Source: a virus (taxonomy: Duplodnaviria; Caudoviricetes). From it: a DNA stretch of 57,162 nucleotides. How positions within the stretch are numbered: the first letter of the stretch is position 1; each line of letters begins with the position of its first letter. Of the stretch, positions 1-57,162 are shown one piece after another. The notes beneath the pieces were generated by a model. The model saw nothing but the letters and a program-made list of their open reading frames with translations. It had not been told where the DNA came from and ran no database searches. The stretch covers positions 1 to 57,162 of IMG/VR virus record IMGVR_UViG_3300001335_000513. One strand, 5' to 3'. The position numbers and the translations under genes were made by a program.

Positions 1-261
1 TTCATTAAATGATGATGCTTTATTATCTTTCTCTTTCCATTTATGCGCTCCTGATGATGAGAGGTGGGTACATGGTGGTGCTGCTAAAATACCATTTACC
101 CTAAAAGATGGGTCGTCAACGGTTATTTGATTTATTTTGTTGAAAAAACCAAAAATATCATATCCTCTTTTTTCGTCAACTCTTAGAACATCCCAACCAG
201 TCTTTTTGTAGGGTTCAGACCATATTCCGGTATAATCAAAAAGAGAGATTAAAGTTTTCAT
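1..261 (-). CDS. C5-cytosine DNA methyltransferase, N-terminal part (runs off window; not in ORF track)
   Basis: Manual translation from ATG 261: MKTLISLFDYTGIWSEPY...GILAAPPCTHLSSSGA; motif I-like LFDxTG and catalytic PPC. Confidence 0.8.
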   Translation of the reverse strand, partial: MKTLISLFDYTGIWSEPYKKTGWDVLRVDEKRGYDIFGFFNKINQITVDDPSFRVNGILAAPPCTHLSSSGAHKWKEKDNKASSFNE

Positions 262-279
262 AATTTAAGTTTTAGTCCA

Positions 280-528
280 TTAAAAAGACAATGCATTTTC
301 AATACATTCGTTTTCTTCGCACAATTTTTTTGCTTTAATAAATGTATAGCATCTGCCAACATGACTTTGTTGTTTATCATTTTTAAATACTTCATATTTA
401 CCAATTAATTCAGGATGTTCTGACCTTTGAATAAAACAACCTTTATAAAGCCATTCATCAGGGTCTATTTGTTTTGGTTTTTCACTCATCACGATATGAT
501 TTATTTTTATATATCTTCCAAAACTCAT
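280..528 (-). CDS. hypothetical protein (true start probably ATG 489)
   Basis: ORF in a tightly packed minus-strand operon. Confidence 0.55.
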   Translation of the reverse strand: MSFGRYIKINHIVMSEKPKQIDPDEWLYKGCFIQRSEHPELIGKYEVFKNDKQQSHVGRCYTFIKAKKLCEENECIENALSF

Positions 529-907
529 CTTTGCTTATTTCTACCCAATTACCCCATTCAATACCAGTTATCATATAGTTTGTGAAAACATTTGTTTCCC
601 CGTCTTTAAAGATAAAATATAATCCTTCAATGTTAAATTTCTCATTAAACATTTTGTTATTCACTTCAGCAAAAGCACAAAATAAAACAGATTCGTTTTG
701 GTTTGTTTTATTATTAAACAAGATTCTTTTAAAAAACCTGGGATATTCTGATGATCTCGGGTCAGAATCGGGAAGTTCACACCAATCAGGTATTATATTG
801 TATTCTTGTAAACTTAAAGGTTTTTTTAAGTAACCACATTCATATTTATTATCACTTTGTAATAAAAATGGACATTTTTTGCAGTTTTTTACAGGTATTG
901 TTTTCAT
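482..907 (-). CDS. hypothetical protein with N-terminal Cys cluster
   Basis: CKKCPF...C...WCEL; 4-bp overlap with the upstream gene. Confidence 0.6.
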   Translation of the reverse strand: MKTIPVKNCKKCPFLLQSDNKYECGYLKKPLSLQEYNIIPDWCELPDSDPRSSEYPRFFKRILFNNKTNQNESVLFCAFAEVNNKMFNEKFNIEGLYFIFKDGETNVFTNYMITGIEWGNWVEISKDEFWKIYKNKSYRDE

Positions 908-1344
908 TCTACATCTTTTTTAGTTAATAAATACAAATGGATAGCATCAGCTTCATTATGGTCGGTTACATTCGTATAACCCAAGTTTATTGCTGCCTTA
1001 ATCATTCTATCTTTATTAGCATTACCATTGCCGGTTGCAAATTTTTTAATTTCTTTTGATGAATAACATGCCAAATCAATATTCATCTCTATACACAAAT
1101 CTTTCAAAACACCTACCATTTCTGCAACAACTATAATACTATTTTTGTGAAATCCAGCAGGTCTTTCATAGGATACTAAATCAATACTTTCCAAATTGAT
1201 TAGTTCTTTTACCTTTGCTTTAAATCTTACTACACGCATTCCTTCACTTTCCCCTCTATTCGGTTTTAAATTCCAAGTGCCGCTTGCAGTTTTTGTCTTC
1301 CAACCTGTTATGGTAGCAATGTCCAATGCTAAAATATTTTTCAT
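904..1344 (-). CDS. ruvC: RuvC-like Holliday junction resolvase
   Basis: ILALDIA..TGW, YERP, IKKFATGNGNANK and HNEADAI motifs. Confidence 0.85.
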   Translation of the reverse strand: MKNILALDIATITGWKTKTASGTWNLKPNRGESEGMRVVRFKAKVKELINLESIDLVSYERPAGFHKNSIIVVAEMVGVLKDLCIEMNIDLACYSSKEIKKFATGNGNANKDRMIKAAINLGYTNVTDHNEADAIHLYLLTKKDVE

Positions 1345-1415
1345 TTCATTAGTTTTTAAGGATTTGAAGGATTAAAAATACAATTAAAAGTACAATTATG
1401 AAAGAAAAAAATGTA

Positions 1416-1676
1416 CTATTTATAAACAAATCTGTTGTTGCAATTAAGGATTGAAACAGCATAACAATCATACAAATTACACCATCCGGTTTTTTTATTA
1501 AAGTTGCAACATAAAATACATCCTTGAATTTTTGGAAAATTAATTTTACGTAACTCTGTTACTTGTTCGTATGTTTTACCAATACAATATTTACAAGAAT
1601 GATAACGTATATTTCGGTCATCGATTTTATACCAAAAAGTAACAGATTTTCGTTTAAAACAAATTTGACACAACAT
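1416..1676 (-). CDS. small Cys-rich protein, putative Zn-binding
   Basis: CQIC, CKYC, CILCC motifs. Confidence 0.55.
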   Translation of the reverse strand: MLCQICFKRKSVTFWYKIDDRNIRYHSCKYCIGKTYEQVTELRKINFPKIQGCILCCNFNKKTGWCNLYDCYAVSILNCNNRFVYK

Positions 1677-1687
1677 AAGTATGATTA

Positions 1688-2260
1688 TTAAGTTTCACAT
1701 ATGTTAACTTTTAATAATTTCCAATTCCGATTCTTTTTTGGCATTTCAACTTTCCTGGACAGAATTATTGAAATATCCTCACCAAGAAATTGCTTTGCAA
1801 ATAATCTACAACCATTTAAAGTTCCTTGGTAAGAATAAACAGAATTTCTGTTTATCAACCTGTATATACCAGTAAACATAAACAATGTTCTCTTAGAGTA
1901 GAACATTAATAAAAAAACCGAAACGCTGTCAAAACCATTCATTAGGTTCCATTGCCTGTAATCAATTGCATTCTGCAAAGAATGCACGGGCAAAATGTAC
2001 TTCTCATTATCTTGTCGTATTAATTGAACGGTTTCGGCAGGTACAACAAGAATTTGACAACTTCCCAAGAATTGTTTGCCTATATTTAAAGCAATCCAAT
2101 CCTTGTTTAACCCATGGATGTTATCATAACAATGGTAAACTTCTGGAAACTTTTGAACAAATTTCTGGGCTGAATGTATACGTCTTTGCATTGCTGGATT
2201 TTTTGACATATAATTACCCAGAATGGTAACAGCGTTCGGTTTAAATTTATAATACTTCAT
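1688..2260 (-). CDS. hypothetical protein
   Basis: 190-aa ORF closely coupled to its neighbours. Confidence 0.65.
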   Translation of the reverse strand: MKYYKFKPNAVTILGNYMSKNPAMQRRIHSAQKFVQKFPEVYHCYDNIHGLNKDWIALNIGKQFLGSCQILVVPAETVQLIRQDNEKYILPVHSLQNAIDYRQWNLMNGFDSVSVFLLMFYSKRTLFMFTGIYRLINRNSVYSYQGTLNGCRLFAKQFLGEDISIILSRKVEMPKKNRNWKLLKVNICET

Positions 2261-2261
2261 G

Positions 2262-2726
2262 TTATTTTGGAATAATCACTTTAAAGTATGGAGACGGTTC
2301 TTTATACTTTACAGGTGAAATACGTTTGTTCGTTTTTGTGTCAACAATTGACTTATCAATAGCTGTCATTAGTTTCTCAATTCTTTTGGTTTCATTGGTC
2401 AACCATTTATGGTATGAACAATGTGAGAATTCTTTCTTTTGTGATTCAACGAATTGGATTTGAAAACCACCAATATTAACAGTTTTTAATCCAGAAGATT
2501 TAATCGTGCGGAATACATCATCAGAAATTGATTCTTTAATCTTTTTCAGAATTTCTGAAACTACAGCAATTGATACTGCAGCTCCCATTGGATTGTGTTT
2601 TAGTTCTTGAGATATATCTTTAACTAAAAGGTCAATCTTTGTTTTTGAAATTCTTGTTAAAAGAATTGATTCTGCAAGTCTCTTTTCATTTTGAGACAAA
2701 ATTTCTTCTCTGTTTTCTTCAATCAT
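2262..2726 (-). CDS. hypothetical protein
   Basis: 154-aa ORF with AAAGCT-ATG start context. Confidence 0.65.
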   Translation of the reverse strand: MIEENREEILSQNEKRLAESILLTRISKTKIDLLVKDISQELKHNPMGAAVSIAVVSEILKKIKESISDDVFRTIKSSGLKTVNIGGFQIQFVESQKKEFSHCSYHKWLTNETKRIEKLMTAIDKSIVDTKTNKRISPVKYKEPSPYFKVIIPK

Positions 2727-2730
2727 AGCT

Positions 2731-3675
2731 TTAAGTGTTAATGATTTTTAAATAATTATTTGTTAATTTGTCCGGGTCGGTATTCATAATCATTTTGATT
2801 ATAAATTCGGCCCATAAACGATTTGAAACAATAATGCTTTCTAATCCTACATTTTCCGGAATAAGTATGCTTGTACCTACATTGTAAAGGTCATAAGCAT
2901 TTTTAATCTCTTTACTGTCTGCCGCTTCACGAAGTTTCATAACAAACCGATAAATGTCGTCTTTAAGAAACGGTACTTTTCTTTCACCTTTTCCAGAATT
3001 AACAGTCATTATGAATAAATGACCAATCAAAGTTGGTATCATATCATTATCCAGGTTTACTCTTACTTTCTGCATAGCCTTAACGATATCACCATTTACT
3101 GAACAAACTTGTTTGAAGTCATTTATAAAATGTGTTACCCGTTCAATCATTTCATAATATTCAATTGCGTTGTCGTTTCCTAAACCGGAAGTACTCAAGA
3201 TTGAACCTTTACCGCCAAGAATACACAAGTTTGAACATACAGTGTAATTCAAACCAAATGCAATTTGAACACCACTTTGGTTATATGCTACAGCAATAAC
3301 ACCATTATGTTTGGGTGGATATTCATTAGGAATAACAATCCTTGTAATAAGTTTATGAAAAACCCATTTGTTAAACGGTACTGGCATTAGTGGATCAAAA
3401 CCTTCTTTTTGCATTTCAGAAAGTTCAAAATCTTTTGATGAATTTAATTTTGATACAATAATGTCTTCTTGTAAAAAACTAATTTCTGCTTTTTCAAGTA
3501 ATTCATGGATTCTTCTTAAAAGTAAAGCCGGATGTTCAGGTCGGTTTGGAAATGGTTTTCCGGAAGAAGAAACAATATTTCTGGACTGTGCTAACTGATG
3601 AATAGTAATTTTAGCAATCTGTTCTTTTTCGGGAAAATTAAAAGTTTCCTGTGTTTTAATTTCTGGATTTTCCAT
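2731..3675 (-). CDS. DUF932/DUF3871-like phage protein
   Basis: IAVAYNQSGVQIAFG..VCSNLCI and AYDLYNVGT motifs. Confidence 0.6.
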   Translation of the reverse strand: MENPEIKTQETFNFPEKEQIAKITIHQLAQSRNIVSSSGKPFPNRPEHPALLLRRIHELLEKAEISFLQEDIIVSKLNSSKDFELSEMQKEGFDPLMPVPFNKWVFHKLITRIVIPNEYPPKHNGVIAVAYNQSGVQIAFGLNYTVCSNLCILGGKGSILSTSGLGNDNAIEYYEMIERVTHFINDFKQVCSVNGDIVKAMQKVRVNLDNDMIPTLIGHLFIMTVNSGKGERKVPFLKDDIYRFVMKLREAADSKEIKNAYDLYNVGTSILIPENVGLESIIVSNRLWAEFIIKMIMNTDPDKLTNNYLKIINT

Positions 3676-3906
3676 TTTAATAATATTTAGTTAATTAATA
3701 ATTGGTAAATAAATGATGGTTTTTTATAATTTATCATGCCGTAGATTAAAAAAAAGGACTGTTATTTGCCAAAATGTCTATCATAGAGTGCCAGAAACAT
3801 ACCCATAACAAGTTATGAAAATTATCCATGAAGTAACATTAATAAAGCAAATTAACAGCCCAAGACGATAAAAATAGATGAAAATATAAGATAAATACTG
3901 AAAACA

Positions 3907-5220
3907 TTAATAATCTAAACTAATGTTAGTATTAATTTCCATCGATTTTATAAGTTCAAAAATAATACTGTTTACAAAAATTTCGTTTTTATGAGATAAA
4001 TTATTTTTGTAATATGTGTTGGCAGAAATAATTATGTTTGCTAAATCAAACTGACTATTAAAACTTTTAATATTAGAGTATAGAATAGCATTATTACGGT
4101 CAATATAAAAGTATTTTGAATCAGGTGATTTAATAGCTATTATCTTTTTAATTCTTAATTTATAATTAGAATTAATAAAAAGAGTTAAAACTTTAGTTAA
4201 ATTATTGTTTTGCTCTTCAGACAAACCAGTAATATCCAAATTTTTTGGTTTATCTTGGAAGGGATCATGAACAAAATTAAGTTCATTGTAATATTTACCA
4301 TAAAGACTTATATACAAACCAAGATTAAGATAAACACAATTAGAATTACTTGCGTAAAATCCACTGTATTCATAAGGAACAATGGTTTTTCCTATTAATG
4401 CTTCTTTCCATTCGGATAATAAATTTAATCCAGACATATTGACTTTGCTTTCAATAAACTTTGAATTTGTTGAAGCTTCAATGAAATTTTTAATAATGTT
4501 AACATCATTACATTTTTCATAAAACAAACTTAATATTGAAAGAATATCAAAATAATCAGCCAATCTGTCTTCACCAATTTTAAGTAAGTCAAATTCATAA
4601 TCGTATAGTGAAGATAAAGATTCATTATTATAGCATAATATTCCGTGTCGATAAATTCTTACGTTTCCTTCACGTGAAGAAGATAAAATTGCTCCGTATT
4701 CATTTCGGTACTTTGCGTGTGTATTGACTGAAAAATATTTATCCCAATTAGAACAAATTTCGTTTAATTCATCGTTAAGTTCAATTAAAAATGTCGTGTA
4801 ACCTTTACGAATCGGTAAAACATCTTCTTTGTTGTCACATACGTAACATGTTGAATCACCTTCGTCAATTGCATTACAATAAATCTCTCTTATAGCTTGC
4901 CATAAACTCCAATCAGCACCCATCAGAGTCGTAATGCTTGTTTCAATATCATCAATCAATATCAATTTATAATCTATGTTGCGAAAAGACTTGTCAATAG
5001 TTGAAGTATGTATGTTTTTCAGACCACTGTAAATATTAATGTTAAAATCGTTCCTGAGTAAATATGCCAAAGCATATTTGATACCTGTACCAAAATAACC
5101 AATTTTGTTTTTTACGTTTTTACCTTTAACATCCCTTTTATCAGTAATGCCAAGCAAATACAAAGCTTCTGTTTCAATTTCGCCTTTGTTTGAAATTGCT
5201 AAATATTTTTTGTTTTTCAT
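3907..5220 (-). CDS. GHKL (HATPase_c/HSP90-like) ATPase-domain protein
   Basis: IGYFGTGIKYA (G-box-like) and REIYCNAIDEG (N-box-like). Confidence 0.7.
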   Translation of the reverse strand: MKNKKYLAISNKGEIETEALYLLGITDKRDVKGKNVKNKIGYFGTGIKYALAYLLRNDFNINIYSGLKNIHTSTIDKSFRNIDYKLILIDDIETSITTLMGADWSLWQAIREIYCNAIDEGDSTCYVCDNKEDVLPIRKGYTTFLIELNDELNEICSNWDKYFSVNTHAKYRNEYGAILSSSREGNVRIYRHGILCYNNESLSSLYDYEFDLLKIGEDRLADYFDILSILSLFYEKCNDVNIIKNFIEASTNSKFIESKVNMSGLNLLSEWKEALIGKTIVPYEYSGFYASNSNCVYLNLGLYISLYGKYYNELNFVHDPFQDKPKNLDITGLSEEQNNNLTKVLTLFINSNYKLRIKKIIAIKSPDSKYFYIDRNNAILYSNIKSFNSQFDLANIIISANTYYKNNLSHKNEIFVNSIIFELIKSMEINTNISLDY

Positions 5221-5222
5221 GA

Positions 5223-5837
5223 CTATGAGTTATTTGAATTATTCTTTTTATCAAATATGAATTCTACAAAATGTACGATATATAAATACGTATTCAAATA
5301 TATTTGACATTGATTTTCACTTATATATCCTAACTGATAAAGTTTGTAGCCGAATGATATAGAAAAAATATTTACCATTCGAGTTTTGTCAAAATGATGG
5401 TTACCCATATAACTGAAATTAAAATCAAAATTATCATTAACTATATCTTTAATTAGACATAAAAAAGCATGTATTGATTTTAATGGAAAATCATCATCCG
5501 TTATGTTTTTTGTAGTATTTAATATATTCATCAATTCTTCCAAATTAATATCTTCATTACCCATAAAACTAAAACTTAATGAAAAAGAATTTCCATCAGT
5601 CTTCGATTTAAAGTAATTACTTATAAAATTTTCGAAATCACATCCATAAACTTTGAGAAAACTTATTATTTCCATAATTATAGAACTACTGTCCTCATCA
5701 AGTTCTTTTAATTTGTCCATTAAAATATTAGTAACCTCTAAAGAATTAATGTCAAAGGATTTTTGAGCAATCATTTTCATCGCTTCACTTTTTGAATACT
5801 CAGGTAATGGAATAAATACAAATTCTTTGTCTTTCAT
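5223..5837 (-). CDS. hypothetical protein
   Basis: 204-aa ORF, operonic. Confidence 0.65.
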   Translation of the reverse strand: MKDKEFVFIPLPEYSKSEAMKMIAQKSFDINSLEVTNILMDKLKELDEDSSSIIMEIISFLKVYGCDFENFISNYFKSKTDGNSFSLSFSFMGNEDINLEELMNILNTTKNITDDDFPLKSIHAFLCLIKDIVNDNFDFNFSYMGNHHFDKTRMVNIFSISFGYKLYQLGYISENQCQIYLNTYLYIVHFVEFIFDKKNNSNNS

Positions 5838-5849
5838 GACTGTATGTTT

Positions 5850-6311
5850 TTAATTATTGATTTGTAATAAGGTAATATCTTTTATAATTGTTCCGGCAAT
5901 AAGAATCATTTCACCATATCCATATCTACCAATTACTGCATTCCACAATTTACCCGACAATGTCATTTTTATCAATACGAAACAATAATTTTCTGAACAT
6001 TTATTATGCCAATTGTTAAGCCCAGAAAGTAATTTTAAAGCATCTTCTTTTTCAACAAATACAGAAGTTTTACCAAAATATTCCTTTCTTATAAAACGAC
6101 AATGGTCACTTTTGGTCAAATCTCTTGTGTTAAAATTATGATTAAAATAAGTAGTCATAGCTTTAGATACCTTAATCATTTTTACCGGACCTATTTTGTA
6201 AAGCATCCCTGTCGCTGGCGAATATAACTTACCAGTTTTTTTGTTCAGTACTGCAACCTTCCATCCAGTAAATTCTTCTTCTTCTTCAAACCTATCTATT
6301 AGTATACACAT
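5850..6311 (-). CDS. hypothetical protein
   Basis: 153-aa ORF, operonic. Confidence 0.65.
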   Translation of the reverse strand: MCILIDRFEEEEEFTGWKVAVLNKKTGKLYSPATGMLYKIGPVKMIKVSKAMTTYFNHNFNTRDLTKSDHCRFIRKEYFGKTSVFVEKEDALKLLSGLNNWHNKCSENYCFVLIKMTLSGKLWNAVIGRYGYGEMILIAGTIIKDITLLQINN

Positions 6312-6339
6312 AACTTTTATTATTTATTGGTTAAAAATG

Positions 6340-6415
6340 AAAAGGAAAAAAGAGTCCCGGAGAAGAACAAAAACCGGGACTCCGTCATGAAAAATCCCTG
6401 CTGTTATACAGGAAT
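6340..6415 (-). ncRNA. candidate antisense sRNA or 3'-UTR element ending in an intrinsic terminator
   Basis: Minus strand: 7-bp hairpin (6394-6415), TTTTTCATGAC linker, 9-bp GC stem 6352-6360/6374-6382, T tract. Confidence 0.5.
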
Positions 6416-6424
6416 ATCTTTTAA

Positions 6425-7111
6425 TCAATTCTTGTTTATTGATGATATATGTTTTAAAACTTTATCCTTAATACTTGAATCAATTTTTAAAATTGATTCA
6501 TTAGTTTCTTGTACAATCCCGTCAAGAATTACATATGTAATTTGTAGTATCAAACATTCTTTATCTGTAATTACTGAATCCCTTCGCATATATTCAAATA
6601 TATCATAAAACATCTGAAAATATAAACTCATAGATTCATTCTCAAAATTCTTGACCCGCCTTTTACCAGTAAAACTAACAAAATCTGGCTCAGTTAAGTA
6701 TTCTTCTAATACATTGGAATAACACTCTGCAATCTTACAATTTATATAGGTTGTAGGACCAATATGATTTTTCGAAAGTTCTTTTAATTTTGTAATTTCT
6801 GAATTTAAAATACCTGGTTCTGAATAATTACTAGCTATTAAAGAATTTACAAAACGTGACGTGAGTATATTCATTGTCAACAAAAAAGTATTTATGTGTG
6901 AACAAATCTTAACCAAATGTTTGTATGATGTCTCTTTAATCTTATCGTCTTTATCATCTTTGTGAAAAAAATGAAAAATTATTTTAAAATATGAATTTAT
7001 TAATTTATCCCGTATTGGTTCATCTTCACTTAATGAAGATAATTCATCCCTTAATGATGTGTAAATCCCAATCATCGATTCATACAAATCCTTTTTTAAT
7101 AACTTTTTCAT
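6425..7111 (-). CDS. hypothetical helical protein (start revised from 7201 to 7111)
   Basis: In-frame ATG 7111 lies 36 bp from a CCATCATTT motif, the same spacing as at genes starting 3675 and 9978. Confidence 0.65.
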   Translation of the reverse strand: MKKLLKKDLYESMIGIYTSLRDELSSLSEDEPIRDKLINSYFKIIFHFFHKDDKDDKIKETSYKHLVKICSHINTFLLTMNILTSRFVNSLIASNYSEPGILNSEITKLKELSKNHIGPTTYINCKIAECYSNVLEEYLTEPDFVSFTGKRRVKNFENESMSLYFQMFYDIFEYMRRDSVITDKECLILQITYVILDGIVQETNESILKIDSSIKDKVLKHISSINKN

Positions 7112-7217
7112 GACTCTTTTTTTTAAGTTTATTTTTGTTAGCAAGTAAATGATGGCCTGTCCTTGACCTTCAAACTTTTTTGTAATACTTTTGTAGTTCA
7201 TTAATATCCCTTATCCT

Positions 7218-7335
7218 GTGAACAAAAAGTACAAATATAGTGAACTAAAAATATCTAATAATAGTTCAGTTTTTCCCCATATAAAGTGTACAAAAAGTTC
7301 ACAGTTCCTGAACTCCCAGTTCATACTACGTGAAC
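7218..7335. repeat. iteron-like TGAAC/GTTCA cluster, candidate replication origin
   Basis: Seven TGAAC/GTTCA copies in both orientations within about 120 bp, just upstream of the RepL-like gene. Confidence 0.55.
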
Positions 7336-7411
7336 TAATCACTCCTGTGTATCAGTCAATTAAATACTTCCCCTCTTAATACTCTTATATAACACTTAAA
7401 AACCATAGTTT

Positions 7412-7981
7412 ATGAAACCTAAAATCCAATACAAAGATCGTCAAAGATTTCAGAAAAATCCTTTCATTAACCAATTAAAAGCTACGCTTATCAAAACAGT
7501 TAAATCCGAACAATTCGGTACTGAACAAATTATCGTTAATCAGTCTACTGGTGAATTCGAAGGATCTCCTGTCCTTATTAGAAAAAGAAAAGTAGATGCT
7601 AATAAATTTGTTAAAATGTATATTAATACTATGACCGCTTGGCTTAGCCTTTCTCCTAAAGCTCAAAAAATCCTTTACCTTATTATCCAAAATATGAAAC
7701 CTAATTCTGATATCGTTAAAATCGATCCCAATAGTCAAGACGTGAAAAACAGTACTGGACTCAATTCTAAAGTGTCTATATACGGAGGACTCGACGAGTT
7801 AATTGACCGGAATATAATAGCCAAGGCGAGGTATGTTGATCAATTTTACATAAATCCGAGTGTAATGTTTTCGGGTAACAGGATACTATTCATAGAGATG
7901 TTAGAGAAGAACGGAAGTGAGCGAAAGATGCTTTCTAAGGATTCTGACTCATCAAAGTTAGAAGAGTACGAGATGGATTAA
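7412..7981 (+). CDS. repL: RepL-like replication initiator (wHTH)
   Basis: NPF...TGE...VDANKFVKMY...IYGGLDELIDRNIIAK..FYINPSVMFSGNR pattern of RepL-type proteins. Confidence 0.75.
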   Translation: MKPKIQYKDRQRFQKNPFINQLKATLIKTVKSEQFGTEQIIVNQSTGEFEGSPVLIRKRKVDANKFVKMYINTMTAWLSLSPKAQKILYLIIQNMKPNSDIVKIDPNSQDVKNSTGLNSKVSIYGGLDELIDRNIIAKARYVDQFYINPSVMFSGNRILFIEMLEKNGSERKMLSKDSDSSKLEEYEMD

Positions 7982-8074
7982 TACTTATGAATCGGTTAGG
8001 TGAATTTAATGAACCGGTTCGGTGCATTATTTATCATTTTGAAAAAAAAAGATGGATTCAGGAAGAATATTCAT

Positions 8075-8082
8075 TATATTTG
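8075..8082 (+). promoter_or_regulatory. Bacteroidota -7 promoter element (TAnnTTTG)
   Basis: TATATTTG; points into about 70 nt of non-coding sequence ending at the terminator 8124-8156. Confidence 0.4.
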
Positions 8083-8123
8083 CAATCTTATACCTCTCAT
8101 CATCTTTTGTCAAAGCCCGATGT

Positions 8124-8156
8124 AAAAAAAAGCCCCTCTTGGATGAGGGGCTTTTT
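8124..8156. terminator. bidirectional intrinsic terminator
   Basis: A8-GCCCCTC-ttggat-GAGGGGC-T5 between convergent genes. Confidence 0.85.
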
Positions 8157-8159
8157 GGT

Positions 8160-8801
8160 TTAGAAGTTGTCATCGACAGCTTTCGCTTTGATGACTTCAA
8201 CTTTACCGTTGAGGATGCTGGTTGAGCCAGTATATCCCCACTTGTTGAACGAGCCGATGTCGGGGGGTGCTTGTCGGTTCATATAAGTGCGGTTTTTAAC
8301 AACAGCACTGAACCGGCAACCGGGCAGGTCGTTGATTTTTGCACCTTTTACGGGTAGGGCTTCCCAAACGCCAGGTTCTTTCTCTCTTTCGCACGAAGCG
8401 AACATAGAGTTAAGAATGTTCAGGGCAGCCTTTTCCTTAACAGGTGAAATCAGCCGACGTTTTGTTTCAACGTCGACAGCGTATCCTGCCGGATGGCTCG
8501 AACGGAAATACCCGGTAGTATCGGACAGTTCATCGAATTTCACAAATCCAACGATGTTGAATCTGTGAAATGCGAGTTGTCCGTTTTCAGCACGGATACC
8601 GAGTAACAGTTGCTCGTGTTCGTCGGTGTAGTCAACACCGGCTTCATCGAGTTCTGCTTGCGTCTTGCGTTCACCTTCGAGGTTTTTTATCCGGTCGCTT
8701 TCCAGCACCTTAACTACCTCAATGGTGAAGTTGTGACGCCCGTCATCCAGGGTGCCATAGTTGGTCACCGGGATGTCGGATTTAAACTTCGTCAAGTTCA
8801 T
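8160..8801 (-). CDS. possible ssDNA-binding (OB-fold-like) protein
   Basis: LDDGRHNFTIE N-terminus and acidic-aromatic C-terminus (DDNF); function inferred; visibly GC-richer than flanks. Confidence 0.5.
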   Translation of the reverse strand: MNLTKFKSDIPVTNYGTLDDGRHNFTIEVVKVLESDRIKNLEGERKTQAELDEAGVDYTDEHEQLLLGIRAENGQLAFHRFNIVGFVKFDELSDTTGYFRSSHPAGYAVDVETKRRLISPVKEKAALNILNSMFASCEREKEPGVWEALPVKGAKINDLPGCRFSAVVKNRTYMNRQAPPDIGSFNKWGYTGSTSILNGKVEVIKAKAVDDNF

Positions 8802-8823
8802 AGCTTATGAATTTGAAGTTTTG

Positions 8824-8849
8824 TGGCAATATTGCCAAGTAAATGATGG
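8824..8849 (-). promoter_or_regulatory. CCATCATTT motif plus TGGCAATATTGCCA palindrome
   Basis: Near-identical copies at 9519-9545 and 9997-10022. Confidence 0.75.
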
Positions 8850-9190
8850 AGAAAACTATCAAATACTGTGAAAATGATGGTTTTTTCAAACCACACCAAC
8901 CACTGTCGGGCGTAGCCCGATAGTGTGCATGAGTGAATCCATGAAGCATTGTTGTGCAAAACAACAAGGCTTTATGGATGAGCGATTGCATGATGGTGTA
9001 TACATTAGTGGCTGTGGTGAATGATTTATGTGCTGTGGTACCCTGGTATCAAAATGTAAAAAAAATGCATTCTATGCAAAAGGGTTCATGAATTAGATAC
9101 ATAAATAAGGTGAATTGGATTTGTGAGAAAAGAATTAAAAAAAAACCTTGCGTTGTGCAAGGTTTTACATAATCATACGATGTTTCAGGG

Positions 9191-9499
9191 TTAGCTGGAT
9201 TTTGACTCATCTTCAGCAAAAGGCTGTACAGGGTCATAAAGAATTGCTGCACATTCTTCACGAGTTTGGATATCACCAAACATTTTTTCACAAAGAATAC
9301 TTAACCTTTCTTTTGGAGAAAGTAATTCAGTGTTCGATGTGTCGTGTTTTTCAACCTTCTTTTTCATAGGAGTATTTTCCGAATCATTGTAATCATGCAG
9401 AATTTCATGAAACAGTTGTTTTACGACTTCAGCTTCATTAACAGTCATAATGAAACGGATTTTTGAAATCCCATACCCTTTGTCTAAACGTTTTTGCAT
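9191..9499 (-). CDS. hypothetical early protein
   Basis: ORF preceded by the conserved leader motif. Confidence 0.65.
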   Translation of the reverse strand: MQKRLDKGYGISKIRFIMTVNEAEVVKQLFHEILHDYNDSENTPMKKKVEKHDTSNTELLSPKERLSILCEKMFGDIQTREECAAILYDPVQPFAEDESKSS

Positions 9500-9518
9500 A
9501 ACTTTAAAGTTTATATTG

Positions 9519-9545
9519 TTGGCAATATTACCAAGTAAATGATGG
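9519..9545 (-). promoter_or_regulatory. CCATCATTT motif plus palindrome (one variant base)
   Basis: CCATCATTTACTTGGTAATATTGCCAA on the minus strand. Confidence 0.75.
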
Positions 9546-9595
9546 TCTGAATTGAATGTGTGAATCTGTAAATGTATGAATTAAGAAAAAGAAAA

Positions 9596-9625
9596 GAAAA
9601 AAAATCCCTGTCAATGACAGGGATT
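9596..9625 (-). terminator. intrinsic terminator
   Basis: AATCCCTGTC/GACAGGGATT stem with a T tract on minus, after the stop at 9640. Confidence 0.8.
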
Positions 9626-9639
9626 GCTATGAAGTTGAA

Positions 9640-9978
9640 TTATGCAAGAGCAAATTCAACGAATGCAGGATGAGCAATGTGAATCTCAACTTCTTCATTT
9701 GAAGAGTCAAGGACGGCAGTGGCAACAGCTTCATTGCTAATCGAAGATTGTTCAATTAAGACGTTGATGAAGTCTCTTTCCTTTTTAGGGATTACAACCG
9801 GATATCCCAGATGCTTCATCTCTTCTATGAGATTGCCAGGTGATAATGTTTTGGCAACAAAGTTTGGACTGTCTTTAGGCTCTTCAGGAAGTTTTGCTCC
9901 GATTATGAAGTGCCCTCTTTTCTTGTCAACTATTAAATGCAATATGCATTCAACATTGTTAATCAAAAATTTATTCAT
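9640..9978 (-). CDS. hypothetical early protein
   Basis: ORF flanked by the leader motif and a terminator. Confidence 0.7.
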   Translation of the reverse strand: MNKFLINNVECILHLIVDKKRGHFIIGAKLPEEPKDSPNFVAKTLSPGNLIEEMKHLGYPVVIPKKERDFINVLIEQSSISNEAVATAVLDSSNEEVEIHIAHPAFVEFALA

Positions 9979-9996
9979 AGCTTTAAAGTTTAATTA

Positions 9997-10022
9997 TGGC
10001 AATATTGCCAAGTTAATGATGG
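9997..10022 (-). promoter_or_regulatory. CCATCATTA motif plus palindrome
   Basis: CCATCATTAACTTGGCAATATTGCCA on the minus strand. Confidence 0.75.
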
Positions 10023-10024
10023 TG

Positions 10025-10165
10025 TTATGGCATAGAACGTTCAAATTCTTCCATAACTGAAATACATTCACGGCAATAACCAAAAATGCGAATGCTGCTA
10101 ATGTCTGATGAATTGTGGTATTCGTTACCACAACAAGTACATAATTCATTGTCTTGTTCTTTCAT
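10025..10165 (-). CDS. 46-aa putative Zn-ribbon microprotein (not in ORF track)
   Basis: MKEQDNELCTCCGNEYHNSSDISSIRIFGYCRECISVMEEFERSMP; AAAGCT-ATG context. Confidence 0.65.
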   Translation of the reverse strand: MKEQDNELCTCCGNEYHNSSDISSIRIFGYCRECISVMEEFERSMP

Positions 10166-10208
10166 AGCTTTGTTGTTTAATGGTTAATAGAAATCAAAAA
10201 AAAAAGGG

Positions 10209-10313
10209 TCAATCCCTTTTTCTTTTTGATAAACCAAGTATGTCTGCCCAACCTGCTATCCCAAACACAACAAGTATTATCCAGACTATTACTTCAAATA
10301 TTGTCCATTCCAT
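10209..10313 (-). CDS. 34-aa single-TM microprotein (not in ORF track)
   Basis: MEWTIFEVIVWIILVVFGIAGWADILGLSKRKRD; CCATCATAT motif at 10337-10345 upstream; hairpin and T tract at the stop. Confidence 0.65.
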   Translation of the reverse strand: MEWTIFEVIVWIILVVFGIAGWADILGLSKRKRD

Positions 10314-10351
10314 AGCATATGATTTTTAAGTTAATAATATGATGGCAAATG

Positions 10352-10648
10352 TTATTTGCAATACTTTGCAATTAACTCCACAAGTATATCACCATGACAA
10401 GGTAATGGTTTTCACCAACACCCAAGCACTTTGCCTTTCAGTTCACATAAATGCTTTAATAAATATTTGCCTTCACCATTGGTAATCCATTCACGGTATG
10501 CTTCAATAGCCTCATGTCTGCTACCCACAACATATTTAGCAAGTGTTTTACCATCTTGTTTATGTGTGAATGGATTACCCCATTTACTCGGTCTTCCGAT
10601 ATACACATCATACGGTGCTTTCTTGCAATGTACAACCATGTTTTTCAT
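10352..10648 (-). CDS. DUF4326 protein with in-frame TGA at 10412-10414 (recoded, pseudogene or sequence error)
   Basis: VVHCKK..YDVYIGRPSKWGNPF...LKGKVLGCW*KPLPCHGDIL; the family motif continues past the TGA to TAA at 10352. Confidence 0.85.
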
Positions 10649-10705
10649 AGTATAAGGTTTTAAGTTAGTAAAATGATGGTTTGTGAAGATAAAAAAAAGA
10701 GAGGT

Positions 10706-10990
10706 TTAACCCTCTCTTAAGTAAGTCTTCAGCACCCTGACAATATACTCCGTCAGGGTACTGTATGGCTTTCGTGTATTTTGGTTCATCTGCCATGAAC
10801 CTTGGCCGTTATGGCAGCAGTCAAAATACACAGATTTCTCTGTTTTGTACTTATAGATATTGAATGAATATTCTACAGCCCCACATGGGCTGTAGAATGC
10901 CTTTTCGGCCACATAATATTTGTGGCCGAAAATAATGATAACGGCTCTTAACTCGTTATCATTGGTCAACCTAACGTTAACTACTTTCAT
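10706..10990 (-). CDS. hypothetical early protein
   Basis: ORF with motif at 11048-11056 upstream and an AAGAGAGG/CCTCTCTT terminator at its end. Confidence 0.7.
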   Translation of the reverse strand: MKVVNVRLTNDNELRAVIIIFGHKYYVAEKAFYSPCGAVEYSFNIYKYKTEKSVYFDCCHNGQGSWQMNQNTRKPYSTLTEYIVRVLKTYLREG

Positions 10991-11057
10991 TTATATTACC
11001 ACTGCCCTGTGGATTTGTTTTGGCATCTGGCTCGCCATTCATCAATAAGATGATGGT

Positions 11058-11082
11058 AAAAAAAGGGTGCCGAAGCACCCTT
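11058..11082 (-). terminator. intrinsic terminator with UUCG tetraloop
   Basis: AAGGGTGC-TTCG-GCACCC-T7 on the minus strand. Confidence 0.9.
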
Positions 11083-11085
11083 AAC

Positions 11086-11424
11086 TTAGTTAAGACAATA
11101 GTTGTCATCCACCATACCCGTTTCTTCTGGTAATAAGATAGGGTTTATCCTGTAGATGTTAAATAAATGTGTCACATTATCTATTCCTGCTTGTCCAAGA
11201 ATAGTATTGGATATGACACCAAGGCCCTGCAAGAAAGAAATTAATTCTTTTTTGCAAGACGGGATGGTAGTCGTTGATGCCATACCAGGCTTGACAATTG
11301 GCAAGCACTCTGTATAATCGAGTACCTTGCCATTACTTATCAATATAACCTGGTACATGCCTGACGGCTGCCCGACAAAGTTTATCCCTGATAACACTTT
11401 GCCATTATAGATAAAATTATTCAT
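11086..11424 (-). CDS. hypothetical early protein, first leftward gene
   Basis: ORF with motif at 11432-11440, only 8 bp from the ATG. Confidence 0.7.
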   Translation of the reverse strand: MNNFIYNGKVLSGINFVGQPSGMYQVILISNGKVLDYTECLPIVKPGMASTTTIPSCKKELISFLQGLGVISNTILGQAGIDNVTHLFNIYRINPILLPEETGMVDDNYCLN

Positions 11425-11542
11425 AGCAATAAAATGATGGCCCCCCTGGAAGGAAACCTATAAGGCTTTCCATATAGAAGCAGATGGCCTTATGGATTCA
11501 TAAATTTCAAAATTTTTTTTTGATTTTTTTTTAGGTATAAGA

Positions 11543-11550
11543 TAACTTTG
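11543..11550 (+). promoter_or_regulatory. Bacteroidota -7 promoter element
   Basis: TAACTTTG with TTTG at about 11519-11522; upstream of the first rightward gene. Confidence 0.6.
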
Positions 11551-11566
11551 TAAAAAAGGAATAGAT

Positions 11567-11962
11567 ATGGTACACTTATTAATAATATTGTTTGGGATAT
11601 GGAACGGTTACGTGATTCGATGGAGAAGACGGAACGATAAGCGAGATAGCAAGAGATGGCATATTGTCGGAAGGTTGTGTGTAGGATTGTTGCTTTTTAT
11701 GGGGATTTTGCCATTATTTTCATGGGGTGTTTATGTAATTAATCCGTTTTTGTTACTAAGTCCGTGGCATGGAGGAGTAGTTACGTTATTTCTTGCATTT
11801 GGCTGTTCTTACTGGATATATGATATGATAATCAATTACATTAACGGCTGGGATTGGGATTATTCTGGTTCAAAGGATAGCAGGTTTTGGCGAGGGGAGT
11901 TATATGTATGGATATTTCTGGTAACGATATTATTAATATTTGGGAACAGGTTAGACGGATGA
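11567..11962 (+). CDS. multi-pass membrane protein, possible holin
   Basis: About four hydrophobic segments; overlaps the endolysin start. Confidence 0.55.
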   Translation: MVHLLIILFGIWNGYVIRWRRRNDKRDSKRWHIVGRLCVGLLLFMGILPLFSWGVYVINPFLLLSPWHGGVVTLFLAFGCSYWIYDMIINYINGWDWDYSGSKDSRFWRGELYVWIFLVTILLIFGNRLDG

Positions 11963-12393
11963 GTTTATTTGGCACAAGTTTCAGGATAGAAGAATTTGTA
12001 CCACCGGAGACGGTAGAACGTTGGGGATTAGGACGAAGTATATGGTTTGTACGGCCACACGTAGTATTATTTTGTTCACACATAAAGGAGACTTTTGGTG
12101 GTATATTAACGATAAACAATTGGTATTGGGGAGGTGTATTCAAGTACAGTGGATATCGGCCACCAGATTGCGATGTAGGTGCTAAAGAATCTTCACACAA
12201 GCGGAGTGATGCGGTAGATATGCGAAGTACAGGAATAGGAGTAGAAGAATTGAGTGATTACATAGAGAGGAAATATTCGTTATTGCACAGTCGTTATTTA
12301 CTAACGGGAATAGAATTAGGGACGAGTAGTTGGACACATGTTGATTTTCGATGCACTGGATTGGATTATTTACATAAAATACCTTATCAATGA
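11959..12393 (+). CDS. peptidase M15-like endolysin (start likely ATG 11959)
   Basis: SGYRPP..VGAKESSH..SDAVD and WTHVDFR Zn-peptidase motifs. Confidence 0.8.
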   Translation: MSLFGTSFRIEEFVPPETVERWGLGRSIWFVRPHVVLFCSHIKETFGGILTINNWYWGGVFKYSGYRPPDCDVGAKESSHKRSDAVDMRSTGIGVEELSDYIERKYSLLHSRYLLTGIELGTSSWTHVDFRCTGLDYLHKIPYQ

Positions 12394-13091
12394 TAAATAA
12401 AATAAAGTTAATAGGATTATTTATATTGTTTGTATTAATGAGCGGTTTGTACATTCAGGAATGTATCAAGCGTCAGCATGTTGACGGATTAAATATTGCT
12501 CAGATGGAACAATTTGAATTAGAGCGGAATTATTTAATATCGAAGTATGACAGTTGTTTATTGAGTAAGAGTACAATTGATACGATACGAGACACGATAT
12601 TTAAATATTTAGGTTACAAATACATTAAGAAGGAATTGACGGCAGTAGATTCGATAAAGATACACGAATATTTTTTATTAAGTGATGACGGAACAGACAC
12701 GGTTGATATTTATGAGAAGGAATATGATGGAATACTGGAGAGTGAGGATTTCGAATTAGTATGGTATGCGAGGGTATTTGGTGAATTGGAAGAGTTAAGT
12801 TTTCCACATTACCGTGTATACAAGGAAAAGATCATAGAGAATTGGGTTATCAACAATCCGGCACCGCCATCAGAGGAAAAGATAGAATACAAATATAGGC
12901 GAGGTATTTATTTAGAAGGGTCTTTAGGGAATAGTATGGAGAGTTGGAAGAGTTGGGAGAGTATAGATGGTGGAATAGGATATTTAACCAGACGAGGGAT
13001 AAGTTTTGGGATTAACTACGAATATTTTGTATTTAAAGATATTAGAGGACAATTTTTACGATTACGATTAAGATATTACTTGGGCAAGTAG
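12390..13091 (+). CDS. membrane-anchored, spanin-like lysis accessory protein
   Basis: N-terminal TM, amphipathic beta-strand C-terminus, coupled to the endolysin. Confidence 0.5.
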   Translation: MINKIKLIGLFILFVLMSGLYIQECIKRQHVDGLNIAQMEQFELERNYLISKYDSCLLSKSTIDTIRDTIFKYLGYKYIKKELTAVDSIKIHEYFLLSDDGTDTVDIYEKEYDGILESEDFELVWYARVFGELEELSFPHYRVYKEKIIENWVINNPAPPSEEKIEYKYRRGIYLEGSLGNSMESWKSWESIDGGIGYLTRRGISFGINYEYFVFKDIRGQFLRLRLRYYLGK

Positions 13092-13174
13092 GGTCCTTGC
13101 CAAGTGTTTTTCATAATTATTTTTTTTGGGTTAATCACCGGTTTGGGGCTTAAAAGACCAAGCCGGTGTTTTTT
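13083..13174 (+). ncRNA. candidate antisense sRNA or 3'-UTR element with terminator
   Basis: GGCAAG/CTTGCC hairpin, TGTTTTTCATAATT linker, 11-bp stem 13136-13168, T6. Confidence 0.45.
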
Positions 13175-13277
13175 CATATTTGAAAAACCCATCATTTTAT
13201 CACTTAATGTTTAAATATTAGTACAAATATGTTAATAAATTTTGAACTTGATTATTGTAATTTTTAGAAATAATAAT

Positions 13278-13285
13278 TACATTTG
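13278..13285 (+). promoter_or_regulatory. Bacteroidota -7 promoter element
   Basis: TACATTTG about 7 nt before the hairpin at 13293. Confidence 0.6.
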
Positions 13286-13291
13286 AAAATA

Positions 13292-13378
13292 TTTCCGGCT
13301 AAATTTAGTTGGAAGGTTGTTCATAGCTTTAATTACCTTATGTGGCCGGAGTTAAGGAATGCGCTCCGGCCATTTTTT
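13292..13378 (+). ncRNA. candidate ~87-nt antisense sRNA
   Basis: Promoter element, 9-bp 5' hairpin with two G-U pairs, GTTCATAGCTTTAA linker, 9-bp terminator stem, T6. Confidence 0.6.
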
Positions 13379-13391
13379 AAAAAAGATGTTT

Positions 13392-13667
13392 ATGTCAGAT
13401 AAATATATAATAAAGAATGAACATTTACTGATGGATGTTGCCAGGTACAAAATTGGATGGATGTTTATATCAGTATGTAACAGTGGTATGGGTCGTATGA
13501 TATTGCGTAATTCGTTAGAAATGGTCAGGAGTGCGAATTACGAAGCGATGTTATTGTTATTTGATGAAAATGAGAGGAGTCTTTCAGGTTACATTTACAT
13601 TTTTGACAGTGCTGAGCAATACGAATGGTTTATGAAAGAAACAGATTATGTTGAATGGGAAATATAA
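13392..13667 (+). CDS. hypothetical protein (start revised; ATG 13359 lies inside a terminator loop)
   Basis: In-frame ATGs at 13386 and 13392. Confidence 0.55.
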   Translation: MSDKYIIKNEHLLMDVARYKIGWMFISVCNSGMGRMILRNSLEMVRSANYEAMLLLFDENERSLSGYIYIFDSAEQYEWFMKETDYVEWEI

Positions 13668-13692
13668 TTATTAACTTTTAAAAAATGACATT

Positions 13693-14565
13693 ATGAAAGT
13701 AGAACATTTCAAGATTGTTGATGATGGACGAGGTGGTATCATTGTCAATGGAACAGATGTTAAAGAGAAAGAATCAGGCATACATGCCATTGTTGATTTT
13801 TCTTTGACATTTCGCACACCGATTCCGAATGATCTTTTTGACCACATTCAAAAATTGAAGTTATTTTTTCTTCAGTTGACAGGACATTGGGAAGATGGTT
13901 TATCAAAATACCTGGAGATGGATTTTTCTTTGAAGGACCAGGAGAATGACGAACGTTATTTACGGGCCTATTGGTTGTATGAGAATACAGTTATTACAGG
14001 GTTAAAGGCGAAGGATGATTATTACATCATAACCGGTAAGATTACGAATCGTTATGGTCAGACAATTGGTATGAGTTCACCAAAGGTTACATATGATACG
14101 GCTTATTCTGGTTTTTCTCATATGGTTTCTTTGGCAAACGAACTTGTTGGTAATGTAGAAAAATTTGTCAATGACCGGAAATTGCGAATGATGGAACCCC
14201 GGCAATATGTTTTGGATTTGTTCAAAGATGCAGAGCCACATGATTTGGAATCGATTCGCAAGATGAACGATGAACAGGTTCGTGAAGTACTTCTTAGTGA
14301 ATTGGAACGTAAAAATGCCATTGTTATTGGTGTTAATGTTCCTGATAATAAAGAAGAGCCAAAAGATGAAATTTTCGTAAAGAAAGATGAAGGGGATGTT
14401 GAAACTAAGGAAAAAGTTGAAGAAACTGAAAAGAGTAAAACTTCGTCAAAGAAAGATCCATTAAATAAAAGTTCAAAACCTGCTTCAAAAGCACCCAAGA
14501 ATGTTCCAGAGGTTAAGAAGCAAAAGGTAAAGACTGCTGAAGAAATTGCTGCAGATGACTTTTAA
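13693..14565 (+). CDS. hypothetical protein with charged low-complexity C-terminus
   Basis: 290-aa ORF ending ADDF. Confidence 0.7.
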   Translation: MKVEHFKIVDDGRGGIIVNGTDVKEKESGIHAIVDFSLTFRTPIPNDLFDHIQKLKLFFLQLTGHWEDGLSKYLEMDFSLKDQENDERYLRAYWLYENTVITGLKAKDDYYIITGKITNRYGQTIGMSSPKVTYDTAYSGFSHMVSLANELVGNVEKFVNDRKLRMMEPRQYVLDLFKDAEPHDLESIRKMNDEQVREVLLSELERKNAIVIGVNVPDNKEEPKDEIFVKKDEGDVETKEKVEETEKSKTSSKKDPLNKSSKPASKAPKNVPEVKKQKVKTAEEIAADDF

Positions 14566-14586
14566 ATTACAATTGATTTGATTGAC

Positions 14587-14620
14587 AAGGACAGAATTTG
14601 ATACATCAAGTTCTGTCCTT
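14587..14620 (+). terminator. 15-bp hairpin, likely terminator or processing site
   Basis: AAGGACAGAATTTGA-taca-TCAAGTTCTGTCCTT followed by a T-rich tract. Confidence 0.65.
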
Positions 14621-14659
14621 TATTATTTAGGGGAAAAAATAATATTAAAAAAAAATAAA

Positions 14660-15490
14660 ATGTTTTTAACAGATACATCAATAGAGTTCATTGAAAAAGG
14701 ACACAAATATATTTTAAAAAAATATCCTGATGTTGTTCCATTGAGTACAACAAGAATGATAAAAAGTTTTTGTGAACCTTTTGACAGAGAAAAGATTTCT
14801 TATTTTGTTGCCAGGGCAAACTTGCGAAAAGAGTTAAAACAAAGAAGAGAAGTTACTGAACAAGAAATATTAAAAGAAAAAAAGAAGGTATTAAAACTTT
14901 GGGATTCAAAAGCTGATATAAGTCAGAAACATGGGAATTACATTCACGATATAATGGATTCTGGTTTTCGTGGTATGCCTGTACCATACCATATGTCAGA
15001 AATTTTTAATGAGTTATGGATTTATTTCAGCAAATATGTTCAAATAAGTAGTGAAGCGAATATTTGTTTGTATGAACATTTCATAACTGGCCGGATAGAT
15101 TATTTTTGTTACAGGCAGAAAAATTCTAATGTTGTAGATTTGAAAGATATTAAGACAAATCTTTTCAATAAGATAAGATTTGATTCTACACTGATTAAAG
15201 AAGGTAGGATAAAGCATTATGACAGATATATGCTTGAACCATTGGATTATCTTGAGGATTGTGATTATAACAAAATGGTTCTTCAATTAAGCACATATGC
15301 TTACATATTGGAAAGGCAATACGGTTTACGAATAGGTTCATTGGAGATTATACATATTGATACAGATAGTGATATATTGATTGAAACTGACAAAATGCCT
15401 AATTTTGTAATCAACAGATATCCGGTTGCATATATGCGAGATGCTGTAATAAAAATGATTGAAGCAACGACAGGTTCTGGATATTTTTAA
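14660..15490 (+). CDS. PD-(D/E)XK nuclease (start likely ATG 14660)
   Basis: HGNYIH, SSE, GRID, DIKTN and LQLSTYAYILE motifs. Confidence 0.8.
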   Translation: MFLTDTSIEFIEKGHKYILKKYPDVVPLSTTRMIKSFCEPFDREKISYFVARANLRKELKQRREVTEQEILKEKKKVLKLWDSKADISQKHGNYIHDIMDSGFRGMPVPYHMSEIFNELWIYFSKYVQISSEANICLYEHFITGRIDYFCYRQKNSNVVDLKDIKTNLFNKIRFDSTLIKEGRIKHYDRYMLEPLDYLEDCDYNKMVLQLSTYAYILERQYGLRIGSLEIIHIDTDSDILIETDKMPNFVINRYPVAYMRDAVIKMIEATTGSGYF

Positions 15491-15501
15491 AATGTTGTGT
15501 T

Positions 15502-15939
15502 ATGCCAGGTGTATTTACTGTAATTCTATCCGAGGATTACACTTATAGCCCATACAAGTTAAAGCCAAAGATTGAGCGACAACAGTTAGCTATGCATAGA
15601 GTATGGGGTAAAGACAAACCAGATATTTCAAAAATTGAAAATCTGAAAGAAGCTATATCTGAATACCAAAGTTTAATTTTTGACACTTTAAAATTTAAAC
15701 GTGATACATACACAGCGAAACTTGTACAATTATCCAAGAGTCTTGATACGGAACAAGAGCCCGCCCGGATTACTTCTATTTTAAAAGCAATTGAATTGGT
15801 TGAAGACCGGTTACATTTAATCGAAAATGAAATAGACAGATCAGAAGAAAAGATTGAACTTTCAGGAGAAAGAAAAATATCATTAATAGAAAGGTTAATG
15901 AGAAGGAGAAAAGAATATCGTGATTTGTTAACCGATTAA
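15502..15939 (+). CDS. helical protein upstream of terL, possible terminase small subunit
   Basis: Position and coiled-coil character. Confidence 0.45.
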   Translation: MPGVFTVILSEDYTYSPYKLKPKIERQQLAMHRVWGKDKPDISKIENLKEAISEYQSLIFDTLKFKRDTYTAKLVQLSKSLDTEQEPARITSILKAIELVEDRLHLIENEIDRSEEKIELSGERKISLIERLMRRRKEYRDLLTD

Positions 15940-15941
15940 TA

Positions 15942-17966
15942 ATGAGTGAATATTATTCTCCCATAATAAAGAAACGTAATTTTGACCCTTATCCTGTAAG
16001 AGGTAAGATTCCACATTTTGCCGATAGTTTGAATAATCCAGATTGTGTTAATACACCACTTTATCTTGAATGGTGGGAACAGCAATTTGATAGACTTTTG
16101 AATGGATACACGACAGGTGGTATTTGGATACCTGGACCATATTATTATTGGTTAAATTTCCAATTTCTGGAAGGACTCTATGGAAGTATAAGACCTGATT
16201 TTGTGGACACACAATACAGGTTTTTTTTATTAATGGATGAGGCCGAAAAAGACCCGAACTGTAGTGGTATTTTAGTTCCTAAAGCAAGACGTAAAGGTGT
16301 ATCCTTAATGGTTATTTCCCGGGCAAACCATGGAATGCGTTTCATTGACGATTATCGAATGGGAGTAGTTAGTGGTCTGGACACATGGGTTACTGGTTTC
16401 AGAAACAAACTTTACAAAAATTTTAATAATGTTCCACCAGAATTAATGGTGAATTGGTTGCGGAAGAACGATGACGAATTTCATATAGGATATCCTGAAA
16501 TAATAAACGGACAAAAAAGAGAAGTTTTAAATGCCTTATTGAATTTTAAAACTTTGCATGACCAAGCTGAGAAACTTGAAGGTGAGTATTTTCACCATAT
16601 TGTTATGGAAGAAACGGGTCATTTTGAAAAAGCACTTGAAGCACATGATTCTTTAAAGCCAGGGTTAATGATTGGAGATAAGGTCATTGGCGTTTTTTTT
16701 ATCTATGGTACCGGTGGAAACATGCTCAAAGGAAGCAAGGCATTTAAAACATTTTATAATTACCGAGATTCTTATCAATTAAAGTATTTCTTTATTCACG
16801 GTGCAAACTATTACTATCCATATTACCGAGGGGCGGTTGATGCAAAAGGTAATGCTTGTCATGATACTCCAAATTTAGACAAGGATTTTAAAGGATATAG
16901 GAAAGAGCAACTAATTGGTTGTGAGGATTTTAAGTATGCTGATGAAAAAATTGTAGAAGGTATTGCATTAAGGGCAAAAAATCCAGACAAAAAACAATTA
17001 ATAAAATGGAAGCAGTCATATCCAAGATGTTTGGATGATGTATTTAATTCTTCAGGGAGTAATCATTTCGATAATGATAAATTATATCAAAATCTTTTTG
17101 ATATTGATTCCAAACAAAATTTAACTTATGGTGAATATTGTTTAGATTGGGTAAAGGATAAAAATGGGGATATTAAAATTCCTTTTGAAGTGAAACCCAG
17201 ACCAGCAAGGTCTTCTGATAAAGATTGGCAAATCGTGAAAATTGCTTCGCATCCTACTGGATATAAAGACCTTGATATTGTCGGTGTGGATGGTTATAAC
17301 GAAGACAATACTTTAACAAGTTCTTCATTGGGTGCTGTGGTTGTTATAAGAAACCATAAAGATATTCCGGATGAAGATGGAAAGATTGGTTTAATACCAG
17401 TACTTTTATATTACAAAAGACCACCCAGGAAAGAATTATTTTGGGAAATGTCTTTAAAAATTAGTGTATACTATAAGGCTTTTAAGAACACTATGATTTC
17501 TGCTGAAAGTGATATGGTAATTCAGTATTATAAAGATACTGGTGCTAAAAAGTATTTATCACCAAGACCAAAAAGTTTTGATTCACCAGACAGCAAAATG
17601 CTTAATGATTATGGAGTTAAAATGACAGTATATTCGAAACCGAGGATGATGTCTATATTGCAATCGTATGTTGACGATTTTATTTATTTAAATGCATTTA
17701 AAGAAATTACTTACGATTTAATATCTTATGATGAAGAAAATATCGGTACTGACTGGGATTCTGCTGATGCATTAGCATATGCAATCATACGTATTATAGA
17801 CAGTAGGAGAAGACCCAAAATAGATGAAAACAGAAGAAAAGAAGCTGAGCATATGTCTATTTACGGTAAGGCAGAAAATAAGTCTGATGAATATGAAAAA
17901 GAAGAAAATAAAAAAGATATTGAATTAATAAAAGAAGAATTAAAATCTCACCTGGAAAGTTTCTAA
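15942..17966 (+). CDS. terL: terminase large subunit
   Basis: KARRKGVS Walker A, IVMEE Walker B, GTGG, VGVDG nuclease motif, D..DA; crAss-type GYT.GG..IPG.YY.WLNF. Confidence 0.92.
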   Translation: MSEYYSPIIKKRNFDPYPVRGKIPHFADSLNNPDCVNTPLYLEWWEQQFDRLLNGYTTGGIWIPGPYYYWLNFQFLEGLYGSIRPDFVDTQYRFFLLMDEAEKDPNCSGILVPKARRKGVSLMVISRANHGMRFIDDYRMGVVSGLDTWVTGFRNKLYKNFNNVPPELMVNWLRKNDDEFHIGYPEIINGQKREVLNALLNFKTLHDQAEKLEGEYFHHIVMEETGHFEKALEAHDSLKPGLMIGDKVIGVFFIYGTGGNMLKGSKAFKTFYNYRDSYQLKYFFIHGANYYYPYYRGAVDAKGNACHDTPNLDKDFKGYRKEQLIGCEDFKYADEKIVEGIALRAKNPDKKQLIKWKQSYPRCLDDVFNSSGSNHFDNDKLYQNLFDIDSKQNLTYGEYCLDWVKDKNGDIKIPFEVKPRPARSSDKDWQIVKIASHPTGYKDLDIVGVDGYNEDNTLTSSSLGAVVVIRNHKDIPDEDGKIGLIPVLLYYKRPPRKELFWEMSLKISVYYKAFKNTMISAESDMVIQYYKDTGAKKYLSPRPKSFDSPDSKMLNDYGVKMTVYSKPRMMSILQSYVDDFIYLNAFKEITYDLISYDEENIGTDWDSADALAYAIIRIIDSRRRPKIDENRRKEAEHMSIYGKAENKSDEYEKEENKKDIELIKEELKSHLESF

Positions 17967-18032
17967 ATTTGTCGAATACTTGACAATCAAATGAAAATTG
18001 TTTTTTTTTGTTATTAATAAATATATAAGAAA

Positions 18033-20198
18033 TTGAAAAATTTCCCAGAGATAGATGTATCTGAATCTAAAAAGGATGATAATTGGATAGCACAATACAT
18101 TGATGCTGCAATTGATTTTCATGAAAAGAATGCTTCAGACAGAGAAGTATTGTTTGAAAATATATACGATTCTTACAACGGAGTTCGTAAAAGCATTGGT
18201 AAGAATTACATAACAAAACGTTATGGGAAAGAAAGCAAAGTTCCTTTCATCAGGTATAATTATGGTCGGACAAAAACAAAAGTTCTTCTTGGTGAAATGC
18301 TTTCTTTAAAGTTTGATGGGCATATTGAAGCTTTAAATCCTCAAGCGAAGACGGAAAAATTACGCAATCGTGCTATTATGAAGGGTGCGATGTATGCAAA
18401 AAAGGAATTGATGGAAGTTCAAAAAGAAACTGGAATTGATGTATTAAACGGAGCAGAAATTCCAGAAGTAACTGATCCATTAGCAGAAGATAAAATAATG
18501 CCCAGGTTGGAAACCGAAAAATATCTTCAAATAATCTTGGAAGAAAAAATTGAAACAGAAAAAATTGTACAAAGAGCATTTGAACTTTTTACAGATTTGG
18601 TTTTAGTAAGTGAATGTCATGCAATTATAAAACGTAATTCGAATGACGTTGATACTTTGGAATTTATACCAAGTAAGAATGCAATATTTATGGAAACACC
18701 AAATGACCCATTTTGTGAAAGAAGTCCTTTCCATGGTCATAAGGAATACATGTACCTACACCAAATTTTAAGAAAATGGCCTAAATTAACTGATACTCAA
18801 ATAGAGGAAATAAAATCCTCTAACGATTTTGCTGAAAAAGATATAACAAAATCAATTGGTGGTGAAACTGCATATCCTGTATATTATATCGAATTTTTTT
18901 CTCCAAAACCCATATATACAAAAATAAGTCCTTCCGCAAACTCGAATGTACCATACCATCTAAATATAAAGCCTGAATGGTATGAATCCGATAAAAACAA
19001 AAATAAGATTAAAAAAGATGTTGAATCTGGTAAATATGGTTTTACTGTTCAATATGGAGAACAAATGTTTAAAGGTTATCGAATTGGACAAACAGTACAT
19101 ATTGACCTTGGAAGAAAAGAAAATGTTATTCAAAGAAACAAAATGGGTAAGTATCGTGCTGAAAGTGATTATATACACCTTCTGTTTGGTACAGTAAATA
19201 ACCTTCGAATTTCTATTCAGGAACTAATTTATAATTTGGATGAAGTTTATGATGTATTAATGTGGCAAATAGTACGTGAAATACGCAAACTAAAAGGTTC
19301 TGTTCTTGTCTATGACGAAGCCTTAACACCAAAAAATTCAAGTTTTTCGTCTGTTATGTTTGATATGACAGAAGAAGGGGTTGTAAAGGTGAATTCAATA
19401 GAAGAAGGAAACTATTATGCTCGTGATGTGCTTAATGCTGCAGAACTGGTAAAAAAACTTGACCTTGGACCTGGCACTACACTCAATGATTTGGTAAGTA
19501 TGAAAATAGCTATTGAAAAAACTATTGACAGAATTACGGGTGTAAATGAAGAAAGGGAAGGATTAAGTAGTTCATCTCAAACAGCTACCGGCACAATAGA
19601 AAACATTAATGCATCAAGAAATATTACAAAAGACATTTATTTCTTTTTAAATGAATTTATGGAAAAAAGTTTATTGAAACTTTTAGAAAAAACAAAATTA
19701 AATCGTAATTATCTTGAAAGATTATCTACAAAGTTTAAGTATGGCGATAATCTTGTAGAGTTCATGAAAATTTTAGATGAACTCCCTTTGACAGAAATTG
19801 GTTTGAAATTAACGGATGGAAAAGAGGTTGAAGATATAAAATCAAGAGTTCGTCATCTGTTCGCTCAAGAAATAAATTCTCAAAGTTTAAGAACGAAAGA
19901 TGTAATTGAATTTGAACTATCAAAAACCATTACACAGGGATTATCAGTACTTGACAAAGCATGGGAACTCACGCAAAGTGTCGCTAACAAACAGATGGAA
20001 GAAAAAAGCAAGTTACAGAATGAATCTCAACAATTCCAACTTGAACTTGCAAGGGAAGACAGAGAAGATCGTCAGGAACATGAGAAAGAATTATTGGCAA
20101 TGAAATTACAAGGGGATGCTTTTAAGACAACTACAAAATCTTTGAGTGATGAAAGGAAAATAGATTTGGAAGAAAAAAATATTAATCAACAAATTTAA
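18033..20198 (+). CDS. portal protein
   Basis: 721 aa directly after terL; ITGVNEEREG..SSQTATG motif and coiled-coil C-terminus. Confidence 0.85.
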   Translation: MKNFPEIDVSESKKDDNWIAQYIDAAIDFHEKNASDREVLFENIYDSYNGVRKSIGKNYITKRYGKESKVPFIRYNYGRTKTKVLLGEMLSLKFDGHIEALNPQAKTEKLRNRAIMKGAMYAKKELMEVQKETGIDVLNGAEIPEVTDPLAEDKIMPRLETEKYLQIILEEKIETEKIVQRAFELFTDLVLVSECHAIIKRNSNDVDTLEFIPSKNAIFMETPNDPFCERSPFHGHKEYMYLHQILRKWPKLTDTQIEEIKSSNDFAEKDITKSIGGETAYPVYYIEFFSPKPIYTKISPSANSNVPYHLNIKPEWYESDKNKNKIKKDVESGKYGFTVQYGEQMFKGYRIGQTVHIDLGRKENVIQRNKMGKYRAESDYIHLLFGTVNNLRISIQELIYNLDEVYDVLMWQIVREIRKLKGSVLVYDEALTPKNSSFSSVMFDMTEEGVVKVNSIEEGNYYARDVLNAAELVKKLDLGPGTTLNDLVSMKIAIEKTIDRITGVNEEREGLSSSSQTATGTIENINASRNITKDIYFFLNEFMEKSLLKLLEKTKLNRNYLERLSTKFKYGDNLVEFMKILDELPLTEIGLKLTDGKEVEDIKSRVRHLFAQEINSQSLRTKDVIEFELSKTITQGLSVLDKAWELTQSVANKQMEEKSKLQNESQQFQLELAREDREDRQEHEKELLAMKLQGDAFKTTTKSLSDERKIDLEEKNINQQI

Positions 20199-20210
20199 AA
20201 ACTGTGTGTT

Positions 20211-21395
20211 ATGGAACAAAATGAAAAATTAGACAATGACAATTTCGGACAAGCAATTGAAGAAGAAATTGGAATTTTTGATAATGAAAATAATACACCA
20301 ACAGGAGAAACAATTACTCCTTCAGGTGTAACTGGTGCGACTGGTGAAACTGGTAAATCTGATGTTACTGGTGTTACTACTAAAGGAACTACTGGTTTAA
20401 CCGGAAGTACTGCAGCTACATCTACTTCAGGACCTACAGGCCCAACTGGAGAAGAAGAAATAAAAGAAGAAGATGTATTCGCAGGTGCTACTTCTGCAAC
20501 AAGTGTAACAGGAGTTGCTGATACTGTAAAAAAAGGAGAGTTTGATTACCAATCGATTGCAAAAGAGATTGGAATTGAAATGACTAAGAATAATAAAGAA
20601 GAATTTATAAATGGAATTAAGAAAAGAATTGAGGATGCTTCAAAAAAAACAGAACTGGATTTAAGTTCATATAATCCAGAAACCAGGTCTTTTATTGAAG
20701 GTATAGAACAGCCCGATTCTTCTTTGTTAGAAATGATGAGTCCAATAACTGGACTTGACCATTACCTGGTTAATACAAATCCTGAACAAATTGTTACTGA
20801 TTATTTGATTGATGTTGAAAAATTAAATATATCAGATGCCCGTTCAAAGGTTGCTGACCTTATCTCTTCAGAAGAATTTGAAGATAAGTATAAGCAAATT
20901 ACCAACAGTTATAATAATCTTAAGTTAAGTATGACTAAAGATTTAATGACTAAAATACAAAAAGCTTCTGATTTGCGTAAGTCAGAAATGAATAACAATT
21001 TACAAAAAGAAAAGAACGAAATGATTGATGTAGTTAAGCAAACTGAAACTTTTCTTGGATTAAAAATTCCAGAAACAGTCAAGGCTAACTTAATTGCAGA
21101 GATAAATTCTGGTGTGTTGACAAAGGAAAACAACAATGCAAGAACACAGGTCAACGCAAGGTTGTTTAACCTTTATTCTCAAAACCTAAAAAAATATTAC
21201 GATTCTAAAATCAAAGAAGCTTCAAGGAAAGCTTACAATGAAGGAGCAACTTCAATAAAGAAAGATTTGCATAATGTTCCACCATCAGGTGAACATGGTG
21301 CTGCTTCTTCTACTGATTATTCTCGTAAAAATGAAGATGGTCCACTTGCTGGATTTTTAGGTATTGAAGATGAGATTGGGTTAGACGAGAAGTAA
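20211..21395 (+). CDS. acidic scaffold-like protein with G-x-T repeats
   Basis: Between portal and capsid genes; acidic and helical. Confidence 0.6.
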   Translation: MEQNEKLDNDNFGQAIEEEIGIFDNENNTPTGETITPSGVTGATGETGKSDVTGVTTKGTTGLTGSTAATSTSGPTGPTGEEEIKEEDVFAGATSATSVTGVADTVKKGEFDYQSIAKEIGIEMTKNNKEEFINGIKKRIEDASKKTELDLSSYNPETRSFIEGIEQPDSSLLEMMSPITGLDHYLVNTNPEQIVTDYLIDVEKLNISDARSKVADLISSEEFEDKYKQITNSYNNLKLSMTKDLMTKIQKASDLRKSEMNNNLQKEKNEMIDVVKQTETFLGLKIPETVKANLIAEINSGVLTKENNNARTQVNARLFNLYSQNLKKYYDSKIKEASRKAYNEGATSIKKDLHNVPPSGEHGAASSTDYSRKNEDGPLAGFLGIEDEIGLDEK

Positions 21396-21438
21396 AGCTG
21401 ATTGAGAGGTTAAATGTTTAATTTAATCTCTTAATAAA

Positions 21439-22959
21439 ATGGCAAAAATTCAAATTATTGAAGGTCGGTGGAATCGTGACTGTACTACCGAGTTGAACTT
21501 GACTAATGCTCAAGCAACCGATCCTTCTAAAGGTTATGACAAGGTTATCATGTACGCTGAAAAACGTTACTTAATGACCTTTCTGACTGCTGGTGCTACA
21601 AATGGTGCTTTTACTGTACCAAGAACTACAGAAACATATAAAACCCGTATTCCAAAAGTTCCGGAAGGTGAGCTGATTGATGGCAAAGCCTGGAAATATC
21701 ATATTATGGGAAGAATTCAAAAAGCTTCTGTTATCATAGGTACTGCAACAGTAGGTACTCCAACCGCAGGGTCAACAGCCCATGGCGGATTCTTTACACT
21801 CCAACTGAAAGATGACTATATCCAGCCGGATATGAACACAATCTTTTATAACGGAAAGATGGCTCGTGTTATGCGAGTAACACGTAATGTTGATGGAACA
21901 TTTAACTACACATTTCAATGTTTTCCTGGAGATACATTTTCATGGGATACATGGGTAGCACCACAGGTAGGAGAACGTACCTGTTTTGGTGGTTATACCA
22001 CCCACGGTGAACGCTCATTGCGTGGTTATGGCCGGGCTCACTATCCTGACCAGTTTATAAATCATATGACTATTCAGCGTAAAGGCTCAGCAATTACAGG
22101 TGATGCTAATGCTGAAAGAACATTGTGGTATGTACTTCAAAATTCAAAATCCGGAAAGTCTGCAAAAGGATGGACATATTGGATTGAAGCACAGGCCAGG
22201 GCTCAGTTCTTAATGGAAGATGAGTTTGAAAAATGGTGGGGAAAATCTACTATGAAAGATTCAGATGGAAATCTTTTGGCAACTCCTTCTATGGTAGACC
22301 CGGAAACAGGTATGCCCATAACCGCAGGTGATGGGTATATCGAACAAATCCGTGGCTCAAACGATGTTGAAGCATCTGGAACAGATGGATTACCAACTTA
22401 TGATGACTTCGCTGATATCGTAACAGATATGGAAAAACGTTCAGATTCTTCAGGTGGCAAGCTTTATTATGCTATTTGTGGAACCGATGGTATGAACCAT
22501 GCAAACGATGTTATTACTACCCGTGGTACGAGTGTATATAACATTACTCACAATATCAGCCAGGATGGAAAAATTGGTGGAGCCAGCCCTGCAATTGGCT
22601 TCAACTTTACAACTTTAAATGTTGCAGGAAACCAGATTGTTTTTGTTAAGAATCCTATGATGGATGACGAAATGAAATTCCCCAGGAGACTTACTAATGG
22701 TAAACTTGCTATGTCTTGCACATATTATTTTATGGATATGAGCCAAAACGAAACAGGTAAACCTAATGTTGAAATTCGTACTCGTGGCCGTGAAGGTGTT
22801 AACCGTAACATGGTATATTACTATGAAAATGGTATGACCGGTGAAGGAAAAGCACAGAACGCTGTAGACGGTAAAGAATTTCAGATGCTCAAGGAAAACA
22901 TGCTTGTTGTTTATAACACTAAATCATGTGGAATCCTTGAACCGCCAGCAACTGCTTAA
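21439..22959 (+). CDS. major capsid protein
   Basis: 506 aa in the crAss-type portal-X-MCP order; GERSLRG, NHMTIQRK, GDGYIEQI; followed by a terminator. Confidence 0.85.
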   Translation: MAKIQIIEGRWNRDCTTELNLTNAQATDPSKGYDKVIMYAEKRYLMTFLTAGATNGAFTVPRTTETYKTRIPKVPEGELIDGKAWKYHIMGRIQKASVIIGTATVGTPTAGSTAHGGFFTLQLKDDYIQPDMNTIFYNGKMARVMRVTRNVDGTFNYTFQCFPGDTFSWDTWVAPQVGERTCFGGYTTHGERSLRGYGRAHYPDQFINHMTIQRKGSAITGDANAERTLWYVLQNSKSGKSAKGWTYWIEAQARAQFLMEDEFEKWWGKSTMKDSDGNLLATPSMVDPETGMPITAGDGYIEQIRGSNDVEASGTDGLPTYDDFADIVTDMEKRSDSSGGKLYYAICGTDGMNHANDVITTRGTSVYNITHNISQDGKIGGASPAIGFNFTTLNVAGNQIVFVKNPMMDDEMKFPRRLTNGKLAMSCTYYFMDMSQNETGKPNVEIRTRGREGVNRNMVYYYENGMTGEGKAQNAVDGKEFQMLKENMLVVYNTKSCGILEPPATA

Positions 22960-22963
22960 TAAC

Positions 22964-22989
22964 AGGGGGATTGTGTATCCCCCTTTTTA
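22964..22989 (+). terminator. intrinsic terminator
   Basis: AGGGGGAT/ATCCCCCT stem plus T tract. Confidence 0.85.
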
Positions 22990-23011
22990 TAAACCTTTTA
23001 AAAAACAAAAA

Positions 23012-23978
23012 AATGAGTGTGTTATTTAAAACAGAAGAGGACCGGATGAACGTGCCAACCATAGAATATGGTGACCAGTTTAAAATTAAGGTCGCTGACC
23101 TTGATGAAATGGTAAAAATCCTTCGTGAAGAACGTAAAGCGAGAGGTGCTAATAATCTTATTGAGATTAAAGCAATTCGAACAAAACGTGAAAAGGAAAT
23201 GAGTAAAGTCATTAAATACTCCAAAGACCCCATTAGTGGAATTTATTATGGAATAGTGGTACGTATTTATGATGATGGAAATGTAAAATGGCGAGGTATA
23301 TATCTTGCTGATTACAACACTTTCAATTTGGACAAGGATTTTGAGGCAAAATGTTACATTGTTTTATCAATGCATCCAAGTTTGAAAGGATGTCCGATAA
23401 ACACATCAGTAGACCCCGAGTTTGAGATTATCGACCCGGACGAAATTGCAATGAGAAGTTACAGTAAGGCAATGCTAATTAAACAAGCTTTGCAAAAAGT
23501 TTCAACAATGAACAAAGATTCAATTGAACCCTTTGCAAGGTATTTAGAACTGCCCGTTGGTCGTGAAACTACTGTAAAAATGATTCGTAACATGATTGCT
23601 GACATGGCAATTTTAAACCCAGGAAAAGTTATCAATGCATTTGAAGATCGTAACAGACCTTTGTTTGAAATGATAGCTATGGCAAAAAAAGTTGGTGTTA
23701 TCAGATATGATGTTGAAAGAGGACACATATTTGCAGACCATTTTATAGGATGGACTGCTCCAGAAGCTGCACGAGTTCTTGAACAGGATGAAATTATGCT
23801 GGCAAGAATTCGTAATAAACTTCAGGAAAAAGATGTTGTTTTGTATTCAACAGACAATGATGATGATGCAACTGAACCGGTAAAAGAATCTGCTGAAGAT
23901 GAAATCTCACAAGATGAATTTGATGCAGAAAACGAAGAACCAATTCAAAAACCGAAAGGTAAAAGAAATAAAAAATAA
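23012..23978 (+). CDS. head-module protein (start likely ATG 23012)
   Basis: Follows MCP; the TTG at 22971 lies inside the terminator. Confidence 0.65.
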
Positions 23979-23995
23979 TTTAAAAATCAGCAATA

Positions 23996-24859
23996 ATGAA
24001 CATCTTACAGCTTCATCACAAGGTAACATTCTTCCTGGACAGTGTTAACTCACCAAGATTTAACACTTTTAAAAAGGATGAATCATTAAACACAGCTATA
24101 ATGGATATCATACTTGACAGGTATGATAACATTCGTAAAGCACAAAAGGATTATGCATTTCAGACTTCACAAAGATTAAGAGATGAATTGTATACTCTGG
24201 TAAAAAAACAAAGCAACTTAAGTGCTTCAGGTGGAATAATACCTAAGACGAATTTTCCGTCAGATTATATGCTTTTATTGAGTATGAAAGCAAATATTTC
24301 CGGAACATGGATTAATACTATTCCTGTTACGTATGATGAATACAACATTCTTGAACTCAATCCTTATACTTACCCTTCGATTGAATATCCTGAACGAATT
24401 TACAGGATTGAAAGTCAACAAGGTGTAGAAATTCGTTTTGGTGATGTTGGAACATTAATAGCTGCTGAAATCTTTTACCTGGCAAGACCGGCAAGAGTAT
24501 CTATAGGTACTACTTTAGATTCTACCAGCCCTACAATTTATAAAACTGCAGTACCAGAAATTATAGCTTATACTGACGGTATTTTAAGGTTAGTAATGGG
24601 TGGTGGTGGTGGTGGTGCTACAGATGATCTTGGAGACAAATCAATTAAAAAGGGAGAGAAATATATAATAGGTACATACAGTGAAGTAGGAGTACAAATC
24701 ATAAGTGGAATTTTTGCTTATGATTACACTGAATGTGATCTTCCCGAAGTTCTCCATGAAGAGATATGCCGGAAAGCTGCCCAAGTTCTTAGCGGTAATG
24801 TAGAAAACTACAATCGCAGCCAGTCGTTAACAAATGACATCAAGAACAACGAAAATTAG
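23996..24859 (+). CDS. tail ring/adaptor-type virion protein
   Basis: RDELYTLVK and ECDLPEVLHEEIC..AAQ motifs typical of crAss ring proteins. Confidence 0.65.
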   Translation: MNILQLHHKVTFFLDSVNSPRFNTFKKDESLNTAIMDIILDRYDNIRKAQKDYAFQTSQRLRDELYTLVKKQSNLSASGGIIPKTNFPSDYMLLLSMKANISGTWINTIPVTYDEYNILELNPYTYPSIEYPERIYRIESQQGVEIRFGDVGTLIAAEIFYLARPARVSIGTTLDSTSPTIYKTAVPEIIAYTDGILRLVMGGGGGGATDDLGDKSIKKGEKYIIGTYSEVGVQIISGIFAYDYTECDLPEVLHEEICRKAAQVLSGNVENYNRSQSLTNDIKNNEN

Positions 24860-24904
24860 CGGAAAATCCGCTTTTATAATTAATAACTTTAAATTTTAAC
24901 AAAA

Positions 24905-26077
24905 ATGGATGTAAACAATGTGATTATCAGAAAAGGCATCATCAACACTCTGCAAGCAACTGGTCGCAATGTGCTGAATGTAGCAGCAGTAGACCCAAAT
25001 TTTGCAGGAGAGTGCATTGTCGTAGCTGACAACACAGCAACTCCACCGGTAGAAATACTTCCACCCTTTCCTAAAGACAGGGTTGCAAGTGTTCATTACC
25101 ATTCTTCACAAGCTGAAGTTGTGCAAAAAGCACTAATTGGCAGAACTGTAGAAGTTGTTGTTGCCTCAACGACTTACCAAATTATGATTGGTAATTCTTT
25201 GGAAAAAGATGAAACGGCAAGAAAAAATCTTGGTCGTTACACCTATGTTGCTCCTGCCACCTTAACCGGTACAGCAGCAACAGACCGTTCAAACATGTAT
25301 ACAGCACTGAACACAAAAATCAATGCTGACTCCAAAAATCATGTAACCTCTCATTTGGTTCATTCTGTAGCATTTACAACTGGTTCTGTTGCATTACCAG
25401 TTATAGGTGAAGTGTTTACCCAAGATACTTCAGGCGCAACATTCGTGTTGGTCGGTATTGATGTAACTTCAGGTAACTTTACAGCCACAACTGCAGCCGG
25501 TACTTTGTATTTAAGAAGTGTAACGGGTACCTGGAGTGCCGCATCGTTGGTATCTACAGGTGTTTCTACAGCAGAAGTAACTACAAATGCTGCACTTACT
25601 CAAAACCAGGGATTGGAAATCATTGATGATGCCAACTATTATCCCCCAAGACCTATGCTTCGTAGAGGAATCAGTACGATTCTTCTGACAAAAGGTTTTG
25701 CAACTGCCCAGAGTGAAATTGGCATTGCTACCTTAGCAGTTGGCACGACCGGTGTATTGGCTGGCATAAATGGTGTATACAGCCGTGGTATCGGGAGCAG
25801 AATGCTTCAGGATGTTCCTTCTTATTCACCCGACAAGGTTTTTCTTAACGAAGGTGAAGGAGATTTCATTTTGAATGCACTTCCTGATGCAGCTAAAACC
25901 TATCGTACTTATGTAATAACTTTAAATGCAGAACCTGCAGAAAAGCTTTTGACCAATTACAAGAAAGGCGACATTCAAAGGTTTATCCTTTATACTGATG
26001 AGTCAAACTTTGGGTACTTGACCTACTTCAATACTGCATTGCAGACAGCTTCAGGCGTAACCATTGTTGGTGCGTAA
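24905..26077 (+). CDS. virion structural protein, auxiliary capsid or decoration-like
   Basis: Thr/Ala/Val-rich, MCP-like codon usage, own terminator. Confidence 0.6.
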   Translation: MDVNNVIIRKGIINTLQATGRNVLNVAAVDPNFAGECIVVADNTATPPVEILPPFPKDRVASVHYHSSQAEVVQKALIGRTVEVVVASTTYQIMIGNSLEKDETARKNLGRYTYVAPATLTGTAATDRSNMYTALNTKINADSKNHVTSHLVHSVAFTTGSVALPVIGEVFTQDTSGATFVLVGIDVTSGNFTATTAAGTLYLRSVTGTWSAASLVSTGVSTAEVTTNAALTQNQGLEIIDDANYYPPRPMLRRGISTILLTKGFATAQSEIGIATLAVGTTGVLAGINGVYSRGIGSRMLQDVPSYSPDKVFLNEGEGDFILNALPDAAKTYRTYVITLNAEPAEKLLTNYKKGDIQRFILYTDESNFGYLTYFNTALQTASGVTIVGA

Positions 26078-26086
26078 TCAACACTC

Positions 26087-26118
26087 AAAAATCCCCGGGT
26101 TTATCCCGGGGGTTTTTT
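26087..26118 (+). terminator. intrinsic terminator
   Basis: CCCCGGG-tttat-CCCGGGG plus T6. Confidence 0.85.
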
Positions 26119-26204
26119 CCCAAATCTGAATTATTTCGTTGACTTAATTGTGTAAAAATGTGTGGAACAGATAACATAAATTTTTGCTACAAAAAGATAA
26201 AAAA

Positions 26205-26805
26205 TATGAACTTCATTATGAATCCATTTGGTTTTGAAGGCATGAAAGATTTTTTTTCATCAGCATTCAGATATAATGAGTTGGAAGTTACATTTCCTGT
26301 AACATTAATAATTGGCTCAATAAATTTTTATGTATTCAATTATTTTGGTATTCAATTTATGGAAATGATAGCTTTAATTGTTTTATTTATACTCGAAATA
26401 ATATCTGGGATTTGGGCTTCAAACGTAAACTTTATTGAATATAAAAATAAACTTGATAAAAACAGAGCGAATTTAAGTGAAGCGGAATGTTGTGAATTGC
26501 AGTATAAAATTGATAAATATAAATTTTCTTCTTCAAAACTCAAAAGAGCAGGAGCAGTAATGGGTTTTTGGTTAATAATATTATTTATTGTTCATCAGTT
26601 TTCTCTTGATAGTAAAGGGACTGTAAGTACAGTATTTAATAATGCTCACTTTGTATTCTTATCTTACATCATTTCCATTTATATTGTTTCTGTTATTGAA
26701 AATGCAATGGTGATAAGTGGAACAAAAGATAAATATTTACCACTGAAAAATGTAATTAAAAATATTTTCATAAAAAATAATAAGGATGAAAAACCTGATA
26801 AATAA
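26205..26805 (+). CDS. holin-like membrane protein
   Basis: Four TM-like segments; ILEIISGIWAS, FSSSKL and SVIENA resemble the phage holin 4 family. Confidence 0.6.
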
Positions 26806-27703
26806 CATTAGGGGTTTGTTGTTTTTGTTTTTTGAAAAATTCAGGAAAAATTGGCCAAATCCTGAAGAAATTATGTATGAATTTTTAAAAAAAATTCAAG
26901 GTAAACATAATGTAAACATGTTTTATGATTTTACAAACAAAGAAATTACTCAATCTTACTTAGATGGAGATCACTTTTATTTCGATGCTGGATGGTGTAA
27001 TGCCTGGCCAGATACTTTAAGCATTATGCTGGAAAACTGTGTTGAACCAAACTATGGATATTTAAGGATGAATACAAAAACACTTGAATACCCACTTGAG
27101 GGAAAATATTGGGATGAAAAGGAAAATAAGGTTATTACTACAAGACGAATTTTTGGCACACCTTATATTGAAACAAAAAATTTATATAAACCACCAATGC
27201 AAGTTTTTGCTTTGATAAAAGTAAATAATTATACAGGTGGGTGGCTTGCACCGATATGGTTGTATGGTTATAATATTGATGACGAAAATTCAAAAGACTA
27301 TGCTGAGATAGATTTGTTTGAGACTTGGTACGGAACTACTAAAAGCAAAAAAAGGTCAGTAATTAGTTTACATTATAAAAACAAAGAAAAAAGAAGAATA
27401 AAGCGTTCGACTGTAAAGTTCTTAAAAAAACATGAGAACAGAATGCTTTTATTAAGATGTGACATAACAAATGAAAAAGTAAAAATATACTATGATGATA
27501 AGTTAGTATTTGTATCAAAAAAACATATTCCCAAAAAATTTATGAGTGTCATATCAAGTAATTTTATTACAGTTAACGATAAGAATGATTCTGTTCTTGA
27601 CATTATGGCATCATTACCGGCTCATTATGATATATTTAAACTTTATATTGGAGCATCAAGTGTCACAAGAATGGAAGATGAAAAACGAACTAAACAACAT
27701 TAG
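26786..27703 (+). CDS. GH16-like glycoside hydrolase
   Basis: GGWLAPIWLY followed by EIDLFE (ExDxxE catalytic motif). Confidence 0.7.
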   Translation: MKNLINNIRGLLFLFFEKFRKNWPNPEEIMYEFLKKIQGKHNVNMFYDFTNKEITQSYLDGDHFYFDAGWCNAWPDTLSIMLENCVEPNYGYLRMNTKTLEYPLEGKYWDEKENKVITTRRIFGTPYIETKNLYKPPMQVFALIKVNNYTGGWLAPIWLYGYNIDDENSKDYAEIDLFETWYGTTKSKKRSVISLHYKNKEKRRIKRSTVKFLKKHENRMLLLRCDITNEKVKIYYDDKLVFVSKKHIPKKFMSVISSNFITVNDKNDSVLDIMASLPAHYDIFKLYIGASSVTRMEDEKRTKQH

Positions 27704-27705
27704 TA

Positions 27706-28560
27706 ATGACAATTAAAGAATTAATATGGGATATAAAAACTTTGCTTAGGCAACTTACTGATGATTCTTATGTAAGAGATGCATACCTTATTGCAAAGTT
27801 AAATTTGTATCGTGCTTATTTTATCAAAGCAGAACAGATACTTTATCAACGAGTAGATCAAGAATGGTTTCAAAGGATAAAAAAAGTATCATGTACAAAT
27901 GTTAATTCTGCAGATGACCCAAATATTCCATTCAGTACGGTAAGTTTTGGCAAATTTACTATTCCCAGGATAATCGAACTTCCGGATATGGTATCTTTAA
28001 ATCTTAGAACTTCTTCAATGACTGAAGAAATATATTTCCAAGATTATGCATTATTAATGGAAATGATAATTAATAAAGATAACAGATGTAAAGTTTTCAA
28101 ACAATATACCAGATTAGGTGACAATTATTATGTTTATCCATATATACCTGACATTGCTGGAAGTGGTATACTGTATAATCCACTTAATGGTTATCAATTT
28201 GCAACTGAATTTGTTGATTTAAGTAATTTATCACATGGTATTGAATATACAGTTGTATCAGGTATATTAACCAAAGACTCAGCTTCTTTGAGTCCAACAG
28301 TTATTCGTAAAGGGGAAACGTTCATTGCTGATGGTAATTCTGTTTATACCGGTAATGGTAAGGTAAAATTAAGTGACCAGGTAATTGCAGTTACCGGAGA
28401 TTATGAGTATCCTGTGGGTGGAGATATAGCACAAAGAATAGTACTTGAGATATTAACAAAGGATTTCCAAATAGAACAAAACAGGATTTTTGATACAATA
28501 AATAACAGTATTGATGATTTAAAATTAATATACTCTAAACTTGGAAAAGGTTTTAAATAG
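27706..28560 (+). CDS. tail ring-type virion protein
   Basis: MTIKELIWDI..YRA..I and DYEYPV..DIAQRIVLEIL pattern; position. Confidence 0.6.
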   Translation: MTIKELIWDIKTLLRQLTDDSYVRDAYLIAKLNLYRAYFIKAEQILYQRVDQEWFQRIKKVSCTNVNSADDPNIPFSTVSFGKFTIPRIIELPDMVSLNLRTSSMTEEIYFQDYALLMEMIINKDNRCKVFKQYTRLGDNYYVYPYIPDIAGSGILYNPLNGYQFATEFVDLSNLSHGIEYTVVSGILTKDSASLSPTVIRKGETFIADGNSVYTGNGKVKLSDQVIAVTGDYEYPVGGDIAQRIVLEILTKDFQIEQNRIFDTINNSIDDLKLIYSKLGKGFK

Positions 28561-28978
28561 TGGTGATTTGATAGATAACATACAGAAGTATTCTGCTCAA
28601 AGAAAGAAATATTTCATAAGAAACGAATACGACAAAAAAGTTGTCAGAAAAATACTTTCGTTATATTTTCATTATATGACTGAAGCATTATTTAAAGGAT
28701 ATGAGTGGTATTTGCCTGGATACTTTGGAAAGATAAAAATAAAAGCAAAAACCTATGAAGTACCTACAAGAATCCCATTCTTTAAAAAGCATTTGAAAAA
28801 TCCGGATGTTCATAACAGGCGTGTATCAAACCCTAAAACTCCTGGATTGGTATATAAAGTTGAAATAACAAGTGAATGTATGGAAAAACACAAATGCCGT
28901 TTCAAGGCTGCAAAATTAATAAGAACACGTTTGTTTAATGAATTGTTTAATGGTGACCTTGCAAAACTGATAAAATGA
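28541..28978 (+). CDS. IHF/HU-like DNA-binding protein
   Basis: EALFKG....LPGYFGKIKI...RFKAAK; crAss-type position before the tail genes. Confidence 0.65.
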   Translation: MEKVLNSGDLIDNIQKYSAQRKKYFIRNEYDKKVVRKILSLYFHYMTEALFKGYEWYLPGYFGKIKIKAKTYEVPTRIPFFKKHLKNPDVHNRRVSNPKTPGLVYKVEITSECMEKHKCRFKAAKLIRTRLFNELFNGDLAKLIK

Positions 28979-29700
28979 GTATAAACAAAAGAATACCGGT
29001 AACACAGGCAATAATAAATGCTGTCGAAGAAACAGACCCTATATTCATCAGGCAAAAACCTTTATTGCACAGATGGGCTATTAAAGCAGTTGGTATGATA
29101 GGGCACACTAATCTTTACGAAAGAAAGACCATAGTAAGAAAAGTTCAAGATTGTAAGATTGAACTTCCAGATAATGCAGCTCATATAAATGCAATAATTA
29201 TAGGAGATTGGGGTATAGATTGTAAAGTATTTGCTAACACAACTTATTATCAAAGTACTGAAATGGACTATATGGGTAGTTCATATGTTTTTAAATGGAA
29301 TAAGTTGGACGATCAGATGAGTTTAACTCCTTTTCCGTGGACAATAAGAAACAATCAAATAGTTTTGGATTGTGATATAAACCAACAATATGTTACGATT
29401 GATATTCTTTTACATGTTCTTGATTCGAATGGAATTCCTTTAATGAATGAAGGGGATGAAAGTGTAGTAGAAAATTTCATAAAACTAAAATTAGTTGAAA
29501 AAGAAAGATTCAATAAATTCAGAAAAGGGAAATTAGGTCATGTTGACATGGCTTTTGTTCGAGAATTGAAAACAGACCTTGGTGTTTCTATTAAGAACTC
29601 TAAAGCAAAAGATGATTATAATGCAGACGTTCACAAAGAATTTGTTTCACAAATGGTTCACTTTCCGTTAAGTGGTCCTGGATACTTAAATTTACTTTAG
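28975..29700 (+). CDS. tail tubular/ring protein
   Basis: Position between the IHF-like and muzzle genes; DSNGIPL motif. Confidence 0.6.
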   Translation: MSINKRIPVTQAIINAVEETDPIFIRQKPLLHRWAIKAVGMIGHTNLYERKTIVRKVQDCKIELPDNAAHINAIIIGDWGIDCKVFANTTYYQSTEMDYMGSSYVFKWNKLDDQMSLTPFPWTIRNNQIVLDCDINQQYVTIDILLHVLDSNGIPLMNEGDESVVENFIKLKLVEKERFNKFRKGKLGHVDMAFVRELKTDLGVSIKNSKAKDDYNADVHKEFVSQMVHFPLSGPGYLNLL

Positions 29701-29703
29701 CAT

Positions 29704-32700
29704 ATGTATAATGCAATAAATACAGTTGAGCAAGGTGTTCATTCCTCTTATGAACCAGCTTTACAACCACCAGGTACAATGAGGTATTCTTTGAATGCCA
29801 AAATTACCAGTTTGGAAAATGGAGACTTTGCTTGGGAACCTGTAAATGGAAACAGAATAGTATTTAGTATTGGAACTGGTAACAGAGTGTTTTTGGGAGC
29901 AATTGAAACTCCATATGAATTGTATGTTTTCACTACAGATGGGCGTAATAATGATTTTAGTGATATTATTACTCTCATAATGAAAGATGATACTAAAGTT
30001 GACATTATTACAGCAAACTTAAATTTTGAAAAAGATCACAAAATAAGTGGATATTATTATCAGGAAACAAACAGGTCTGGAAGTATTTACTGGACTGACA
30101 ATTATAACAAACCACGATGGTTGAATGTTGATGCTTTACAGAGGATAACAAAGAACAATTTTAATTTAGCAAACATAAGATTAAGTTATCATTATTTAGT
30201 ATTAAGGGGTTCATTTAAGGATTATTATGGTACAGTTTATTCTGTAGGAGATTTATACATTTGTATAGACTCTAACAAATTTAACCCTCAAAATATTTCA
30301 GATGACTTTTTGATGATAACGAATCCCAATATATCTATATTAGATTTTGATCCAAATTTATCACATCCATCACAATTGGATTTTGTAGAAAAAATTGAAG
30401 GTAATCTTCCATATGGAAGTTTTTACATTGCATACAGGTATAGAACTGAAAACGGATTCGCAAGCAGATTATCTCCAATGCAAGGTCCATACAGTGTTTC
30501 AAGTGGTCCTGTAGATTTTACTGAAACTGATGAAAATTTCAAGAATGTAAATTATTGGTACGATTCAAAATTTGGAGAACCTAATTCAAGTTCTACAAAT
30601 GGTTACAGATTTACTATGGTATCTTGGAGTAATAAATTTGACTTTGTAGATATATTTGTGTTTTATAGTGATTCTTTAAAACAATTAACTTCTGGTAAAC
30701 TTGTATCTGTTATAAACTTAAAAAAATATCCGATAAACCCAATTTTTGATTTCAAATCTTTAGTTGGTGAAGAAATAAGTATTGATGAATACGCAATAAG
30801 TTTACCAACAATTATGAAATGTAGAGAATTAAATTATGTATCAAAATATGGACTTATAGGAAACATAAAAGAAGAACCAGAAGTAAATTGTGGTCAAAAA
30901 ATAAACGGTTCTATAAAACCAATTTTATCATATTTTCCTTTTGATGTAATACATTTAAACTCAGGAAAATTTGAAATGAATGAAAGGATAAATGGTTTAT
31001 TTCCATTAAGTTCAGAAGGTTCAGTAAAATACATAATGCCAAATTGTTATTATAAAGTAAAAAAAAGTTCAAAAACACCATCAGGAATAATAGCAACCGT
31101 AAATTACAATGGAATAACATACAGAGAAAATCAAGTATTTATAGGTCAACATACAAGTGGTCAAGCAACATATGGATATGCTACTGATAACTATGCATTA
31201 GTTGTTCCAATCATAAGAAAAGGTAAGTATCTCAATCAAAATACAGGAGAAATGGTTTATGATGATATTGAGATACCAGATGCAGAAATGGGTAGAGGTT
31301 CAATGCAAGCTATGGCAAAAGGATATTGGGGAAAAGAGACATATCGAATAGGAATTTTGCCTATTAGTTTGACTGGAAAATTATTGCATGTAAGATGGAT
31401 TGGAGACATAACAATACCATCAAGAAATGGTAAATCTACAGGAAGTACTCCTGAGTTTTATGAATTAAGTAAAACTGGATTAAGTTCAACATCTATATAT
31501 CATGGTGAAATACTGGAAAGATATCTTGGAATGGTCTCTTCAGGTTCAGGTCCTAATAAAAACTCATCATTTTTTGTTGTAAGGATTGCAAATATTTCTG
31601 TAACAGTTGATTTAACTGACATTATTGATGAAATATCCGGATTTTGCATTGTAAGAGCAGAAAGAGAAAAAACAATAATTTCAGAAGGGTTAATCGAAGG
31701 AATTTTAGAACAAAAACATGTGAAAAATGAAAGTTATGGAGATGTTACTTCATATGTTTCACATAGAATAATAAGATTAAATCAAAGTCCTATATATACA
31801 GGAATTGGTTATTCTGGATTTAAATATTGGAGTTATTTTAAAAGTATTAAAATTAACAAAAAATTATTGTTTTATATAACTCCAGAAGATTTAAATTCAT
31901 CTGATTATAATATAGATAAAACAGATTATTTTATTACAGAAAGATATGTTCATGATACACTTTACAGTCCAGTAGAAAACCTTAATAATAGTTATGACCG
32001 TTATGATAATTATCAATGGAGTAAACTTTATTCTCAAAATACTGAAAACCAAAAGAAAATAATAGTTGAAGATTGGTTTAAAATTAATGAAAATGAAGAA
32101 GTCATTTATTATAAAAGCGGAGTTCAATCTATAAGATTCACAAATGCTGCAAGTGTTCAAACAAGATTTGGTGGAATGACTGGACCGATTCAAAATTGGC
32201 AAAAAGATATTGGTGGAAAAGGAATTCTTCTCTATCTTAAAGATAATTTTGAAGTAACGTATCCATCTTCAGATTCAATAAGGATAGGATATATAGGTGA
32301 ACACATTAGGCCTAAAAAAAATCTTTATGGTGGAACTGACCCGTTATCTTTAGAAAGAACAAATTATATACAAATTGGTCATTATCAAGAAGTAAATTCG
32401 GAATTTAAACAAAAAATAAAGAAAAGTAACGGAAAGTATATTTGTGAAAATATACAACCTTTTGGTGGAGATACGAACATAGTACCGTTGGATCAGGTTC
32501 GTATATTAACAGATTTTAATCAATTAGGACTTTATTATGAAATCAATGAATATAGCAAAAGCAAATATCATGGTGCTGATGCTATGATAGTTCCACTTCA
32601 AACTGAAACAAATGTACATACTCGTTATGATAGAAGATTTTCCACACATGGCCTATTTATGGACCCTGGAATATGGTGGGGATATCCGTCATATAAAGAT

Positions 32701-33924
32701 GGAATAGGATACAGTACATTTCAAGAAAAAGGTCCTGTTTCAGAATTATTAGAAAACTATAATAATAATAAATCTTATGAGATAAACCTTAACGAAATAA
32801 AGTTTCCTGGGTTACCTGCGATTTATGGAAATGATATACCCATTTCATCAAATTATTTTGATAGCAAATGGTATAATCGGTTACGTTTTACAAATCCCAA
32901 GACTCATGGTGAAAAAATAAACAAATTCATAAAATATCCACCTTTTAACTTTATAGATATACCTGGAAGAGGTGAACTTGTCAATATTAGGTCAAAGAAA
33001 GAAAGATTATTTATTTGGATGGAAAATGGTATATTTTATATTCCAGTAAATGAACGTGCTCTTGTAAATTCTGATTTGGGAAGTGTAATACAACTTGGGG
33101 TTGGCAGTACCTTAACAAGGGTAGATGAGACAGATGATTGGTTTGGCAATCAACATCGTTTTGGCTTGGTAACCACAATGGATGGGTTTTTATGGTTCGA
33201 TAATTTAAGAAGGGCAATGCTGTATATGAACAATGATGGTAAGGCTCAAAATATAAGTTTACTTAAAGGTTGGAACAAAGAGTTTCAGAATATGAAGCAA
33301 TATGAAATTGATAATGTTACTGATTATTCTGAAACTGCAGGAATCATTGGAGGTTTTGACTTTAAAAACAATATTGTATTTATCAGTTTTCTTGATACGA
33401 ACGAAGTAACAAAATCAAAAATAAGTACTTGTGTTGGAATTGATATTACAAAGTTCAATTTCACGGGTTATTATGATTATGCACCATATTTCTTTGCAAA
33501 GCATAGAAATCTTCTTTATACATCTTTGAACGATAATAAATTGTATTTGGAAGATAAAACAATAAAAACACTTTACGGAAATGAATTTACAAGTAAACTT
33601 CATTTTATAATAAATGGTGAATTACAAAATTCAAAAAGATTTTACAATCATATAGCCAGAGGTTCAAGAGATTTTTTTGACAATGTTTCTTATAGCACTT
33701 TATATAATGTTGCTACAGGATTATTTGAAAATGTTCAGTCAGAAGATGTAACTGACCAATACTATCAATTTTTAAATGATGAATGGAGATTTTCAACACC
33801 AGATGAATTAGAAAAATGGAGACCTGAAGGAATATATATGCTTATTGAGTTCACTGTAAAACCAGTTAGGGGAAAGATTGTAAGATTATATCAGTTAATT
33901 ACTAATTACATAAAAATACACTAA
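29704..33924 (+). CDS. tail stabilization (muzzle) protein
   Basis: 1406 aa; LQPPGTMRYSLNA, IYWTDNYNKPR, GYWGKETYRIGI, FGGDT and FGNQH motifs. Confidence 0.8.
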   Translation: MYNAINTVEQGVHSSYEPALQPPGTMRYSLNAKITSLENGDFAWEPVNGNRIVFSIGTGNRVFLGAIETPYELYVFTTDGRNNDFSDIITLIMKDDTKVDIITANLNFEKDHKISGYYYQETNRSGSIYWTDNYNKPRWLNVDALQRITKNNFNLANIRLSYHYLVLRGSFKDYYGTVYSVGDLYICIDSNKFNPQNISDDFLMITNPNISILDFDPNLSHPSQLDFVEKIEGNLPYGSFYIAYRYRTENGFASRLSPMQGPYSVSSGPVDFTETDENFKNVNYWYDSKFGEPNSSSTNGYRFTMVSWSNKFDFVDIFVFYSDSLKQLTSGKLVSVINLKKYPINPIFDFKSLVGEEISIDEYAISLPTIMKCRELNYVSKYGLIGNIKEEPEVNCGQKINGSIKPILSYFPFDVIHLNSGKFEMNERINGLFPLSSEGSVKYIMPNCYYKVKKSSKTPSGIIATVNYNGITYRENQVFIGQHTSGQATYGYATDNYALVVPIIRKGKYLNQNTGEMVYDDIEIPDAEMGRGSMQAMAKGYWGKETYRIGILPISLTGKLLHVRWIGDITIPSRNGKSTGSTPEFYELSKTGLSSTSIYHGEILERYLGMVSSGSGPNKNSSFFVVRIANISVTVDLTDIIDEISGFCIVRAEREKTIISEGLIEGILEQKHVKNESYGDVTSYVSHRIIRLNQSPIYTGIGYSGFKYWSYFKSIKINKKLLFYITPEDLNSSDYNIDKTDYFITERYVHDTLYSPVENLNNSYDRYDNYQWSKLYSQNTENQKKIIVEDWFKINENEEVIYYKSGVQSIRFTNAASVQTRFGGMTGPIQNWQKDIGGKGILLYLKDNFEVTYPSSDSIRIGYIGEHIRPKKNLYGGTDPLSLERTNYIQIGHYQEVNSEFKQKIKKSNGKYICENIQPFGGDTNIVPLDQVRILTDFNQLGLYYEINEYSKSKYHGADAMIVPLQTETNVHTRYDRRFSTHGLFMDPGIWWGYPSYKDGIGYSTFQEKGPVSELLENYNNNKSYEINLNEIKFPGLPAIYGNDIPISSNYFDSKWYNRLRFTNPKTHGEKINKFIKYPPFNFIDIPGRGELVNIRSKKERLFIWMENGIFYIPVNERALVNSDLGSVIQLGVGSTLTRVDETDDWFGNQHRFGLVTTMDGFLWFDNLRRAMLYMNNDGKAQNISLLKGWNKEFQNMKQYEIDNVTDYSETAGIIGGFDFKNNIVFISFLDTNEVTKSKISTCVGIDITKFNFTGYYDYAPYFFAKHRNLLYTSLNDNKLYLEDKTIKTLYGNEFTSKLHFIINGELQNSKRFYNHIARGSRDFFDNVSYSTLYNVATGLFENVQSEDVTDQYYQFLNDEWRFSTPDELEKWRPEGIYMLIEFTVKPVRGKIVRLYQLITNYIKIH

Positions 33925-33925
33925 A

Positions 33926-35029
33926 ATGCCAGTACCAGCGATAATAATGGGAGCCTTAGCAGCAGTACAATTAGGAGTAGGAATTTATAATACTGCAAAG
34001 GCAAATAAACAAGCAAAGAAACTTCGGGAAAACTTGAAGGATAGCGAAACCCCGCCAGAATTTGGTTCTGTTGCAACAAGAGCCAGACAAAGAGCAGATT
34101 CTATGGGTGAATATGACAGGACGGCTCGGGAAAGACAATTGGAAAATGCAAGGTTAAATGCTATGAGTCAAATTGACGCAAGTTCCGGTTCTCCTTCAAG
34201 CAAAATGGCAGCATCAATTGGGTTAAACCGAAGCATTGCAGATGCAACTTCTGAAAGTTCAATCCAAAATATAAGAGAACGGGAAGCTTTACACAGATAT
34301 GCAGATCAACTTTCTCTTACGAAAGCACAAGCTGATTTAGGTACAGAAGACAGAAACTTCAGAAAGACTATGGTGGAATTTGGGATGGTTGACCGTCAAA
34401 TGGAAGCTGGTTCTCAGGCTATCGAAGCTGGATTATCAAATGCTATGGGTGCTGCATATTACGGTGGTAAATTAGCAAAAGGAAACAAAGTAGGAAAAAT
34501 AACAGGTGAAGGTAACGTAGATAATACAGGTCAAAAGTTAACTGAAGGTTTAAAAATTGGCGGTACTTCTTTTTCCGACAAAGCATTCGGAACTGAAAGA
34601 GCTAATATAGCTGGTATTTCTGGAGAAGCTGGAATCAAAGATTATTTTCGTCAAAAACAAGAAGAACAATTTAAAAATTCAGGAAACTTTAATGTTCCAT
34701 ATGATGAATATGAAGAAAGAAACAGAACCAGACGTAGTTTTGCTGAACAATTAAGGAAAGAAAGGGTAAATGAAGAAACAGATAAACAAATTATTGAAAA
34801 CGAAAATCTTGCTAAGGAAACTTCTTTACCCACATCTGCAACGGAATTTGCAAAAAAAGCTGAATTACAGCAACAATTAAATGAATTACAAAATATGTAT
34901 ACTTCGAGTGATACAACTGAGAAAGATTTTTTAGAAAAAATTAATGAATTAATGGATAAATATCCGGATAATGAATATTTAAAATCTATTATGAGTGAAT
35001 ATAAAGCTGGAAGAAAAACCTTTAAATAA
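33926..35029 (+). CDS. ejected cargo protein
   Basis: Hydrophobic Gly/Ala N-terminus and coiled coils; between muzzle and vRNAP. Confidence 0.6.
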   Translation: MPVPAIIMGALAAVQLGVGIYNTAKANKQAKKLRENLKDSETPPEFGSVATRARQRADSMGEYDRTARERQLENARLNAMSQIDASSGSPSSKMAASIGLNRSIADATSESSIQNIREREALHRYADQLSLTKAQADLGTEDRNFRKTMVEFGMVDRQMEAGSQAIEAGLSNAMGAAYYGGKLAKGNKVGKITGEGNVDNTGQKLTEGLKIGGTSFSDKAFGTERANIAGISGEAGIKDYFRQKQEEQFKNSGNFNVPYDEYEERNRTRRSFAEQLRKERVNEETDKQIIENENLAKETSLPTSATEFAKKAELQQQLNELQNMYTSSDTTEKDFLEKINELMDKYPDNEYLKSIMSEYKAGRKTFK

Positions 35030-35093
35030 TTAATATTTTTGAAAGGTATAAATGAAAACATTAATAAATTTAGATTTTTAAAATTTTAAATCT

Positions 35094-37103
35094 ATGGCTT
35101 ACACAAACTACGGCCTTGCAAAAGGTTTAGCATATAAAGCACCTTGGATGCAAATGATTCAAATGGATGAGTATCGCAAGGATAAAGAACTTGCCAGGCA
35201 AGAACGCAAAGAAGCTATCGAAATGCAAAAAGCCATGTGGATAATGGATAGAACTGAATTTGCTAATGTAAGAAATCCATATGATAAAGGACGTTACAAT
35301 AATTTTTTAGAAGAAAAATTACCTGAATTAAGTACATATATTGATGATAATGAAGATTTAATGTATAATCCTTCAAAAATGGTTGAACTTAAAAGAAGGT
35401 TAACACAATTCAAAGATAATGATATTGTAAGTCAGGCTTTATTGGTTGATGAAAATTACAATAGTTATGTAAAAGCCATAGAAAAAAATCCGGATTTGTA
35501 TCGTTCTCCAGAAGCAAAAAATTATAGGGATAATTACAGGGCTTATATTAATCAAAGTGAAGGAGATAACATTCCAGTTCCTTATTGGAATGGCGCAAGT
35601 GAATACGATTGGTTAAAAAATCTTCAAACGAATTTTAAAGGATTGACTGGAACTGCTACTATGATTGATTTACCTCATGGTAAAAAAGGCTTTAGTTGGG
35701 AAGTATCAGAAGAATATTTAAATCAAGCAGCAGAATTAACCTATGAGCAAAATCCTATGTTTTGGGACAACTTTGCAGAAAAAACAGCATTTCAAGGAGA
35801 ATCAAAGTTGGATATGATAAAAAGAATGGGTCGAATTCATACAAAACGTAAAGTACAACCATTCTCAACATTACAAATTAATTTAGGTGGTGCAAATAAA
35901 GAACCTGTAGACTGGGTACAACACGATATTATTGATATGAGTAATATCGGTTCACCAAATTCACCAAACGCTTATTTAAAATATTTGATAAATCAAGTTG
36001 ACGATGAATATCAGGGTAATGAAGTATGGATGATGACGGAAGATTCAAATAATAATTTAAACTATTTTAAAAGAACTTTACCAAGAAATTACAACTATAA
36101 TGTTGAAAAAACAAGTCATGTAATAATAGGAAATGAATTAGACCAAGAAGCACAAAATTATTTTGTACAAACAACATTATCAGTTGATGCAGAAACTGAT
36201 TTAGCAAGTAAATTTATAAAAATTTACGAAGATGTTTATGGAATTACACCAACAGGTACAATAAAGGATGATATGACTTATGATGAAAAGAAAGCAATTA
36301 TTGAAAAAGAAGCCAAAGTAAAATATGTCGGTTGGGGTACTAAGTACCGTCTTGAATTTGATGTGGTAGTACCATTATCTATGGAAAATAAAGATGCGTA
36401 TAATAAAGCAAAAGGTGGTCAGGAATCTCAAAAAGGATTTTTTCATGTACCCAAAGAAGAATATAGCCAAAAAATGAGTACTGATGAATATAGAGTAAAA
36501 ATATTAGGAAGAAAATTAACCGATGTAGGTGAATCTATAGATTTAATTAACAACGCAAGTATTTTTTATCAAATGTACGAGAACCAATATCCCGGTATGG
36601 TTGAATTCGTTAATAATCCATATAATATTTCTACATTACAAGATTTATTTATCACAGAAAGAGAGAATAATTCAAAAAGTTCATTAAATACTTTTCTGGA
36701 GAAATTTGGCGAAAAATATAAGAAACAAAATCAATCTACAGGAACCCAAAGTACAGGAACTCAAAGTACAGGAACTCAAAGTACAGGAACTCAAAGCACA
36801 GGAACTCAAAGCACAGGAAATCAGTCATCATACATTACTAAAACAGAAAGTGGAGTAAAAGTTCTTACAGATGAAGGTGTTAATGCTACGTTAAATGATA
36901 TACCAAATTTAAAGCAATATGTCAAAGATTACTATAAAATCGACGATAGTCAGGTGGAGACTTGGATAAAAAATTATTTTAATCAATTTTGTAAAGATAA
37001 TCCAATTGAAAAATACCACACATACGAATATCTAATTCTAAATATTGTAAGATATATGGAATCATATCCTGTTAAGGAACAAGAAGAACAAACTGAACAA
37101 TAA
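35094..37103 (+). CDS. ejected cargo protein
   Basis: Position; helical N-terminus; QSTGT repeat linker. Confidence 0.6.
   Translation: MAYTNYGLAKGLAYKAPWMQMIQMDEYRKDKELARQERKEAIEMQKAMWIMDRTEFANVRNPYDKGRYNNFLEEKLPELSTYIDDNEDLMYNPSKMVELKRRLTQFKDNDIVSQALLVDENYNSYVKAIEKNPDLYRSPEAKNYRDNYRAYINQSEGDNIPVPYWNGASEYDWLKNLQTNFKGLTGTATMIDLPHGKKGFSWEVSEEYLNQAAELTYEQNPMFWDNFAEKTAFQGESKLDMIKRMGRIHTKRKVQPFSTLQINLGGANKEPVDWVQHDIIDMSNIGSPNSPNAYLKYLINQVDDEYQGNEVWMMTEDSNNNLNYFKRTLPRNYNYNVEKTSHVIIGNELDQEAQNYFVQTTLSVDAETDLASKFIKIYEDVYGITPTGTIKDDMTYDEKKAIIEKEAKVKYVGWGTKYRLEFDVVVPLSMENKDAYNKAKGGQESQKGFFHVPKEEYSQKMSTDEYRVKILGRKLTDVGESIDLINNASIFYQMYENQYPGMVEFVNNPYNISTLQDLFITERENNSKSSLNTFLEKFGEKYKKQNQSTGTQSTGTQSTGTQSTGTQSTGTQSTGNQSSYITKTESGVKVLTDEGVNATLNDIPNLKQYVKDYYKIDDSQVETWIKNYFNQFCKDNPIEKYHTYEYLILNIVRYMESYPVKEQEEQTEQ
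36732..36821 (+). repeat. 15-bp tandem repeat, about six copies, encoding QSTGT
   Basis: CAAAGTACAGGAACT-type units. Confidence 0.9.
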
Positions 37104-37126
37104 TATTAATCCAATAAGTAATTGAT

Positions 37127-40100
37127 ATGCCTGAAGAAATCCAAAAAAATATTCATAAGGAATTAAAAGAAGCAGGAGCGAAAAAAGTTCCTGTACATAA
37201 AGATGGCTTACCTTCTTTTACCTTACCTGCAAATATCGACCCTTTTGACTTATTATTAACAGATGAGGAAAAACTGTTAAAAGAAGAAAAGAATAAAGTT
37301 AAAGAAAACACAGTTGTTCCAAAACCATTTATGCTTGAAAAGCAAGATGGAGATACTCAAGATAAAAAAACAAAAGGAATAGATTCAGAATCTTTAAATA
37401 TTCCTGATCCTATTGATTTAAAAAATAATGAAGTTACACCCGTTTCTAAAGTTGAATCACCAAATATTAAGGGATTCAATGAAAAGTATGCTTTTCTTAT
37501 GGACCAGGAAAAGGTTGATAAGTATCTGGCTGGAAAGATAAAAGATGATGAACTTCCTGAATATCTACATTATAAATTTGATGAAAGTAATGCTACTCCT
37601 GAAGAGAAAAAATACATAAAAGAAAACCCTAAAAATTTTTATACTCAATTAACTTTTACAGGAGATATAGTTCCTCATCCTATAATGAACAGTCATTTGG
37701 TTGAACCTGGGAAAAAAATAGCAAATATAGATGAAGGAACTGCTCCATCAGAAAAACTTGAGGAACGAAGACGCCAAGATAAATACAAAGAAGTATTAAG
37801 TGAAATAATGCCATTTATTGCGAATGAAAATAATTTACTTGATAATTTTTATCAGGATTTAGTAACTGATGACCAATTTATTGAATATAAGGCAAGGTAT
37901 GATGAACACAGTAATATATTAAAATTATATAATGAAGCAAAAACAAAACAAAAAAACAATGAATGGCCATTTAATGAAGAAGCTGAACCAAAAGATAGAA
38001 TTGAAGAAGAAAGAAATTTATTTTTAGGTTTTGGTCGTGGACCGAGAGATGTGGAAAAACAACAAGGAACTATATATGGTATAATGCAAGATTACCAAAA
38101 CAAAAAAATAGATGAATATGTAGAAGATAATTTTTCTGGTATACACACTGAATTTCGTGAACAAATTAAAAATTATTATAAAGAAACAGTTGATGCCAAA
38201 CAAGAAGGTGAAGTTGTTTTACAAAAAACACAAGAAAAACTACAAGAATTAGGTATAAATATTTCTGAAGAAGACATTGATAATATTGCCTTAGAATTAA
38301 ATAATGCTACAACTGAATTAAATACACTTCAAACAAAATTATCTGAAGAAATTAATGAAATACATATTCAAAATGAAGATGAATATCTTTCCTTATCTGA
38401 AAAAATTGAAAACGAATATCGTGGTCAATTATCTTCTTTAAAAAGTTGGGCAGAACAACCTGATATTACAGACCAATCTTATAAAATAAGAGTTGCAGCT
38501 TATAATGATTTGGTAGAAAAATATAACAATGAACATAAACAAGCATACAACAAGTATCTTGAAAATCATAATAAAAATGTTGTAGAAAAATCAAAAGAAT
38601 ATGAAGAATTTCTTAATAAAAAACAAGAAGAATTATTAAAAGACATTTTGGAAAACAGCAATTTTTATTTTGATGAAAAGTCAGATGAATTAAAACTTAA
38701 TGAGGATATAATAAAACAAGTTGAAAAAATATATGAAGAAACATACAAAGAACATAATAAAGAAACACTTTTAAATAATTTAGCGAAGTACAACAGACAA
38801 AATTGGTGGGCAAGAAAAGCCTCAGCTTGGAAAGCTGGATGGGCTGATTTTTGGAGTAGTATGTCTGGTGGTGTTTCATGGATACTTTCGAAAGAAATTG
38901 GGCAAAAATGGGAAGAAATATCAGAAGGTTATGGATGGCTTGGATTTAAAGACCTTGAAATATATTTAAAAAGAAAGGCAAATGAAAAGATTGATATGCA
39001 AACAATGGTAAGAAAGCTTCCACGAGAACATTATGAAGAACTTGGATTTACCGATGAAGAAATAGCAAGATTTGAAGACCATAATTTAGTTGGAACTTTT
39101 TCATACAGAGATTTGCTTACTGAATCATTTTGGACAACAGAATTTATAAGAATGCTTCCTTTGACCACATCTATGCTTGTACCAGCACTTGCTGGTGGTG
39201 TATTAGGACAAAGAATAGGTGGTATTGTTTCAAAAAGATTTATGGGAAACTTATTAAGTAAATCAGGTAAGGTTTATTTAAAGTCTTCTATGGCTGGGAT
39301 AGTTGGTGCAGTTTCTTCAAGACCTTTTGAAAACTTTTTGGAAGCTGGGGGAGCCTGGGTAGAAACATTAGAAAATGGTGGTACATTAAAAGAGGCTGCT
39401 GCCAATGCATCATCTGTTTACCGGTCTAACTGGAACTTGATTGGTTTAGATGCGTTACAAATAGGTTTTGCTTTTACACCATTAAGGGGTAGATTTTTTA
39501 AACTTGTCGGAGTAATGGCTTTTGAAGGTGCCTCAAACAATTTTGAAGAAAGATACCAAGAATGGTTAGTTCACAGACGATTCAATCCTCTTGTAACATT
39601 TTCAGAATATGCAACAAGTCCGGAAGGAAACATGGTTGGAATTTTAGGTACTTTAAATGCATGGGGTTTTATGGTTCCTAATGCAGCCGGAATAGTTTCC
39701 ACTAATGAGAAGAAAGCTAAAAGGAAAATGCAAGCAAATACCCTGGTTAGGCTATTTGAAATTGGGCAAGATTTAACAAAAAGAAAGAAAGAACTTACAC
39801 AAATATTTGAACATTATAAAGCTACAGGCATAATTACCTTCGAAGAATATACCGAAGCACTAAAAATGCTTGAGAAGACTCATAACATTTTGAAGACCAT
39901 CCAGGGAATGGATGATTTTGAATTGAGAGCAGCACAGTTAATGGAGTTGTCAGCAGAAGAAACAGAATTACTTACAAGAATTGCAAATGCAAAAGATGGT
40001 ACAATTTCAGAAGCATTAAAAGAATCACACAAAGATTTAAAAAAGCAAATCAAAGATATTATTTCTGGAAAAGCTCCAGGATACTTTATCAATGGGGTTC

Positions 40101-43100
40101 CGATTAGTAAATCAGAAATTCAAAATCTGTTAGAAAACAAAGAATTTGTTAAACAAGTTATGTCTGGCGTTCACCAGGTTAATATCTTGAATGATTCAGC
40201 TTTACAAAAACAATACAATCAATTAATTGAAAAAAGTGTTAATGAAAATACTGCACTTATAGAAAAATTAAATAAAGCAAGAAAATCTATAACAAAACAA
40301 ATTTTAGAAGAAAAGATTAGTTTGAAACCTAACAAGAATAAATTAATAAGTCTTGTTAAACGATTAGCACATATTGAAAAAGTAAAAAACAAAGTACTTG
40401 GTAAAATAGCTGTAGGAAAACAAACCAGGCGTGCTGACAAGTTATCTCCTTCTATTAAAGGAAAGGGTCGTGTAAGAATAAAAAGGGCTGTAAAGGCTTT
40501 AAAAAGCGTTAAAAGTCCAGAACAAGCAGTTGCGATAATTTACGATTTTGAAAAAACACTTGGGATGGGTGCTACAGCAACTGCGGCTGAGAAAGCATAT
40601 ATAACAAGAACCAAAAATAGGTTGTCAAAACTTGGATATACATGGTCAAATCCAACGCACCAAGTTTATGATGAAAAAAGTAATGTTGAAGTTGTAGGTT
40701 ATAAAGAAAATACAAAGTTACTATTCGGTCAAAGAATTATTGGTGAAGTAATATCTCCTGAGATATCTAAAGATGGAAAGGTTGTTAGTCCAGCAAAAGT
40801 TATATTAGAAGTTGGTGTAGCAAAAGAGAATGCTTTAACAGCCCAAGAATATTCAGATAAATTTTTTGCAGACCGGGAAAAAAGAAAAGGAAAAGTAGAT
40901 GTTGTAGAAGTAAAGGAAAAGCAACAACTTAAAGCCAAAGAACTTATTGAAAAAGTTGCTAAAGAATTGGGTTATGAACATATTCCTACAAGAAACGAAA
41001 ATGACTTGGGTAGTCCTGCTACTGGCACAAAAACTTTGTTTGATGAAGCAGAAAAAGGTGAACATGAATTCCCACCATCAGTTAACAAAGGTGATGTTCT
41101 TGAAGTTCGTTTAGAAAAAAATACAAAAGGAAAAAGAGTACCTTCTCGTATTGACCCTAAACGTCCAAAATACAAACATTTTCTTAGTTTGTTTAAAGAC
41201 GGCAAATTAGTAGGTGCAATAGCTTACGAAAGTAATCAGGAAAAAGCTGTTCTGAAACTTTTGGAATCAGGGAAAAAAGTTTATGCCTTGGTTACTAAAG
41301 CAAATGCTCCATTTGGGTTTAATTATGAATTGTTAAGCGAAACCGATGATAAACCACAAGAGGACGGTAATAATGTTTTAAATTCAATAGAAATCCCAAG
41401 TATAGAAGAAATTGGAAAAGTTAAATCCAAAAATGAACTTTTCGAATTTGTAAAAGAATTTATGAAAGGTAATAATAGGAAAATTTCATTACTTGTTGAA
41501 GAAGAAATTAAAAATCATTTGCTTGAAAAATTATTTAAAAATGTAGGAAATGCATCTTTACCGTATGTTGAAGCAATGCCTGGTTTGTTAATACAAAGAA
41601 CTACTCGGTCAATTAAAAATACAAAAGAAGCACGTTATAATGCGTTTGTAAGAGTTGATTCTGAAGCATACAAAAGATATCGTGGTTACTTAACCAGTAA
41701 AGTCATTAAAGTACATAATCAGGATTATGTAGCATTAACCAGTCAATTTTATTTGGTGACACCTGATGAGTTAAAAGAATTTAAGAAAAAGTACAGGAAA
41801 ATTTCAAAAGGCATTTTCGAAATGAAACCCGCCAGTCGGGTAAATATTGGATCAATAATAAGAAAATTTTTAAATGCAACACAATCCTTAGAAGGAGAAA
41901 CAATATTATGGGATAACTTAAACAAAGGTCTTGAATTGAATGAACACATTAGTAATATTTTAGAAGAAGAACTTAAGAAAAATACCAAAGAAAACAGGGA
42001 AGCTACAAAAAATTTATTACTCAGTTTATTTCCAAGTCAAGATAAATTCATTGATGAATTATTAGATAATATGAGTGATAATTTCATTTCAAGAATTATT
42101 GTTACAACTGCAAAACTTAGAAAGGGTGTAGCTGCAAATGTTACAGCAGTAGAAAATATTCCATTCAAAGACAATTCTTTTTTAAATCAACTACTCGAAA
42201 TTAGTAATTTGTTTAAGAATAATATTTCGTACAGACAAATTATTACCATAATGAGTAAAAATCAAACTCCATATATTGGTCTTAAAGAATATTTTAAACA
42301 TATAAATAATTTAATTTATGAAGAAGAAAGGGAAGGCACAGATATTACCCAAGAAGAACTTTTTCTTTTGAAAGATTACATAACTAAGTGGGATGGTTTT
42401 TATAAATATCTTAAAACAGTTAATTTCAAACATACGAAATTAACAATTATGTATTTAGCTGGTTATGGAAAGATTGCAAGTTACAAATTGGATAGGATGA
42501 TAATACAGGCCAGGCATTCTATACAAACTTCATTTGAGTCTAAACTGATAGAACTTAATAAAGAAACTCTTGATGAATTACAACTAAAAAAGTTAAGGTT
42601 AATATTGAACATAAAAGAAATGTTCTTTCTTGATCGTTATGGCAAGTATAATATTGAATCTGGAAGTTTACCAAATGATTTAAAGTATAGAATTTATGAC
42701 ATAAAATTAGCTGAAGAATATTCATCTATATATTCTTTCTATCATGAATGCTTACATGCACTTGATTTTTTAACAAAAGGAACAAAGGAAAATAAGAGTC
42801 TACATAAATTTGTAGAAAATTTATATTCAATACCAAAAGTAAAAGAATATTTTGATAATGTAGTTGATCCTTCGTACATTAAAATTCATGGAGAAAATTA
42901 CAATGAAGCATATAGAAGGGCAGAAAGATTTGCTCATATATTAACAGCAATTGTACAAAAAAAAGGTGAATTATGGCAAATAATAAAGATGTCATATATA
43001 TCAAATGGTAAAGATTATGTAAGCTTAATTACTGTATTAAAAGCCTTAATAAATGATTTATTACAATTATTTTTTGGTAATAGATTTAAGGTACAAAATG

Positions 43101-46100
43101 AAGTAAACTTATCAGAATTGGATAAAATAAATCAACAGGTTTATGATTTATTTAGCCGAAAAGATTTGTTTGAAGAGTATTATTACGAAGTTAATGATAT
43201 GAAAATTGGTGTACAACTCAGTACTCCAGAATCATATAAAAATCTTGAAGAAAAGTTACAAAAATTAATTGAAAAATCTGAACAAGAAGGTTTAATCAAA
43301 GATTATAAAGTCTTTGTTAAGATAGATGATAAATTACAAGAAAGCGAATTGTTTAAGAGGATAAATAAAATTTATTCTTATTCAGATGCTTTAAAGATAT
43401 ATCATTTAACGAAACTTCCTGAATTCAAAAAATGGTTCAAAGGGAGTGTAATTGTAAACAGGCAAGGTGAACCATTATTAATGCATCACGGTTCCAACAG
43501 ATTGAGAAATAGATTTTCTTTTGAAGGACTGGCCAAAATTGCTCGTGGCGGTACGCATGGTTTTGGATTTGGTCATTATACCACAAATGTTTTTAAAAGA
43601 GCATTAGAAGAATATTCTAAAGAAGATAAAAGAATAATAAGTTACATATCAAAGAAATACAGTCATTTTGAAAGACAAGCAGCTCCTGAAAACATAGTTT
43701 ATGATATGTTTTTAAACTTAAAAAAAGTATTTAAACTTGATGAAGCTTTAACTGATGAACAAATAAAGGAATTTGAAAATATTGATGTTTTTATTTATGA
43801 AGAAGGTAATGAACCTGATTTAAAATACCGTTTTAATACAGAATTTTCTGGTTCAGCTTATATAAGACCTTCTCAAGTTAAGTATCATATTTCTGAATCC
43901 GGAGAATTAACAATAGTTAAAAACAAATTAGATACTTTACCACCATATATACTTTATATATTGATTAGTGAAAGAAACCAGTTAGAATATGAAGAGGGTC
44001 GAATTACACCAGATGATTTTGAAGAAAAATGGGATGAAGCTATTCATTCTTTAAATTACATAAGTGATGAATATACTATTGGAATGATGATTACATCTAT
44101 ACAATTAGATGAACTTGGTTATGATGGAATTGAACATTTAAGAAGAGATAGAAGTGGAGAAGTCCATTACATTATTTTTGATGGTAATAATATGAAATCC
44201 GTAAATAATTACGGAAATTTTCAAAAAGAAAGCGATAACATATATTATAGTTTGGACACTGAAGAAGGTGATAAAATACTTGATCCTGAATCTGTAAGCA
44301 AAAAGGAATATACAGAAAAAGCAATAAACGAATTAAAAGCATATATTCCGTTACTGATTGAAAATGGACTTACTAAAAAATCTCAAATAAAAGAAGGACT
44401 CAAGGTTTTAACTGCAAAAAGCACCAATTCAGAACTAATAAGCAAAATCATAGATGAAAATATTGGAAAAATTCTTGGTAAAGGTGGTTTTCAAAACATA
44501 AGACTTTCAAAGGAAGACCCTGGCACATTAATATCGAACAAAGAAGCGAAAGAACTTAAAGAAGCATTAGGATTTGTTGTTGATGAAAATTTAATGGAAG
44601 ATGACGAACTTATTGAGGTAACTGAATCTTTTTTTATTACTCAGGAAAAAAGAATTGAAGCACAAAGAGCTGTTTTCAGGAGATTTATGAATCAATTAAA
44701 AAGAAAGTATGGAATTCAAGACCCTGAACGCTTAATATACAATGTAATTCGCAGAAAGGACTTCAAAAAAGCCTTACATAACCAAGAAACGTTTGACAAA
44801 TACATTGAGAATCTCAAAAAAACTCAACCGGAAATATACAAAGCAATAAAGGAAGATCAAATTATATCTTTAGATGAATTGGTAAGTCTTGAGGTATTTT
44901 ACGGAAGTTTAGTTCTTTTACAATCTGTAGTTGCTGACGTAAGAGATAACAGGTCAATTAAAATTTATAACAGAAATAAAGAAATTGACATTGTAGGTTT
45001 AGAAAGAAAAGCAAAACAGAATATTCGAACTTTCACTTACGAAAATGAACTTGATCCGAATAAAGCATTAACAAAAATATATTGGGATTACTTTATTAAA
45101 AGAGATAATAATCAGCCTTCTTATGAACATCAGATAAAAGATTTGTACAGGAACCAACCTGATAAAATGATGAGTGAACTCATTGATTTGTATTGTAACT
45201 TTTTGGAAGAAGTTACAGGAGTTAACGCATCAGTTTGGGAAGGTTACTTCACTGTAGAAAACGAAAAGAAATTTATAACTTCTCAGGGGAAAGAACAACC
45301 AGGTATCATTTATTTTATGAATGCTGATGCAATTAAAAAACCTAATACATCTTTGGCTGTTCAAAAATATTTTTTGGATAAAGATGTAAAAGGTAATGAT
45401 TCGAAAATATTAAGACTTGTACGTTTTGGAAAATTTGTTGATAGCATATCTTTTTCTTTCAATAATGTTGTTAACAACAGAGAAGTCAGTTTTGAATTAT
45501 ACAGTACTCTTTTGAAAGAAGCTGAAAACTTGCACAAATATGCGAAACAAAAGCGATTCAAAAGTAATGGATATGTACAATGGATTGCCAGTACAGGTCA
45601 ATCTGCAGAAATTGTAAAATTTAACGGTATTATAAGTCAAAAAAGCAATAAAGGTCAAGAAGCATTTAAGATGGATAATACTTCCTTATTGGAAGTTTTG
45701 ATGGCTATGTTTAACAAATCGACAGATGACACTTATATGCAATATCTTGGTCAGTTTGCAGATAAAAAGCAAACATACCTGGCAAGGGTAAAAAAGGTAC
45801 ATGATGCTAAAAAAGTATATGAAGAACTTTATGAAAACATAAAGGATAAAAAATTAAAAAATAAACTTGTTGATCCAAAACTAATTACTGATGAATACTT
45901 GTACGATACTTTTTCAGAACTAATAAGAGGAAGTAGCGAATTCAAAAATATTCGTAGCAGAAATGAAATAATTACATTTTTGAAAGAATTCTATTTTAAC
46001 TATTCGCTAAATAAATATTGGACAAATGAAGCTTTTCACGGAAATCTTGATAATTATAATGCTTACACAAGATTTATCAAAATAGCTGGTTCTACAAATT

Positions 46101-49100
46101 CACCTGGATATATACCTAACATTTACGTTGAAGGTGGTGTAGGTCAAACCCATAATCATATGATTATAAGTGACAAAATCAATAAATTGGGTTTACCCGC
46201 TCTTGATGGAATTGTATTGATAACACAAGATTATGCAAATAAACTTGAAAAGTCGTTAGGTTCTGTACTGAGTCGTTCAAAGCAATACAAACTAATGGAT
46301 AGTTGTAAAGCACTTTATTCTGAAATCGATTCACAGGGTAATCATATAGTTACAAAAGGCAATATGATTGTTATAGATAACCTTGCTAATGCTTTCCCAA
46401 ATTCAGGTTATGCAAAGTTATTTGAGATAATGAAGAAAAATGGAATTGATATGGTTTCTTCATACCCTTCAACGACAAAAATAACAAATGAAAAAGCAAC
46501 TGAAGTTTTCGATAAGAATGGAAACATATTAAAAAATATATCACTGACAATTTATAAAAGATCAAATGAAAACATTTTTGTCCAACAAGATTTAAGACAT
46601 TCAACAAATCCAAACAAGAAAAAACTTCCAAAACAAACAATATCTAACTTATTACATCTGGGTATATCAACAGATGTTGTAAGATTAATCAGAAGGTATA
46701 ATAACCATATGATTAGTGAAATCGAAAACTATACCTGGGAGAAATGGAAAGAACTTCTTTCTGAACAAATGGATGAAGAACGCTTTGAAGATTTATTATT
46801 ATACATCGAAATGGATGGGAATGAGTTTAATCCATTTTACGACAATATTCTTTCGAAATTCAAATCTTCTATTATAAAAAAGAATGCTTTTGATTTAAAG
46901 GTTAGCAGGGTAGCTTTACAAGAAGTTCCGGATATTGATAACACACTTGAATCAATGAAAATTGTTAAGTACGATGGGAAAGAAGTAATTAGGCTTCCCA
47001 GAGTAAATCTTAACATAAAAGGCATACGTTATACAGAAGACAGTCCTGTATTCACAAAGAAATCTTCAGCAATAAGTTATGCTTCCAAATTTGATGATAT
47101 GCTCGATGAAAACGGTGATGTAAGAGTTTGGGAAATAGATGAGATTGTATCAAAAGGTAAAAAAACATATGTTGTACCAGGTGAATATGTATTTACAACA
47201 AGAGTACCTGCTGACTTTCTACATTCTCATGTAGTTCATCGTGCTAATAAAAGAATACCTGGTGCTGGTAATATCATTATTACTGACAATGAAACACAAA
47301 ATAACGCTGGTAGTGACTTTGATGGAGACAAACGTTATGTAATGACATATGGAAGAACTAAAGCTGGTAAAATTATTCGTCAGGTAAAAGAAACTTTGAC
47401 AAAGTTTGTTGATATATCAGAAAGTGAAAAGAAAAGTCCGTATTTTCAAAAGGATTTAAGAAAGTTTCAAAAAGCAACTAAATTCATTGCTAATGGTGAA
47501 GAAGGTACAAGTACAAGAGCATATGCCAATGCTGTAGATTCAGACATTTATATGACTGGAAACTACAGTCCACAAGATAGAGTTGCTTATTCGGTTAATG
47601 GTGGTACAAATGCTGTAGAAGATGCTGAAAGTATTAAACCAGAATTAAAAAAAGCAATGGATGCCGGTGCAACTATTATTGGTGATAATGAATTTCACAG
47701 GTCTCGTAAATACAATGCTGGCGAAAGAATAATTGCTGAATATTTGGAAGAAAATGGATATGAAGAAATTGGTGAAGGTATTTGGGAACCTATAGAAGGA
47801 AAAGAAGATAAAATAAAAGAAGACAAGAATATCACTGAGAAGAATTCTTTGCTTAATGAAATTTTAGATTTGATAGCAGTAGCTTGGTACGAACCAGCAA
47901 ATTACGGAATTATTAATGAAGCTATTGATAAAAATAAGTATGATGAAACATATGAAAACCTTGAAAAAAATATTGGGAAAACAAGATTATTCAATGATAT
48001 TGTTGAAGATTTTAGGGCAAGGAACGAAATTCGTGCCGGTGCTGTTTCTGTTGGTATAGCAGCTAATATTTCAACATTATGGAGTTTTTTAAGAAATGCT
48101 AAAATTAAATACAAAACCAAGTTTAACATACCTTTTCCAATTTATGAAAGCACTGATCCTAAAAAGTTACTTCGGTGGGTAAGTATTGGTGAAATTTCTG
48201 AAGATAACGAAAATATTTTAAAAAATCATTTCGGGAACTTGTTAAATATAATGCTTGATAATGTTAAAGACCCGAAAATTGAAAGAATGGGTTGGAATGA
48301 TGTTACTGCTCCAATTGGATTATTCCTCTTAATGTCAATGCCGGAAATGGACCAAAAGATGAGTTATGATGAAAATGTAGTAAAATGGATTGACCAAATA
48401 TCTACTTATCTTAACACACCTTTAGTTAAAGAATATGTAAAGTTAAAAAGGAAAATCATGAATCCTTCTTTTAACTTTAAGAAAAAAGAAATGTGGAATA
48501 TTTTATCAAGCAATCAAAAATTTGATAAAGCAGAAATTGCCACATTAAAACTTTTAGAAAGAACTGTTGATGAAATGAATTCTTTTACTGATTTCGTTAA
48601 CTTGATTTTTGAAATTCCAGACAGTCCTGGTAAACTATATCTTGCTGAATCAGTATTACATCGTATTGCTCATAATAAATATAACCTTTATAATCTTGAA
48701 AATATTATAGATAATACAGGTTTCAAAGGAATGTTTGGATTGGCTCAAGAATCTTACAATGCAAGTCTTGAAAAAGTATTTGGAAACAGTGTTGAAACTT
48801 GGAGTATAACTAATACAGTAGTTAAAGCATTAGCAAAAAACAAGTCAGTGTATGAAAGAAATATTTCTCCAAAAGGTTTAGAAAGCATAGAAGCTCTTGG
48901 TTTTATGAGTGAAGATGAATTAAAGAAGATTGTTCGAGGAATAAAACAATTAATATCTGTAGTTGCCTTTTCAAATGGATTGACTTTTGAACAATTAGAA
49001 AACGATATCACAGATTTCATGAAAGAAAATCAGATGAATGATTTTGTTCAAATGTTACAGTTTGTGAATTACGAAGAAAAAGAATTAAATGTTGGAGTAA

Positions 49101-52100
49101 AACCAAGACAATTTATTCAGATACGTGATAATTATCGTCATGTTCCGGCAAGCAAATTTTATATTAATGCTGCCAGGAAAGCTTTCCAAGAAATGTCAAT
49201 TCCTTTACAAAATAAATTCATTGCTTATGGTATAATGAAGTATGGATTAACATTAAGTTCATTTCAAGGTGGATATATGTCTTTAATACCTGTAGATACT
49301 CAGGTACGAATAGGAAATATAATGGCATATTACTTCAGGCAGAGTTCGTATAATTCTGAAAGTTTTACACAATATATTGAAACGAACAGTTTGATAGAAA
49401 TGTTACAGATGTTTAATTCTGAATATGATTTATCTGATACATTTAAAGGTGTTTTCAAAAATGGAATTCCTGATCCTAACAAGATAGATGTTTTTATTCA
49501 AGGTATATTAAAGATTGGATACGAAGCTAAAGAAAAAAAACAAAATGTTGGTGATGCTATAGGACAGTATGTACATGATAATTTTCCTGAATTAACACCT
49601 TTATACAAATATTGGGTAGAAGAGTTCAGTCCTTTACAAAACAGTATGAGGTTCGGGCAATTTCTTGCTGAAAAAAGAACTTGGTTTGAAATATGGGATG
49701 AAAGATTAAAACAATTACAACAAGACAATGGTATTTTGTATGCTGATATCTTTGGCATAAAAGCTCTTATATTCAATCCATTAATTTCAGTTATAAGGGC
49801 TATGTTGAAACTTTATGGAGCAGCATTAAGTGAAAAAGCAGCAATAAGACAAGTATTACAATTTATTTATGATCCCAATAAATTCTATAGAAATATGGAA
49901 GAACGAGGGATGGAAGATATAACTAAAACTGATGAGTTTAAAGCTTTGGTTGAAGTATTAAATGAAAATCCTTTGTTGGTACAGAAAATGAAGGACAGAT
50001 GGAAAAATGAAGGTGGTATCGATGAAATCGAAAACAAACTTGCCGATTTATACTCGTTTGTAATGGACTTGTCAGACAGTAAGGTTTTCAACAAATATCA
50101 TCGTGACAGATGGATACTTGCCGAAAGTGCTAAAGCAAAAGATGAATTACAAAAGATATTCAAAGGTAATTTGTCAAACTCAGATTTTGCAACTTTTGTT
50201 AGATTACTTGAAATAATTCCACGGTTAAAGAAAGGAAAAAAACTTCCAAGAGAAGCTGATATTTTCAAGGATAAGTTAATGAAAAAAGGTATATCTGAAA
50301 ACGATGTGGATAATATGAGTATTCACATGAAAATCTTTTGTTATTTCAATGACCGTTCAGCAACAAAACAGGTTACAGTCAAAACAAAAGAAGAAACAAC
50401 AGAGCATCCTGCACCAATGAGTGAAGAAACTTATTTGGATAAGAAAAAAATACCTCAAAATGCACCTTTATATACTGATGAAGAATTCGATATTCCAGAA
50501 GATATGCCAATATCACTTCAAAGGTTAATAAGAAATCCTGAAGCCGATGAAAATGCAAAAGCTATTTATGCAAGATATATATTATCAATATATAAACTTT
50601 GGCAACAAATGGAGTTACTTAAAGAGGTTAACTTTAACAATTTAAATGCAAAAGACATCAAAATATTACGGTTAGTAAAAACTCGTATCCAAAGTTTGGA
50701 TACATTCGCTGTACAAAATGTTTTGGATTTTCTGAACCATATTCTCGGGATGAAAGAAATGATGAATCAAGTGGTTACAGAAATGGAATATGGCAATCCT
50801 CAAACACCTGGGTTAGCTATGATTTTTGTTGTAGACTTATACAAAAACAAAAGTCTTGGTGAATTCAAAGCAAATAGATTTGCTCCTTTTAAAACATTTT
50901 TCATTCACCGATATGAAATTCATAAAAATATGCCAGGTGTACAATTATTTGTTCAGAAACTTTCTGAAACACACCGGTTGGCCAAACAAGAACAAAATTA
51001 TTATAAATCCATACTTAGAGATTGTTTAAAAGGATTAAAAGGGATAAAATCACAAAATTACGTTAAGTGGGATGATGAAAATGTAGATGGTACACCAAGT
51101 TCTGACCGTTACTTTATAAATCCTAAAATGATTTCAGGTGAAAAATTTTACGGAAAAAAGTTAACAGAACAACAGAATAATTCTTTTCAAATATTAAGAA
51201 GTATTTATGGTCACAAAGATTTCGAAAAAAGAAAGGGAGAGGTAACAAATCTTTCTGATAAAATGATTCAACAATTTATCAGTTATTACAATTTGTATAA
51301 TATGGTTGTAGATTTTTATAAAAAATACAATCCAGGGTATTCTGTTTTACAAGAAAATCATGACTTAAGTAATGCACCATATATACTTGTTCCAACTGCT
51401 TTTATCAGTCCTAATGAGTTTTTTAGTAAATACGTTTTGAATAAAGATACTTTGAAAGACCCAACAAAGTTGGGAAAATATAAGTTAGTGTATAATGCCT
51501 TAAAACCAAGTTCTCTGGACAATTTTTTGGGTAATGATGCTGGTGAGACTTTAGGACAAATAAAAGCTAAGGTGGCTGATATAATTTATTATTATGGACC
51601 TACAAAAGCATACAAAATACTTCGTGATGCAAAAAAATATGCTACAAGACAAAAACAAGTAGAAAGAAAAGATATTGCCATTGCCAAAGAAGATGTAATG
51701 ACTGTAAAAAATAACAATACAGGTAAGTTAGATTTTCCATTAGATTTACATACGCAAGATATAGGTTATGCTTTGTCATTAATGATAAATTCAGTTGTTA
51801 ACAGTTATTATATGGCTGCAATAGAACCATTCATGTCATACGTTAATGATAAACATAAAGGAAGTGAATTAAGAGATTCTCCATATAGTTATATGAAAAG
51901 AGAACTGTATCATGAAATTTATGGATTACGTTCGGAAGATGAATATAATCCTTATTATCTTGCATTGAAATTTTTTACGACCTTAACGGCATTTTCTGTA
52001 CTTCCATTTAATATTGGTGCTTTTTGGGGAAACCTTGCAGCAGGTATATTTCAAAATTTAATTATGCATCCTGTGCGATATACGAGTGGAATTGCAAAAA

Positions 52101-53959
52101 CATTAATTGGTACAGCAACGAACTTAACTGTTGGATTGGTAAATGTTGGAAATTGGGAAATACTTCCCAAGATTGGAAAGTATAATCTTAACCAACCAGG
52201 ATGGAGTTATCCTCAAAAAAAATACGGATGGCCAAAGAAAAGACAAATAATCGGTACTAACAGTTTAATTCCTTCTATAGCACATCCAAGATTATTTGCT
52301 GAATTTATGAAATCATGGTACATCATGAGAGCATATGAGATAGCAAACATTACTGAAGAGATTGATATAAATAAATTTGTTAAGTCGTGGAATTCTTTAA
52401 CTTCTACTGCGTTTATATCTGTAGAGTTTGCTGAAATGTTAATACAAGTACCTATATTTCGTGGTACTCTTACAGAAGCAGAATGGAACGCTTATGATGA
52501 AAAAGGCAATGTAAAAATTATAGAAACTTACGATAATTTAGGAAATTTAATACGTAAACCAGACCCGAATGCATTATCTCCTACAAGAGCAGAAGAAGTT
52601 AGGGTTAAACTTGCCAATATTCACGGAAGTTATGGATGGGCAAGAGCACAATATAGTCACAACCAAGTAGGTAGAAGTTTTGGACAGTTTTGGATACCAT
52701 GGTTTTTAGCTATGGAAAAAAATATGTTCAGAAGATATTCAGTAGACTATTCTGGTATTGCTCGAATTGGATATTTCAATTCAATTATTCAATCGTTAAG
52801 AATACTTGCTTACAACTTTACTTTTAATCGTGAACAGAAATATATAGCAACACTTGATAAGATATATAAATATCATGGTTTCAAAAATATTCATGATTTA
52901 TCTTTAATTGAGACTTTAATTGCGGAAAGCGAAGGAAAGAAAATATCATTAAAAGAAGTTCCAAGAGAAATTTATAATGGTTATATAAGGAGTGTAACAT
53001 ACGCTGCGATTGTTATGATGATGGGTTTTTTAGATGATTGGGTGGAAGATGAGATAAGAAACATAGAATACTATTGTGTTGATTTTATGGGTATCCCAAT
53101 TCATTACAAGAAAAAAACAATTAATGAATTAACTCCTGAAGAAAGGCATAAAAGATATAAACTACAATTAGTTAAAAGATGTATTGGAATAGCTAAAGCT
53201 GATATAACAATTCCTATCACTCCTTTAACTTGGTTTATTGATGATTTAGGTCAAGAAGGTGATGATTTTATTCTTTCAAAGGTTGGTAAGCCAGCAGCAG
53301 TACTTGTTTATTTTGAAAACTTATTTGATTTAATCCAAGCAGCTACAAGTAACTCTGTATATGAACGTTCTGGAGAAAGATATATGATGGGTGAAAGCAA
53401 ATTTTGGAATAAATTTTGGGGAATGATGGTTATAACTGGTCCTGTATACAAAGAATTTACACGTCAATACAGGTCTTATAACGAAATTGCTGAAGAAGAA
53501 TATTTAAAAAAGAAAACTTTAGATGAAACTAAACAAATGTATATATGGCATTTGTCAAGAGAATTATTTAGTTATACTATTGATTCTGATAAACCAGTAT
53601 ATGAACAAGAAAAATGGGATGATTACTGGAAACATTTAATAAATATTTTAAGTACAGAAGAAGATGATGAATCTTTAGAAATTTCTTCAGCAAAAATGGA
53701 ATATAAAGAAGAGATTGAAAGTATAATGTATGAAGTACCTGAAGATTTTCAAGTAAAAGAAGTATTCAGCCATGTTTTAGCATTAACAACATACATTGTC
53801 AATAATATTGAGATTCTTGAAAAGGAAATAAGCAAAGAAAATCCAGACATAACAGTTGAAGAAATAAATGAGTTATTTTCCAAAAAAATTGAAAATGTAA
53901 CTAAAGAATTGATGAAACAAAGGAAAGAACAATTCGAAGCTGGACCTAAGCAAAAATGA
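37127..53959 (+). CDS. giant virion RNA polymerase polyprotein (5610 aa)
   Basis: NAGSDFDGD at 47303-47329 preceded by TTRVP; also a HECLH zincin motif and an ART-like domain. Confidence 0.88.
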   Translation: MPEEIQKNIHKELKEAGAKKVPVHKDGLPSFTLPANIDPFDLLLTDEEKLLKEEKNKVKENTVVPKPFMLEKQDGDTQDKKTKGIDSESLNIPDPIDLKNNEVTPVSKVESPNIKGFNEKYAFLMDQEKVDKYLAGKIKDDELPEYLHYKFDESNATPEEKKYIKENPKNFYTQLTFTGDIVPHPIMNSHLVEPGKKIANIDEGTAPSEKLEERRRQDKYKEVLSEIMPFIANENNLLDNFYQDLVTDDQFIEYKARYDEHSNILKLYNEAKTKQKNNEWPFNEEAEPKDRIEEERNLFLGFGRGPRDVEKQQGTIYGIMQDYQNKKIDEYVEDNFSGIHTEFREQIKNYYKETVDAKQEGEVVLQKTQEKLQELGINISEEDIDNIALELNNATTELNTLQTKLSEEINEIHIQNEDEYLSLSEKIENEYRGQLSSLKSWAEQPDITDQSYKIRVAAYNDLVEKYNNEHKQAYNKYLENHNKNVVEKSKEYEEFLNKKQEELLKDILENSNFYFDEKSDELKLNEDIIKQVEKIYEETYKEHNKETLLNNLAKYNRQNWWARKASAWKAGWADFWSSMSGGVSWILSKEIGQKWEEISEGYGWLGFKDLEIYLKRKANEKIDMQTMVRKLPREHYEELGFTDEEIARFEDHNLVGTFSYRDLLTESFWTTEFIRMLPLTTSMLVPALAGGVLGQRIGGIVSKRFMGNLLSKSGKVYLKSSMAGIVGAVSSRPFENFLEAGGAWVETLENGGTLKEAAANASSVYRSNWNLIGLDALQIGFAFTPLRGRFFKLVGVMAFEGASNNFEERYQEWLVHRRFNPLVTFSEYATSPEGNMVGILGTLNAWGFMVPNAAGIVSTNEKKAKRKMQANTLVRLFEIGQDLTKRKKELTQIFEHYKATGIITFEEYTEALKMLEKTHNILKTIQGMDDFELRAAQLMELSAEETELLTRIANAKDGTISEALKESHKDLKKQIKDIISGKAPGYFINGVPISKSEIQNLLENKEFVKQVMSGVHQVNILNDSALQKQYNQLIEKSVNENTALIEKLNKARKSITKQILEEKISLKPNKNKLISLVKRLAHIEKVKNKVLGKIAVGKQTRRADKLSPSIKGKGRVRIKRAVKALKSVKSPEQAVAIIYDFEKTLGMGATATAAEKAYITRTKNRLSKLGYTWSNPTHQVYDEKSNVEVVGYKENTKLLFGQRIIGEVISPEISKDGKVVSPAKVILEVGVAKENALTAQEYSDKFFADREKRKGKVDVVEVKEKQQLKAKELIEKVAKELGYEHIPTRNENDLGSPATGTKTLFDEAEKGEHEFPPSVNKGDVLEVRLEKNTKGKRVPSRIDPKRPKYKHFLSLFKDGKLVGAIAYESNQEKAVLKLLESGKKVYALVTKANAPFGFNYELLSETDDKPQEDGNNVLNSIEIPSIEEIGKVKSKNELFEFVKEFMKGNNRKISLLVEEEIKNHLLEKLFKNVGNASLPYVEAMPGLLIQRTTRSIKNTKEARYNAFVRVDSEAYKRYRGYLTSKVIKVHNQDYVALTSQFYLVTPDELKEFKKKYRKISKGIFEMKPASRVNIGSIIRKFLNATQSLEGETILWDNLNKGLELNEHISNILEEELKKNTKENREATKNLLLSLFPSQDKFIDELLDNMSDNFISRIIVTTAKLRKGVAANVTAVENIPFKDNSFLNQLLEISNLFKNNISYRQIITIMSKNQTPYIGLKEYFKHINNLIYEEEREGTDITQEELFLLKDYITKWDGFYKYLKTVNFKHTKLTIMYLAGYGKIASYKLDRMIIQARHSIQTSFESKLIELNKETLDELQLKKLRLILNIKEMFFLDRYGKYNIESGSLPNDLKYRIYDIKLAEEYSSIYSFYHECLHALDFLTKGTKENKSLHKFVENLYSIPKVKEYFDNVVDPSYIKIHGENYNEAYRRAERFAHILTAIVQKKGELWQIIKMSYISNGKDYVSLITVLKALINDLLQLFFGNRFKVQNEVNLSELDKINQQVYDLFSRKDLFEEYYYEVNDMKIGVQLSTPESYKNLEEKLQKLIEKSEQEGLIKDYKVFVKIDDKLQESELFKRINKIYSYSDALKIYHLTKLPEFKKWFKGSVIVNRQGEPLLMHHGSNRLRNRFSFEGLAKIARGGTHGFGFGHYTTNVFKRALEEYSKEDKRIISYISKKYSHFERQAAPENIVYDMFLNLKKVFKLDEALTDEQIKEFENIDVFIYEEGNEPDLKYRFNTEFSGSAYIRPSQVKYHISESGELTIVKNKLDTLPPYILYILISERNQLEYEEGRITPDDFEEKWDEAIHSLNYISDEYTIGMMITSIQLDELGYDGIEHLRRDRSGEVHYIIFDGNNMKSVNNYGNFQKESDNIYYSLDTEEGDKILDPESVSKKEYTEKAINELKAYIPLLIENGLTKKSQIKEGLKVLTAKSTNSELISKIIDENIGKILGKGGFQNIRLSKEDPGTLISNKEAKELKEALGFVVDENLMEDDELIEVTESFFITQEKRIEAQRAVFRRFMNQLKRKYGIQDPERLIYNVIRRKDFKKALHNQETFDKYIENLKKTQPEIYKAIKEDQIISLDELVSLEVFYGSLVLLQSVVADVRDNRSIKIYNRNKEIDIVGLERKAKQNIRTFTYENELDPNKALTKIYWDYFIKRDNNQPSYEHQIKDLYRNQPDKMMSELIDLYCNFLEEVTGVNASVWEGYFTVENEKKFITSQGKEQPGIIYFMNADAIKKPNTSLAVQKYFLDKDVKGNDSKILRLVRFGKFVDSISFSFNNVVNNREVSFELYSTLLKEAENLHKYAKQKRFKSNGYVQWIASTGQSAEIVKFNGIISQKSNKGQEAFKMDNTSLLEVLMAMFNKSTDDTYMQYLGQFADKKQTYLARVKKVHDAKKVYEELYENIKDKKLKNKLVDPKLITDEYLYDTFSELIRGSSEFKNIRSRNEIITFLKEFYFNYSLNKYWTNEAFHGNLDNYNAYTRFIKIAGSTNSPGYIPNIYVEGGVGQTHNHMIISDKINKLGLPALDGIVLITQDYANKLEKSLGSVLSRSKQYKLMDSCKALYSEIDSQGNHIVTKGNMIVIDNLANAFPNSGYAKLFEIMKKNGIDMVSSYPSTTKITNEKATEVFDKNGNILKNISLTIYKRSNENIFVQQDLRHSTNPNKKKLPKQTISNLLHLGISTDVVRLIRRYNNHMISEIENYTWEKWKELLSEQMDEERFEDLLLYIEMDGNEFNPFYDNILSKFKSSIIKKNAFDLKVSRVALQEVPDIDNTLESMKIVKYDGKEVIRLPRVNLNIKGIRYTEDSPVFTKKSSAISYASKFDDMLDENGDVRVWEIDEIVSKGKKTYVVPGEYVFTTRVPADFLHSHVVHRANKRIPGAGNIIITDNETQNNAGSDFDGDKRYVMTYGRTKAGKIIRQVKETLTKFVDISESEKKSPYFQKDLRKFQKATKFIANGEEGTSTRAYANAVDSDIYMTGNYSPQDRVAYSVNGGTNAVEDAESIKPELKKAMDAGATIIGDNEFHRSRKYNAGERIIAEYLEENGYEEIGEGIWEPIEGKEDKIKEDKNITEKNSLLNEILDLIAVAWYEPANYGIINEAIDKNKYDETYENLEKNIGKTRLFNDIVEDFRARNEIRAGAVSVGIAANISTLWSFLRNAKIKYKTKFNIPFPIYESTDPKKLLRWVSIGEISEDNENILKNHFGNLLNIMLDNVKDPKIERMGWNDVTAPIGLFLLMSMPEMDQKMSYDENVVKWIDQISTYLNTPLVKEYVKLKRKIMNPSFNFKKKEMWNILSSNQKFDKAEIATLKLLERTVDEMNSFTDFVNLIFEIPDSPGKLYLAESVLHRIAHNKYNLYNLENIIDNTGFKGMFGLAQESYNASLEKVFGNSVETWSITNTVVKALAKNKSVYERNISPKGLESIEALGFMSEDELKKIVRGIKQLISVVAFSNGLTFEQLENDITDFMKENQMNDFVQMLQFVNYEEKELNVGVKPRQFIQIRDNYRHVPASKFYINAARKAFQEMSIPLQNKFIAYGIMKYGLTLSSFQGGYMSLIPVDTQVRIGNIMAYYFRQSSYNSESFTQYIETNSLIEMLQMFNSEYDLSDTFKGVFKNGIPDPNKIDVFIQGILKIGYEAKEKKQNVGDAIGQYVHDNFPELTPLYKYWVEEFSPLQNSMRFGQFLAEKRTWFEIWDERLKQLQQDNGILYADIFGIKALIFNPLISVIRAMLKLYGAALSEKAAIRQVLQFIYDPNKFYRNMEERGMEDITKTDEFKALVEVLNENPLLVQKMKDRWKNEGGIDEIENKLADLYSFVMDLSDSKVFNKYHRDRWILAESAKAKDELQKIFKGNLSNSDFATFVRLLEIIPRLKKGKKLPREADIFKDKLMKKGISENDVDNMSIHMKIFCYFNDRSATKQVTVKTKEETTEHPAPMSEETYLDKKKIPQNAPLYTDEEFDIPEDMPISLQRLIRNPEADENAKAIYARYILSIYKLWQQMELLKEVNFNNLNAKDIKILRLVKTRIQSLDTFAVQNVLDFLNHILGMKEMMNQVVTEMEYGNPQTPGLAMIFVVDLYKNKSLGEFKANRFAPFKTFFIHRYEIHKNMPGVQLFVQKLSETHRLAKQEQNYYKSILRDCLKGLKGIKSQNYVKWDDENVDGTPSSDRYFINPKMISGEKFYGKKLTEQQNNSFQILRSIYGHKDFEKRKGEVTNLSDKMIQQFISYYNLYNMVVDFYKKYNPGYSVLQENHDLSNAPYILVPTAFISPNEFFSKYVLNKDTLKDPTKLGKYKLVYNALKPSSLDNFLGNDAGETLGQIKAKVADIIYYYGPTKAYKILRDAKKYATRQKQVERKDIAIAKEDVMTVKNNNTGKLDFPLDLHTQDIGYALSLMINSVVNSYYMAAIEPFMSYVNDKHKGSELRDSPYSYMKRELYHEIYGLRSEDEYNPYYLALKFFTTLTAFSVLPFNIGAFWGNLAAGIFQNLIMHPVRYTSGIAKTLIGTATNLTVGLVNVGNWEILPKIGKYNLNQPGWSYPQKKYGWPKKRQIIGTNSLIPSIAHPRLFAEFMKSWYIMRAYEIANITEEIDINKFVKSWNSLTSTAFISVEFAEMLIQVPIFRGTLTEAEWNAYDEKGNVKIIETYDNLGNLIRKPDPNALSPTRAEEVRVKLANIHGSYGWARAQYSHNQVGRSFGQFWIPWFLAMEKNMFRRYSVDYSGIARIGYFNSIIQSLRILAYNFTFNREQKYIATLDKIYKYHGFKNIHDLSLIETLIAESEGKKISLKEVPREIYNGYIRSVTYAAIVMMMGFLDDWVEDEIRNIEYYCVDFMGIPIHYKKKTINELTPEERHKRYKLQLVKRCIGIAKADITIPITPLTWFIDDLGQEGDDFILSKVGKPAAVLVYFENLFDLIQAATSNSVYERSGERYMMGESKFWNKFWGMMVITGPVYKEFTRQYRSYNEIAEEEYLKKKTLDETKQMYIWHLSRELFSYTIDSDKPVYEQEKWDDYWKHLINILSTEEDDESLEISSAKMEYKEEIESIMYEVPEDFQVKEVFSHVLALTTYIVNNIEILEKEISKENPDITVEEINELFSKKIENVTKELMKQRKEQFEAGPKQK

Positions 53960-53989
53960 TGATAATTTGATTTAAAAACACCTTTAATA

Positions 53990-53997
53990 TATATTTG
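53990..53997 (+). promoter_or_regulatory. Bacteroidota -7 promoter element
   Basis: TATATTTG with TTTG at 53966-53969, upstream of ATG 54015. Confidence 0.65.
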
Positions 53998-54014
53998 TTA
54001 AAAACAATTAAAAA

Positions 54015-54650
54015 ATGATAAGTCTTGATATTAGAACTGCTGTAGAACAACTTAATAACGGTTCTACCATAAGGTTGATTGATGTTACTGGTGTTGCTGA
54101 TGGAACAAACTTTCCGGATGGATGGAGTGATGGTGTATATTCTACACATAATCCTTTACAATCTGATGCTGATTCTGTCATCATAAAAATATCTTACGGT
54201 GGTGTTGAATATTCAGTTACTTACACGGGAAGTGATCTTAATGATTATTTAAATCCTATGATTGGTAAGAGTTTTGATGCATCTACTGTATTGGGTTCGG
54301 GATATACTTATTTTGAAGACGGTATTTACACAATTACAGTAACTTTTTCAGGACCTACTGTACAAGGTGTAGCAAATCCATGGGAACAATCTTCAGAAAT
54401 TCAAGAAGCATTGTTATGGTCTTTAAGAAACAAAACAAGGCAAATGTTGGCAGAGATTGAAGTTCCTATCAAAAATTATATGGAACCTTTCGCTGCTGCA
54501 CTTTTGAATTCTTTGTTTGATGATATATATTTTTTATGCCAATTTGGTCAGGCAGGTAAAGCCCAAGATGTTATTGATTATCTTACGAGTGTGTTGGAAA
54601 CTCAAACAAAGTTAACAGAACTATTTAAAAATTTCCAAAACTATGAGTGA
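54015..54650 (+). CDS. tail hub-like virion protein
   Basis: LIDVTG....PDGW and FEDGIYTIT motifs; precedes the fibre genes. Confidence 0.55.
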   Translation: MISLDIRTAVEQLNNGSTIRLIDVTGVADGTNFPDGWSDGVYSTHNPLQSDADSVIIKISYGGVEYSVTYTGSDLNDYLNPMIGKSFDASTVLGSGYTYFEDGIYTITVTFSGPTVQGVANPWEQSSEIQEALLWSLRNKTRQMLAEIEVPIKNYMEPFAAALLNSLFDDIYFLCQFGQAGKAQDVIDYLTSVLETQTKLTELFKNFQNYE

Positions 54651-55751
54651 TATAAAATTAGATAAATACGGTTCTAACAACGTAAGAGTTCTTGCTGGAG
54701 CGAGAGGAATACAGGGTTCAAAAGGAAGTACTGGCGGTACAGGACCTACTGGCAATACTGGCAGTACAGGAACAACTGGCTCAACTGGGAGTACTGGTGC
54801 TACAGGTCCTACAGGTTCTGGTGGTAATACTGGAAATACTGGTTCAACAGGACCTACTGCAGCAACTGTTAATCATTCAAATGTAGACCGAAACACAATA
54901 ATTATTCCATCAAGTTCTTCAGGAATCATCCATACCTACGATGATGCTGAAGTAACATTGAGAGTTTATGAAAACGGAAAGCAAGTGGATGTTAGTGGAT
55001 TAACTTTGGGTTTTAATGTTTTAAATGTAACTTTATCTCAAACTGCTGAATTGGTCGGAAATTGTTATGGCAGAATAGTTTCAGTAACAAACCTTGCCGC
55101 TACAACAGGAAAATTTACGATAAACACACCTTATGGTGGTGAAACTTTGCAAAATGTAGTATATGTTGCAAAATCTCTTGATGGTTCAAAAGGAGATACT
55201 GGAGTTACTGGTGTAACAGGTAATACAGGATTGCCAGGAATAACTGGAGCAACTGGTTATACAGGACCTATTGGTGCTACTGGTCTAACAGGAGATACAG
55301 GTGTAGCTGGAGCTGTAGGTGCTGTGGGTGCTGATGGAGCAACTGGAGCAACTGGACCTACCGGTTCAGATGGACATATAAAATACGCAAGTATTACATT
55401 AAGTGATGCCAGTTTAAAAGGTGGAATTGACAGTGGATATGTAGTTATACCTGCTGTAGCCGGTAAAGTTCATGTGCCTGTATTAGTGAGAGTATCAAAT
55501 ATCGTTGGTGTATCAGATTTCAATTTTGGCGGGGCATTACTTCGTTTTAAATATACATCTGGTGGGGGCGATATCGTAACATTTACAAATGGTTTTTTAG
55601 AAACCTCAAGTAACAGAATTGACTGGTCTATACCAAGTGGAAGGTATGAAGATTCTTATCAAAATTCATCTATCCGTGTTTACACAGATAATGTTGCTGG
55701 TACTGGTGTTGGTGGAGAAATTCTCGTTGAAATATATTACATTGAATCGTA

Positions 55752-55752
<1 letters not shown>
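54643..55752 (+). CDS. collagen-like fibre protein
   Basis: Two (G-x-T)n blocks. Confidence 0.75.

Positions 55753-57162
<1,410 letters not shown>

Follow-up and report, generated by a model that had tools for sequence, protein, structure and literature searches.

A candidate intrinsic terminator behind an early phage gene and the complementarity of its linker to neighboring translation starts

On the minus strand of this phage contig, the stop codon of an early gene near 6.4 kb is followed by a weak hairpin, a short linker, and a strong hairpin with a T-rich tail, and the linker is complementary to the starts of three genes in the same cluster. The question raised by this locus is whether the element only ends transcription or also carries an RNA segment directed against translation starts, as the first-pass annotation had proposed. 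On the evidence given below, which was drawn from the entire stretch of DNA analyzed (57,162 bases; hereafter the window), a plain Rho-independent terminator is the favored explanation, with moderate confidence, and the complementarity of the linker is not necessarily functional.

Genome setting and the early gene upstream of the element

The window corresponds to the whole phage contig and has a G+C content of 32%. Small minus-strand genes fill 1-11.4 kb, and the plus strand after 11.4 kb encodes the terminase, portal, major head protein, and tail fibres, together with a 5,610-aa ORF that forms a single open frame at 37127-53959 (plus strand). Open frames are cut at both contig ends (1-261 on the minus strand and 56731-57162 on the plus strand), such that the record is either incomplete or circularly permuted. 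The exact sequence is present in four DNA runs from two studies, covering aquatic and freshwater samples and including one that is possibly its source, and no RNA run is found among the sequencing runs listed as carrying it. For the four DNA runs, the long contig pieces listed over 3600-11600 contain no other letters, and no variants are listed between 5000 and 6900.

Shine-Dalgarno-like words are found at two of the 45 curated starts. Among these starts, A is frequent at positions -14 to -10 (37, 35, and 32 of 45 at -13, -12, and -11, respectively), T is found at -15 in 31, and a purine is found at -3 in 38. The early genes prefer AG-Y-Y before the ATG. In Flavobacterium johnsoniae, a reported A run covers -14 to -11 of the start context, Shine-Dalgarno sequences are ignored by the ribosomes, and initiation is tuned by structure near the start (PMC6847099). 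Judged by sequence, the phage start context is a Bacteroidota-type initiation signal that matches the one in F. johnsoniae, and these start contexts point to a host that probably belongs to Bacteroidota.

The gene that ends at the element, here termed g7111 (6425..7111, minus strand), encodes 228 aa and has a TGA stop codon at 6427-6425. The longest ORF begins at 7201 and is 258 aa long, and the same start is used in the database cluster representative. On a start-context matrix that was trained without g7111, ATG 7111 scores 8.5 (the 99.6th percentile of all ATGs), whereas ATG 7201 scores -6.3 and falls under all 44 training starts. In addition, a copy of an early-promoter-like motif (CCATCATTTACTTG; 7142..7155, minus strand) is positioned downstream of ATG 7201 and 44 nt before ATG 7111. 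This copy has the highest matrix score of all (29.2), and its spacing is similar to that of the copy at 9545, which lies 46 nt before ATG 9499. Given this motif and the far better context score, ATG 7111 is likely the true start of the gene, in agreement with the first-pass annotation, and the annotated start at 7201 is probably 30 codons too long.

The motif consists of CCATCATTT followed by A/T, A/C, and T-rich bases. Outside the curated genes there are 11 CCATCAT copies with a common flank, 10 of which span 3.7-11.4 kb on the minus strand (3719, 7155, 8849, 8880, 9545, 10022, 10345, 10679, 11056, and 11440) and one of which is on the plus strand (13189). These copies score 18-29 on their own matrix, and the next match in the genome scores 12.8. 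Most copies are found directly after a terminator and 16-46 nt ahead of an ATG. Based on this position and on its repetition, the motif is probably the early promoter of the phage. It resembles neither the host-type consensus nor sigma-70. A host-type promoter was also considered and was rejected, as the genome contains the corresponding word, TANNTTTG, no more often than expected by chance (98 copies, with 97.9 expected).

A palindrome, TTGGCAATATTGCCA (TTGGTAATATTGCCA in one copy), directly follows three of these motif copies (~10012-9998, ~9535-9521, and ~8839-8825, minus strand) and looks like an operator for a dimeric regulator. The segment 7202-7411, located between gene 7412..7981 (plus strand) and g7111 (minus strand), contains several copies of GTTCAC/GTGAAC in both orientations, which may form an operator array. 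A copy of the motif core (ACCATCATTT) is found at 5400 on the minus strand, inside gene 5223..5837 and 180 nt before ATG 5220, and might serve gene 3907..5220.

For sequence relatives, a search of 5.8 billion proteins with the product of 6425..7201 returned only the query (258 aa), such that no homologues of g7111 were found, and the protein atlas places the gene in unnamed clusters only. A blastn search of 5000-8000 against 50,697 phage records gave no match. Scans of IMG/VR with the proteins of 6425..7201, 5850..6311, and 3907..5220 and with the terminase found no relative, and neither the exact terminator sequence nor the promoter-plus-palindrome pattern has any match in IMG/VR. When this pattern was loosened, three matches were found in metagenome contigs (G+C 55%, 48%, and 31%; 28-44 nt alike), all of which look like chance and were rejected.

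Gene 3907..5220 (minus strand) encodes a 437-aa protein, the family of which is about 427 aa long and widespread on phage-like contigs. The search of 5.8 billion proteins recovered 91 members including the query, with relatives at most 47% identical. Among the genes searched, this is the only family with homologues. At 80 IMG/VR loci of this family, none of the five nearest genes of the window (5223..5837 to 8160..8801) is conserved; among 19 other window genes compared with these loci, 2731..3675 and the terminase matched one locus each. Of the eight proteins around the element, only that of 3907..5220 matched PHROGs (families of unknown function), none was named by Pfam, and a PDB sequence search for the function of the cluster gave no meaningful match. 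The predicted model of the 3907..5220 protein (pLDDT 83.6) has its best PDB matches to Hsp90 and TRAP1 (low TM of 0.17-0.25, E about 1e-5), which provides a lead only toward a possible GHKL-type ATPase.

Architecture of the 6.4-kb element

The first hairpin (6394..6415, minus strand) is located 9 nt from the stop codon of g7111 and has 8 bp, including two G-U pairs. It is weak (-9.0 kcal/mol) and strand-specific: the z-score is -4.3 with one of 200 shuffles folding as well, the plus-strand counterpart forms only 4 bp, and the plus strand folds less well. The strand asymmetry described in the first-pass annotation is therefore retained, with a stem of 8 bp rather than 7 bp. The 3' arm of this hairpin runs into the T run of the linker, and the hairpin was itself flagged as terminator-like; by eye, its stem is similar to that of the terminator at 9625-9603. 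The linker that follows, TTTTTCATGAC (6384..6394, minus strand), is the proposed anti-start seed and is unpaired between both hairpins in the local fold.

The terminator stem-loop (6351..6383, minus strand) is in sense orientation and begins, at 6383, 42 nt after the stop codon. It has 10 bp with seven G-C pairs, rather than the 9 bp given previously, and a 13-nt loop, with a folding energy of -18.4 kcal/mol (z-score -3.8; one of 200 shuffles folds as well). The T-rich tail, TTTTTCCTTT (6341..6350, minus strand), is located directly 3' of the stem. Its T tract is formed by the last stem base, a T, and TTTTT, giving six T when the stem base is counted, and is followed by CCTTT. The order of hairpin, linker, and terminator downstream of the g7111 stop codon agrees with the original description, as does the presence of a G+C-rich stem with a T tract.

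Scanning the genome for hairpins yielded 12 terminator-like ones in sense orientation, six of which are on the minus strand at 6.3-11.5 kb. These six are interspersed among the 10 minus-strand motif copies, such that the early region consists of terminator-promoter cassettes. As in Rho-independent terminators, including tandem and intercistronic ones, the 6.4-kb element has a G+C-rich sense stem-loop and a U tract after a stop codon, within genes of the same strand; however, it differs in its 13-nt loop, in the weak hairpin upstream, and in being associated with a promoter-like motif that is not host-type.

From the structure, strand specificity, and position, all of which are seen directly, we infer that transcription would be terminated here. 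The weak hairpin and the strong hairpin behind it would close an early unit made up of the motif at 7155, a short leader, and g7111, and the terminator would stop or attenuate transcription before genes 5850..6311 and 5223..5837. Neither of these genes has an early-promoter motif copy of its own, and they presumably depend on read-through.

The best matrix score for the promoter-like motif in 6300-6450 is -1.6, compared with 18-29 for the 11 copies. Because no such motif precedes the element, any RNA that carries the linker would be the 3'UTR of g7111 and not the product of a separate sRNA gene; the separate anti-start RNA proposed for this position is thus not upheld. Rfam covariance models gave no match at gathering score in the whole 57,162-base window.

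Complementarity of the linker to three start codons

The linker has 11 nt of complementarity to the starts of g7111 (GTCATGAAAAA at 7104..7114) and of gene 3907..5220 (GTCATGAAAAA at 5213..5223). For the start of gene 5223..5837 (GTCATGAAAGA at 5830..5840), the match has 9 nt of perfect complementarity together with one G-U and one A-U pair. All three targets are on the minus strand. These matches agree with the first-pass annotation. The motif GTCATGAAA has four copies in the 57,162 bases, all within a 1.9-kb cluster (5215-7114), including three minus-strand copies at ATG 5220, ATG 5837, and ATG 7111 and a fourth, plus-strand copy in the linker. In shuffled sequences the mean was 0.88 copies, and one of 100 reached four. 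The full 11-mer, GTCATGAAAAA, is located at 5220, at 7111, and in the linker. Furthermore, the terminator 3' arm and tail (GACTCTTTTTT; 6346..6356, minus strand) are complementary to AAAAAAGAGTC at 7112-7122, directly upstream of ATG 7111. When the four motif copies were compared over extended flanks, similarity was limited to the motif and the AAAAAAGAGTC stretch; an extended inverted duplication was rejected on this basis.

The leading alternative to a plain terminator, possible though doubtful, is that the linker is a working anti-start segment in the 3'UTR of g7111 that acts most plausibly in cis on its own mRNA. Beyond the complementarity itself, we infer that the linker of a finished transcript would pair with GUCAUGAAAAA at its own start and close the mRNA 5' to 3'. 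The starts at 5837 and 5220 could be additional partners of the linker on read-through or processed RNA. Such pairing would block initiation in a host that lacks Shine-Dalgarno pairing and in which initiation is sensitive to start structure. Because a closed mRNA hides its AUG, translation would then be limited to ribosomes loaded during transcription.

Several observations favor this anti-start role. The 11-bp duplexes of the linker with exactly three cluster starts reach -13.5, -13.4, and -13.3 kcal/mol, compared with -9.5 kcal/mol for the next best of the 45 starts and a median of -5.0 kcal/mol over all of them. Among 600 random intergenic 15-mers, four have a third-best target that is as good, and three of these four are in the 13.3-kb element, which has the same layout behind a promoter-like motif. 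The context AGTC-ATG-AAA is seen three times, with 0.07 occurrences expected among the 45 starts and 0.22 among the 20 early starts. The linker is free between its two hairpins, the second 11-nt complementarity involves bases just upstream of ATG 7111, and both the MFE and the centroid structure of the 800-nt RNA 7140-6341 pair the g7111 start with the linker. The scarcity of Shine-Dalgarno motifs (two of 45 starts) and the A-rich upstream context are also in line with initiation of the kind described for F. johnsoniae (PMC6847099).

Enrichment statistics for the genome point in the same direction. Anti-start 11-mers on the intergenic sense strand were found in nine windows, compared with 2.14 +/- 1.95 in shuffles (P 0.013). 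For k = 9, 10, and 11, there are 16, 10, and 6 intergenic anti-start loci, compared with 5, 1, and 1 in a composition-matched control that is the complement only and does not fully mirror terminator tails. Coding sequences show no excess over the control (77, 19, and 8 compared with 80, 29, and 7). Anti-start matches of at least 11 nt are found in the 28-nt 5' flank of three of the 12 terminators (6383, 9625, and 13342), with a post hoc binomial P of 0.005 against intergenic windows. These post hoc tests place the rarity of the pairing near the 1% level.

However, all of the enrichment tests were chosen after the pattern had been seen, and the sole independent test, on 10 terminators absent from the first-pass annotation, gave P values of 0.13-0.26. 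Complementarities of 11 nt are at background level in this operon: the region 3907-7145 contains 14 perfect 11-nt inverted pairs (8.7 +/- 2.9 in shuffles) and 25 perfect 10-nt inverted pairs (27.1 in shuffles), in addition to 71 imperfect ones. The fold that pairs the g7111 start with the linker follows from the complementarity and so provides no independent evidence. Moreover, the start regions of 5220 and 5837 are 73% alike over 44 nt; the three targets are therefore not independent, and these two count as one. The 5220 start region (5197-5220) also has a longer competing partner in the same mRNA, being complementary at 20 of 24 positions to 5354-5377, with which it could form a leader hairpin.

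The complementarity to the AGTCATGAAA starts is real but may have arisen by chance and need not be functional. A chance match is possible because this SD-less phage uses A-rich ATG-AAA starts, because the terminator supplies a T run, and because CATGA is nearly its own reverse complement; the core TCATGA is exactly so. In the genome, ATGAAAAA is found 26 times, and six of the 54 T runs of at least four bases are followed by CAT, with about 1.5 expected by a rough estimate from base composition. A plain terminator of the g7111 unit is thus preferred to a working anti-start segment.

The other alternatives are weaker. A translation-coupled attenuator, in which the first hairpin (1:2), an alternative hairpin (2:3), and the terminator (3:4) would be mutually exclusive, is improbable. 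The 2:3 hairpin would join the 3' arm of the first hairpin to the 5' arm of the terminator, with UCAUGAC in its loop, and a ribosome that stops at 6427-6425 would release arm 2 and thereby favor read-through into 5850..6311 and 5223..5837. Such an arrangement is consistent with the 9-nt distance between the stop codon and the first hairpin, with the lack of an early-promoter motif at both downstream genes, and with the energy of the alternative hairpin (6398-6376; -8.3 kcal/mol, compared with -9.0 kcal/mol for the first hairpin). However, the 2:3 hairpin is no better than chance (z-score -1.6; 15 of 200 shuffles fold as well) and far weaker than the terminator (-18.4 kcal/mol), and an attenuator leaves the match to the starts unexplained.

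It is very improbable that AGUCAUGAAA is a start-site operator read by a RegA-like protein, with the inverted copy in the linker being incidental. Such an operator would account for a 10-mer that is shared by three starts of one cluster and expected 0.07-0.22 times, but local duplication may account for two of the three, and no candidate RNA-binding protein was found among the eight proteins tested against PHROGs and Pfam. Finally, it is scarcely credible that GTCATGAAAAA at 6384-6394 marks the start of a plus-strand gene (6387..6608, 73 aa), an alternative already named at first pass: the open frame exists and begins with ATG-AAA-AAT, but it is disfavored because the context of ATG 6387 scores -8.6, lower than every one of the 44 training starts and at the 28th percentile of all ATGs. 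In addition, a terminator arm covers its positions -13 to -3, and the frame is antisense to g7111, in a genome where antisense frames of 80-136 aa are frequent. Inspected by eye, its product contains many F, L, I, S, and C residues, and it has no PHROG or Pfam match.

The 13.3-kb element and the proposed family

The first-pass annotation had likened the 6.4-kb element to one at 13.3 kb (13189-13380, plus strand). This likeness holds for the layout, as the motif at 13189 is followed by a hairpin (13292-13315), an unpaired linker (GTTCATAGCTTTAA), and a terminator (13342-13373); by eye, the two elements have no obvious sequence in common. About 190 nt after the motif at 13189 are without a credible ORF, and the listed ORF 13359..13667 starts within the terminator loop, with a score of -15.2 for ATG 13359. 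Four early genes (9978, 2726, 8801, and 10165) have AAAGCTATGA starts that are complementary to the linker GTTCATAGCTTTAA over 11-13 nt. Of the two elements, the one at 13.3 kb is the stronger candidate; it may be read as a candidate sRNA or, just as well, as a leader whose terminator awaits antitermination. The lambda PR'-tR' region is a leader of the latter type, to which the 13.3-kb element could be comparable. A third segment, TTCATAGCAAT (9623-9633, minus strand), is located after the stop of gene 9640..9978 and before the terminator at 9625-9603, the stem of which it enters, and has 11 nt of complementarity to the start of gene 11086..11424.

The claim that these elements form a family of anti-start RNAs is not sustained: three of the 12 terminators carry such segments (P 0.005, post hoc), and the 10 terminators absent from the first-pass annotation gave P values of 0.13-0.26. 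It is rather unlikely that an SD-less freshwater phage places anti-start segments just 5' of its terminators and thereby shuts off its own early gene classes. If this were true, the 3'UTR of g7111 at 6.4 kb would close its own mRNA and could reach the starts at 5837 and 5220. The segment at 13.2-13.38 kb would be an ORF-less RNA of about 170 nt, made from the promoter-like motif and carrying GUUCAUAGCUUUAA, which would act against the AAAGCUAUGA starts of genes 9978, 8801, 10165, and 2726. Similarly, the terminator flank at 9.6 kb, which matches the start of gene 11424, would be a further such segment. In such a scheme, the start context would be the address used for RNA-mediated shut-off of early genes; in phage T4, a protein (RegA) fills this role.

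Parts of such an arrangement have counterparts in known systems. CpxQ and SroC are 3'UTR-derived base-pairing sRNAs that share the terminator of the mRNA, and phage-encoded sRNAs also exist. In common with these, the 6.4-kb element has a single-stranded seed just 5' of an intrinsic terminator, and this seed is complementary to start regions; the element differs in that it is without an internal promoter motif and in that its proposed targets are neighboring genes of the phage itself. The T4 RegA protein represses translation of early mRNAs by reading their starts. Here too, an early gene class would be addressed through the sequence around the AUG, but the proposed reader is an RNA segment rather than a protein. 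In Staphylococcus aureus, the motif UCCCCUG in the 3'UTR of icaR pairs with the Shine-Dalgarno region of its own mRNA, and this pairing gives rise to a substrate for RNase III, as demonstrated by experiment (PMC3868564). Both cases have a short 3'UTR motif that is complementary to the initiation region of its own mRNA, such that pairing would block initiation. In contrast to icaR, the pairing in the phage is predicted from sequence, covers the AUG of an SD-less start, and abuts the terminator.

If the pairing is not functional, the element is an ordinary terminator, and the by-products of this analysis are a revised gene start upstream, at 7111 instead of 7201, and the map of promoter-like motifs and terminators in the early region. 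If the pairing is functional, it would provide a phage case of 5'-3' mRNA closure or of 3'UTR-borne antisense at a start codon, in a system without Shine-Dalgarno pairing in which initiation is controlled mainly by start structure. It would also suggest that phage genes can be assigned to regulatory classes by their start context.

Follow-up and report, generated by a model that had tools for sequence, protein, structure and literature searches.

A strand-biased CCATCAT motif heads leftward gene units in a crAss-like phage and is a candidate promoter for a phage-encoded RNA polymerase

Background

The only experimental study of a crAss-like virion RNA polymerase (vRNAP) concerns gp66 of phage phi14:2 (PDB 6VR4), which makes early, rifampicin-resistant transcripts and for which the available part of the preprint reports that no common promoter motif was found. 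Own inspection of 17 early intergenic regions of phi14:2 revealed no common motif either. As for the Thermus phage P23-45, the sections of its description considered here (PMC10770324) report a two-barrel vRNAP fused to the tape measure, an AT-rich pre-early promoter, and, ahead of the pre-early transcription start sites (TSSs), a short motif that is strongly conserved and common to fusion-encoding relatives. A literature search found no description of a crAss-like vRNAP promoter or of an AATTATT head motif, and the word "promoter" has 0 occurrences in the 2023 Crassvirales review (PMC10136315). The stretch of viral DNA analysed here, 57,162 nt in length (the window), differs from P23-45 in phage type and host, and is sequence only, whereas the same sections describe measured TSSs and polymerase occupancy for P23-45. 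It resembles P23-45, however, in having a two-barrel RNAP within a giant, probably virion-packaged, protein.

The vRNAP of N4 is a T7-like single-subunit enzyme that uses DNA hairpins ahead of the start as promoters. The promoters of T7, T3, and SP6 have a common frame and differ by a few fixed bases, each set suited to the polymerase of the phage concerned. The promoter in the PeSLs of T4-type phages is a host-RNAP early promoter. According to the parts of the papers considered, N4 injects its polymerase and uses phage-specific early promoters, a programme likened to that of the Crassvirales (PMC10136315), and PeSLs, found in hyperplastic regions, are small terminator/promoter composites bordering variable ORFs of unknown function (PMC4122927, PMC2839356), with recombination demonstrated via pairs of close phages (PMC4122927).

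Results

PHROG matches of the window include TerL, portal, and major head protein, and the best tblastn matches of TerL are crAss-like phages (21-24% identity). With crAss-type TerL, portal, and capsid and a giant RNAP protein, the window belongs to a divergent freshwater crAss-like phage; it is a partial genome, relatives having 80-94 kb. The encoded polymerase presumed in the initial annotation is indeed present, as a phi14:2-type domain recognised by DFDGD, a predicted model (pLDDT 78), and fold matching:

45914..47416, plus strand: two-barrel RNA polymerase domain, aa 2930-3430 of the 5610-aa ORF 37127-53959, DFDGD at aa 3397

In the PDB, the phi14:2 virion RNAP (6vr4_A; E 2.8e-15, TMq 0.50) is its top fold match and QDE-1 comes next; P23-45 gp96 (8h2n) is also among the matches (E 1e-3), and the Pfam RdRP match is weak (E 2.3e-4, under the curated cut-off). 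Like gp66, the domain has a DFDxD-type catalytic motif and is encoded in the structural block. In contrast to gp66, the motif reads DFDGD instead of DFDID, and the domain is part of a 5610-aa fusion, of which it occupies aa ~2930-3430. The terminase, too, sets the window apart, with about 23% identity to its counterparts in known crAss-like phages. Judging by homology to gp66 and the place of the gene among structural genes, the polymerase is probably packaged in the virion. Giant DFDGD-containing ORFs are also found in the relatives G001, G002, and G004.

The window contains 23 CCATCAT matches, compared with a shuffle mean of 10.13 (sd 2.54, maximum 18; 0 of 100 shuffles reach 23), and 22 of the 23 copies lie on the minus strand. 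Although intergenic sequence amounts to only 2757 nt (4.8%) by own calling, it holds 11 of the copies; a twelfth, 7149-7155, lies between two candidate ATGs of a single ORF. Eight of the 23 are sense-upstream of genes and 0 antisense (p 1e-6, gene calls being crude). The extended pattern CCATCATN{0,1}TWAYT, i.e., CCATCAT(N0-1)TWAYT, gives 9 matches vs 0.37 (sd 0.58) in shuffles; all 9 are on the minus strand at the head of a cassette or operon, and 0 of 9 fall within the rightward structural block. Enrichment over the window is seen for the 7-mer (23 vs 10.1±2.5) and for the extended form. The ten CCATCAT sites listed in the initial annotation are all present, with plus-strand coordinates 2 higher than given; the corrected coordinates (7 nt each, minus strand) are 3713, 7149, 8843, 8874, 9539, 10016, 10339, 10673, 11050, and 11434. 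The features are as follows:

11428..11440, minus strand: motif CCATCATTTTATT, 16 nt from motif start to ATG 11424
11044..11056, minus strand: motif CCATCATCTTATT, adjoining the T-run of terminator 11082-11063, 66 nt to ATG 10990
10667..10679, minus strand: motif CCATCATTTTACT, head of DUF4326 gene
10333..10345, minus strand: motif CCATCATATTATT, head of 34-aa ORF 10209-10313
10011..10022, minus strand: motif CCATCATTAACT, 2 nt past stop codon 10027-10025
9534..9545, minus strand: motif CCATCATTTACT, head of ORF 9191-9499
8838..8849, minus strand: motif CCATCATTTACT, head of ORF 8160-8801 (conserved in relatives)
8874..8880, minus strand: additional CCATCAT, 31 nt upstream of the 8849 copy
8990..8996, minus strand: weak copy, 7-mer only, head of structured non-coding stretch 8881-8996
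7144..7155, minus strand: motif, head of 4-ORF operon 7111 to 3907
3708..3719, minus strand: motif, head of operon 3675 to about 258
13189..13201, plus strand: sole plus-strand copy, preceded by hairpin plus T-run
8823..8838, unstranded: TTGGCAATATTGCCAA-like palindrome with 1 mismatch, directly downstream of the motif; also at 9519-9534 and 9996-10011
11082-11063, 10718-10697, 10226-10196, 9625-9603, and 9166-9142, minus strand: five intrinsic-terminator-like hairpins past cassette ORFs
9191..11424, minus strand: seven small cassette ORFs (112, 94, 78/98, 34, 46, 112, and 102 aa)

The conserved motif is found at 9-12 unit heads, coming after the stop codon or terminator of the preceding gene, and its start is separated from the ATG by 16-66 nt; at the head of cassette 10025-10165 it is missing. 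Measured from the end of the 8-mer, distances to the gene ATG are 8, 58, 23, 24, 36, 38, 40, 36, and 36, which agrees with the 8-58 bp (36 bp three times) noted initially. Between terminator and ATG the motif is the sole conserved block; most heads have only 12-13 nt in common, and invariance is seen in CCATCAT rather than in the -7-like part. No second box occurs at fixed spacing, the distance of the AACTTAAA-like element from the motif start varying between 14 and 34 nt (own reading). Of 12 motif copies, 3 have the palindrome, downstream of the motif, and its one substitution (9519-9534) preserves RNA pairing as G-U.

Terminator-like sites number 20 in positions 1-16000, vs 7.2 (sd 2.8) in shuffles. 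The five listed hairpins each lie past a cassette ORF and ahead of the next motif, in agreement with the earlier description of cassettes often ending in a terminator. Both abutments described with it also hold: the motif beginning at 11056 directly adjoins the T-run of terminator 11082-11063, which ends at 11057-11058, and the stop codon 10027-10025 is only 2 nt away from the motif at 10022. Because terminators or stop codons abut the motif, a separate start signal is required for any unit past a strong terminator. The motif is as compact as had been proposed; it lies in the sense direction at the 5' boundary of almost every leftward unit, with no space for upstream elements.

Two sites of host type were found among intergenic regions by the two-box search, both at rightward units:

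11519..11550, plus strand: Bacteroidota-type two-box promoter TTTG-N20-TAACTTTG, before ATG 11567
53966-53997, plus strand: second two-box host promoter, before ATG 54015

Bacteroidota sigma-A promoters have TAnnTTTG as the -7 box, in most cases with TTTG (-33) 18-22 nt ahead of it; the -33 box is weakly conserved. Host TAnnTTTG elements had been ascribed to the rightward genes, and this stands for 5 of 10 rightward intergenic regions and the two full two-box promoters; the octamer overall, however, is not enriched (98 vs 97.9 expected). Between motif and ATG, TAnnTTTG occurs at 0 of 9 extended-motif heads, which are thus not recognisable as Bacteroidota sigma-A promoters.

Related phages carry AATTATTY at the same head position, including before orthologous genes, and CATCATTTTAYT of the window is two positions off this sequence. 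In G004, 10 of 19 copies of AATTATTC are sense-upstream and 0 antisense (p 2e-9); sense-upstream are also 5 of 5 copies of AATTATTTTC in G005 (p 3.5e-7) and 8 of 28 copies of AATTATT in G002 (p 3e-5; the G002 site set, 11 of 28, was chosen by eye). Orthologues of 8160-8801 and 2731-3675 in L048, G002, and G004 have the heads AATTATCC, AATTATTTTATC, AATTATTCTT or ACTTATTTTACT, with AATTATTCTT heading the G004 orthologue of the first gene of the operon 3675 to about 258. When CATCATTTTACT is aligned to AATTATTTTACT, 10 of 12 positions are identical. In L048 the orthologous gene is preceded, where the window has its palindrome, by a different inverted repeat. Not all relatives show the family motif: G001 and G003 have no enrichment of AATTATT, and over 56 terminase-flank loci, AATTATY has 92 sense vs 93 antisense copies. 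CCATCAT upstream of genes shows no enrichment in G001-G005. The window's motif is lineage-specific and in its extended form absent from the rightward structural block, which would be transcribed late by host RNAP, and the variant motif at the same or orthologous positions in relatives points to a phage-encoded reader, not a host sigma factor.

As for cassette content, the seven small ORFs have no tblastn match in 147 relative loci, and the genes flanking them have matches in 12-55 of these. L048, which is distant (terminase 63%, 8160-8801 orthologue 38%), has one unrelated cassette in place of the window's two. Three unrelated ORFs have a common head of 26-29 nt at 90-93% identity; in the two pairwise BLASTP comparisons of these ORFs, E was 0.7 and 5.6. 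Like PeSLs, the window has composite units of terminator and putative promoter beside variable ORFs; recombination at PeSLs, however, was shown by close phage pairs in the text considered, whereas the window's nearest relatives are distant.

Discussion

The most likely reading, with about an even chance of being right, is that the leftward non-structural genes have CCATCAT(N0-1)TTAYT as their promoter or as its defining core, and that a polymerase encoded by the phage recognises it. The vRNAP promoter suggested in the initial annotation is favoured as far as the compact oriented signal, the phi14:2-type RNAP domain, and the variant motif at orthologous heads go; the transcription start, the reading enzyme, and the early timing of the leftward genes are what we infer. 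The reader would be the DFDGD two-barrel RNAP domain of the 5610-aa protein, encoded in the structural-gene block and, by homology to phi14:2 gp66, presumably injected together with the DNA. Transcription would start inside the TTAYT part or a few bases past it, and each unit would proceed from a stop codon or intrinsic terminator through the motif and an unstructured A/U-rich leader to an ORF or operon, often followed by a terminator. The rightward structural and lysis genes would be transcribed by host RNAP from TTTG/TAnnTTTG promoters. In contrast to phi14:2, whose early region consists of long operons with few intergenic gaps and for whose gp66 the available preprint text reports no motif, the window has a strong head motif. 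In contrast to the promoter hairpins of N4, the palindrome accompanies only 3 of the 12 copies, on the downstream side of the motif.

It is rather unlikely that host RNAP is redirected by a phage specificity factor (sigma-like, or a T4 MotA/AsiA-type activator), with the motif acting as a Mot box. Such redirection accounts for a lineage-specific, shifting motif equally well as the vRNAP does, and bacterial-type intrinsic terminators close the units. No sigma or known transcription factor, however, was found among 23 proteins searched against Pfam (482-14565) or 43 against PHROGs; since the window is incomplete, a phage sigma factor, activator, or second RNAP could be encoded off-contig. The lack of a second box at fixed distance from the motif also argues against redirection, and the factor would itself need injection if the very first genes depend on it. 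An RNA signal (5' processing or stability of read-through transcripts) or a regulator site with palindrome TTGGCAATATTGCCAA as operator seems unlikely. Some units have no terminator ahead of the motif, and at head 10022, which lies 2 nt past a stop codon without a terminator, read-through is possible; three heads have a perfect or near-perfect palindrome straight after the motif, with G-U pairing retained at 9519-9534 and the L048 repeat, although different, in the same place. The palindrome is nevertheless confined to the three copies, and at least the units at 11056 and 10679 still need a promoter because strong terminators directly precede them and nothing else is conserved there.

An ordinary host sigma-A promoter variant, in which TTAYTTGG would be a degenerate -7 box and CCATCAT its local context, is very unlikely. 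By own reading, a single mismatch separates TAACTTGG (head 10022) from TAnnTTTG, and TTACTTGG, found at three heads, has two mismatches to it; heads 11440, 11056, 10679, and 10345, however, have no -7-like box there, the invariance sits in CCATCAT, the T-to-C change relative to the family motif abolishes the TA step, and the genuine two-box host promoters on the same contig look different. That the heads are mainly homologous-recombination sites swapping cassettes in PeSL fashion, with a secondary promoter role, is highly improbable. The composite layout of terminator plus head motif, the long head common to three unrelated ORFs, the seven cassettes unmatched between widely matched flanking genes, the uneven GC content (43-48% at 8001-8800 vs 22-33% in the left operons), and the PeSL precedent (the considered part of PMC4122927) speak for swapping. 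In contrast, contigs of 4 runs show no joints, indels, alternative junctions, or motif-bounded rearrangement, and the 12-13 nt common to most heads are short for homologous recombination. The argument for a putative recombination-boundary role of the motif is architectural.

The motif would be the local form of the family-wide head motif AATTATTY, from which it differs by two fixed substitutions (A to C, T to C) and by one additional C at its 5' end, the pattern expected from changed polymerase specificity. It is conceivable, at somewhat less than even chance, that this is the first recognisable promoter consensus for a crAss-type two-barrel virion RNAP, AATTATTY having been re-specified to CCATCATT by two base changes in all copies. 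If so, the re-specification would imply polymerase/promoter co-evolution, as in T7, T3, and SP6, and the window, G002, G004, and G005 would hold matched enzyme/promoter pairs. The window's CATCATTTTAYT vs the relatives' AATTATTTTAYT is similar to the T7/T3/SP6 case, although the polymerase class differs and the comparison covers the promoter side only. A strictly oriented head motif with a two-base variant at orthologous genes of relatives makes the question of how crAss-like giant virion RNAPs locate early genes experimentally tractable, and the motif could help to annotate early transcription units of the clade's uncultured phages.

Beyond the ten sites listed initially, CCATCAT copies occur at 8990-8996 (minus), 13189-13195 (plus), and 5394-5400 (minus, within an ORF), with 10 more in rightward coding sequence. 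The copy at 13189 heads a 197-nt structured unit closed by a hairpin plus T-run, and 19 of 20 nt (95%) of the context of the 8874..8880 copy are found again at this plus-strand copy.

Gene content of the window

The window represents the entire virus record (57,162 bp, GC content 32%), and the runs carrying its DNA are aquatic and freshwater metagenomes; for positions 7000–13500 no RNA run is listed among them. Leftward ORFs occupy 258–11424, mostly of unassigned function except for one RuvC-like and one DUF4326 protein. From 11567 to the record end the ORFs are rightward and include endolysin-like, exonuclease, large terminase, portal, major head, and virion proteins, as well as an ORF of 5610 aa. 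The terminase shares only 21–24% identity with its counterparts in named crAss-like phages (e.g., Azobacteroides phage ProJPt-Bp1 and cr4_1) and has many metagenomic relatives with identity of 40–74%. Because some of these reside on contigs of 80–94 kb, the record probably covers ~60% of the complete genome. Megablast against phages gave no match, a single-protein terminase scan of viral contigs revealed no close relative, and neither Rfam (at the gathering threshold) nor tRNA scanning yielded any match in the window.

Motif distribution and anatomy of leftward units

The motif that the initial annotation had noticed ahead of small leftward genes is enriched across the window. CCATCAT has 23 copies in the window versus 10.1±2.5 expected from shuffles, and 0 of 100 shuffles attain the observed count. 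Of these copies, 22 belong to the minus strand and 11 are intergenic, although intergenic sequence (according to our own gene calls) makes up 4.8% of the window; a twelfth copy, at 7149–7155, is located between two candidate start codons. Read in register, the sites yield the consensus CCATCAT followed, directly or after a single base, by TTAYT. This extended form has 9 matches versus 0.37 expected; every one is on the minus strand and heads either a cassette or an operon. CCATCAT is also the top 7-mer within 70 nt before window ORF starts according to a de novo screen; the first such screens were discarded, being distorted by spurious ORF calls and by the repeats of the following region.

54643–57162 (+), right-end ORFs with collagen-like Gly-x-Thr repeats, probably tail fibres; source of the spurious k-mer enrichment

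All ten sites initially annotated are real, with true positions 2 nt higher than reported; their spacings to the ATG (8–58 nt, three times 36 nt) and the two abutments of the motif with an upstream stop or terminator are borne out. Beyond these ten, a weak copy is found at 8996 (−) and a plus-strand copy at 13189, the latter preceded by a hairpin and T-run and identical to the 8880 copy at 19 of 20 nt.

Leftward units share the same order of elements: a preceding stop codon or terminator-like hairpin with T-run, the motif, a leader, and the ATG. The leader is A/U-rich and mostly without structure, and the distance from motif start to ATG is 16–66 nt. Positions 1–16000 contain 20 terminator-like sites (7.2±2.8 in shuffles), five minus-strand ones following cassette ORFs. 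Motif 7155 (heads are named by motif start) precedes a tight operon of 4 ORFs and motif 3719 one of about 7, and a single cassette, 10025–10165, has no motif. In the alignment of five heads conservation begins precisely at CCATCAT, with none upstream.

Heads 8849, 9545, and 10022 run on into a palindrome of 16 nt, TTGGCAATATTGCCAA, each with a single mismatch, and within the window the palindrome is confined to them. The ORFs downstream are unrelated according to BLASTP of two pairs (E 5.6 for 9191–9499 vs 9640–9978 and 0.7 for 8160–8801 vs 9640–9978). The 26-nt head pattern has 0 matches in viral contigs. As for a sigma-54 site, the palindrome was rejected because its GG-GC spacing does not fit the consensus.

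An A-rich element (AACTTAAA, TAAACTTTAAAG, or TAAACTAAA) lies 2–15 nt before many ATGs, also within operons, in the window and in related phage records G001, G002, and G004. Rather than being part of the promoter, it probably serves to initiate translation in a host that does not use Shine-Dalgarno pairing. Examples in the window are:

9503–9513, A-rich pre-ATG element
9982–9992, A-rich pre-ATG element
10655–10666, A-rich pre-ATG element

Host-type promoters

The assignment of host TAnnTTTG elements to rightward genes, also initially annotated, holds in part. Of 10 rightward intergenic regions, 5 contain the box, and the two-box Bacteroidota-type form TTTG-N20-TAnnTTTG stands immediately 5' of two rightward start codons, the ATGs at 11567 and 54015; these sites account for 2 of the 4 two-box matches in the window and fall inside 2.4% of the two-strand sequence. 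Overall, however, TAnnTTTG shows no enrichment (98 vs 97.9 expected). A sigma-70-type promoter scan is uninformative (83 vs 83.5). No TAnnTTTG-type box occurs between motif and ATG at any leftward head. The presence of two-box promoters at rightward starts and their absence from leftward heads point to a probable Bacteroidota host and suggest that leftward units rely on a signal other than its standard promoter.

Head motifs in related phages

In five whole records of related phages, G001–G005, CCATCAT shows no enrichment ahead of genes (p >=0.15), and it has 1 sense-upstream copy in 56 non-redundant terminase-flank loci, which indicates that relatives do not use it. Several of them have a head motif of their own in the same architecture. 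In G004, aAATTATTCTt heads 13 unique units on both strands, and AATTATTC is sense-upstream in 10 of 19 cases and antisense in 0 (p 2e-9, terminal duplication removed). The corresponding word of G005, AATTATTTTC, is sense-upstream in 5 of 5 (p 3.5e-7). For G002 the motif is AATTATTyyA, aligned from 11 sites chosen by eye, with 8 of 28 AATTATT copies sense-upstream (p 3e-5). The head motifs of the window and its relatives sit at orthologous positions.

Heads of two orthologous genes in the window and in related phages
Gene 8160–8801: window CCATCATTTACT; related locus L048 AATTATCC; G002 AATTATTTTATC; G001 TATTATTTTTC
Gene 2731–3675: window CCATCATTTATT; G004 AATTATTCTT; G002 ACTTATTTTACT; G004 and G002 heads each after a terminator

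In register, window CATCATTTTACT and G002 AATTATTTTACT are identical at 10 of 12 positions. The changes in the window comprise A to C, T to C, and an extra 5' C, and are fixed at all its copies. Among the first ORFs behind relatives' heads, 0 of 25 are recognisable as a structural protein. AATTATT enrichment is absent in G001 (rank 21 of 35 same-composition words) and G003 (rank 5), and over the 56 terminase-flank loci AATTATY is unbiased (92 sense vs 93 antisense). These results speak against a simple family-wide rule, and a general family-wide motif is not supported everywhere. The G001 word TTTTTAAC comes after hairpins, where it may belong to the T-tracts of terminators.

RNA polymerase domain

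The 5610-aa ORF contains DFDGD once, at aa 3397. Its homologues are giant proteins of 4500–5900 aa with the conserved stretch TRVPAD.LHSHT.AR ... SGSDFDGDQR. Searches of PDB with phmmer and with an alignment profile gave nothing relevant for the RNA polymerase (RNAP) domain, tblastn against phages gave no match, and fold search alone succeeded in recognizing it. The predicted model of aa 2930–3430 (pLDDT 78, pTM 0.73) has its best fold match in 6vr4_A, the virion RNAP gp66 of crAss-like phage phi14:2 (E 2.8e-15, TMq 0.50), with further matches to QDE-1, plant RDR2, the P23-45 and P74-26 phage polymerases, and cellular RNAP large subunits. Together with a sub-threshold Pfam RdRP match (E 2.3e-4), the model indicates that the phage encodes a gp66-type two-barrel RNAP, which by analogy with phi14:2 would be packaged and injected. 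A further domain adjoins it:

47396–47806 (+), aa 3424–3560, domain of ~130 aa shortly after DFDGD, with matches in many otherwise unrelated long proteins

Some stand-alone proteins of 126–160 aa match this domain as well (identity 40–57%), and no Pfam family does.

Interpretation of the motif

The observation of motif-headed cassettes is confirmed, and its initial interpretation as a promoter for the virion RNAP is partly supported. The motif is probably a phage-specific transcription start signal: it marks the 5' edge of leftward units in strict orientation, differs from the host promoter of the same contig, and shifts in concert at all copies from one related phage to another, as would a promoter recognised by an enzyme of the phage itself. 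The gp66-type RNAP domain is the sole candidate seen for this enzyme, and the chances that the virion RNAP is indeed the reader appear just short of even. The chief rival, in which host RNAP is steered by a phage factor whose gene may lie in the part of the genome absent from the record, is unlikely. Action at the RNA level or as an operator would suit the palindrome subset of heads, but units behind strong terminators would still need a promoter; this reading is somewhat less likely again. A degenerate host -7 box suits only some heads and seems very unlikely.

Among known systems, P23-45 is the closest that has been worked out: its two-barrel RNAP is fused to a virion protein, as would be the case for the window's giant ORF, and a conserved AT-rich motif located where transcription starts were mapped is tied to the fused enzyme (PMC10770324). 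Phage-polymerase promoters heading early cassettes are an element type already known. The phi14:2 preprint describes gp66-made early transcripts without a detectable common upstream motif, and its supplementary primer-extension sites may bear on this. In agreement with that study, inspection of 17 early intergenic regions of phi14:2 revealed no shared head. Its first 50 kb contain 10 CCATCAT copies, only one of which is both intergenic and sense; this single case, at 35463, is probably due to chance.

35423–35503 of phi14:2, sole intergenic sense CCATCAT of the first 50 kb, after a hairpin and before g055

The word "promoter" has 0 occurrences in the 2023 Crassvirales review (PMC10136315), and the literature search found no description of a crAss-type virion RNAP promoter or of these motif words. 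Within the literature searched, no publication describes the motif, its counterpart in the family, or the apparent switch in specificity. The case is purely computational, yet it brings the question of how crAss-type virion RNAPs find their early genes within direct experimental reach.

Possible cassette exchange

The motif had also been proposed as a recombination boundary. The window array resembles the promoter-early stem-loops of T4-type phages, composite terminator/promoter units flanking variable ORFs (PMC4122927). Comparison with relatives would fit this idea: the seven ORFs in 9191–11424 have 0 tblastn matches among 147 loci, whereas flanking genes match 12–55, and in L048 one unrelated cassette takes the place of two in the window. 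GC content varies across the cassette region, and a 26–29 nt head is common to three unrelated ORFs. On the other side, contigs of 4 DNA runs contain no joints, indels, alternative junctions, or informative ends. Recombination as the primary role of the motif is highly improbable; as an added role it is conceivable but rather doubtful.

Additional observations

10352–10648 (−), DUF4326 gene with an in-frame TGA (10412–10414) at the family's conserved Cys (...LGCW*KPLPCHGD...)
7202–7411, intergenic region from which the leftward operon and the rightward gene 7412–7981 diverge, with at least 7 TGAAC/GTTCA repeats in both orientations
1–4953 of G004 (loci L143 and L147), repeated at 89192–94144 (4951 of 4953 positions identical), with five AATTATTC-headed cassettes inside
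8881–8996 (−), stretch starting at CCATCAT, without a convincing ORF, folding better than shuffles (z -3.56)
13189–13385 (+), stretch of the same kind (z -3.37), terminating in a hairpin and T-run that overlap the annotated ATG at 13359

With the TGA read as Cys, the Pfam match of the DUF4326 gene spans positions 3–82 of the 82-position model (E 3.5e-27), and the same letters are present in contigs of three runs; the gene could be a pseudogene or contain a read-through or selenocysteine site. The TGAAC/GTTCA repeats resemble iterons or the repeats of an operator array. For the G004 repeat the alternatives are a long terminal repeat and an overlap left by assembly of a circular map; IMG/VR classes the record as linear. 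The two structured stretches have no Rfam match and may correspond to small early RNAs, reminiscent of the non-coding transcripts that are reported to be abundant early in phi14:2 infection.

Follow-up and report, generated by a model that had tools for sequence, protein, structure and literature searches.

A candidate leader-derived antisense RNA unit complementary to start codons of leftward genes in a freshwater phage

RESULTS

A short hairpin-linker-terminator unit precedes the structural genes

In the genome sequence of a freshwater phage (57,162 nt analysed, hereafter the window), a short hairpin-linker-terminator unit lies on the + strand at 13278–13378, in the region 5′ of the particle-building (structural) genes, and its linker is complementary to the start regions of several minus-strand genes. 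Statistically, the match is real, and it is specific to a single class of genes. Judged from the sequence, a short + strand RNA with a predicted length of ~88 nt is probably made from the unit. Our tentative reading is that the structural module has this unit as its promoter-proximal leader, ended by a terminator, and that the short product may in addition work in trans as an antisense RNA; such a role at the start codons of early genes is plausible, and we put it forward with reserve. The first-pass annotation had described the unit as a candidate sRNA. Of that description, the anatomy and the linker match held up, whereas no conservation or covariation was found in 58 related loci and the unit is not free-standing.

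Promoter box, 5′ hairpin, mostly open linker and strong terminator form an anatomy that fits a short + strand RNA. Box, hairpin, linker and terminator with its T6 all lie where they had been placed initially:

13278–13285, + strand: TACATTTG, a Bacteroidota-type −7 box; predicted RNA 5′ end at ~13289–13291
13293–13314, + strand: hairpin 1, 9 bp with two G-U pairs and the loop AATT; −9.8/−10.0 kcal/mol on the + strand
13319–13332, + strand: linker (seed) GTTCATAGCTTTAA, inside the single-stranded stretch 13315–13341
13343–13378, + strand: terminator 3, a perfect 9-bp stem with a 12-nt loop and T6 at 13373–13378

Hairpin 1, with the arms TTCCGGCTA (13293–13301) and TAGTTGGAA (13306–13314), starts 2–4 nt past the predicted 5′ end. 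It favours the + strand, as had been proposed, folding at −10.0 kcal/mol there compared with −3.9 kcal/mol on the minus strand. The stem of terminator 3 (arms TGGCCGGAG/CTCCGGCCA) was lengthened by RNAfold to 11 bp, at −19.8 kcal/mol. As a whole, the unit reached −30.5 kcal/mol on the + strand (z = −3.6; as good in 0 of 200 shuffles), against −21.1 kcal/mol on the minus strand. The linker had been called unpaired, which is mostly so (mean unpaired probability of 0.66 across 13319–13332), but it is not fully open. Its seed is located exactly in the unpaired stretch between the two hairpins.

The linker is complementary to the start regions of one class of genes

All four antisense matches given in the first-pass annotation (13, 12, 11 and 11 nt) are exact. 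Together with further sites predicted from the sequence, the putative targets of the linker are:

9974–9986, − strand: start of the 112-aa gene 9640–9978; 13 nt exact, 16 bp with one G-U, −19.2 kcal/mol
2723–2734, − strand: start of the 154-aa gene 2262–2726; 12 nt exact, −15.0 kcal/mol
8796–8806, − strand: start of the 213-aa gene 8160–8801; 11 nt exact, −16.2 kcal/mol
10161–10171, − strand: start of the 46-aa ORF 10025–10165; 11 nt exact, −15.3 kcal/mol
6155–6174, − strand: strongest predicted site, 18/20 nt, −24.5 kcal/mol; in-frame internal ATG 6158 of the gene 5850–6311, in a start-like context
11419–11427, − strand: weaker target, start of the 112-aa gene 11086–11424; 8 nt exact, gapped duplex of −17.9 kcal/mol
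9497–9507, − strand: weaker target, start of the 102-aa gene 9191–9499; TTAAAGTTATG, pairs via one G-U, −12.2 kcal/mol

A homologue search bearing on whether gene 5850–6311 truly starts at 6158 or at 6311 found no homologue, and the putative target proteins belong to no Pfam or PHROG family.

Among 109,594 14-mers outside the start windows, only those at 13318 and 13319, both in the linker, contained a complement of at least 11 nt to four start regions. Predicted duplexes of −15 kcal/mol or stronger numbered five, all with minus-strand genes, compared with a mean of 0.37 in shuffled sequences; five were reached in none of 600 shuffles and in 4 of 400 natural 27-mers. With the cut-off relaxed to −12 kcal/mol, 11 of 51 were counted, which only matched the highest value in 300 shuffles. 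The motif AAAGCTATG occurs five times in the window, always on the minus strand, versus 0.59 times expected, and five copies were reached in 0 of 100 shuffles. Measured against random matches, the control named in the first-pass annotation, the complementarity of the linker therefore exceeds chance, but the targets have one motif in common, so that the four or five matches do not count as independent.

This common motif marks a class of genes. Using our own ORF calls as the gene list, we found AAG[CT]TATG at six of the 20 starts on the minus strand but at none of the 29 on the plus strand (Fisher's P = 0.0028). The eight minus-strand copies, all in one orientation, comprise six gene starts, one internal ATG and one copy in the unit. 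Translation initiation in Bacteroidota proceeds largely without Shine–Dalgarno (SD) pairing. A host of this kind, assumed from the outset, fits the window, where SD-like 4-mers were present at 3 of 49 gene starts; among GenBank phages, the closest are crAss-like ones from Bacteroidales. 

Two other relationships, of the linker and of the whole unit, were considered and set aside. One was a role of the linker as a half-site of the AGTTCA-N7-TGAACT operators at 7228–7336; the unit has no partner half-site. Extended homology between the unit and the early-gene cassettes is limited to GCCA plus a 13-nt core.

Terminators and promoter-like motifs surround the unit

The following + strand features flank the unit:

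13083–13110, + strand: terminator 1, stem GGCAAG/CTTGCC followed by a T run; overlaps the stop codon of gene 12390–13091
13137–13175, + strand: terminator 2, 14-nt arms that are 86% complementary, followed by T6; a back-up insulating the unit from upstream transcription
13189–13196, + strand: CCATCATT, a phage-specific promoter-like motif and its sole + strand copy; would give a ~177-nt RNA ending at 13378
13386–13667, + strand: 93-aa gene, the first gene 3′ of the unit; its ATG lies 8 nt past the end of terminator 3

The 93-aa frame is also open from an ATG at 13359, within the loop of terminator 3. It is followed by the genes for a 290-aa protein (13693–14565), an exonuclease, a 145-aa protein and the terminase; the portal and major capsid genes likewise lie 3′ of the unit. 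As terminator 3 ends so close to the first gene of this module, the unit is also the leader of the structural-module operon. Moreover, no TANNTTTG motif is present on the + strand between 13378 and 15101, so that the 93-aa gene needs read-through of the abutting terminator. All promoter-like motifs of the intergenic region are found in the AT-rich stretch between terminators 1 and 2 on one side and terminator 3 on the other. With these terminators as brackets, terminator 3 is sensible only for transcripts that start inside the stretch. A search for tRNA and tmRNA genes found none. No variants were seen in the contigs of four DNA runs; runs X3 and X4 have no contig over ~13002–13476, a gap of low-depth contigs that is not evidence.

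Bacteroidota promoters follow a −33/−7 spacing rule, by which ATTG at 13254–13257, 20 nt 5′ of TACATTTG, is a possible −33 element. Across the window, TANNTTTG is not enriched (98 found versus 97.9 expected). On the + strand, the TAnnTTTG box has four copies in ~929 nt of plus-block intergenic DNA versus ~0.8 expected, its frequency in the whole window being that of chance. In 4 of 16 related loci, an exact TAnnTTTG lies 33–43 nt upstream of the homologue of the 290-aa gene (background 0.08 per 130 nt).

The phage-type motif CCATCATT occurs 13 times in the window compared with 3.8 expected. Nine minus-strand copies fall between 3712 and 11440; by our reading, eight of these are upstream of minus-strand genes, often just past terminators, and one (5393–5400) is intragenic. 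The copies at 13189, 10679 and 10345 have the extended match CCATCATTTTAyyACTTAA in common. Clustering of CCATCATT was looked for in five relatives and not found. Since this motif is shared with the putative targets and also stands upstream of the unit, at 13189, a timing in which late transcription shuts off early genes is uncertain: if the CCATCATT promoter drives the RNA, the RNA would be made along with its targets, not later.

A proposed route from leader transcript to start-codon pairing

From these features we infer RNA production, pairing in vivo, translational repression and timing along the following lines. Host RNA polymerase would start at ~13289–13291 from the TAnnTTTG box, and the phage-type CCATCATT promoter may add a start near 13202. 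The RNA would form the 5′ hairpin, keep GUUCAUAGCUUUAA open and mostly halt at 13373–13378, giving a product of ~88 nt and possibly also one of ~177 nt. Its open stretch could then pair with (U)UAAAG(C/U)UAUGAA where some of the leftward, presumably early, genes start, namely at 9978, 8801, 2726 and 10165, more weakly at 11424 and 9499, and in addition around the internal AUG at 6158. Such duplexes at start codons would block initiation in a host that does without SD pairing. Read-through or antitermination at terminator 3, on the other hand, would produce the mRNA of the 93-aa gene and, at least partly, of the later genes. The host of this phage is not known to have Hfq.

A bolder version would make the unit a master antisense switch, whose 14-nt seed reads a start-codon 'address', UUAAAGCUAUGAA, of a whole temporal class for joint shut-off, with the same terminator gating the late genes. 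We consider this unlikely; if true, a single element of 88 nt would link the silencing of early genes to the onset of late ones, in a host lineage without SD pairing and Hfq.

Related loci and RNA families

A covariance search in related genomes had been suggested in the first-pass annotation. Run with a model of the unit over 58 related loci (638,981 bases including the window), it found no homologue, no match outside the window having E < 1. Three loci that carry a homologue of the 93-aa gene (L003, L005 and L007) have no comparable leader: coding sequence occupies the leader position in L003, and L005 and L007 are without the hairpin-linker-terminator layout, with a possible terminator directly upstream of the gene in L007. 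In L003, a match of 9 nt, AGCTTTAAT, falls within probable coding sequence and was taken as chance. The nearest relative by the 290-aa protein is L002 (53% identity), whose contig is cut 58 nt upstream of its gene; at the equivalent place, ATGAAC stands right behind a hairpin, and the minus-strand frame is open for 10 codons to the contig end. Two further contigs carry related proteins: one of 19,219 nt has P0004 and P0006 (terminase 74% identical, 290-aa protein 51%), and one of 1,292 nt has P0002 (94% identical). In distant relatives, a terminator followed by a TAnnTTTG-type box is found just upstream of the corresponding gene module.

Close relatives were not found by megablast of 12000–15000 against GenBank phages, by tblastn with the 233-aa and 290-aa proteins, by scanning viral contigs singly with the 290-aa, 233-aa and terminase proteins, or by comparing the 290-aa family alignment with viral contigs and genome contigs. 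The exact pattern of the linker plus GGCCGG gave no match, and a degenerate pattern for the 93-aa gene retrieved 15 loci, of which the L003 contig alone was related. Scanning the genomes of four relatives (G002, G003, G005 and G006) for multi-target antisense sequences yielded generic T-rich CAT strings only.

Nowhere in the window did any of the 4227 Rfam models reach its gathering score. For the unit, SdsR/RyeB (RF00111) scored best, with 25.1 bits over 13271–13378 (+), below its gathering score of 38, and we rejected this assignment; SdsR/RyeB is an enterobacterial family, and the alignment rests on the terminator and general layout. Membership in FopS (RF04319) was rejected as well (27.8 bits versus a gathering score of 56), this hit being at the neighbouring 13104–13178, the stretch of terminator 2.

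Leader, minus-strand start or chance

The unit may be no more than a leader or attenuator, since terminator 3 directly adjoins the start of the first structural-module gene. It would then act in cis only, gating transcription into the 93-aa and structural genes as lambda pR′-6S-tR′ does, with the short RNA as a by-product and a complementarity without function. The 8-nt distance from terminator 3 to the ATG at 13386 and the lack of a + strand TANNTTTG in 13378–15101 speak for such a leader, as does the start of the same module directly past a terminator and promoter box in distant relatives. An attenuator-type layout is also predicted, in that arm 1 (13293–13301) can pair with the 5′ arm of the terminator (13343–13351) over nine contiguous pairs, and the nascent RNA 13291–13362 folds best in an alternative structure of −17.7 kcal/mol, compared with −9.8 kcal/mol for hairpin 1. 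The full-length RNA, however, strongly favours hairpin 1 plus terminator (−29.6 kcal/mol), and the cross-pairing may be a by-product of the self-complementary CCGG in both stems, which counts against an attenuator. No sensing ligand was identified, nor was an antiterminator seen among the PHROG and Pfam hits, although most phage proteins have no family match. A purely cis-acting leader does not account for the linker being the single best antisense match to starts in the window, or for the 18/20 match at 6155–6174, and we regard it as somewhat unlikely.

The motif TTAAAGCTATGAAC could instead belong to the minus strand, as the start of a real 15-aa mini-gene or as what remains of a leftward gene, or of the 5′ cassette of an early gene, that has been lost; that it lies antisense within a + strand leader would then be incidental. 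A translated 15-aa ORF had been raised as an alternative in the first-pass annotation, and the ORF exists:

13277–13324, − strand: ORF of 15 codons, opening at motif TTAAAGCTATGAAC

Orientation and motif are the same as at six real gene starts, as a start-like element would give, and a 15-codon ORF follows. The ATGAAC behind the hairpin of L002, with its minus-strand frame open for 10 codons to the contig end, agrees with this, and on the + strand the intergenic region also holds an early-type promoter motif with a vestigial ORF of 4 codons behind it. Read on the minus strand, the unit (hairpin ending in GCCA, ~19 nt, ATG) resembles the early cassettes (palindrome TTGGCAATATTGCCA, 20–26 nt, ATG) in layout. 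Their similarity, however, ends sharply outside the 13-nt core, unlike that of a decaying duplicate. The minus strand of 13325–13726 contains neither CCATCAT nor TANNTTTG and thus no promoter-like motif; hairpin 1 on that strand has two C-A mismatches and only −3.9 kcal/mol, whereas the perfect stem with T6 is built for the + strand. Furthermore, the short minus-strand frames of the window (15 aa) and of L003 (12 aa, TTG start) are unrelated. We regard a minus-strand origin of the motif as improbable.

That AT-rich intergenic DNA happens to hold the complement of a common start context, with terminator 3 as a third back-up, is more improbable still: the genome has 32% GC, five other exact 13-mers of the same 206-nt intergenic query recur in the window by chance, TANNTTTG has chance frequency and ATGAA is the commonest gene start, so that any TTCAT matches many starts, but nothing else among 109,594 14-mers equals the linker, its strong-duplex count was reached in none of 600 shuffles, AAAGCTATG has five copies against 0.59 expected, the match sits precisely in the open stretch that separates the two hairpins, and a back-up would be needless 200 nt past two terminators and downstream of promoter-like motifs.

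Comparison with known regulators

The reading that we tentatively prefer, a leader whose short product may also act in trans, has parallels among phage regulators. The small operon-leader RNAs c4 (P1/P7) and CI RNA (P4) silence phage genes through brief stretches of complementarity in or close to ribosome-binding regions. They target the transcripts of the operon from which they come and provide immunity in temperate elements; in the case of the unit, several distinct transcription units of the opposite strand would be targeted. T4 RegA turns off many early mRNAs via sequences around their start codons; it is a protein, whereas the recogniser in the unit would be an RNA. The antisense regulator c4 is named in a 2025 review of phage-derived sRNAs, in which a term search found neither 'Bacteroid' nor 'crAss' (PMC12197685).

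A further parallel in mode of action is offered by GibS and FopS of Bacteroides; each has a sigma-ABfr promoter, a terminator and a single-stranded seed, and prevents initiation beside the start codon (PMC11697453). The unit is like them in its putative TAnnTTTG-type promoter box, single-stranded seed and Rho-independent terminator. In a host without SD pairing, their seed binds next to the start codons of several mRNAs (PMC11697453). In the unit, the complementarity between seed and starts is above chance, and its match to start codons agrees, by analogy, with the action of Bacteroides sRNAs at these positions. It differs in that it is phage-encoded, has no FopS match itself and carries its seed internally between two hairpins, not at the 5′ end.

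For the position of the unit, StxS of Shiga-toxin phages offers a precedent, an early-terminated late-promoter transcript that acts as an sRNA (PMC7547250), as does lambda 6S, another sRNA of this origin, with one target in the lambda early operon by RIL-seq (bioRxiv 10.1101/2024.10.31.621285). In both, a promoter before the late genes is directly followed by a terminator, giving a short RNA, while read-through gives late mRNA (PMC7547250; bioRxiv 10.1101/2024.10.31.621285); terminator 3 (13343–13378) is similarly placed between the box at 13278 and the ATG at 13386. Unlike 6S and StxS, to which it has no sequence or Rfam relation, the unit has no Q-like antiterminator to go with it among the PHROG and Pfam hits, and its proposed action would be directed at the start codons of one class of genes of the phage itself.

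Little is known about the timing of gene expression in crAss-like and other Bacteroidota phages. Full-text literature searches found no case of such an RNA in them. If true, the proposed antisense leader would be the first RNA switch between gene classes in a phage of this kind. One crAss-like phage produces non-coding RNAs from its intergenic regions in abundance, their function being unknown (bioRxiv 10.1101/2020.03.07.982082). The proposed role would also make a shared start-codon context a regulatory address where initiation proceeds without SD pairing, and would extend the idea of a late-antitermination by-product as a regulator past the lambdoid phages. Seed and targets lie within one 57-kb sequence, and simple reporters suffice for testing. 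Should the antisense reading fail, the class-specific start context AAG[CT]TATG and the CCATCATT motif would still represent the regulatory grammar of this phage.

A candidate short RNA in front of the structural genes

The window is an entire viral record of 57,162 bases (completeness rating ∼75%), and its phage occurs in DNA runs from aquatic and freshwater samples. Genes up to 11424 are small, lie nearly all on the minus strand and have scarce family matches, the exceptions being a RuvC-like resolvase and a DUF4326 protein. Plus-strand genes begin at 11567 with an endolysin-like gene and two unknown genes, the last ending at 13091; after an intergenic gap of 294 nt they continue with a 93-aa gene at 13386, a 290-aa gene, an exonuclease, a 145-aa gene, terminase, portal, major capsid protein and tail genes. 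In GenBank, crAss-like phages of Bacteroidales come closest, with a terminase identity of just 21–24%, and a Bacteroidota host would fit both the GC content of 32% and the rarity of SD-like 4-mers, present upstream of 3 of 49 gene starts. Further along, 37127–53959 is one open frame of 5,610 codons whose sole PHROG match, at residues 2092–2379, is phrog_21376 (unknown function). The gap contains the following features:

13083–13110, plus strand: terminator 1, closing the upstream operon
13137–13175, plus strand: terminator 2, closing the upstream operon
13189–13196, plus strand: CCATCATT, its only plus-strand copy
13278–13285, plus strand: TACATTTG, a TAnnTTTG box
13293–13314, plus strand: hairpin 1, with two G-U pairs (−10.0 kcal/mol on the plus strand, −3.9 on the minus strand)
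13319–13332, plus strand: linker GTTCATAGCTTTAA
3′ end of the unit, plus strand: terminator 3, a perfect 9-bp stem (11 bp in the fold, −19.8 kcal/mol) followed by T6

Re-reading the sequence, we found every element of the unit where the first-pass annotation had placed it, including the 9-bp terminator with T6. Folding bore out its statements that the G-U pairs of hairpin 1 favour the plus strand and that the linker is unpaired (mean unpaired probability 0.66). As a whole, the unit folds at −30.5 kcal/mol on the plus strand (z −3.6) and at −21.1 kcal/mol on the minus strand, and the four DNA runs with this region are identical wherever they cover it. A short plus-strand RNA ending at 13374–13378 is likely to exist, since a strong terminator lies downstream of two other terminators and both promoter-like motifs, and since the fold is biased to the plus strand, with hairpin 1 located at the predicted 5′ end of the RNA.

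Putative promoter elements and the leader of the structural-gene operon

CCATCATT, with its extended form aCCATCATTTtACTT, has 13 copies in the window, where 3.8 would be expected. The minus strand carries nine of them from 3712 to 11440; by our reading, eight of these are upstream of minus-strand genes, often immediately after terminators, and one (5393–5400) is inside a gene. The extended sequence CCATCATTTTAyyACTTAA is common to the plus-strand copy at 13189 and those at 10679 and 10345. CCATCATT is probably a phage-specific promoter element; transcription would start no more than a few bases away, because the 11440 copy ends 8 nt before an ATG. Clustering of CCATCATT was absent in five relatives. 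Before genes 8801, 9978 and 9499 (named by their minus-strand start coordinates), a palindrome, TGGCAATATTGCCA twice and the variant TGGTAATATTGCCA once (8824–8837, 9997–10010 and 9520–9533), lies directly downstream of CCATCATT and 20–26 nt before the ATG, a putative promoter/operator/start cassette in repeated form. At 7228–7336, in the divergent region of genes 6425–7201 (minus) and 7412–7981 (plus), a 19-bp inverted repeat (AGTTCA-N7-TGAACT) occurs three times, in what looks like the operator array of a genetic switch.

TAnnTTTG occurs at chance frequency across the window as a whole; in the ∼929 nt of intergenic DNA of the plus-strand block, four plus-strand copies (11543, 13278, 35034 and 53990) compare with ∼0.8 expected. 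Searches of GenBank phages and of viral and genome contigs by nucleotide, protein and pattern found no close relatives. Terminase alignment gathered 58 related loci (28–63% identity over the best segment), many of which conserve the order 290-aa protein, exonuclease, 145-aa protein and terminase. In these distant relatives, a terminator is followed by a TAnnTTTG or near-TAnnTTTG box ∼33–43 nt before the ATG of the 290-aa homologue; of 16 distinct loci, 4 have the exact box, for which the background rate is 0.08 per 130 nt. The recurrence of this layout, together with the similar continuation of the box in one locus (L056, TATCTTTGAAAATATTT; window equivalent, TACATTTGAAAATATTT), supports the 13278 box as the promoter of the structural-gene module. 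In eight loci (L019, L021, L022, L026, L028, L029, L038 and L056), the 290-aa homologue is preceded in turn by a small gene rich in lysine, an intrinsic terminator and the exact or near-exact box, which partly overlaps the terminator T run. Two terminase homologues, P0028 and P0041, are ∼1,050–1,080 aa long and have precomputed Pfam hits to PF14528 and PF14890, intein or homing-endonuclease domains that would suggest intein-bearing terminases.

Terminator 3 stops 8 nt short of the ATG at 13386, and between the unit and 15101 the plus strand lacks another TAnnTTTG box; the 93-aa gene would therefore depend on read-through, and the unit, from its position, is a leader besides possibly being an sRNA gene. 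Arm 1 of hairpin 1 (UUCCGGCUA) can form nine contiguous pairs with the 5′ arm of the terminator (UGGCCGGAG). This helix is the best predicted fold of the nascent RNA 13291–13362 (−17.7 kcal/mol), whereas hairpin 1 plus terminator is favoured in the complete RNA (−29.6 kcal/mol). The alternative helices could represent an attenuator layout, or the cross-pairing could be incidental, because both stems hold self-complementary CCGG. A unit that works purely in cis, as leader or attenuator, would suit this position and these helices; given the antisense matches of the linker, we regard a purely cis-acting role as slightly less probable than one in trans. In the related loci with a 93-aa homologue (L003, L005 and L007), no hairpin-linker-terminator unit precedes that gene. 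A 20-codon plus-strand ORF (13340–13402) runs across terminator 3, and an ATG at 13359, within the loop of that terminator, likewise opens into the frame of the 93-aa gene; if ribosomes passed through the hairpin, termination could be affected.

Complementarity to the start regions of leftward genes

The linker had been described as antisense to the starts of four minus-strand genes, and all four matches (9978, 2726, 8801 and 10165; 13, 12, 11 and 11 nt) proved exact. AAAGCTATG has five copies in the window (0.59 expected), every one on the minus strand. When every 14-mer of both strands was compared with 49 gene starts (windows from −20 to +15), only 2 of the 109,594 14-mers outside start windows had complements of at least 11 nt to four starts, both covering the linker; the only two with such complements to three starts were adjacent linker windows. 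The segment 13315–13341 is predicted to form five duplexes of −15 kcal/mol or below, all with minus-strand genes (9978, −19.2; 11424, −17.9; 8801, −16.2; 10165, −15.3; 2726, −15.0 kcal/mol).

The targets carry one common motif, so the matches are not independent. Of 20 minus-strand starts, 6 have AAG[CT]TATG, and none of 29 plus-strand starts does (Fisher p 0.0028), as counted on our own ORF calls with two starts hand-picked. The motif has eight minus-strand copies in the window: one at each of these six starts, one at ATG 6158, which is internal and in frame in gene 5850–6311, and one in the unit itself. The top predicted duplex (6155–6174, −24.5 kcal/mol, 18 of 20 nt) covers ATG 6158. Translation suggests 6311 as the true start of that gene, whose protein yielded no homologues to decide between 6158 and 6311; with its full start-like context, ATG 6158 may initiate translation internally or serve as a regulatory site. 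The two terminators upstream of the unit both have GTGTTTTT(T)CATA at their ends, a sequence antisense to gene starts of the ATGAAAAACAC type.

The copy in the unit could itself be a minus-strand start or its relic. In L002, the related locus nearest by 290-aa protein (53% identity), the sequence stops 58 nt upstream of that gene; these 58 nt contain a different hairpin and then GGTTCATATC at the place of GTTGTTCATAGC in the window, without a terminator, and the minus strand reads ATGAAC with a frame open up to the contig end. What is conserved here could equally be an anti-start segment or a minus-strand start; with the plus-strand bias of the fold, we consider a start or relic improbable. 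Chance is the least probable explanation: none of 600 shuffled seeds reached five duplexes at −15 kcal/mol (mean 0.37, maximum 3), even though 4 of 400 natural 27-mers drawn from the window did, and the count at a looser cut-off of −12 kcal/mol (11 of 51) just equals the shuffle maximum. A lone 13-nt match would carry little weight, as the gap sequence is rich in A and T and the 206-nt query has five other 13-mers with exact copies in other parts of the window.

Comparison with known regulatory RNAs

The first-pass annotation had interpreted the unit as a phage sRNA antisense to the start codons of minus-strand early genes. Anatomy, strand bias and class-specific complementarity partly support this interpretation; a covariance model of the unit found no match in the 58 related loci, and the unit is also an operon leader. 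In the proposed mechanism, the seed of the short plus-strand RNA would pair in trans with the start codons of leftward genes. We hold such a role to be plausible, if tentatively, because the seed is unpaired and fits the consensus start context of one gene class, and because Bacteroides sRNAs likewise pair through an unpaired seed at start codons (excerpt of PMC11697453). Short transcripts from lambdoid late promoters also regulate: StxS is terminated just past such a promoter (excerpt of PMC7547250), and lambda 6S had one lambda early-operon target in RIL-seq (excerpt of bioRxiv 10.1101/2024.10.31.621285). Furthermore, a crAss-like phage makes abundant intergenic RNAs, their role unknown, and has its middle and late genes transcribed by the host polymerase (excerpt of bioRxiv 10.1101/2020.03.07.982082). 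Neither full-text literature searches nor a term search of PMC12197685 turned up a phage trans-antisense RNA described for this phage group or host phylum; if real, the RNA would be of a kind already known and new for both.

In architecture, the unit resembles lambda 6S and StxS as well as the Bacteroides sRNAs GibS and FopS. By sequence, it belongs to no described family; an Rfam scan of the entire window returned no model at its threshold, and the unit's top score was 25.1 bits for SdsR (gathering score 38). A full-length subthreshold match to FopS (27.8 bits; gathering score 56) concerns not the unit but the neighbouring stretch 13104–13178, which leaves no space for a promoter and has GUGUUUUUCAU and GGUUAAU in common with the Bacteroidetes FopS model.
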